Shown here: piece after piece, positions 1 to 40,172 of the stretch | How positions within the stretch are numbered: position 1 is the stretch's first letter | Layout of the letters: the number at the start of each line of letters is the position of its first letter | Assembly (NCBI GenBank): GCA_000934665.2 | Contig: KZ538920.1 | Location: 1-40,172, forward strand | DNA: 40,172 bases | Direction of reading: 5' to 3' | From: Catajapyx aquilonaris | Taxonomy: Eukaryota | The notes under the pieces: generated by a model | Told to the model about the DNA's origin: nothing | Databases searched by the model: none | Seen by the model: only the letters and a program-made list of their open reading frames with translations | Program-made: the position numbers and the translations under genes

Positions 1-171
1 TAATTGCAGCAGCACACAATCAGCACACAAAAGCAAACAGAATGCTTCCTAAGTTCAATGATATCTTATTATATTATGCAGAATGCAGCCATCAAGCGCG
101 CATTTAGTGAAAGGACACGATGGTTATATTTCTCCTCCGGCATGGGCAAGTCAAAAATTTCAAAAAAAAGG

Positions 172-612
172 CTTTATCGCTTACGGGGTACGCAAGGTCA
201 GCCCAGCGACCCCCACCGTAGCCAGCCAACACCCCCCAAGCCCTGTTGCCGCTGACTCGGTTCTGTCATCATGCCGTGTGGGTTGCTTAGGATAGCCAGG
301 ATAAAGCTCGTTTGCGGGGTGTATGAAACTATATGTCGTATATAGTACATTAGTATACATCAGGACCTGATAGCGAATCGCTCGGGCCCACGGGCAGGAT
401 GACAGGAGGGGATGTGCAAAGCGCAGTGCAATGTCATGAGTGAGGTCATTTTGTGAACTCCCCCGGGTGGTTTGTCTAAGGAGTCCCACCCGAGACGAAG
501 CTAGAGATGTCCCAAACTCTGCATGAGATGAAGGGGGTGTCCCCGGGCTGGGATCGGACCTGGGACCTTAACATCCATGGGCGCGTGCGTTACTGCAGCT
601 CCACTTCGCCCT
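172..612 (-). mobile_element. tRNA-derived SINE (degenerate)
   Basis: Minus-strand head GGGCGAAGTGGAGCTGCAGT (A-box-like) and GGTCCGATCCC (B-box-like); GC/CpG-rich body ending CCCCGTAAGCGATAAAGCC next to a T run. No clear TSD, so ends are approximate. Confidence 0.55.
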
Positions 613-1152
613 ACTAATTATTATTATGAGAGATACTACGGAAATATGTACAACAGAGATTCACCATTTGTCGTAGCTCCATATGTTGGATTTTTCAAAT
701 TTTTGTGCGTAGGTAGGTTGCAACACTCTTCTCCCCTTTTCTCCCACCAAGCTTCTTAACCTTCCCAGTTCCATCCCCTCTCACTTGAATCTCTCTCTCT
801 CCCCATTTCCAAACTGGCTGGCATGGCGACCAGCAGCACCAGCATTCACAGCACAGAGAAGGGAAAAAGCCATGCGGCCTAACAAAATACAGCTGCAGGC
901 CTATGGCGGACCATCTGAACAAAGACATACTTACAAGCACTTACAATACCTCTTTGAGGTATTTCTTACAATAGTTATAAATATCATCTCATAGCTGCTA
1001 CGAACTTGGCTACGAACCTTGGTGAATGGGATAGGTCACGCCACTTGCAGCAGCAGTGAATGCAGTACTACATTACAACAAAAAGCTTCCTCACGACCTT
1101 TAGTGAATCCAGCCCCAGACATGTATCAAAGGATGATTGAAACACCTCTTAC

Positions 1153-1447
1153 CTTGGTGAAATGAAATTGCAACGGGTCGTCAGTGGAGAGACTGACGCA
1201 GAGCCCTCTGGCAAGGTACTCCGGGAGAGGGTTCCGATGATAATTGAGGAAAAGTGAATTGTTGCTGAGTGGGGACATGGCAATGGGTATCTGGCAAAGG
1301 TAGTAGAGGTACTGAAGCACAGGCACCTTCCTTAACAGGAGCCCATGGGAGATGTTTTCAGCTAGCATGAACCCACACACAAGATGCTGGACGGCACCTG
1401 CCTCACCACAGTGGGGGCGAAGGACAATCGTGTTCAAACCACGCTCC
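1153..1447 (-). CDS. AMPD2: AMP deaminase constant exon 10 (gene continues beyond window start)
   Basis: ttctcag|..|gtaaga. Encodes [17 protein letters not shown]...[14 protein letters not shown], with the catalytic PHCGE and SLSTDDP signature of AMP deaminases. Confidence 0.96.
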
Positions 1448-2170
1448 CTGAGAAGTCAAAAGAAGAGCTAGTCAGGCATCATGCAGAACACTGAATGACA
1501 ACAGTTGTTGTATAACAGGAGCATGCAATACCAAACTCACAGGCAGATCAGTCTGCAACTAAATTTTAACTGGCAGAGGCGGGCAATCCCGAAATACTGT
1601 GCATAATGGAATTGAGTTCACATATGTATCTGAAGTGAAAATGCTGCAGCCTCTCCTGTGTCAAGGTGGTACTGCTGTGCCTGTGTCCATTGGCCAAGTT
1701 TGAGTGCAGGAGTAGAATTGAACTTATATTCTCACATGTAAAAACTCCCTTTGCCATGGAGCCAATGCAAATTGCAAATGTACCTGACATTTTAATTTAT
1801 ATGACTGTGAATTCAGTTACATAGAACATTCTAATTGTCATCTATCTAACTTGGTTAACTGCTTTTTTTCGTATTTCACGGCTAACTGCAGGACCGGATT
1901 TAACTTTCTGGCTATGCTTTCATAACAAGAGACCCTTTTATCTACTTTCCTAGGCATGTATCTGCTGAAGGATTGGCTTGTATCCGCAGAAGGATAGGTG
2001 TGTATCCACCAGGAAGGAAGGTTAGGTCATTGGGTAAGTTGGTGCAGCATGACCCTACCCCTGCCACATTCGGTCTCCTGTTACGAAAGTCCTTCCAACT
2101 TCTGAAGCAAAGTAGCATGCTGCTTCATTGTCAAATCATATCTTGTATGCTTTTAGCATTTGGCTTTTAC

Positions 2171-2334
2171 CTGCGGAAGTGGTTGAGCACACACAGGTTG
2201 GCATACATGTAGTACAAATAATATGCATAAGGTGGGTTTTCCTCATCAGACCACTGATTGGGAGTTGGAACATCCTTGTCAAAGGTTGGGTTCTCTGGCT
2301 TGCTTTCATCATCCACAGAGTCGAGTGCCACAAC
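2171..2334 (-). CDS. AMPD2: AMP deaminase constant exon 9
   Basis: tttcag|..|gtaaaa. Encodes [14 protein letters not shown]...[22 protein letters not shown]; phases match both neighbours. Confidence 0.96.
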
Positions 2335-2906
2335 CTGAAAACATGCACAAAGCATTATTGCTCACCAACCACAGGAAGGCAGAATAAATGGAGGAAAGGA
2401 CACATGATAAAATGGATATAAGTCTGATAATCATCAACAAAATTAAAATTTAGCAACAGCCATGCATCTGAAACCCTGCCCACTTTAATTACTTATTCCC
2501 AAAGGCAAATTCATATATTGCCACTAAGACGTTGTAAAGCTTCAGTTTTTAATCAATTTGCAGCCCACTACTAGCATTTCGAGAAGAATCTTTCTGGAAT
2601 TTGATACAAAATCATGTCGACTATTTTCAAACTGCAAAGGTTTTTATGTACTACGTCGCTCAAAAACATGTTTTTGAGCGATATAGTACCTGAAAGACAA
2701 TTTACAAATTTTTAAAAATTGACTTCACTCTTGCATGCCGTGTGATCTAATTGTCTGTTTCAGTTATGATTTTTTGACAATAAGCTGCTTATTTTTAAGC
2801 AATTACTTGTCCATGGTTGCAGTTAGTGGATATGAAAAGTAACAGGTAAAAAATACCAAGAGACAATCCAGAGTTTCAATGAAATCATGATTCTGCCTTG
2901 ACTTAC

Positions 2907-3033
2907 ATGCTGTAGGAACATGTGCAGTTCTGGATGTGACTTGGGGTCACTGGTGACCTCAAACAGTGGGCGAAAGATGTTCTCTAAGATCTCTTGAAAA
3001 TTGTGGATCAGCTTGTTTGACTTGAAGATATCA
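2907..3033 (-). CDS. AMPD2: AMP deaminase constant exon 8
   Basis: caacag|..|gtaagt. Encodes [42 protein letters not shown]; not in the ORF track (translated by hand). Confidence 0.95.
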
Positions 3034-3116
3034 CTGTTGTATAGAGAAAAATAGTGTTCAATGCTAGTTCACACAACTTACTGCATGACAGCTACCCAGA
3101 ATTAAATAGTACTCAC

Positions 3117-3412
3117 AAAAGCCTAGGAATTTGCAGTAACCAACGAACATTGGATGAGTACATGTCATTAGTGACAGCCCACTTGGCCAGCTTGTCCCAT
3201 TCTTCTGGAGAATTTCCATAAACAGACAGCCTGAGCTCTGCATTCTGATACTTGCTCTCTTCAAAGTCTGACATCACCTCTTTGATGATCCGGGCAAAGT
3301 ATTTGCCATGAATGTAATTGTCTGTTTTCATGAATACCTCCCTCAGTCGGCTCTCACCAATGGGATTATACTTGGCATTGAACTTATCGAAACGGTGGAA
3401 TGTGTTTCTGTC
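3117..3412 (-). CDS. AMPD2: AMP deaminase constant exon 7
   Basis: taacag|..|gtgagt. Encodes [32 protein letters not shown]...[14 protein letters not shown]...[10 protein letters not shown]. Confidence 0.96.
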
Positions 3413-4064
3413 CTGTTAAAAAGATTGCAATAATTTCACTCTTAGGCATATTTCCTTTTCATGCAAGAACCATTTAATATAATTTTGAACATCTCAAGGG
3501 GTCACACAGAGAGATGAGAGATGGAGAGGGACCATGTTGCTGTGCCAATTGCTTGCCTTTTTAAAACATTTTAACTCATTTAAAGTACACCACTAAAATT
3601 AGCAAGTGGATAACGAGGTATACAGTTACGATGATATAAAGGTGTGCACTTCTTCTCGGATCTAGGTTTTTTGAGATATTCTCGAGTTACTCGAGTTGAT
3701 TTTCCTAATCATGACGGAGAAAATCACATTTGAAATCCCATGGTGTCAGTGTCAATCTGTGCTTGCATAGGAATGGGTTAGTCAGGATTAGTGAGGCAGG
3801 GTAAGTACATGACACTTGGCATTATCCCCCTGTGATTGCCAAAGTCCTTATAGCCTTTACACTTCAGGATATTCAGGAGGGGATCCAATGCCAAGGCAGG
3901 GTGGTTCTACCCCACTGTGCACATGCCTACTAAACCTCTCCTGCCCAAGCATTCAAGCAAGCACAGACAGGCAGTGATCCCTTGCATTTCAATTGCTATA
4001 ATCTCCATCATGATCAACAAAATCAGTAATCAAGTAATTTGGCCTGAGAACATCTCAAAGAACT

Positions 4065-4332
4065 GGGAAGCATGGTGGAGTAGTGGTTAGTGCCACAGCC
4101 TTCCACCTCTTAGGCCCCGAGTCCAATCCCTAGGTCAGACAGGGCTTTCTCATATTGACAGAGTTTAGATGGGTTCTCTATGGGTTCGTGTGGGTTTTCT
4201 TGGGAGTTCTTCCCATTTCCTTCCACAATCTAAAGCCATCACAGCACAGTTCATTAATAAAGTCGAGAATTAAAAAGAGGATCCCCTAAGAGATCACAGG
4301 CCTGTCATGTAGTACAACGTATCATCATCACC
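4065..4332 (+). mobile_element. tRNA-derived SINE in AMPD intron
   Basis: A-box TGGAGTAGTGG, B-box-like GAGTCCAATCC, central GGGTTTTCTTGGGAGTTCTTCCCATTTCC, (CAT)n tail; degenerate direct flanks catctcaaagaact / cacctcatggaacc. Confidence 0.7.
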
Positions 4333-4621
4333 TCATGGAACCTACATCTGAGAGGGAGTGCGCACCTTTCATGCCATCCTGTATAAATTCAAGAAGTGCC
4401 ATATGAAGGTAGTACTTTACATGATTTTGTCTTGGTGTGCTGGCCAGGAATTACATTTGAAAAGGTGTATGACCATAAAAATAGTTACATGTAGCCCCAC
4501 TATTCTTCAGATCTGAGGTTCTCTCAAAGTGATAGAATCTCCAGATTCTTATGATAATCAACATACAGCCATGATTTCTCATCTTCAACTTAATGATCAT
4601 TCAACTTAAAATATCACTTAC

Positions 4622-4816
4622 AGCATGCACATCAAGCATATCCACAGTTAAGTCATATGAAGTCAGGTTCATGGACTGGAACACTTCTTTGAGCGTCATT
4701 TCTTTGCCTCCATGGCAACATACCACCTCATCAGCATGGTTCTTCAAGGTCTTTTTAATGAATCGCAGCAGGTGCTTCTGGTTCATGCATGATGCCGCAT
4801 GTATGTGGGTGTCAAC
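4622..4816 (-). CDS. AMPD2: AMP deaminase constant exon 6
   Basis: aaacag|..|gtaagt. Encodes [22 protein letters not shown]...[11 protein letters not shown], containing the HxH zinc ligands. Confidence 0.97.
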
Positions 4817-4881
4817 CTGTTTTCAAAGTAATGAATGGAAAATAAGCCCTTTGGCAAAAAACTCATAATTCAAGAAAATAC

Positions 4882-5011
4882 CTTTCTGATGTTATAGAAA
4901 TCCCTATGAGGTACCAACTTTTGGGCTGTCAGTTCACGCATTTCATTTAATAGGACATGAAGCTGGTATTTTGATGATAGGTAGGTCAATCGCCGGTAGC
5001 AAAATGACTTT
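4882..5011 (-). CDS. AMPD2: AMP deaminase constant exon 5
   Basis: ctgcag|..|gtattt. Encodes [43 protein letters not shown]; followed by a 65-nt intron. Confidence 0.96.
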
Positions 5012-5090
5012 CTGCAGATTGATACAGAAATAGAATGAGTTCAGAAGGTCTCTGCATGTAAAAACATTTGAAATTCTGCAAGCAACTTAC

Positions 5091-5310
5091 AAGGGTCCAT
5101 CGGCAATCATAGCACACATCAAATTCATGTCACTGACAAATGTGGTGAGGTTTGGAAAATGGTAGTCATTAGGCTCATTTTTCTCTAAGGCCTCAGCATC
5201 CCGAAAAACTTGGTACACTCCATCAACCATCTTCAGAATATAACCTTTGTCTGGTAGAAACTCACAACTAAAGGCATTTCCCACTGATTTAGGGGGGTGA
5301 ATAGGGTGGT
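5091..5310 (-). CDS. AMPD2: AMP deaminase constant exon 4
   Basis: tttcag|..|gtaagt. Encodes DHPIHPPKSVGNAF...FVSDMNLMCAMIADGPL. Confidence 0.94.
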
Positions 5311-5348
5311 CTGAAATAAATATTCATTTGAATAGCAATGAGGAAAGA

Positions 5349-5397
<49 letters not shown>
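5349..5397. repeat. (ATT)n microsatellite
   Basis: About 16 tandem ATT units, read directly. Confidence 0.95.
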
Positions 5398-5398
<1 letters not shown>

Positions 5399-5968
5399 GG
5401 AACGGATTTTTAGGTTCTAAAAAACTCTCTAATAGGTAGGCATTAGGCCCTGAAAACAGTCAAAATAGGCTCTTAATCGGCAGTAAAAATCAAGCAGGCC
5501 CTAATTTATTTTCATTTCTACTCAATATTACAGCCTATTTCTGGCCATGGAATTTTGCAGCATAGTAACAAACTAGCAGTTGTTCCATATTTTCGTTGGT
5601 TAATCGCAGTTATTCAGCGACGCCTGTCTAAAAATACATTTCTACACACTAAAAATAACCTTATGACATCACACAAACCAACTGGATCATACTTAAAAAG
5701 TGAAAGTCTTCTCCAGTCAGTTCATCCGACATGCCTACAGCTTCTTCGCCCTTCACAGATGGAAGTGGGAAGGATGAGTTGAACAGAAAACCCAAAGAAC
5801 TCTCAAAACTCTTACAAAACGCCGTCAAAAAGGTGTTAATAGGCGATAGTAAGCCATTTACATTCCAATGCCCGAAATAGGCAATTTTAGGTTCTATAAA
5901 ACTATGATTTTTGAGGTCCCCTGCCTACAAAATAAGAAGTAGGTAAAAACCTAGAAATCCATTCTCTA
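5396..5968. mobile_element. Degenerate non-autonomous TIR element (MITE)
   Basis: Imperfect terminal inverted repeats taaggaacggatttttagg / cctagaaatccattctcta, with repeated subterminal ATAGG/CCTAT motifs. Confidence 0.5.
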
Positions 5969-6970
5969 AATATTATAGTGACACATGCTGCTCTCCCAAT
6001 GAGTGCAGTCTATGGAAAGAGCATTTCCACAGAGGAAGGCCTGCAGAGTTGCAAAGAAAGAACTACTGTCTATCTGTACAGCAAGATCTTGTGATTGACC
6101 TCTTGACGATTACTTTTACAAACCATTGACAATGTCAGTTTTCTATTTTCCGCACCTACAGGTGAGGCAGCTAACAATCAAAATGTACAATATAAGAAAC
6201 ATTTAAATTAGTCTGATAGCATAGGTATTAGAATGACGGTGTGAAAAAACCCAGTTGCTCTCTTGAATTTTCAGAAGCCCATCACCACAACATCACAGTG
6301 TGAAGTCATGAAATTGTGATGGTGATATTATTTACACAGGTGACAATGAGTGAACATGAAAATTGGGACAGACTGTATGTACATATTTGCAAGACTATGG
6401 TACGACCATCACACCCACGTCTCCTAGTGGAGTTATCAGTCACTGCCACAATTAGTACAGGAGTGGTGGAAAGGAATGCATGTGCAGTTGAAGGTATTCA
6501 AACTCCCTTGACCCATTTTGATAGAATGTATTGATTTTTCAGAAAGATTCAAAAAATGTTAAGTAAAAAAGCCACGGACAAAAAAATCACTCCGAAAGCT
6601 GAAGAGGACGATAGTGTTAATGGAACAAATAATGTGTGCATAATGGCTCAAGGAGCCAACACCATCCAGCCAACTATTAAATTACAGATGGCTGAGATTT
6701 TTTTGGTAATACCTGTCTCGTTATGGCCACTGGTGTGCCTTTCCCTGACACCTTCAAGAGACAGAGCACATTAGTATCGCAACTATGCATAAAATCCTAC
6801 AGTATACCCCGCTGCACCAAAAATTGCTTCCTTTTAAAAATCAAAAATATCGAAATTCAACCACATAAGAGGGACTAATATGGAGAGCAAACACTAGTCA
6901 GTGTGGTACAAAAGTGACTCTGGTACCTTGATGCAATGTATTGCACAGCTATCATATAAAATGACTGTAC

Positions 6971-7157
6971 CTGCTAGAGTCTTCCTGTCCTCATGGATTA
7001 TAGGTTCAACTCCCTCAACCGAACATCCATGCACAGAACGTAGGAATCTGGAAGTTATACTTGGGAAGCTCTGATGTGAAAGTGCAAGATACCTCTCCCG
7101 GATGCTCAATGCTTGCACAAGTAGGCGAGATGCTTGCAGCAGATCCTCCACATATAC
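6971..7157 (-). CDS. AMPD2: AMP deaminase constant exon 3
   Basis: tgacag|..|gtacag. Encodes VYVEDLLQASRLLVQALSIRERYLALSHQSFPSITSRFL...HEDRKTLA. Confidence 0.93.
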
Positions 7158-7337
7158 CTGTCATTACAAGATTATGCCATTAAATCAATGCCTAGAAATG
7201 TTTCATAGAGGCTTGATGGGTGTATGTATTACTGTTGCCAAACAAATTAAGACACCTCATATTTCAAGTCTCCAAGTTCCCTGATGTCACTTGATGTAAC
7301 AGGAACATACAGCAGTGTCATGACATCAAGTGCTACG

Positions 7338-7782
7338 CAGGGTGAAGGAATTCTCGCAGACAATCGCCAGGTAGACTGATAGTGCTCGTAAAACTAATAA
7401 AGGGATGTGCAAATATAGTTTTGGGCGCCTATGCGTAGCTAATGCGTACAGCACCGTTAAAGTGTAGTGTTAGATGGTGCCATATGAGATAAACAAAGGA
7501 AAAGTGCATGGGTGTCACACCCAGATTCTTACTCTGACGTGATTTGAATCCCTATTGCACATGGACGATGCGTTAGGAGACCAAGGCCGGATTATTTGGA
7601 GGTTCTCGAGCTGACTTTTGCATCTTTGGAACTGGCGAAGCAGATGTGACGTCACGAAACTTTAATGGTGCCGTGCGGATTAACTACGCAACAGAGCCCA
7701 AAAATCATTGCACATCCTTATATTAGTTTTGCGAGTCCTGTCAGGTTACCTGGCGATTGTCCGCAAGAATTCCTTCACCATG
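7338..7782. mobile_element. Tc1/mariner-type foldback MITE (family A, uninterrupted copy)
   Basis: ~125-bp imperfect TIRs starting CAGGGTGAAGGAATTCT; right end followed by TA; colinear with the copy at 23897-24849. Confidence 0.85.
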
Positions 7783-8014
7783 TATATTCATACTGAAACC
7801 AATGCAGCACCAGTTTTCCAGAACACTCGTTGGATTCTTTAACATTAATCACCTTCATCTTTCCGACCAATATAGTTGACCCTGTAATACAAAGGTGACT
7901 GAACCAATAGCAGGTCTGTGAAGGTGGATGAATTCAGTGCTTATCTCCCTTTAGGAATATATATGTTCAACTTGGTTCCATGACACTGAAGGTAATCCAT
8001 CGAGTCAAACTTAC

Positions 8015-8171
8015 GCCACTGGTGTCCTCCCCGCTGACAGACACTCGCTGGAAATGAGGCACAAAATCATGTTCATCCAAACGAAAGGCATTCCCGGCTT
8101 CAGTCTCATCTTCAACAGGCCCCACAGATGGTTCATAGTGACTCTTCCTTTCCTCCAAATCTTTGGCGGCC
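8015..8171 (-). CDS. AMPD2: AMP deaminase constant exon 2
   Basis: ctgcag|..|gtaagt. Encodes AAKDLEERKSHYE...DEHDFVPHFQRVSVSGEDTSG; the FQRVxISGE-type motif is typical of animal AMPD N-termini. Confidence 0.93.
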
Positions 8172-9028
8172 CTGCAGACACAATGGGATACAGATGGAAA
8201 GTCATTATTAGCAATTGTCAGCTATTAATAATGCAACCATGCAATACTGATGAAATGGAGGCCAAAGAGACACAAATTGACGTCATCACAATGAAAGACA
8301 TCACTGAATGAACCTCAACTTTATGAATTAGATGGGAGGTTTAAAAGGGGGCTTGTCTTCTTTCTATTGGGGCACTGTGCAGCAGAAAGTTTGATTAGCA
8401 GGGAGGTTCCTGGTGACATGGGGCTGTAAATAGCGCTTGTTTTCTTTGGTGTTCAGAGAAAGGACCCATTGTTTTTCTCAGCAGAGCCACACCCGCGAGT
8501 CACCCTGACATGTTGCCTAATTTGCGCCTGCTCTCATTTGCAACAATCCTAAATGTATTGCATGCTCGCTAATACAATTAACCCAATTTGGTAGATGAAA
8601 AAATCTTTGACTCCCGTGATGACGACAACGTGACACATTGCATGCATCAGAGCACACAGCATCAAAGTATGAATGCACACTTACTGCTTTTCTACTCCTT
8701 TGCTACTGCCATATAGTAAGGGAATATAACAAAGTGTTAGTACGTATGTGTCATGATTTTAGACTATTGTGTTACACATGTCACATGTGAGCAAAAATGA
8801 ACACAGTTTGAGAATCACCATGGCTGCTAACACAACCACTTCTGATAATAGCCAATTTCTTGCATGTCCTCAATAGTGGCACTTTGCGACATGATATCAG
8901 CAGCCCGAAAAAATTAAGTTTAACAATTAGGGAGAGTACGTGGGTAGGGACCAGTGCACGCTAAAAGCTTAATATTGTAGAGACTTGATCGGGAGCCCAC
9001 CACCCCAGCACATGTACTGTAAACCCAC

Positions 9029-9242
9029 CTGACACTCAGCTGCCTCTGAAGGGCCAGCTTATTCTCCAACTGCTCAATCGGGAACTGCGGAACCTCATAT
9101 GGGGCCGAGATCTCATTTGCGAGGTTGCCCCTGGACAGAATGGTCCCGGCCAACTCCTCGTACTTCTCGTCCAGGTTTGCGTTGCGTACGATCCTTGGCA
9201 GTTGGAACGTCGTCGGGCTTCCGTAAGTCGGACTCTCGCTTC
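9029..9242 (-). CDS. AMPD2: AMP deaminase constant exon 1 (shared phase-1 acceptor, no Met)
   Basis: tttatctttcag|GA..AG|gtgggt. Encodes (G)SESPTYGSP...EISAPYEVPQFPIEQLENKLALQRQLSV; phase joins the exon at 8171. Confidence 0.9.
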
Positions 9243-11235
9243 CTGAAAGATAAAAAAAAAACACCGTCCAGATTAGACACTTCCAACCAACAGTTTTAAA
9301 ATCGGCGCCACACCGTCCACTAAACTAATCCACATTACCGTACTTGAATCCCTCAACAGCCGAGCATCTTTCTTGACCTGCCGCAAGTTACGTAAGCAGC
9401 GTGTAATTATGAACGTGATTGTAGAGCAGATGATAGTAGGTGTTGGCGCGTAGGGCTCTGGTGCTGAACTGTACGGGCCCCAACCGCTGCTTCCTCTACT
9501 CATAACGATTTTATTTTGGCCCCTTTTGGGCCTTGCGCAAGGACACACTCTCCTCTACACATGAAAATCTAGAAGCATTTTGACGTCACTAACGCGCCGC
9601 TTTTTTATGCATATGAATCGTATTTTTTTCTGCTCCTCTGACCCTAAGGAGCCAGCTTGTGGCCTAGCCAAAACGGTCGTATTCGCGAATATTACATGGG
9701 TCGTAAATTTTAGATGCGTCGCCAATGCATGTCTCAGCTACTTCCTCGTCAAGCAGGTTTCCTGGAGTACACATTTGTCACCCTTACGTAATCCGCGGTT
9801 TACAGTCAACACTTATGGTAAACTGAGATGCGAAATATATCATTATGTGGGCAGCCAAATGATCAAAATATTATTCTTCAAAGGGTTGGTACAGGCCAAC
9901 AATATTTGTTTATAGTAAGTTGACTGATACACTTGACACCCACACCGAACAAAAAGTTCCAAGGATTAGTTCCGTCACTCTTGTGGAATTTATTACCGCG
10001 CCACCTTTGGGAAGCATTGTTCTCATGGACCCAACAAGTTGACCCCAAGCCGCTGGGTGACATTGCATCATGTTTGTTTATCCCAGCAAATTGCTTCCTC
10101 CGTATCCGAAACTGCGCGCCTCCTCAACGGACTGGGGGAAAAAAAAAAAATCCGAACATGAATTATCGCGACGAGGCTCATTTTCGAGAAGTTGAGTTCG
10201 GAAATCGATATTCCATATCAGAATATTGCTGACGCCACTATTGGTGCGACCTCCCCATTTTGCTTACAGTACGTACTTGACAAGACCGTAATGGAAGAAG
10301 CCCTGCCGCCATGCGCCTTTTATTTCTGCCTCATAAAGAAAGCAACGGGCGATAAAAAGGTTGCTCAAAACGCAACATTCTTCTATAGCATGAGAATAAA
10401 AACACAGTATTGATACTATAGGCACTAAAGAAATGTCACCAGTAGATTTTGAACTAATCATTAATTAGGAGAATACTGTAACACTCAAGTGTATACTCAT
10501 TATTCCGATAAGTCAATTAGTACCAGATAATGTATCTGCAATGTATACACTCAAAGTGATGCGCATTCATCCATTTATTTACTATACCAAGCGCGGTGCA
10601 AAGTACTATCGCACATATTGGGCAACAAGATTTACTCCTGCTTATGGAGGATTCTAGGTTTTTTTTTTCCAGTCTCTCTGGTGCAATAGTCGTGTAATTT
10701 AGCTTCAGAGGACAAGCCAAGGGCACTGTATAAGGAAAATAATGTATGGAGAGGGGGGAAACAATTTTCGGTGCTGAACCTGTCACGTTTTCCATTAGTT
10801 TTAGGAAATGTGATAGGCTGCGCTTGGCCTGCAGGCTGCGACTAGCATAGAAATTCGTGCATTGCAGAGGGATGCTAACAATATCTCATCAGTTAACTGC
10901 AGCTATTTCCTGCACGCCAATAAACTGATTGATACTTTGTGTGCACCAGCATTCATAATAGACTGTACGTGAGTCGACATCAAATTTCGCCCGGTTATAT
11001 GCAACTCGAATACCCCTCCTCGCATGCAGTGTAGACCAATCCAAAACGCATCGGGGCAACCAATTTGTCTGCAAACTGTCCCCTTCCATGTACCGCCTTA
11101 TCGCTTGGTATGCAGATGAAACCCATAGCGACAATTCTAATGAGATTACATCATGAGGGCGATAGGGCCATGGCCCATCCTACGACACTCAAGAGAAGAA
11201 CAATGGGTGAGGTCAAGTTGTCTCGCTGAACTCAC

Positions 11236-11458
11236 CCACAATGGTTCCAAACATGCTGGATTCAGCATACTGACTGCATCCAAGTAGCCAGAGCATCAGA
11301 TGCTCCAAGTTATTCATATCCGAGTCTGTTTCTCCTCGGGCCATCATCTGCTTGCCCAGGTCATTGTCATCATCATCACCGTCGGGAGGGCCATGCTCGC
11401 TCCTTTTGTCCCATGGTTCGCCATTTCCGGCACAGTCGGCCCCCAACCCGACCTCCAT
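11236..11458 (-). CDS. AMPD2: Candidate alternative first coding exon A of AMPD
   Basis: aagATGg after an in-frame stop; 74 codons + G then consensus donor GTGAGT. Encodes MEVGLGADCAGNGEPW...SSMFGTIV(G); phase 1 fits the 9242 acceptor. Confidence 0.7.
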
Positions 11459-13642
11459 CTTCGGGACACTCTATTGTGACCTTCTGCTTTTATTCAGAAC
11501 CTCCTCCCTCCCACACGATCCAACGTGATGCTGCTGCTGCTACCACCGATGACCTCCAAGACTGGTCACAGATTATCAGGAAGACTCGGTGACCTCACAG
11601 GGGCTCCCTTGAAAACGACTGAGGCACGTTCCTATAAAATGGTATTGGCCAAGAGCAGGGAGAAAATCAGCTGGAAGTCGGCCAATATGGCGAAACAGTG
11701 CGTGGTGATATTATTCCCCCATATCATTCGATTGTTGACTCGATTTTTTTTTCTGACTATTTTGACAGGACCCGGTTTGACACCCACGGTACTACCGGTT
11801 ATAAATAGCTAACTGTATGAAAAATATACGAGTTACTCATCCAATAGCGATAACAGCAAATCGGGGGGTCCGATCTGACAAAACATGATATTGGAATGCG
11901 GTGACATTGAGGTGCAAATAATGGAATCAGGGAGTGAATCAAGGTCAAATCGGCCAACTCCACCTGCCATACCAGTCTGAGGATAAACAATTCCCCGCCC
12001 CTGGCCAATCCACTAAAAGCACTGAGCGAACCAGAGGGCTCCTGTCAAGAGCAGCGCCCGATCTCAACTAAAGTTTTGTCACGCACGTCACTCTTGTTTT
12101 GTACCATTCCTTACAAGAGGCTGGTCACGCATGCTCCATACATTGGTTATGCACCCCACACCACCCCATTCCTTCCAATCTTCAACCACCGACCAATGGT
12201 ATTGTCTCGGGGCGTCCACGCCACTGGCACAACTCCAAATTTGCACGCATCTTACGCACAGATCTTCGGACCACCTGGGATGAAGATGGTCCTCTTCCGT
12301 CCAAGTTCAGCCTGTTCTTCCGGTATTCTTGGGAATCAATGTCCTCTGTAGGAATCCCACTCTTCCAAGGCTAACTCCACCGATTTTCTTGCTGGAAAGT
12401 GGAGCACTCAGTGTCTGTGGTCCTATTCTTGCATAACGTTTGTGGCACACCTTGGGTGAACCATGTCCTTATTTGACCCAAATTGGCGGGTCAGGGCATT
12501 CGACGTTCTCTAAGAATAGACGACTCCAATTTATACGTGCCGGACACGCTAGTGTCACACTTCGTTGTCTTCTGAGGACCGGGTCGTCGTAGGTTGGCCA
12601 ACTATATACCTGAATAGCCCTCCCTTTATGGTGGTAAAGCTAACATGCCATGATCCCTATCACTATAATAGGGATCAGACTAATTACGTGCAAGAATATA
12701 CCGGCGTGTCGTTTCTGTGGTATTAAATCCCCTGCCGAAGGTTGCAAGGTCAAGGTTATGTGACCACATGCGACGTCAGAAGGTAATACCGATACACATG
12801 AACGGCGTCGTTTGGGTAAGCCACTCAATCACGGAAAGGGGTGGGGGGTGCATTGGTCTCACGAAACCCCATACAGTACACGACGTCAATCGCATTGCCA
12901 TCACATTTTTGCCACCGGTAAGTCGCTACTCTACTATGGTCTTCAGATATGTCTGGCCGGAATGGTAAATCCAGAACAAGTGGTTATTCACATATGATTA
13001 ACATCTTGTTCAGGATTTACTGGGGAAGTGTACACACGACGAACTTCGTGTATTAGCAAGATGCAAGCTTTCTCCATTAAATCAGAAGCCGCTCTTGAAT
13101 TTCTCTCGTTCTCTGATTGGACACAAAAATTTGCTCATTGTCATCTTGCTCCCATTGCCCTAGTTCCGACATGACGTGACCTACCCCCCGCATTTTTGCG
13201 AAACCCGCCACTTCCAAACAGCCTTGGCACTTGCTAGAAACCAGCGGTGTGTCCATTCGCAGCCATTTGGAGCGCCACTGTGATTCATCAAGCGCCGAGG
13301 TAAACAGAAATAATGTGCCCAGCGCTGACTATTTTCGGACTAACCCTTTCGCCATACCCTTACACACAACTTCGCAGTTTTTCGTCTTTTTTTCACGGAG
13401 AGGCCACACACCGGAGATAACATGTAACACGCAACGTCCGGTGCTATGCTAACGGTATCTGAAGATTATTTACAGATCGGATCATTACGTAATCCATAAG
13501 CTATATATCACGATGGGAGTATGATCGCCTCCCGTAACATGCTATACTAACCTCTACTGGCGATTAGTGGAAAAGGTTCTTCCACCCTTTCCTCCGAATC
13601 CGTCTTGGTTAGAACTGCGAAACCACGGGAGCTCATTGTTAC

Positions 13643-13799
13643 CTTCCTGAAATTGGCTTAATGTCGATGAGCAAGTACGGCGACAACACTGGTAGCGCAC
13701 TTGGAGCGAATATGCGCACCTCGCACTCACACATTCGCCAACAGGGGTACAAAATGTGGACGTGGGTGAGTCCGGCTGCTGACAAAATGCCAATTCCAT
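13643..13799 (-). CDS. AMPD2: Candidate alternative first coding exon B of AMPD (Cys-rich)
   Basis: cacATGg; 52 codons + G; donor AAG|GTAACA, phase 1. Encodes MELAFCQQPDSPTSTFC...QCCRRTCSSTLSQFQE(G). Confidence 0.5.
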
Positions 13800-14396
13800 G
13801 TGTTCTTCTGAGGATACATCAAAGGTGCCCGTACGGCTGATTTATTTTTGACACAGATTGTCATCAGGTTGGTCCATTACCCGCTCTGACCCCTGATGGT
13901 GCAACGCGCTTGTTTACCTCCTGGTTAAAACTGGTCATGTGATCTAGCGGTCACAAAGGCGGTGAACTTGGAACTGTTGTATTCTCAACCGCGTGCTCAA
14001 CCCAATTGATATTGATCACAGTGCCGTCATTCGGAATGACAATGTCACCCATGGGAGGAATTGTGCTTGCCGCCTGGGAAGCTCCCTGCCGATATATTCG
14101 AACGCAGCCCTTTGAGAGACGTCAAATGTGCTACAGTAATTACAATCAGGGAACTGAATTCAGGGTCACATCCAAGAGAGGTTGCCAGAAGCTACATGCC
14201 AGCCCTCACTGGCACCTACCCCAACAGGGATAACGAAGAGCCCCTTGTCAGACCTCGGTTCAATCTGTATTTTCAACATGCTCTTTGTAAGGTACACTCC
14301 CTATAGCAAAAAGTAGTTGAGTGTAAAACCGGTGATGTCTCTGCTCAACTATAAAACATCGACATCACCACTTTTACACTGAACTTTTTACACATA

Positions 14397-14595
14397 CAGT
14401 CAAAGGACATCCTAGAATGCACTTATGGAACCTCCCACTTTTCAAATTTCTATGGAGATGTCCTCACGCAAGAGAAAGAGTAAACAGTGTCCTTTTGTTG
14501 ACACTGTTTACTCCTTTGTTGCACGAGGTCATCTCCATGGAGATTTCAAAAGTGGGAGATTCTAGAAGTGCATTCTATAGGATGTCCTTTGACTA
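14397..14595. mobile_element. TA-flanked ~200-bp foldback MITE
   Basis: Almost entirely self-complementary (cagtcaaaggacatccta... / ...taggatgtcctttgacta; centre gagtaaacagtgtc..gacactgtttactc); TA on both sides. Confidence 0.85.
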
Positions 14596-15846
14596 TACCG
14601 TTGCAATAGTGCATCCACCTTCGAATGTTATTATTATTCTTCGAGTTTGGTCAACTTTTCGCAACGGACCCTGCTATCTGGATGGTTCTACGGCTTTTTT
14701 TTTGGGACAGTTCCAAACCGGCTACATTCAAAGCATCCAGATACCGGCTGTGGACGGACAGACTAGACATATAATTGCCACCTTGGAAAGCCAGTTTCAA
14801 ATTTGCGAGCGAGTTTCCAAGCCCACAGGCAGTCCAAACCGCGCTATTGATCTTCCCTTAATACATTTTGGAAATTCGCACATCCATAATTGCCAGGCCG
14901 GTACTTGGAACCGGGCTCTCCTCTTCGTATGGGAATGCATATAATTTTAACCCCTCGAATGATGTTGCGGAAACAAGCTTCGCAGCTTCTGAGAATACCT
15001 CGCTGTCGCCAAAATGTTTCTCCAACAGCTGATTCGTCGGAAGCCTCTCATCTAAAATTAACAAACCGAAGGACGCACACCTGTCCGATACGCTGAATGC
15101 ATTCCCATACCACCTGAAATCCGTTTAAAACGTCTGTAGATGAGCCAGCTGAGTGGGAAGCGCATCGCATCTAATTACAAGATATCTGCACTTAGTCTGT
15201 CACATTTCCAACCCCACATTTCCTCATTTTAGTCCTTTCATCAGTCTCGATCAGTCTGGCATGGCCTTGGCTCTTTTCCTTCATCGCATAAAAACGCCTT
15301 ATGTCACCTTGTTGACAGAACGGTATACACCCGGGGATACAATAATGAATCCATGGGATCAAAAGTCGACTGGTTGATCGAAAGGCGTCCAGGAGTTATC
15401 TGGGTGCCCATATTTTTCTTCACACTTCCGGCAAGCAAAAGTGGGCGACCTGATGAAGTTTATGAAATTGAGCCAAAAATGGGGGAAACGACCTGCAGCA
15501 GTCAATGTCCCAACTCGACCTACAATAGAACGAAAAGCTCAGGACTCTATATTCAGCCTCTGAATAGACCCCTTGGTGTCCTTGGGTCTTGGCCTCTTCC
15601 AATCTTGTTTTCTGGTGCGCATCTTTTCTTCGCATTATCTAGTGTCAATGCCTTTTCCGCAAAATGTGCCAATATCCACCTGTTTGGCTTCAATTTTTCT
15701 GATAACATCCACGTGACGCATTTTCTACTAAGGCCCCTCTCTTATCGCTGACAGATAATGATTTTATGCTGGGAATATTTCTCAAGGCATTCCGGATCCA
15801 ATTACGATTAGGTGAAATCGATCCTAATAATGAGCTGAATGATTAC

Positions 15847-15913
15847 CTTCTTCATCTGAAGAGTTGACCACGTCTCCGTTGTGCGCCATACCGTTGCAAT
15901 TGACTTCGTCCAT
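15847..15913 (-). CDS. AMPD2: Candidate alternative first coding exon C of AMPD
   Basis: acaATGg; 22 codons + G; donor AAG|GTAATC, phase 1. Encodes MDEVNCNGMAHNGDVVNSSDEE(G). TCAGTT initiator ~60 nt upstream (15970-15975). Confidence 0.65.
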
Positions 15914-18900
15914 TGTATGATGCGGATGACACGTTGCCACGCACGTGCACAGGCTGGTGTCTCAGTATTAACTGAACTATTCTGACCCAGGCGGTGAGGT
16001 GCTGTTGGGGGGAAGCCGGTTGGCCAATCTTGATATCTTTGCCAAGTACACCTGCTGTTGCTTTCAGTATACACGAAATGCGCCGTTATAGTATAGGGGA
16101 GACCTGTGCTTCAGGTGCTTGTATTGTGGGCGCCTTCTGCATGCGTGTTAAAGTGTGATACCACATGATGAAAGGGTTGGATAGGTGTGATCATTAAAGT
16201 TGGTTGGGTCGATCTGAGAGTGGTGAGGTGGCCAGACCGCAATGTTTTCAATGTGCAGGCTGTGTGGACCATTGATCTGGTCATGGGAGGCTGAACAGAA
16301 CTACTGTCTGTAGCCTGGAGGTTAGGTAACTAATGCTGCAGTGTTGCTTAGCTGATGCAGATTTGTAGGGAATTCTAGGCTTCTGGCGCCATAGGGATGG
16401 ACGTCATTATTAAAATTTCATAGAATGTTTCGCAAGCAACAGAGGATGAGCGGGGGCTTGCAGAAGGCGTAAAATCCACTAAAATTGAATTGAATGAATA
16501 ATGTGAATATGCCGCAGGGACACTTTAAAAATCAGCTGCGCATACTGTATGGTGTACACGAACATAGCGGTTCTGTTTTTCAGGATAATGCAGTACAATT
16601 AATATTCAGTATGAGCAGTGCTAGTACCTCGCGATTGACGGAAATTTAAGTCGACTGTTCTTTAAACTTGCGGTATGACTCAATTTGTGATTCGGTATCT
16701 TGGTGCAAAACTTTCATGAATATGCTGAATATGTTGAACACGCGAATGTGAGTATAGCATAACCTTTCTCTCAAACGAGTCATTTATTATTTTTAGACTA
16801 TATATCCCAAACAATAATCGCACTTCCACGTAAAAAAAAACATACAGGAACTACAGGATGTGCGGGTGTGATTTGATAGACCACACTTCCCTATATTCAA
16901 CTTTCTTTCCCCATGGGAATATGGTGCTGGAGTAATACGTTTTAAATTTACTCGCCCCCTTTTAGGAACCCACCACAGCGTAAAATTGAGTTACCTGTAT
17001 AGGCGATACCAGCTCCCTGCAAACTCTGACAGCACAGTCAGCTATCCTGTAACAAGCTTGTTTTAGCAGCCCTTTGTTTTCACCCCCTCACAATCAATAC
17101 TGCAATTCATTGTTTGCCCGCATCTGATAATATTACTTTACGTACTTTTTGACAAACTCCCACGCAGTATACAGTACCATCTGAAAGCTGCTCTCCGTCT
17201 ACCTGACACACCTGTACGGCTACAGGTGTTACCCCTCTGTCAGTAATTGAGTACTGCCCCCTTCGTGTAACTTCCTCCTCCTAGCGAAAGCACGAAACCC
17301 CTTCCAGATGCATGACAACTAGCACTTGAGATATGAGGAGCTATCGGCAGGTCCAATTAGGATCAACTCGGCTCTAAAAAATAGACCCAGAATATTCAAA
17401 ATCAGGCCTCCCTTCTGATACTCCGAGCCCGGAACATATTCAATGGCCCTATATCTACACTACGCACTGTCATTATTCCTGCTTGCAATCAGCCACTCAT
17501 TCGACAGCATCAATGCCTCATTTATCTGCCACATTTTTAGCCTCCCACAGTGCCTGTAGATATATATCTCAAGGCAACCTAACTGATGTCATTCTCTTCG
17601 CCAGCAGGAACTTTCGTCAGAGCGCTGGAGAATAATAGTCTTCTTTTGTCAAGTTTACTACCCGTGCAGAGATAATATGATTTGTGCCAGCCAGCATTTA
17701 CGGGCTTCTGTCGAGGAAACGGCCGATACTGCAGAGGTAGCTGACTCTCTACTGTATAATGACTTGAGTGATTGTGCTTAAGAAAACATTCCCAGGAGAA
17801 GGCATCCTGTTTTCACTGAAGGATGCTGCGTCGTCCTCTTTTTTTTTTTGTCCTTCTAACTATCACACTCCATTGGCAAGTAATGCTGTAGTGGCATGCG
17901 GTGGGTATTGATTCGGTCCAAAATGGTTGGGGGGACCAAAAAGAGGTCTGCACGACCCCTACAACTCTGCACTGCGGTATACTACACTGTACGTCAGAAT
18001 TACGTGCTCTCTGCATGTACGAATAGGACGGTTCTGCGAATAACCTACCGATAGTGCGAAGAGTGTTTATCTTTATTGCCTGCGAATTCTACGCCACACA
18101 TCATTGACTCATCAATCATTTCATTACATGAAGTCATCCTGCAATTGTCGAGTAGAGAATGATGTGCAGCTACTCTTTGTTACGTAGTAATATTTGGTAG
18201 CAGAAATACTGTCGGCTGCTTGTAAACATCGGGGTATGTACAAACGGCGTGTCATTCATTGTTGGGCTATAATTAACGATAAAAGAAACGTTCGGTTTTT
18301 GGTATGCCGATGCCAGTACCGCTGTCACCGCAGATCAGGAAAAAAATCTCCGTTTATATAATTAAATTCCAAATTAATTTGAGATTTTCTCCTTAATTTA
18401 TTAAAACTGGCCCTTCAGTCCGTTTGCGTGATCAATGGTACATCCATAACAAGTGGTATTTACGTATGATTACCCACTTGTTCAGAATTTACCACTAATC
18501 ACCCTAATTTATTATAGATCTCTGATTATGTATACAGTATTCACAACACATAATCTGGCATAAATATATTACGATTTATTTGCATTCATACAGGCTCGCA
18601 TAATACACAGACATAGCTAATTTTTCCTCCTCAATTTGTGTTGATACATGCTGGTCCTTAGTAACTGCAATTAGCTCTTGGTAACAGGGGCGTCATTTCC
18701 TCCTAAAATATTTCCATAGTTACATGCACCAGGACCACACAAAATCCCTTTGTCTCCATTGCATCTAGGGTCCTTCACACATAGGTTCCACCCTACTTAT
18801 ACATAGACACATGTTTTACCATCAAATTTCCTTCCAAATCTTGTAGACTCCTGGAACCTGCCCCTGATCAATCAACCCGTCAGCACCCTCGCAAAACACC

Positions 18901-19177
18901 ACCCATTGAATTGCATATCAGCACAGACATCGCACCTTTACCCCTGCTCCCAAATAAAAATAAGCAGGCACCAATAGGGGCCCCCACTAATAGGTTGAAG
19001 GCACCGCCCATGTAATGACACCCCAACGCCAAACTGGCTACCAGCCAGGGCCACCAACATGTGGGCAGTAGCCTGCCACAGATGTCTCGCATTTTGATCA
19101 ACCACCATGCATCAGCATTGCAATTTTAGGCGTACTACCTGACAACTGCCAAGAAAAACTTGTTGCTGTGTACTGAC

Positions 19178-19316
19178 CTTCCCGAAGCATATCGTTGCTG
19201 GCACCACTGTAGCTGCTGACACTGTCTGCCTCAGAGTCTTTCGGCATGTAATGTATATGCATATGTGCCGGTTGAGAGTTGGTCTGCTGGCTGCTACCTT
19301 CCACTCTTTTGGCCAT
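19178..19316 (-). CDS. AMPD2: Candidate alternative first coding exon D of AMPD
   Basis: cagATGg; 46 codons + G; donor AAG|GTCAGT, phase 1. Encodes MAKRVEGSSQQ...DSEADSVSSYSGASNDMLRE(G). Confidence 0.62.
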
Positions 19317-19642
19317 CTGGGGTGGTGCAATAGTCTGGTTGGAGATCCGGAATGTAACGTACCGGTCCGGAGTGGTATTGCAGGTCGCTAGTTGACGTGA
19401 GCTGACATATTGCTATCCCTGGATCAGGGTGGTAGGTGGCGATCTGAAAGACCCGGGCGGGAACAGACGGGTTAAGGGTCAGTATGGGTCTAGTTTAATG
19501 CAGACGGATGGCCAGAATTGACATCCCATAGTAAACTGAAATTTGGAGAGGAGGAACATGAGAGATGATGTGTTTTTGGAATTTTGGAGCGAAATGAATG
19601 TCTGTCAACCCTGGTGATGATCGATAACCCATTTCCCATTAC

Positions 19643-19745
19643 CTGCGTTTGTTTCTTTTTCTTTTCTGTCTCTCTCTCTCACGCTCTCTCTCTTTCTGTT
19701 GTTTGGATTTGCTCCATTGCCTGGCAGTTCTGGTGAGAGAGGCAT
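19643..19745 (-). CDS. AMPD2: Candidate alternative first coding exon E of AMPD
   Basis: Textbook GCCACCATG; 34 codons + G; donor CAG|GTAATG, phase 1. Encodes MPLSPELPGNGANPNNRKRESVRERDRKEKETNA(G). Confidence 0.68.
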
Positions 19746-20327
19746 GGTGGCACCACTGGGTGGATTACGAGGCGCAGAGGCACGGACGCAGAGGCATCTA
19801 GGGGCAAGCTCATCACGAAACAGTCTGTCGCGGTCTGTCAGGTACCGTCACATTTCCCTTTAAAAAAAAGGGTGTTGTCAGCGATGGAGGAGACCCCAGA
19901 TTTAAAATATGATTTCTATGTGACACATGATATTCAATGAAATTTAATTCTTTAATTTAACTACAAAACTAAATCAAACAGATGTTCAAACCGGTTCGAA
20001 CCAACAACAGCTCACAACTCCTTGATATTTCTGATATTGCATGAGGATGACACCAAGCACCAAGGGGGTGGGCCTGTGAACACTACAAGAAAGTGGTATG
20101 CAGGTGTACCAACATACCACTTGCATGACACTGTGTTTTTCCTATACTAACGCAATTGGCCAATCACTGTTTACACCTTCTGGATGTAGCTGACAAGTAG
20201 GCCTACTACAGTACAAAAATGAAAGAATGGCCACCAAATTGTAAGGACACAAATGAAGATGGATTGAGAATGACAATATTCAGCACTGATAGAAGTATCT
20301 TTATTCAACATTTTATTGGGGTAGGGT

Positions 20328-20496
20328 AATGGCCTATTCTCATATATCAGTGGGAAATGTCCTGTCTGCTCAGTGGCAAGCCTATTTGCAACTGGGGACA
20401 GTTGAATTCACTGGTTGTCATGGAAACATGTCCAACAATGATTCCCTGTTGCAAATGGGCTCGTAACCTGGCATAATGGATATGAGAACAGACCAT
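20328..20496. mobile_element. Degenerate foldback MITE containing an X-box-like motif
   Basis: Inverted ends atggcctattctcatat / atatgagaacagaccat; inner pair gcctatttgcaac / gttgcaaatgggc; GTTGTCATGGAAAC at 20414-20427. Confidence 0.55.
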
Positions 20497-20748
20497 AATG
20501 CAAGTGGTGTAGTCCTATAAAATACAGAAGGCTTAAGCATTGGTGATCACACACTCATATACTATCACATGCCCTTATGAACGGAAGTGCAATGAGAGCA
20601 AGTTTACATTCAAAGTCCAGCATTGGGTGTATAAGCACACCTACATACACCTCTCACTACACCCCTGGATGTTACACCAGCCATGTAAGGTATCTGAAGT
20701 GCAAGGCACGCAAGGCAGTAAAATCATGTATATATGCCCAACTCATAA

Positions 20749-20911
20749 AGGCCCATTCACACAGGCCGTCGACGGTTTTGGTTTTTGGTCTTGTCGACGC
20801 CGCGGACCAATCAGAACGGGCCCTCACGTAAACAACGCATCATGGTTACCGTGAGGGCCCACTCTGATTGGTCCAAAACCAAAACCGTCGAGGGCCTGTG
20901 TGAATGGGCCT
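20749..20911. mobile_element. PIF/Harbinger-type MITE
   Basis: TIR AGGCCCATTCACACAGGCC / GGCCTGTGTGAATGGGCCT; TAA on both sides; internal foldback. Confidence 0.88.
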
Positions 20912-21290
20912 TAACATGTATTCTGTAACCTATTTCATACACGGACGGAATACTGACAATACCATACACAGTACTGCAGTGGAAATGTGCACATGTCAAT
21001 ATATACGATGTGTGCATTTAGCATCTTATAAGCATATAACTACTGTCATTTATTCTATATCCTACACAGTACATGTGCAAGTGTTTTGCACAAGCACACA
21101 TGAATGCTGGAAGGGGTAGGAGAGAGAGCTAGAAGTACAAAATAAACGTATCATTGTATCATTACAGTGCTCCAAAACTCTGGCAAGTTGTCCTATTAGA
21201 ACTCTAGCTGAAAACAATGGGATATAAAATACATGGCAGTCATGAAAAATTATTACAATAATCACAATTCACAAATACAAAACAAATTGA

Positions 21291-21535
21291 AGGGGTCGGT
21301 GCAATTGCCGACCCTCACCCACCAAATGACACAAATTGAGTTAAGCACACTTCCATATACTACACTCATGTATCTAATAAAATACATTGAAATTGTGCAG
21401 TTTCTGCCATCGGTCACTGAGAAATCAAATGAAATAAGTCACATGGTATGGGATGTATATGGCCTCTCAAACTTTCAACTGCAGTTTTCTCAAAATCAGG
21501 TTTGGGAGGATTAGGGCAGTATTGCACCGACCCCT
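21291..21535. mobile_element. Non-autonomous TIR element (possibly Kolobok-like)
   Basis: TIR AGGGGTCGGTGCAAT / ATTGCACCGACCCCT, flanked by ttga / tcaa (degenerate TTAA). The superfamily assignment is inference. Confidence 0.65.
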
Positions 21536-21553
21536 TCAATTGTAAACTAGAAT

Positions 21554-21662
21554 GGGTGGAATTTTCGTCTCACTGGTAGTTACTGCTAACTTAGCAGTAC
21601 CAGTGTAATGCATTGGTACTGCTAAGTTAACAGTAACTAGCAGTGGGACAAAAATTCCACCC
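21554..21662. repeat. ~109-bp foldback (mini MITE)
   Basis: gggtggaatttt..gttactgctaacttagcagtacca / tggtactgctaagttaacagtaac..aaaattccaccc; a related right end occurs at ~26729-26758. Confidence 0.8.
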
Positions 21663-22246
21663 TATGACTGCTGCATGTTTTTGTGCTGAGATCAAGAAGT
21701 AGGTACAGTTCCAAAGAGGATGCCAGAAAGAGGAGGGACTTGGAAGATAGATGAGGAGGACCATAGAATGGAAACCAGGACATAACAGTCATAGAAGCAT
21801 ACCTATGCATTGCTTTGACTTACCTTGGACTTATCAGCTAAATGATATTCCTACAAAAAAAAAATCTTTGGGAAGTGGGGGACTCGAACCTCTAGACATT
21901 TCCACCACAGTATATGATGGAATGAGGAGAGCAGCCTTTCCAATAGAAAAAAAAAGTTGACATCCTTTCAGAATACCATATCACAGAAAAAGGGAACGGC
22001 AACTTGAGGGTCACTAAACAATAAACATGTGCATCCACACCAATGATCTAAAAATATGATATTCCTATATTCCTTAAGAGAAGAGTCTATTTGGCTGGCA
22101 TATTTTTCAATAGGTCATGCTTAACATTTGTAATTCACCTACAATATTACACTTCATCTACAAAATTGTTGCGATTAGGATATCAGATTACTTGCCACAT
22201 AAAATAATATGAAGGAATGTTTTAGTGGCCCACTGACATGGGAATA

Positions 22247-22638
22247 CAGGGTGTATGTGAATTCATCTGCCAAAATGATATGGGCAGTAGAGGATGCGTA
22301 TGGAAGAGGCATGGCATGGGTCCGAAAGGCAGGCGATGATCCATTTTGGAGATGTTGACCTTTGACATTGGTTATGTCTATCCTCACAAGTGTGGATAGC
22401 CCCGTGCACACCTGCAATGCTGGTTGCTGGGGCCAGGGGCTTGCACTCCCAGACCCTTGCTCCACCAGCCTGGCCTGGCAACCAATGATGGAGGCATGTA
22501 CGGGGGTATCTATACTTGTCAGGATATACATTGTTGATGTCAACGTCATCGCCAGCCTTTCAGACCCATGCCATGCTTCTTCCATACACATCTCCTACCA
22601 CCCGTACCATTTTGGCAGATGAATTCACATACAGACTG
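22247..22638. mobile_element. Tc1/mariner-type foldback MITE
   Basis: TA-flanked; TIR cagggtgtatgtgaattcatctgccaaaatg; imperfect self-complementarity over nearly the whole 392 bp. Confidence 0.87.
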
Positions 22639-22930
22639 TATGTATAAGGAATCTATCAACCACAGCAGCAATTTACAAAGGCTGGATATAAAATGGTGGC
22701 AAAACTATCATCTCATGCTATGAACATCAGATGGTGTAATTGTGTCTGGTGATAGTTGTATGTTGTGTAGCAAGTCAAGTGGCAGTTTCACAAGTTCACA
22801 GTAGTTGAATAGAATAGCAGAGGCTGTCAAGTTGTGTTAGCTGGCAGAACTGTCTTTAGACAAGTTCTCCAAGACTGAGCAACATGCAGGGATAACAATT
22901 GAGGATGTTGGGAATGTTCACTAGGTCTTC

Positions 22931-23150
22931 CAGGGGCGGATCCAAAAACGGAAGAAAAGGAAAAAAAACGGGGGGAAACAATTCACAAAAATCCTCTAGA
23001 ACAGTGCAAAATTGCACTGTTCTATGGGTTCTTTTCCTTTTTGCCCCAAATTTGGGGTCGAGAGGAAGGGTTGTGACCTTGAACCGAAAAAATTTTCGCC
23101 TGCGGCAGGCCCTGCGCCCCCACTAGAAAAAATTGCTGGATCCGCCACTG
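22931..23150. mobile_element. hAT-type MITE with perfect 8-bp TSD
   Basis: TIR CAGGGGCGGATCCA / TGGATCCGCCACTG; TSD AGGTCTTC at 22923-22930 and 23151-23158. An internal segment recurs inverted at ~39922-39955. Confidence 0.9.
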
Positions 23151-23942
23151 AGGTCTTCAGACAACAAATGGTGTTGCATCATTGCCATGACATACTGTGA
23201 CACTTGGCAAAGTTGAAAAAAACACTGTGAGGAAAGCGACTTCATACAAGACGCACTATTTTAAAGCAACAGGTAGCTCTCTTGGGCATCTCAACCAGAA
23301 TGGCTCTACTGATGTGTCTGTCTCCTTTCAGAGGTGTGGCAAAAGGTTGTTAAAATACACAAGAATAATACAGGTGATACCAATTTTTCGCTGCTTCACA
23401 ATTAACAAAACCTTCAAAACACTAACACATTTCTGTCACAAAGCATATGAGTCCAAACACGCAATTATGTTTTTAGTGGTGCAATGTGGCAGGGTGCATA
23501 GATATATGCAGTACTGTACTGTATTATTGGCCTTTGCCCTCCCCAAAGTGCAGTATTTGTTGTTACACCTACACTGTACTGCAGTTCTTGCCAAAGAAGG
23601 GAAAGGAATCCTCAGAACCTGATGGCCCTCAACCTGCAACCTCCTGTTAAATGTGTGCATAAAATATTTCCAATACTCAGCATTAATAACAGCACATTAG
23701 AACTGTCTGTAGGAAAATTTTGGAAACTCTGGAACCTATATTGTTCACTTACATTATAAGTATCATTTTATGCCAATTCACTTTATGCTATTGTGTTGCT
23801 GGAAATAATTTCCAGGGTACAATGGGTACCACCTGTAATAATAATCTGGGCAGTGCTTGACCTCTCCAAAGGTTGTAAACGTGGGAAGAAATTATACAGG
23901 GTGAAGGGAAACTCGCGCATAATTGCCAGGTAGACTGATATA

Positions 23943-24266
23943 GCCAGCTGTTCCCCAAGAATGCATGTCTGGCACCTCCCACTTTTCAAATTTCCACGCA
24001 TGCTCCAAGGAGAAAGTGAGGTTACCAAGTGAAGCGAACATTATCTCATTAAAAACATTACACTGGCAAAGGAAATATTATTCAGGTGATTGTGCTTTTC
24101 ATATGTAAATTGATATTACGCAATGATGCATTTTTGTATGTAATTGTTTTATAAAGTAACAACATTCTTTCAAAAGCATCACCTTTGCCATCTGGCAACC
24201 AGGAGTCGTTTGTGAAAATTTGAAACGTGGGAGGTGCCAGATGTGCATTCTCGGGGAACCGCTGAG
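23943..24266. mobile_element. Nested TA-flanked MITE
   Basis: ~50-bp TIRs (cagctgttccccaagaatgcatgtctggcacctcccac / gtgggaggtgccagatgtgcattctcggggaaccgctg); absent from the host copy at 7338. Confidence 0.8.
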
Positions 24267-24445
24267 TATAGTACTTGCATAATATAGGGATGTGCAATTA
24301 GTTTTGGGCACCGTTGCGCAGTGGGCGCCTATCAGTGTGTCAGATGGTAGAATATGAGGTAAAAAAACAACAAAGTGCCCGGGGTCGTACCTGTATTCTT
24401 ACTCTGATGGGATTTGATCGCTTATTGCACATGGACGATGTGTTA

Positions 24446-24640
24446 GGGGCAGTACACATATTACGTCATCACATTTTTGACGTTTTTGAACCCCCCTCCC
24501 CCGCCCTCCCGGTTTTTGGTTGGTTTATTCATCCCAACTTGGACTCCCTTCCCCCTCTCGTCATCTTTGGTCATCAGGTAGCATACCCCCCNAACCCCCC
24601 CCCCCCCCCCTCGATGATGACGTAATATGTGTACCGACCC
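24446..24640. mobile_element. Nested PIF/Harbinger-type MITE
   Basis: TIR ggggcagtacacatattacgtcatca / tgatgacgtaatatgtgtaccgaccc; TTA duplicated; the host copy at ~7572 has a single TTA. Confidence 0.85.
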
Positions 24641-26387
24641 TTAAGGGACCAAGCCCGGATTATTCAGAGGCCCTCGAGCTGACTTTTGCTTTGTTGAAAC
24701 TGGAGGAGCAGATGTGACGTCATGAAACTTAGAAGGCGCTGTACACATTAACTACGCAACGGCACCCAAAACTAATTCACATGTCTATATTAGTTTTGGG
24801 AGTACTATCAGTCTACCTAGCAATTATGCGCAAGTTTTCCTTCACCCTGTACAGAAGGGACATAATGCTCAATGTCCTGGTTAAAATACGGTACCATACT
24901 TTCATAGAGGAGTTGCCACTATTTCACATCCAGTCCCAGTAGCTTGGTGCATTACATAAATACTATCTTTTAAAGGCACTCATTAACTGCACTCATATGA
25001 GATAAGCCAAGTTACAGTTACAAGGAACTCAACCAGGAAAATACACACTTCTGCTAACTACTACACTGCTCAAGAAGTCAGTAAGCTATCAATAGTTTGG
25101 GTTGCCGTGTTCCTTCTGAGAATTGACTTATCACATATATGCTACTAAAAAGTTTAACATTTTGAAAATACAGTGCACCTTTCAATGATTTTAGAGGTTA
25201 TGTGCATGATAGTACATTTGCTATTAATCAGTAGCATTCTGACATTCATCAATACTACAAGTGAGAAAGTCAATCAAAATGTGGAAAGGCAACCAACCCT
25301 AAGGTCTAAAGTCAAGGAATGACTCCAATTTTACACTTATCACTTATATCAGAAACCTGCCCAAAAGTGAGGTAGAGCAATCTTATGAATGTGCTCTGCA
25401 TGTGTGCAGTAGGGGGGAAAATTACCTCAGGGCATGACATATTACCTTTTGAAAATCTAAAATATTAAAACCTGTCAGAGTGTGTAGCACACTACTGGAA
25501 AAAAACTTCCTTCTACCCTGGCAAGCAGTACCTATGCATGAGTTGGTGAAATCATGTGGGAGTGCAGGTTGATTCATGCATGCTTCCACCTGTGTCCACT
25601 TGCCTGGCTGCTTGGCTCTGCTTGAGAGGGAACCAGGTTATACAAGTTTATCCAGTAGTGTACGTACATGGGGTGCATTCAGTAGTCCCTGAGTGATGTG
25701 CACTTGTGTTTATACTCTGACACTCACAAATCCATGAGAGTGCCATTCCTTCAAATAAAGTGAAGAACAATGTACTATCTGTCAAAAAAAAAAAGTCCAG
25801 CATGGGACAATCTAACCGCCCAAGGTTAAGTCAATGGAATATACTCACAAAAATGCTGATGGTTGTATAGCATCAGGATATATCCAGCAGATTTTTTTTT
25901 TTTTTTTACAGATAGTTTACAGTACTTCACATGCAGAAGTATTTTACATGATTTGCAGGTTGACAATGTTGGTTGTCTATGACTCAGTAGTTTGTCTTGC
26001 ATGCTCTCTACCTGAAGGAAATAAATGCACTTTTCTCATACCATAACATGCTGCCCCATAAAATGAACTACATTGTACAATGCTAACTTCGTCCTGTTGT
26101 CACTCAGACTATTGTAACTCATATATGTAACTCTGTAATAAAAATAGAAATTGTAATGCAGCATAATTGCAACTAATGTTATAATGTAATAAAAAATAAA
26201 TTAAATGTAATATTATCTCAGGTAAGACTTTGTTCTACATGATGCCAGAATCAAGTTACAACTGTTGCTGGGAAAATTTTATAGTGTGCAGTGCATTCCA
26301 AGTGAAGTGTCTCTCAGCGTTAGCAATTAGTTGGCACTAAGATGTTTATTACAAAGCAAAACAGTAACTATGATAACCCACACAAAA

Positions 26388-26667
26388 CCGAAGCAGTTTG
26401 GAGGAGGGGATATGGTGTCCGACTGCTAATCGGGAGGTCCCGAGATCAAATCCCGGGGCCGGCAACTCTGACCGTGGTTTTCTGTGGTTTCCCACGGTCT
26501 TTCCAGGAAAATTCCGGAGTTGCTTCTGTAATTAATAGGCCACAGCCGCTTCCTTCCGCCCCTATCCTATCCCAAAGAGCACAGTAAAACGAAAGCAAAG
26601 CGTTCCAGGCAAAACAAACTTCCCCCCTAAAGAGCCAATGGCTGATAACGGGGTATGAATTATTATT
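26388..26667 (+). mobile_element. Full-length tRNA-derived SINE with 15-bp TSD
   Basis: Perfect TSD ATAACCCACACAAAA (26373-26387 and 26668-26682); tRNA-like head with GAGATCAAATCCC; central TGACCGTGGTTTTCTGTGGTTTCC; (ATT)n tail. Confidence 0.88.
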
Positions 26668-26798
26668 ATAACCCACACAAAAGCTTACGGGAGAATCCTG
26701 ACTAGCAGTAGCAGGCTGCTAGAAGAGACTTAGCAGTAGGACGAAAATTCCACCCCTAGTTTCTATGATTTTTCTGTTTCCAGTTCAGCCAGAAAAGT

Positions 26799-26966
26799 CT
26801 AAATACTGTACACAGTACACATCGCAGTTCAGGGTCAAGTTAGTGTTGAAGGGTATATCTTGGTTGCTGCTTAATAAGCTGCCACTGGATTGTCTGGCAG
26901 GGAATGTGGGTTCCACCATAGCCTAAATACTGTACACAATACACATCGCAGTTCAGGGTCGAGTTA
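26799..26966. repeat. Two 44-bp direct repeats with an 80-bp spacer
   Basis: ctaaatactgtacacaRtacacatcgcagttcagggtcRagtta at 26799-26842 and 26923-26966; 2 mismatches. Confidence 0.9.
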
Positions 26967-27627
26967 AAGATCAAGCAAAGTGTAATTGACACTGCCTCCT
27001 GCAGTGGACCTCCAACCCTTAGCTAAGAAACAAACTTCCTTTCTTGGATTGTCCTTGCTCTCACCAAAAAAAATAAAAAAATCCCATATTTGGGCAAGTT
27101 CAATTTCCTTATGGGGGAAATCAAGGGGAGTTAATACTGACAATGATCAAATTTGACCCATTGGAACCTGAAGTCATGGGTTAAATCCATTTTTCAAAGC
27201 TTAAACATTCCTGCAATGGTTGAGAAGCATAGAGCCATTCAACCTAATGTTTTTGATCATTGTTAGAAGTAGCTTGGTGCAAAAAAAATTGCCAACCGCA
27301 AAAGACACTTCAATTGCAACACACTACATGTATTCACCCTTTTGTACTGGCAACCTCATCAATGAGTGTCTTTTCCTGCACCTGCATTGGTAATATTACA
27401 ATTGAGGTGCTCAGAGGAAGAACGGCATATCCCAACCGGAGTTCTTTTTGAGAAAAGTGCCTTTTTGTGTTTCGCTTTATCATGAAGCTAAAGCTAAGGA
27501 CAAATTTTACAAGTGGAATATGTGAGCTTTGACACGTCCCAATTCATTTGGTACTTCAGCACATGAAAGGTAGATGGAAGGAGGGTACAACTGTGCTACA
27601 CACTCAAAATTGGAGGTCAGTTGGGAT

Positions 27628-27707
27628 ATCGTCGGTGATCATGCAAAACCTCGTATCTCCAGCAAAAACCAATGGAAGATACGAGGTTTTGCATGATCAC
27701 CGACGAT
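27628..27707. repeat. Perfect 31-bp-stem hairpin
   Basis: atcgtcggtgatcatgcaaaacctcgtatct (27628-27658) is the exact reverse complement of 27677-27707; 18-nt spacer. Confidence 0.95.
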
Positions 27708-28144
27708 GTGCCGTTCTTCCTCTGAGTGCCTCAATTCTGTCTGCTCCTAGTCACCAATTCTAGGGGTCTTCCTTACTCTGCAGGGAAACATTATCCACCA
27801 GCCCTTTTTAAGCCTCACTTGCCTTTCCCAGTTTACATATAAAAAAATTCCCAATCCCAGCCTATTGATTAACAGCCACCCTTGGAACTGGCTGACAGCT
27901 CAAGAATGGCCATCCAAATGTACAATTTTGGGCAAGAGAAGAGAAAGGCTGGAACAAAATAGTTCCAACATTTTCCTTCATTTGCAAATTTGTAATATCT
28001 CCCTCGTTCTCCTTTGTTCTACCCACTATTATTTGCATTTTATGGTTTAGGAGGGAGAGCTAGTAGAATATTGTGAATTTCCAGTACATTTACTTGTGAA
28101 GTCCAACTTGTAAATTTTTCCTGTTGCATTTTTCAGATATGTTG

Positions 28145-28475
28145 TTACTCAAAATCGAAATCGTCATCACTGGCAGCAGTGGGTGGTTGATTCGTTGTCC
28201 CACCCAGACTGAAACTTTCTGAATCTGAATCGAGGGCAATACCAGTCAATTGCTTTTTAGGTTTCAATCCTTTGGGAGCCACTGGCTTGATGCTAGTCAC
28301 CTTTTGGGCTTCAACTGGAAATGAAGCTGATGTGGGTGGAGTTGCTTCCTTAGCTAGGGTCTGGTTTACTTCTTGCTTGCTGTCCTTCAGACTTGGCTTT
28401 CTCCTGGTAGCAGTTGCTTGCAAGGTGGGGGACAGCTCCTGTTCATCTCTGTCTGAGTCATGTTCCACTTTACTG
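28145..28475 (-). CDS. Terminal exon of acidic disordered protein (kizuna-like?)
   Basis: Open frame SKVEHDSDRDEQELSP...AASDDDFDFE-stop; tandem acceptors GAG|CAG|CAG|, all in the phase required by the 29079 donor. Confidence 0.8.
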
Positions 28476-29078
28476 CTGCTCAAAGAAAATTTCCTTGTAA
28501 TTATTGTCATATGTAGCAGAAGTTACAGATAGTTACACTCATGTTTTGCAAGAGGCAGGCTGTCAAGAGGTGATATGGGCCCCATGGCTAAGCCCATTTG
28601 GCACCCCCTTCTTTACAACCTAAATGGCAACTGTACATCTACTGTACAATGCAGTGGCAGATGCCACCAACCCTACACAAGTACCACAGCTCATAATACT
28701 AAATAGTGGTTTGTTAACTTGCTAGAGGTCTCCATATGTTGGGTACAATGCGTGACTTCCCAGATGAATAAGGTTTCTTATAAGAATGATATTCCACGGA
28801 GAGAGTGTATAAAATGTGTTATTATGGTGTCATGGTCATATTGACATAATATTATTACAGTATTTTCAAATTTCCACTTTCAAATAAAATTTTCCTAAAT
28901 TTTTTGGGTATCAGGTCATCCAGGCAAGGTGTGACATCAGAAGAGAAAGGAGGCCCCTGCTCCTTTAATGATTAAGGATTTTAGGCCTTCCCATGATTAT
29001 GCCTTTAGGCAGCAACAACAAGAACTCCATGTACTACTTTATCCTCATTCACTATTGCATGCACTTTACTAAACTCAC

Positions 29079-29225
29079 TTGCTTGCCACAATACGAGCCA
29101 TCTCCTTTTCAATGTCTTCCTCTGTCTCACTAGACCCAGGCAGCTCTTCATGTGCTCCTCGAAGAAGGTTTTGATAAGCCGTTGTCTCTAAAAAATTATT
29201 TGGGGACATCGTATTAAGGACATCT
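29079..29225 (-). CDS. Internal exon of acidic disordered protein (kizuna-like?)
   Basis: ccttgtag|..|gtgagt. Encodes DVLNTMSPNNFLETTAYQNLLRGAHEELPGSSETEEDIEKEMARIVAS. Confidence 0.78.
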
Positions 29226-31073
29226 CTACAAGGCCATAAAAAATTCATGAAAGTTACATTCAAACCAAATGCTACCACTCAAGGTAAATCTTATAACCAG
29301 AATTTTATGGTTGTTTTATATATTTATTATGAATTGCCTGCAATGAGTAACATCTGTTGTATCATGGTTAGATCATCTACCTTGATTGGTGCAGGGAGCA
29401 CCAAACTCAATAAAACAAATTCTTCCCGATTGCACTTGTTATTAATTTGTTGACAAAAACTACCCCAAAAAATACCAAGAGTAATCTAGCCGAATTAATT
29501 TTACTGACCGTGAGTTCAGTTTCCCACCCTTACTCGGGTTATGTTCATATCTCTAGAAGTGAACGCCATAGGCTCATTTACAGGGTTATGAGTGAACTGG
29601 ACCTGGGTCCTATTCAGCTTTGTAAAGAGTAAAGAGTAATTATAATGTATTCCCGTGCTCAGTGAGCTGCAAATTCAAGTTGTGCTTTTTGGAACCTTCT
29701 GGTTTTTTCCCCCCTGAATGTTATCAACTTGGTTGAATCTACAGATGTGGACACCACGGATATGGAGGGCCTGCTGTAATATCAAACTTTTTTACAATCA
29801 ATTGTCGAATTGAAAAATAATATAGTTTGCAATTACAATTCAGTGGATATTTTGTAAAGTTGGATACTGCCACAAACCACTAGAAAAGAGTGCAAGATTA
29901 TTTTGTACTTTGTTAGTATGGTGTGCACTCCAGTGACACTAACTCTGTGGATTGCATTAATTCTCCATTTTAGTATAATATTTGTGTAGCTATGGTTGCA
30001 TGCACTAAGGATTGCCAGAGACTATGTAGAATCCTTAAATATCTCACTAAAATGTAAAACTAATGAAAAGGCTTTTCTGGCAAAGAAAAAAAAAATTGCA
30101 CATTTTGTTTTATACACATTCCAAGTCGCTTGTGGCAAAACCTAACCCAATAACATAGCAAAATTGTAGTTCGAAATTTGAACTTTCATGTTTCCACATC
30201 AGTGTAAAAAATTCTCATTTCCTCTTCACCTAATATTATCTTGATATTATTAGTAATAATCGCTATTAACAATTACATTGGTTCACAGAAAATCCACCCT
30301 TGAGCGTGTCTTTACACTGTGAGCATCTTTCCAACCTGTGTATAAAAATATATTATATTTATATTATGAATAAATGCATACTAAATGATGTTACAGTTGA
30401 TTCACAAGGACACATGTAAGGTGACACATGGCCAACCTGCTCACTTGTCATCAAATAGAGTAGATGCATTGACTTATAAGTTTAGGTGGGAGAGTGGGTT
30501 ATGCAGATCAATATATGTTTTTCTCACACCTTCTTTTATAATACACAATGCCATGGAAGGTTTCACTGAGAACAAAATTAATGACATTACTGGACATGAA
30601 CAATATTATTTCACTCTCCTGCTGGCATTATTGATTCTACTTTGACTGATAGTCCTAACTCATCATCATATCTCAATCCCATCCTTTACCCCAACCCAAG
30701 TGCAATAAAGGCGTCTACACATGGATACTCTTGTCTCAGTCACAAATCCTTGACTCAGTCCTTTGGTCCTGTCCCTTGGCCAAAGTTTTACACAGCTTCA
30801 TGAGTGCCTTTTGCCTGCTGCTTTCCCACAAATCCCTCTACGACACCCATTGGTGGGAAAAAGATAAGACGGTAGGTAGCAGCTGCCAGTATAAATTAGC
30901 TCAAATATACAGGGTGTTCCAAATTCGCGGGTTACTTTGTGCTAACTAATATCTCCTGGAAGGAGTTATTTTTTTGTAGCTTGTTGTGCCCCGAACCATG
31001 TGCCCCATTCTATAACTCCTTCTATATTCGACTCCCTACCAGGTAGCAAACTTCTGGCAAACTTACATCTATA

Positions 31074-31752
31074 CAGGGTGATCCAACTTTATCACCCCAA
31101 CAGTTATTGTGAAAATTGCGTAAGCTGCTACTCTTTAAGCAGCTACTTGATAAGAGTTACTTTCTCAAGTATCTGGTATAGCACCTGCTGATATTAGGTC
31201 CCATGCTTTTATACCAATGGGCCCTTGCAGACGGGCCAAGCTTAGCTGCGGCTGGCCGCGGCCCTGGCCAACTTCCAGGAAGTTGGCCAACCTTGTAAGC
31301 CGTGGCCAGCCGCTGCTAAGCTTGGCCCGTCTGCAAGGGCCCAATTAATGACCTATTTATTGACACAACTGGGTCTGTCCGGTTCGACGGATTAGCCCTC
31401 TGATTGGCAGCTAGTGACCTCATCTGAATCCCTACAGCGAACACCAAATTGGGCCCTTTTGAAGGCCAACACTTGAATCAGTTTGGAGATGAAAAAATAA
31501 AAGGGATGATGACAGGCACATGGGCACCTTTCCATTTCAGGGTCGCAACAGTTCGCATCCTACCTATTACGATTAACCCATTTAGCCAGTCACAACCCCG
31601 GCCGGCGCGGCAGATGACCTGTTTCCCACGGACAACCCTTTTTTCCCTCATTAATTGGTACATGGACATTGGACCTAATATCAGCAGGTGCTATTTCAGA
31701 TACTCGACAAAGTAACTCTTAGCAAGTAGCTGCTTAAAAGTAGCAGCTTATG
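31074..31752. mobile_element. Nested TIR element (middle layer; right terminus eroded)
   Basis: Starts TA|CAGGGTGATCCAACTTT (related to the 37025 element); ~31117-31215 is mirrored at ~31655-31752. Confidence 0.7.
31219..31342. mobile_element. Innermost GC-rich foldback MITE with 3-bp TSD (Harbinger-like)
   Basis: Perfect TIR GGGCCCTTGCAGACGGGCCAAGCTTAGC; AAT on both sides. Confidence 0.87.
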
Positions 31753-32117
31753 CATTTAATGCTTGTAAGATATTTATGTTGCTATGCAGCATTTGTAGAT
31801 CTGTTGTAAATATCTGCACGATGTCTTAAGATGATGTGAGATATTCATAATATGCAGATATCAGGCAGACATAGAGGAGATGTCTGAATATCTGGAGATT
31901 TTCCACAGACGTCTAGATATCTGTGCTACATTGTACCAACTTTCTGTGCTACCTGCTAACTATAGTTATCACAAAGTGACCTGCGAATTTGGAACATCCT
32001 GTATAATTATGAATTTTTTCACTGGCTGGAAAAGTAAGTTGGGATAACTTAATTGTTGGTTAAAATCATCTACAGCACATCAGTGACCATAGAAAAAAAT
32101 TCAAAATGTAAACTTAC

Positions 32118-33333
32118 TCTCTAATGGAACGTCAGAACTAGTGCTGTCTTTTGAAGCAGGTTCCACCCTATGCTGTGGTACACTAGATGCACTTTCTGAG
32201 TTGTTGCTTGCTTGCTGACTGTCATTGACATCAAATGGGCTGCTGACTTCAGTATCATCAGCAGGAGTGCCCTGCTCCTTCGACTCACTATCTTCGTCAC
32301 TCTCTTCTTCCACCTTATCTCCAGAAGCTTCACTGTCATCATCTTCCAGTTCAATTGCAGCTTGCTGGTCCTGAAGTTTTTCCATCACCTGTACCCCAAA
32401 AGGAATGGGAGGAAGATCTGCAACTTCGCTAAAGTCATCCATGTCATCCATTGTGGCGCTATGCTCTTCAACATCTGCATCCTTTTCCTCACTATCAGCA
32501 TCTTTCTCCTCCACACTCTCATTCTCCATGTCCATGTCTTGCTCCTCTGTTGCAGCATTCTTCTCCATGTCCACATACTTCTCTTGAACATTCATCTCCT
32601 TGGCTTCGAAACGGACAACTTCTACATCTCTGTCAACATCTACCTCATCATCAGTATTCCTATCAATGTCTTCACTGCACTCAGTATCTGTGTCCCTTGA
32701 ATCCTTTTCAATGTCTGCTTTCTCTTCAGTATGTGCAATTTCTTCAGAAGACTGGTTTTCTTCAGGATCTTCCGTAGCCCTGACATCATATATCTCATCA
32801 AGTTTCTCTTTATCATGAGTTTCCAGGCGAAGCCCCTCAATATTTTCAGCTTCTATGCCAGATGGTGGTTGTGAAGTAGTGGCAGTAACAACTGCTGGAG
32901 AATCCTCTCTGGGTTTCTTTTCTGTTTCACTTGTAGTCATTGACTGAGACTGAATAGGTGATGCTGAAGACTCAAGAGGGAAATGACTTGTCTGCAACAG
33001 TCCTGCTTGCATACCATTACTTGCTGATGTTGGTTCTACAGTGGATGGTGGAAAAGTAGAGTTGCCAACTGGGGAAGTATACTGCTGTCCGTAAGCATCA
33101 AAGGAAGGGACGGGGACATAGAGAGGCCAAGGAGGCATCAAACCAGGGGACGGGCTAAAATAAGATTGCATAGTTGGAGGAATGTATGGGTAGAAAGGGT
33201 CAGTGTTGGTGGATGCATCACTTGTTTCCACGTAGCGGTTCTTTAGGATGAATGTGTCTTCAGGACTGGACTTGGTCATGCGGCACGGCTTCCGATTGGC
33301 ATGCATGCGAAACACATATGCCTCATACTGGTT
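32118..33333 (-). CDS. Large (1216-nt) exon of acidic disordered protein (kizuna-like?)
   Basis: ttttgtttttcag|..|gtaagt; 405 open codons: NQYEAYVFRMH, a Pro/Tyr-rich segment, then a long Asp/Glu-rich tract. 5' coding exons not identified. Confidence 0.88.
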
Positions 33334-33398
33334 CTGAAAAACAAAATATAGTGATGGAAACAAACATTGCTATATTCTATTCTATTATATGCTATGCT

Positions 33399-34313
33399 AT
33401 ATCCTCCTGAGACCTGGTGTTGACTTATGTCAACATCAGCAAAAGATTTTTTTGGCGCCAACCAGTGATGCCAACAGAACTGTAATAGGCTGGTATCCCA
33501 TGGTTACAATCTGGCCTCAATAGCTGTAGCCACCTAGCATCAAATATCTGGCTTGGGCCGCGAAAATTAAATCGCGGACAAAATGGCGGATTCCGCTGCT
33601 GAAGCTAGGCGCTCGTCTGATCAGTTTTATTTTTTTACTCATATTTAGAATGCGATTTTCGCAATGCAGTGAATGTCCTGGGATTCGCAAGGAATGTGTC
33701 TTAGGAACTGCGAAAAGATGATTCTGTGACAATCTTTGTTGCTGTAGAGACCTGGTCATTTTCTTTTCTTCCTGAGACCAAATGCCCATTTAAATGGACA
33801 TCCGATCAAATGGCATTTTTAGCTGAATGGGTGTGACTTTTCTTTACGTGCCTGTACCTATACACCCATAAGAAAGTGGTCTTTGCACTATGCCGCACTA
33901 TGCAGTTCAGTTTTAAAATCTAGAATAGCAAAGTACCACTATAGCGGGTAAGAAGGGAAGGAGCAAGCCCCATCCCTGGAGTGGTGGCGTTAAAAAATAA
34001 TTTCATTTATCTTTAATTGTCTTCTGAGAGGAATTGCTACCACGAATACCACAAATAAATTTTAAAAACATTGTTTGGAGGATAGAGCACTATGTGAGTG
34101 ATCCATTAAGTGGTATTTCAATTTTCAGCTTTCATCCGTTCTGGTTTTGTAGCACCAATTGAGTCCTAATGTTCTCATTGGTTGTTTGTCGCCATTTTTG
34201 TCGATATTTTAAAACTAAAATTTTTTTCTCGTTTCTTATTGGGAACATGTTCAGAAAATGCAATAGGAACTGACATTGCGTTAAAAAATTCTTCTCAGGT
34301 CTCAGGAGGATAT
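33399..34313. mobile_element. Non-autonomous TIR element (piggyBac-like ends)
   Basis: Perfect 18-bp inverted ends atatcctcctgagacctg / caggtctcaggaggatat; the same end motif starts an element at ~36756. The superfamily assignment is inference. Confidence 0.72.
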
Positions 34314-35817
34314 TACAAGAAACATGGACATATGAATGAGAAACCATTAAGAATGAAGAAATAATGAACATCTGGAATTATCAAATTGGCTGAGGACTGC
34401 AGTTTGGCCAAAATTGGCAACTAAGTTACTATCCATTCACATCACAACTGTTCATTTTAATATAAAAAAGTAATAAGACTTATCCACAATGCAAGCCCTT
34501 GTTTTGCATTTTCAAAATGAATATTACAAGAAAGTGAAGCAGATAAAAATTATACAAAAAAACCGCATAAAAACTTATTTTATTTGGGAAGGAAGCACCT
34601 AACTCTCTTCCCTTTCCCACTTCTTAGTGGATATGATCCCTTGCGAAGCAGCTTCCAAATTGACTTTCTTTTTGACACATCTTCCCCAATGATTTTAAAA
34701 TTTCCTTGCAATAAACATTATTGCATTATAGTGAATTCATGTAAGAATACACCAAGTTCACAACCAAATTCGCTCAGGGCTGCAGGGATGAAAATACAAT
34801 TTACTTTCCTTTGCATTTGCAAGCGGATTTTGTTGAGCTATCATAATTCCCATTCTAGATTAGCACACCATCACCAAAGGGCAGAGTGTTGAAATCACCA
34901 TAGCTAATCAAAATTCTCTTACAAATTCATTCGAAAACAAATAGTATTGTTGCCATCCCTGAGTCAACAATGTAGATTATCACGCTAAATCAGCACAATA
35001 TATGTGGAGAGACAAATCAAAACGCAACAAGCGCCAACAAAGCCATTTCGAGATATTCAACAAAAACCGATTGCTCCCAAATGGAATGTGACCAAGAAAC
35101 AAAATGTGCAGTACATTATGCCCATATGCATAGGTGCAGTGGCGTCGCTAGGCAGGTGCGGGGGTGCACCCTCAAAGGGGGTGACACCCAGGTGATTGTT
35201 AAAAAATTATTTCCTAATTTTATATCACATAATACGCTCATAGCACCGCCACACCGGGTGACACGAGGGACTTTTTTTTGTCATGTGTAATTTACGGGTG
35301 AAATATTTTTGCATTTTTGTGGATAGTTTCATTAACCCAGATATGCAGAGTGTGCCCTATAGGGGACACCTGCACAGTTATTACATTTTAATTTTTTGCA
35401 CAGGTTCTTCTGCTGCTAAAGAGCTGGCAGTAGTGATGGGGGCTTCAGTAGAGTCCCAGCTAACAATACAAGTTAAAACCTGCTCAATATTGCTCTAGAT
35501 TTTTAAGATACGGGTGTTTGAATTTTAACGCAGGAAATAATGGCTGCACCTCCACGTTCCGAAGACGATTAGTAATTAATTCTCGAATGCTGATTAGCAT
35601 TATGAGTTATGTTTTGTTTGTAATACTTAGAAAACTTGTGAATGATGATGTCCATGTGGAAATATAGGCATATTTTTTACTTTCCTTGTCTGAGGGTGGC
35701 GTTGAAATCGGGTGCCCCCTATGAGGGACACTCGGCAAATGCACCACAAATGGACCGGCAAGTCAAGCACCGGTACTCTAGGCTACTGTATGCGTCCGGA
35801 TTTTGTGCGTTTTGTCG

Positions 35818-35920
35818 AACTGAATTTTTATGAATCCCTATTTTTAAAACGAGGGTTACCCGGCAACTGGGTTACCATGGCAACCATCGTAGCTATGCTG
35901 GTAACCATTGCCATGTATAC
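35818..35920 (-). promoter_or_regulatory. RFX X-box cluster with TCAGTT initiator: candidate promoter
   Basis: GTTACCATGGCAAC (35871-35884), GTTACCCGGCAAC (35855-35867), weaker ATTGCCATGTATAC (35907-35920); minus-strand TCAGTT at 35818-35823; locally CpG-rich. Confidence 0.55.
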
Positions 35921-35961
35921 AATCAAACATTATCATGCATACAAACTTTCTCTTTTGGGTA

Positions 35962-36673
35962 CAGTGAAGCCCAGTGGCGGATCTATTGGGGGGNNNNNNN
36001 NNNNNNNNNNNNNNNNNNNNNNNNNNNNNNNNNNNNNNNNNNNNNNNNNNNNNNNNCCCCCCCCCCCCCCCCACCAACGACGTCTAGATCCGCCACTGGT
36101 GAAACCTGTGTATAGCAGAATAGCACGGTGCCCTAGAAAAATCGTAATTGACAAGTTTCCGCTTAAAATTACGATTTTCCTAGTCATCAGCACCAAACGG
36201 GAAAGACGAGTGGAAGTGAACGCTGCAACGGCGCAAAGCATTGTGGGCAGAGAGTGGGGGAGGAAAAAAAGTGGCGCTGTTGTTGCGGATCGCGCGCGAA
36301 CCATTCGATGTCGGATATACATAGTACGATATATCAGCCGTTTCCGCTATATTCGACATGGTATTTATGTTCTATACATATGCCCGTTCCCGGAAAAATT
36401 TCGCAATGGACAAGTTTTTGTAACACTCAGGGTACGTTATGGACAGGTTTCACTACATATTTATCTAGAGTGAATCCTGTCCATAACGGACCCTGAACGT
36501 AACCGAAACTTGCCTATTGCGGAATTTTTCTGGTAACGGGCGTATGGAAAGTACACGATTTCCGCGTCGAATATAGCGGAAATTGTGTAATTTTCATACG
36601 CCAGTTACCAGAAAAGTTCCGCAATAGGCAAGTTTCCATTATACACAGGGTCTGTTGTGGACAGGGTTCACTG
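35962..36673. mobile_element. Cluster of TA-flanked CAGTGAAACCTG-type MITEs in alternating orientation
   Basis: End motif cagtgaaacctgt / acaggtttcact recurs at 35962, ~36443, ~36468, ~36661 and ~36688; ~36341-36455 is mirrored by ~36468-36582. Confidence 0.72.
35972..36098. mobile_element. hAT-type MITE spanning the assembly gap
   Basis: TIR CAGTGGCGGATCTA / TAGATCCGCCACTG; 8-bp TSD gtgaagcc / gtgaaacc; the N run (35994-36056) lies between poly-G and poly-C. Confidence 0.82.
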
Positions 36674-37024
36674 TATATTTATATTTACAGCGAAACCTGT
36701 ACATATCTGACTAGCAAGTGACTCTAAAATTCCGCAATGAGCAAGTTTCCGCTATACCCTCCTGAGACCCGAGAAGTCATTTGTGCAATTATTTAGTAAT
36801 ACTTTGAAAGAACCTTCTGTAGTGGAGGTGTAGAAGCTGTGTAGAAGCCATTTTTCTGAATATTTCATATTTTTGTTACAATCACTTATTGCAAATTTAG
36901 ATGTCCTATATATAGGACACTGGGTCTTAGCTATAACATTCCTTCTCTATATTTTTCAATGAATTAAAAAAACACTTTCATCTTTATTTCAATACAGCAG
37001 CCTATATCTTATGTTTTCCTTGTA

Positions 37025-37428
37025 CAGGGTGGTCCAACTTTTTTGTCCGAACAGCTATTGACAAATTCGGCCTAAGCTGCTTATGTTGTAGTGCGTTACC
37101 TGGCAACCCCGGCCGGCGGGCATCAGCACATCAGCACATGGAGACGAGTGCTAAGTGTTCTTTCCATTGTCGATTCCATATCCATATCATATCATATTAT
37201 TTTCCCTGCTTATCCCTTGCTACTGATGTGTAAGCAGGCAGAGACCCGTCGCTGGGTCGTCCGCGTCACTCACTCTATTTGTAAACAGTGGCAACAATGG
37301 AAGCGCTCTCCATGGGCTGATGTTTGAATTGGCCCGCCGGACAGGGTTGCCAGGTAACGCACTACAACATAAGCAGCTTAGGCCAAATTTGTCAATAGCT
37401 GTTCGGACAAAAAAGTTGGACCACCCTG
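37025..37428. mobile_element. Young Tc1/mariner-type MITE with ~95-bp TIRs
   Basis: TA|CAGGGTGGTCCAACTTTTTTGTCCGAACAGC...|TA with near-perfect TIRs; inserted in an older cctcctgagacc-ended element (~36756-37695). Confidence 0.92.
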
Positions 37429-38194
37429 TATATACAGTATAGCCATACTAGATGTTACATTTGCCGAGTGTCCCCTATAGGGGACGGCACTTTTCTTACA
37501 ATCTAGCATTCCATAATTTTTTTTATCATTTTTGTTGTGTTTTGGGGACTATCATGAACTAATAAAATCAAACAAAAAAGAAAATTTAAACAAAAAATCT
37601 TTCAGGCATATCTGGGTTAAGGACCATCCACATGAATACACAATGGGGTGAATTTCTTTTCGTGTCAGTGGTTCTGGTCATCACAGGAGATTAGGAAATC
37701 TATAGGTCAATCTACAGTCTCTCCAGGAAAACTATGTATCATAGTTACTAGTGGTTTAGCCATTGCCCATGATTCTGCTTGACAAGCTTTATGTAAATAG
37801 TGAAACAGGCAAAACTGTCAGTCAAAATGACATGAACTGGACATAAGTTCACCTGTTGTTCCAAACTAAAACAGACATTTCCTGCACTGTACAACTGTGT
37901 GACAGCATTATAGGGAGCCCTGAGCAAAATTGAGCAGCACCACCTCACACCTATCCGACAGGGGGGGCAAGTGGGGACCAACATGATGGCTAACTGCTCT
38001 TTTGTTTACATTTTTAAGATTTTTTCATGTTTCTGACACAGCACAACCACTGTTGCTCAGATGCCGGAAAACATCTCTGCTGTGCAGTGCAATACATAGC
38101 AAGGGTCTTAGGCATCAGTCTGAATACTATCCTCATCAACACCTTCATCACAGCAAGGTCTCTGCCTTGGTTGGGTACCAAGCTGCCTCACAGT

Positions 38195-38363
38195 TCTGCC
38201 GTCAGATGTAAAAAGACCGTAACTCAAAAACTACTAAGGGTGAAAGTCGTATGCATGCCCTGCTCTAATCCCTCCTGATTCAGAGGGTGTTAGTGCAGGG
38301 CGTGCATGCGACTTTCACCCTTACTTGTTTTTGAGTTACGGTCTTCTTACATCTCACGGCAGA
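38195..38363. mobile_element. ~170-bp foldback MITE
   Basis: tctgccgtcagatgtaaaaagaccgtaactcaaaaac..taagggtgaaagtcg is mirrored by cgactttcaccctta..gtttttgagttacggtcttcttacatctcacggcaga. Confidence 0.85.
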
Positions 38364-38767
38364 GTTGGCCACTCAAGTTGAGCTGTCACACGCCAACTTG
38401 GAATTTTTCTCCAAGACACGAATGGTCAGTCATGGAAGACAAAACTTTCAGCCTTTTCTTATTTCCCAATATATAAAACAACCTTGTGGAAGGGTCCATG
38501 GATCTGACTCTTAAGTGATTGCTGCTGCTGTGGAGGTGGTGTTGGGGGGGGGGACCAGCTAGAATAATGGGAGAAATGCTGGACAAAGTGTATCAACATG
38601 CAAGGGGACTATGTTGAAATATAAAGCATTTCCGATGGCCTACCTGCTTTCTTTCATAAAAATGCTCCTTGCTCTCCAAAGGTCTCTCGTAAATAACAAC
38701 ACTGGTCAAAATGAGCCAAGTACCCTTTGCAACATTGCTTGCAAAAGCTCCCACATCCACCACTCAC

Positions 38768-39260
38768 CTTGAGGATGTTCATGTTGTAGTCTTCTCCACT
38801 GTTGTTGTACACAATGGTAACATAATCATTGCCAATGTGTCTCTTCTTGCCACTGCAAGCTGGGTCATTGTCACGGTTAGGCATCAGTGTAGCCACATGG
38901 AAGATCACTTGCATCACATCATCCTGCCATATATAGGCAAATTTTCCATCATTTCCACTCGTATTCAAACCACCAATATATGTGGTCTTGGGATCAACAT
39001 CCTCCAGGGTGATAAGGGTCCCCAAGCCCTGAAGGAAGTTGGTGTATCGGGTAGAACCAAATTCGTTTTTCAGGATTGCTGCTTCATTATCCGACTGCCC
39101 TTCTCCAACATAAACAATCCCTATCTTGTGTGTGTCATGTGGAGGCATGCGATCTAAGTTGCGGACAGCTCTCTCACATTCTGGGTTGGGCATAATCCGG
39201 ATAGGACGGTCACTTGGACTTCCAAAATTTGCATTCTGGTATAGCTGAAGGAAAATAAAG
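38768..39260 (-). CDS. TSC2: Tuberin (TSC2/gigas) exon encoding the first part of the Rap-GAP domain
   Basis: ccttgcag|..|gtgagt. Encodes (S)FIFLQLY...LDRMPPHDTHKIGIVYVGEGQ...WQDDVMQVIFHVATLMP...KKRHIGNDYVTIVYN, which are hallmark tuberin GAP motifs. Confidence 0.95.
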
Positions 39261-40172
39261 CTGCAAGGCAAGACAACAACATGCAGGTTTCAATTGTAAA
39301 CCAATGAGGAACAGCACATAAATCAGAATCCCATTACAACTCTAAAGACAGGGTGGCCTCACAAGGATACTTATTCATATTCTCCTAAGATATGTTTTAA
39401 CAAAGGCTTACTGACTAGGCCTTAAGGGTGGACAAGAAAGTAGTGACAGAGGCGTGAGCCGCTGCACCACTGCTGTCAATGTTTCAATCAGGGCAACTCA
39501 ATGGAAGAAGTCACTTTCAGTTGCTGAAATAATAGCAATCTCCATAAGGTTGTTCTGGCCCTGTGAAGTGTCGCCTCTCCTACAAGTCAGTTAAACCGCC
39601 ACTACCAGTCAAAATGGAACCAAGTACTACCACCATAAAAAATACCTTCGGCACACACCTCTAGTCAGTGAAGTTTGTTAATCTCTATTTTTGTGCATGC
39701 AACACCCAGTGGCAGATACCTTCGAGACGATTTTGCATTTGACTCCAGTGAAGCCTGCACTTGAATCAAATGGAAAATCGTCTCTATGTTTTTGAGCGAC
39801 ATAGTACACCTTGCTCACAGCCAGTGCCAAGATTGTGTATGAAATTAAAATTAGAGTTAATTTAAATGAAATATCCTTCAATGAAAGAGTACAACAAGTC
39901 GGAAAAGGCGGGGAAGAAACCAGCCGCAGGCGAAAAATTTTTGGGTTCAAGGTCACACGAGCTTAGGTGAATGTAACTGACTGGGAGATTTGAATAGGTG
40001 TGTCAGGGTGTGTATTTGACGAAACTGGTAGCACTTTTTTCATGGAAGTGTAATTACAGAGTAACATTGGGCTGTACGAAATTACGGTATTTTTTGTGTA
40101 CCATTATGGTACATTTGGCACCCCTTCTTGCACCCTCAGGGGAGCCGCCTCGCACCCCAGCCCCCCCCCCCC

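Follow-up and report, generated by a model that had tools for sequence, protein, structure and literature searches.

Candidate alternative first exons in a CpG-rich domain upstream of a shared AMP deaminase body

Introduction

The locus described here raises the question of how an AMP deaminase acquires its N-terminus when the first exon of its conserved body contains no methionine. An initial annotation of the window, by which we mean the whole 40,172-nucleotide stretch of Catajapyx aquilonaris DNA that was analysed, had proposed an array of five interchangeable first exons spliced to one constant exon, in the manner of the UGT1A and clustered protocadherin genes. We recomputed those exons, weighed them against chance and codon usage, and compared them with the leaders of other arthropod AMP deaminases. 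Our analyses favour, with a probability of about 0.68, a gene in which several small start exons would each splice onto one shared AMP deaminase body.

Results

Gene identity and constant exons

By sequence homology, the window carries on its minus strand an arthropod AMP deaminase gene, of which it holds the 5′ half; the gene continues beyond the window start. The gene body falls among the AMP deaminases, as the full-length AMP deaminases that matched carry Pfam families PF19326 and PF00962, and tblastn returned nine collinear segments with 47–93% identity to the Folsomia and Zootermopsis enzymes. The first constant exon matched 91 AMP deaminases, with the highest identity (71%) to those of springtails, whose genes are the nearest database relatives. 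The constant part of the gene and the domain upstream of it comprise the following features:

9242–9029, minus strand: first constant exon, 214 nt (frame, boundaries, homology, tblastn)
9243–9267, minus strand: common acceptor, a long run of pyrimidines and a CAG that immediately precedes 9242
8015–8171, minus strand: second constant exon (tblastn)
1153–7157, minus strand: additional constant exons for the catalytic body (tblastn segments 7157–6975, ~5320–5090, 5010–4879, 4822–4622, 3412–3119, 3032–2904, 2334–2170 and 1449–1153)
9001–19900 (~11 kb), unstranded: CpG-rich 5′ domain holding all leaders (CpG observed/expected)

The first constant exon has the arthropod-type form, opening with GA, the last two bases of a split codon, followed by Ser-Glu-Ser-Pro (SESP), and it ends in phase 2. 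An open AMP deaminase frame runs from it into exon 2 (8171–8015), and methionine is absent from the first three constant exons. These results bear out the claim that a Met-less constant exon at 9242 needs a phase-1 donor, and a common acceptor on such an exon is the layout of an alternative-first-exon gene. Donors of the GTAAGT/GTGAGT type were found in 5 of the 10 constant introns.

Candidate leaders and the level expected by chance

The five leader candidates of the initial annotation are numbered L1–L5 outward from the constant exon. All five proved to be as described when recomputed on the minus strand: each begins at the first in-frame ATG after a stop, has a length of 3n+1, ends in G before a GT donor and is compatible in phase with the phase-1 acceptor at 9242. 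The list was incomplete, however, as a sixth stretch with the same properties, 13636–13552, had been overlooked. The candidates are:

11236–11458, minus strand: L1, nearest to the constant exon, 223 nt, 74 codons plus G, donor GTGAGT
13552–13636, minus strand: overlooked leader candidate, 85 nt, 28 codons plus G, donor GTTAGT
13643–13799, minus strand: L2 ("Cys-rich"), 157 nt, donor GTAACA
15847–15913, minus strand: L3, 67 nt, 22 codons plus G, donor GTAATC
19178–19316, minus strand: L4, 139 nt, 46 codons plus G, donor GTCAGT
19643–19745, minus strand: L5, at the 5′ edge of the CpG-rich domain, 103 nt, 34 codons plus G, donor GTAATG

For an estimate of the chance level, we counted all first-ATG, G-ending, phase-1 stretches of at least 60 nt before a GT donor within 9243–20000, and termed good those whose donors matched at least four of six consensus positions. 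The minus strand contained 38 candidates, nine of them good, against 22.9 ± 6.1 and 3.9 ± 2.1 expected under a second-order Markov null, and the observed numbers were reached in just 1.8% of 500 simulations. The plus strand of the same interval held 22 candidates (one good), and the next 8 kb upstream on the minus strand (20001–28000) held nine, none of which was good. The candidate set taken whole, in which two or more ATG-initiated upstream exons have a compatible phase and donor, therefore exceeds chance. At the same time, chance would account for about four of the nine good candidates, and ATG, phase and donor alone do not suffice to establish any one of them, as the initial annotation had cautioned; exon picking by those features alone would make about one error in two. 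The donors of L3, L4, L5 and 13636–13552 deviate from the GTAAGT/GTGAGT type.

The leaders had been described as mutually unrelated, and indeed none of the 15 pairs was more similar than shuffled sequences at the 0.05 level, nor did 9243–20000 contain any direct-repeat family of at least 30 nt. Pfam searches gave no match for the leaders (22–74 residues) or for the 11 longest ORFs on both strands of 9300–19900; the two long ORFs on the plus strand, of 202 and 172 codons, had non-coding codon scores. Rfam at the gathering threshold and a tRNA scan likewise returned no match in the whole window.

Codon usage

A codon model was trained on the homology-supported exons, with the CpG-rich domain itself as background and ATG-open stretches as decoys. 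In leave-one-out scoring, 10 of the 11 true exons were positive and frame 0 was the best of three in all 11, and the untrained 422-codon ORF of the neighbouring gene scored +0.21 per codon. Under this model, which partly mirrors amino-acid composition and rests on just 767 codons, L1, L3, L4, L5 and 13636–13552 are coding-like, frame 0 being the best of six in each. The log-likelihood ratio (LLR) of L1, +15.9, was matched by none of its small set of 11 decoys and its frame is the sole positive one; that of L4, +7.8, was reached by none of 39, also a small set. Scores of +4.5 (L3), +3.3 (13636–13552) and +3.1 (L5) were reached by 2 of 133, 4 of 102 and 3 of 79 decoys, respectively, and in L5 a reverse frame is nearly equal. 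Candidates 13423–13345, 15165–15081 and 19092–18936 were dropped for their negative scores, and 17534–17468 scored about zero. Among the good candidates, L2 and three others scored negative, and a division into five coding-like and four non-coding-like agrees with the roughly four expected by chance.

L2 had the worst score of all candidates (−14.8), under all 11 true exons, with frame 0 not the best, and it resembles no known leader. We therefore consider it highly doubtful that this Cys-rich stretch, which the initial annotation had listed as an exon, encodes a leader. The ATG of 13636–13552 follows 7 nt downstream of its donor, and most likely L2 is promoter or 5′UTR sequence of that exon.

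Leaders in related arthropods

Among 140 annotated or assembled arthropod AMP deaminases, we found 91 distinct leaders, all directly before SESP. Their last residue is Gly in 65 and Arg in 22, which reflects the split xGA codon at the junction. Unrelated leaders precede the same SESP exon in springtails, a cockroach, termites, locusts, moths and a mantis shrimp, and three to five leaders per gene are usual. Folsomia candida has four distinct leaders among 12 proteins, the seven isoforms of Periplaneta have five SESP-joined leaders and one joined further downstream, and Zootermopsis, Schistocerca and Oratosquilla have several each. The related genomic contig L001 has the same acceptor, with GA first, and in contigs L001, L003 and L004 a phase-1 leader that opens with ATG lies a few hundred bases before the constant exon. 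Leaders joined to the second constant exon are present in termites, the cockroach and Anabrus; in the window, the intron 9033–8174 gave no match to such leaders at a score of at least 25.

A class of leaders beginning Met-Cys/Ser-x-Arg-Gly accounts for 24 of the 91, and its profile matched 13636–13552 best among 1088 six-frame segments (E 0.023, runner-up 2.3), in an alignment spanning model positions 1–13 of 30. Nothing comparable was found in 1789 control segments, and the same profile, run as a negative control on sequence upstream of 12 related metagenome loci, gave no match (best E 3.7). In addition, the end-to-end alignment score of this exon with termite and cockroach leaders was reached by only 2 of 150 shuffles, and its start context is AACAATG. 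We conclude that 13636–13552 is very probably a real leader exon and, by its profile match, a predicted member of the conserved class. It is the only leader of the window that resembles annotated leaders of other species: none of the L1–L5 peptides scored above its own shuffles against the 91 known leaders (fractions 0.33–0.91), L3 did not exceed shuffles against the acidic leaders, and profiles of the other classes (acidic, basic, Trp-core, Lys-rich and Arg-Glu-Gly-ending) had no significant match in the window.

The CpG-rich domain and the remaining leaders

In its CpG content, the interval 9001–19900 has the signature of a 5′ promoter region, with an observed/expected ratio of 0.76 compared to 0.42 (1–9000), 0.35 (19901–28000) and 0.46 (28001–40172) outside it, and is presumably unmethylated in the germline. 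These values would fit equally well with an unmethylated first intron that belongs to one distal promoter. TCAGTY initiator-like (Inr) motifs, of which there are just eight on the gene strand in the 11 kb, occur at most 250 nt upstream of three of the five supported start codons and lend weak support to separate starts.

L1 is probably a real leader exon, to judge by its codon usage; it has a TCAGTC 164 nt upstream with no ATG between. Its motif likeness to the proximal leaders of contig L001, Folsomia and Periplaneta is weak and non-significant (E 1.3). An exhaustive phmmer search of L1 against 1.84 billion representatives gave only two matches at E ~1e-5; one protein is internally repeated and the other is a TPR protein, each aligned in several stretches, and both were rejected as unrelated. 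L4 is a plausible predicted leader, with the odds somewhat in its favour, and has a TCAGTT 223 nt upstream, but with upstream ATGs between. L3, also plausible although slightly less probable than L4, has the consensus TCAGTT 62 nt upstream and no ATG between. L5 is uncertain, its prediction as an exon falling a little short of an even chance: its sequence is AG-rich and of low complexity, three upstream ATGs lie within 120 nt, and a cluster of eight CpGs (19768–19882) is found just upstream.

Discussion

The reading that we prefer draws on the sequence features, body homology, the junction conserved in relatives, a candidate number above the chance level, the CpG-rich domain and the codon statistics; from these we infer transcription of the exons, separate promoters and splicing as follows. 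The CpG-rich 5′ domain would carry several small, unrelated, ATG-initiated first exons (13636–13552, 11458–11236, 19316–19178, 15913–15847 and, less surely, 19745–19643), each presumably with its own promoter. Each leader would end one base into a codon and be spliced to the single acceptor at 9242, forming Gly (G|GA) ahead of Ser-Glu-Ser-Pro, while leaders downstream of the active promoter, having no acceptor of their own, would be removed with the intron. The products would share the same catalytic body and differ only in 22–74 N-terminal residues. The kind of array claimed by the initial annotation is thus favoured by the leaders of relatives, the CpG domain and the codon usage of four of its five exons, although its exon list was partly wrong.

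An unlikely alternative is that only one or two leaders are real (13636–13552, perhaps also 11458–11236) and that the rest are chance stretches in a long first intron. It fits with the ~3.9 good-looking candidates expected by chance, the lack of resemblance of L2–L5 to any known leader, their non-consensus donors, P-like values of only 0.015 (L3) and 0.038 (L5), and a CpG domain that does not require several promoters. However, nine rather than 3.9 good candidates were observed, L4 beats 39 of 39 decoys, frame 0 is the best of six in L3, L4 and L5, and so small a number of leaders would be fewer than the three to five usual in relatives.

Very improbably, transcripts would include the stretches but translation would not use them as leaders, the stretches being non-coding first exons or upstream ORFs with the start elsewhere. 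In favour of this reading, a transcript-like related contig (L002) lacks any in-frame ATG from an in-frame stop onward to SESP, and L4 and L5 are preceded by upstream ATGs. Against it, annotated relatives begin translation in their leaders, codon usage in the window is frame-specific, and since the first three constant exons lack Met, a non-coding first exon would yield a severely truncated enzyme. Finally, it is hardly credible that exactly L1–L5 are used and the adjacent 13636–13552 is not, even though all five have the appropriate ATG, phase and donor and the conserved Periplaneta leader has an extended variant indicating alternative donors within one leader region, because L2 scores below every true exon and cross-species support was found only for its neighbour.

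Under the preferred reading of several start exons, genome annotation would probably have to accommodate roughly five short first exons, of which the smallest has 22 codons and which ORF-based or single-isoform annotation would miss. Tentatively, and with somewhat less than even confidence, the leader array may be an ancient maintained repertoire and not evolutionary noise. The phase-1 xGA junction and at least one leader class, Met-Cys/Ser-x-Arg-Gly, have persisted across a range that extends from springtail-like hexapods to moths and includes cockroaches and bugs, and there may be a second shared class, a proximal leader with a Leu-Leu-Trp-Leu-Leu-like core in Periplaneta, Anabrus, Folsomia and contig L001, to which L1 perhaps belongs. 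If so, each leader class would confer a distinct conserved localisation or regulation of AMP deaminase, with the 11-kb CpG-rich domain as a compact switchboard of several promoters.

Comparison with known systems

The closest counterparts are the isoform sets of Folsomia candida (X1–X11), Periplaneta americana (X1–X7), Zootermopsis nevadensis, Schistocerca species and Oratosquilla oratoria, which have the constant SESP exon, as in the window, behind mutually unrelated leaders of 13–96 residues that mostly end in Gly or Arg. The Met-Cys/Ser-x-Arg-Gly class is common to those sets and to 13636–13552, whereas the other leaders of the window have no detectable counterpart in those species. The window isoforms are predicted from DNA alone, whereas the X-numbered isoforms are NCBI annotation, whose pipeline draws on transcript data. 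We found no paper on arthropod AMP deaminase leaders or their classes among those listed by a full-text literature search.

UGT1A and clustered protocadherin genes have many promoter-plus-first-exon units, each spliced to one constant exon set, and each of their variable exons, which are duplicated paralogues, encodes an entire domain. The comparison made by the initial annotation holds for the splicing logic but not for the exons, as the window leaders are short, non-paralogous and encode no complete domain.

Human AMPD genes show a likeness in layout: several promoters and 5′ exons serve one body, as predicted for the window. As described in section 6 of PMC6164516, which credits Mahnke-Zizelman and Sabina 1992/1996 and Van den Bergh and Sabina 1995, AMPD3 has three tandem promoters (1a, 1b and 1c) and AMPD2 has promoters 1A and 1B, and their alternative 5′ exons give different extreme N-termini on one catalytic body, adding only 7–9 residues in AMPD3 and 47–128 in AMPD2. 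The alternative N-termini of animal AMPD to which the initial annotation had appealed are described for human AMPD2 and AMPD3 and are a routine part of arthropod annotation; such a layout was known before, and the window adds one species to a well-known pattern and opens no new question, the only mildly new point being the conservation of one leader class over a very wide hexapod span.

Constant exons and leaders in related genes

The body of an AMP deaminase is encoded on the minus strand of positions 1–9242 of the window. When its first constant exon, from which Met is absent, was used as a query, 91 proteins were retrieved, the full-length ones of which are AMP deaminases. Springtail proteins matched best (Orchesella, 71% identity; Folsomia and Allacma, 68%); those of stick insects, locusts and termites came next, with identities of about 50%. 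The databases yielded no protein from the same species. In tblastn searches with the Folsomia and Zootermopsis enzymes, the matches form nine to ten collinear exons, the farthest of which reaches 1153; the gene is incomplete in the window and continues past its edge.

9242–9029, minus strand: first constant exon, beginning with GA, which completes a split codon, followed by Ser-Glu-Ser-Pro (SESP)
8171–8015, minus strand: exon 2, joined to the first constant exon in open frame

SESP marks the start of conservation in every arthropod AMP deaminase retrieved, and the sequence before it, here termed the leader, differs among isoforms of one gene. A total of 91 distinct leaders of 13–96 residues were found among 140 proteins, the last residue being Gly in 65 and Arg in 22, as given by the codon split x|GA. 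Folsomia candida has 12 proteins with four distinct leaders, and Periplaneta has five leaders plus one that is joined to constant exon 2. Certain types of leader are common to several orders, the clearest recurring one being a type with a Met-Cys/Ser-x-Arg-Gly start (24 of the 91 leaders) that ranges over Orchesella, Folsomia, cockroach, termites, locusts, bugs and moths. Isoforms in which the leader joins the second constant exon and the SESP exon is skipped (P0130, P0136, P0152, P0171 and P0172) occur in termites, cockroach and Anabrus, and no counterpart of such leaders was found in the window intron 9033–8174.

A scan of metagenome contigs identified 21 related loci. In three genomic ones (L001, L003 and L004; 62–73% identity), a phase-1 leader that starts with ATG precedes the constant exon by a few hundred bases, and the acceptor of L001 is identical in type, with GA first. 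In a review (PMC6164516), human AMPD2 is described as having two promoters and AMPD3 three, which give different extreme N-termini. From these comparisons, the proposed multi-leader architecture is the expected one for the AMP deaminase gene family. A transcript-like metagenome contig, L002, carries at 1–2425 an AMP deaminase frame of 778 codons, with no ATG in the short stretch between an in-frame stop and SESP; some relatives may therefore have non-coding first exons, or the 5' end of this contig may be chimeric.

Candidate first exons in the window

The initial annotation had listed five candidate first exons (L1–L5), and all of their stated properties proved exact on recomputation. We counted, in 9243–20000, stretches that run from a first ATG, end in G in phase 1, are at least 60 nt long and are followed by GT, a donor being considered good if at least four of six consensus positions matched. 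The gene strand has 38 such stretches, nine with a good donor, against a second-order Markov expectation of 22.9 ± 6.1 and 3.9 ± 2.1, respectively, and the observed counts were reached in 1.8% of 500 simulations. The opposite strand has 22 (one with a good donor) and the next 8 kb upstream (20001–28000) nine (none with a good donor). Based on these comparisons, the excess of first-exon candidates over chance is real, yet roughly four of the nine good-donor candidates are expected to be accidents.

Codon usage was scored as a log-likelihood ratio with a model trained on homology-supported exons, a small set of 767 codons, and the stricter background was the 9–20 kb domain itself after masking of the candidates. 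In leave-one-out trials, 10 of 11 true exons were positive and the true frame was the best of three in all 11; a 422-codon ORF from the neighbouring gene, which had no part in the training, scored +0.21 per codon.

Good-donor candidates (all minus strand) with codon scores and the fraction of decoys reaching them; decoys are ATG-started open stretches of equal length from the same 9–20 kb domain, in sets that are small for long candidates
11458–11236: L1, +15.9, 0/11
13423–13345: rejected, negative score
13636–13552: candidate leader absent from the initial list (new exon; 85 nt, 28 codons plus G, donor GTTAGT, start context AACAATG), +3.3, 4/102
13799–13643: L2, −14.8
15165–15081: rejected, negative score
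15913–15847: L3, +4.5, 2/133
19092–18936: rejected, negative score
19316–19178: L4, +7.8, 0/39
19745–19643: L5, +3.1, 3/79

In L1, L3, L4, L5 and the new exon, the proposed frame outscores the other five; in L2 it is not the best, and the L2 score lies below that of every true exon. Five coding-like and four non-coding-like candidates fit the approximately four accidents expected by chance. As 7 nt separate the L2 donor from the downstream start codon of the conserved new exon, L2 most likely represents promoter or 5'UTR sequence belonging to that exon.

The new exon came to light when every known leader was aligned to the six-frame translation of 9243–28600; it aligns from Met to the last Gly with the Met-Cys/Ser-x-Arg-Gly leaders. 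In a search with a profile built from 17 of these, it headed the ranking of 1088 segments (E 0.023; next best, 2.3), the alignment being confined to positions 1–13 of 30, whereas in 1789 control segments taken from other loci the profile had no match (best E 3.7). Its best pairwise score was equalled by 2 of 150 shuffles. The L1–L5 peptides show no likeness to any of the 91 leaders beyond that of their own shuffled versions (fractions 0.33–0.91). L1 has a ten-residue motif around Trp in common with proximal leaders of L001, Folsomia, Periplaneta and Anabrus (E 1.3), which was non-significant in three profile tests, and an exhaustive phmmer search with L1 returned only two matches, both unrelated repeat proteins.

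The proposal of an array of interchangeable first exons was right in kind, although one of its exons (L2) is probably false and the conserved 13636–13552 had been missed. We infer that the leaders are used, have separate promoters and are spliced to the constant exon. A further 22-codon ATG stretch at 17534–17468 (minus strand) ends in A, which would give Arg at the junction, has the donor GTGCGT, an initiator-like TCAGTT 52 nt upstream and a codon score of about 0, and loosely resembles a short Periplaneta leader.

A CpG-rich domain over the leader region

The ratio of observed to expected CpG is 0.53 over the window, indicating a CpG-depleted genome, and 0.76 in 9001–19900, compared to 0.42 in the gene body, 0.35 in the next 8 kb upstream and 0.46 in the remainder. 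The edges of this domain are just beyond L5 upstream and at the first constant exon downstream. Sub-peaks near 1.0 occur at 9001–10400, 12301–13800, 14601–15200, 16401–16800 and 17801–18400, some with no candidate exon beneath. From its composition, we read 9001–19900 as a putative germline-unmethylated 5' domain, which supports initiation of transcription from as far upstream as about 19.8–19.9 kb, and which by itself is compatible with one promoter or several. Eight initiator-like TCAGTY motifs are present on the gene strand in 11 kb, including one 164 nt before the ATG of L1, one 62 nt before that of L3 and one 223 nt before that of L4; for L1 and L3 the interval to the start codon is ATG-free. 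These positions lend weak support to the proposed first exons.

Other features of the window

14315–14385 and 14395–14597: nested, hairpin-like inverted repeats of a MITE-like element within the leader region (arms of 59 nt, 20 nt and 25 nt with 85%, 95% and 88% complementarity)
14336–14944 and 15233–15751, plus strand: stretches of 202 and 172 codons without a stop, inside the leader region
20748–20912: CpG-rich palindrome just upstream of the CpG-rich domain (38-nt arms 97% complementary, inner 30-nt arms 87%), not itself an exon candidate
28145–28522, 32101–33369 and 38654–39289, minus strand: second gene, upstream
24592 (1 base) and 35994–36056 (63 bases): runs of N (assembly gaps)

The two plus-strand stretches look non-coding because they have no Pfam match and codon scores of −0.10 and +0.02 per codon, respectively. 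One exon of the second gene encodes a Rap/ran-GAP domain (Pfam E 7e-36). The gene also includes an acidic ORF of 422 codons, whose codon usage is coding-like, and an ORF of 125 codons closed by a stop, possibly the last exon.

Comparison with known systems

The likeness to the UGT1A and protocadherin arrays that had been suggested holds for splicing logic, which is all that the leader region has in common with them. This is because the leaders are not paralogues (0 of 15 leader pairs scored above shuffles), and because no direct repeats of at least 30 nt were found in the leader region, no Pfam domains in any leader-region ORF, and no RNA genes. The multi-leader layout is commonplace in AMP deaminase genes, a pattern already known in this family to which the window adds another case.
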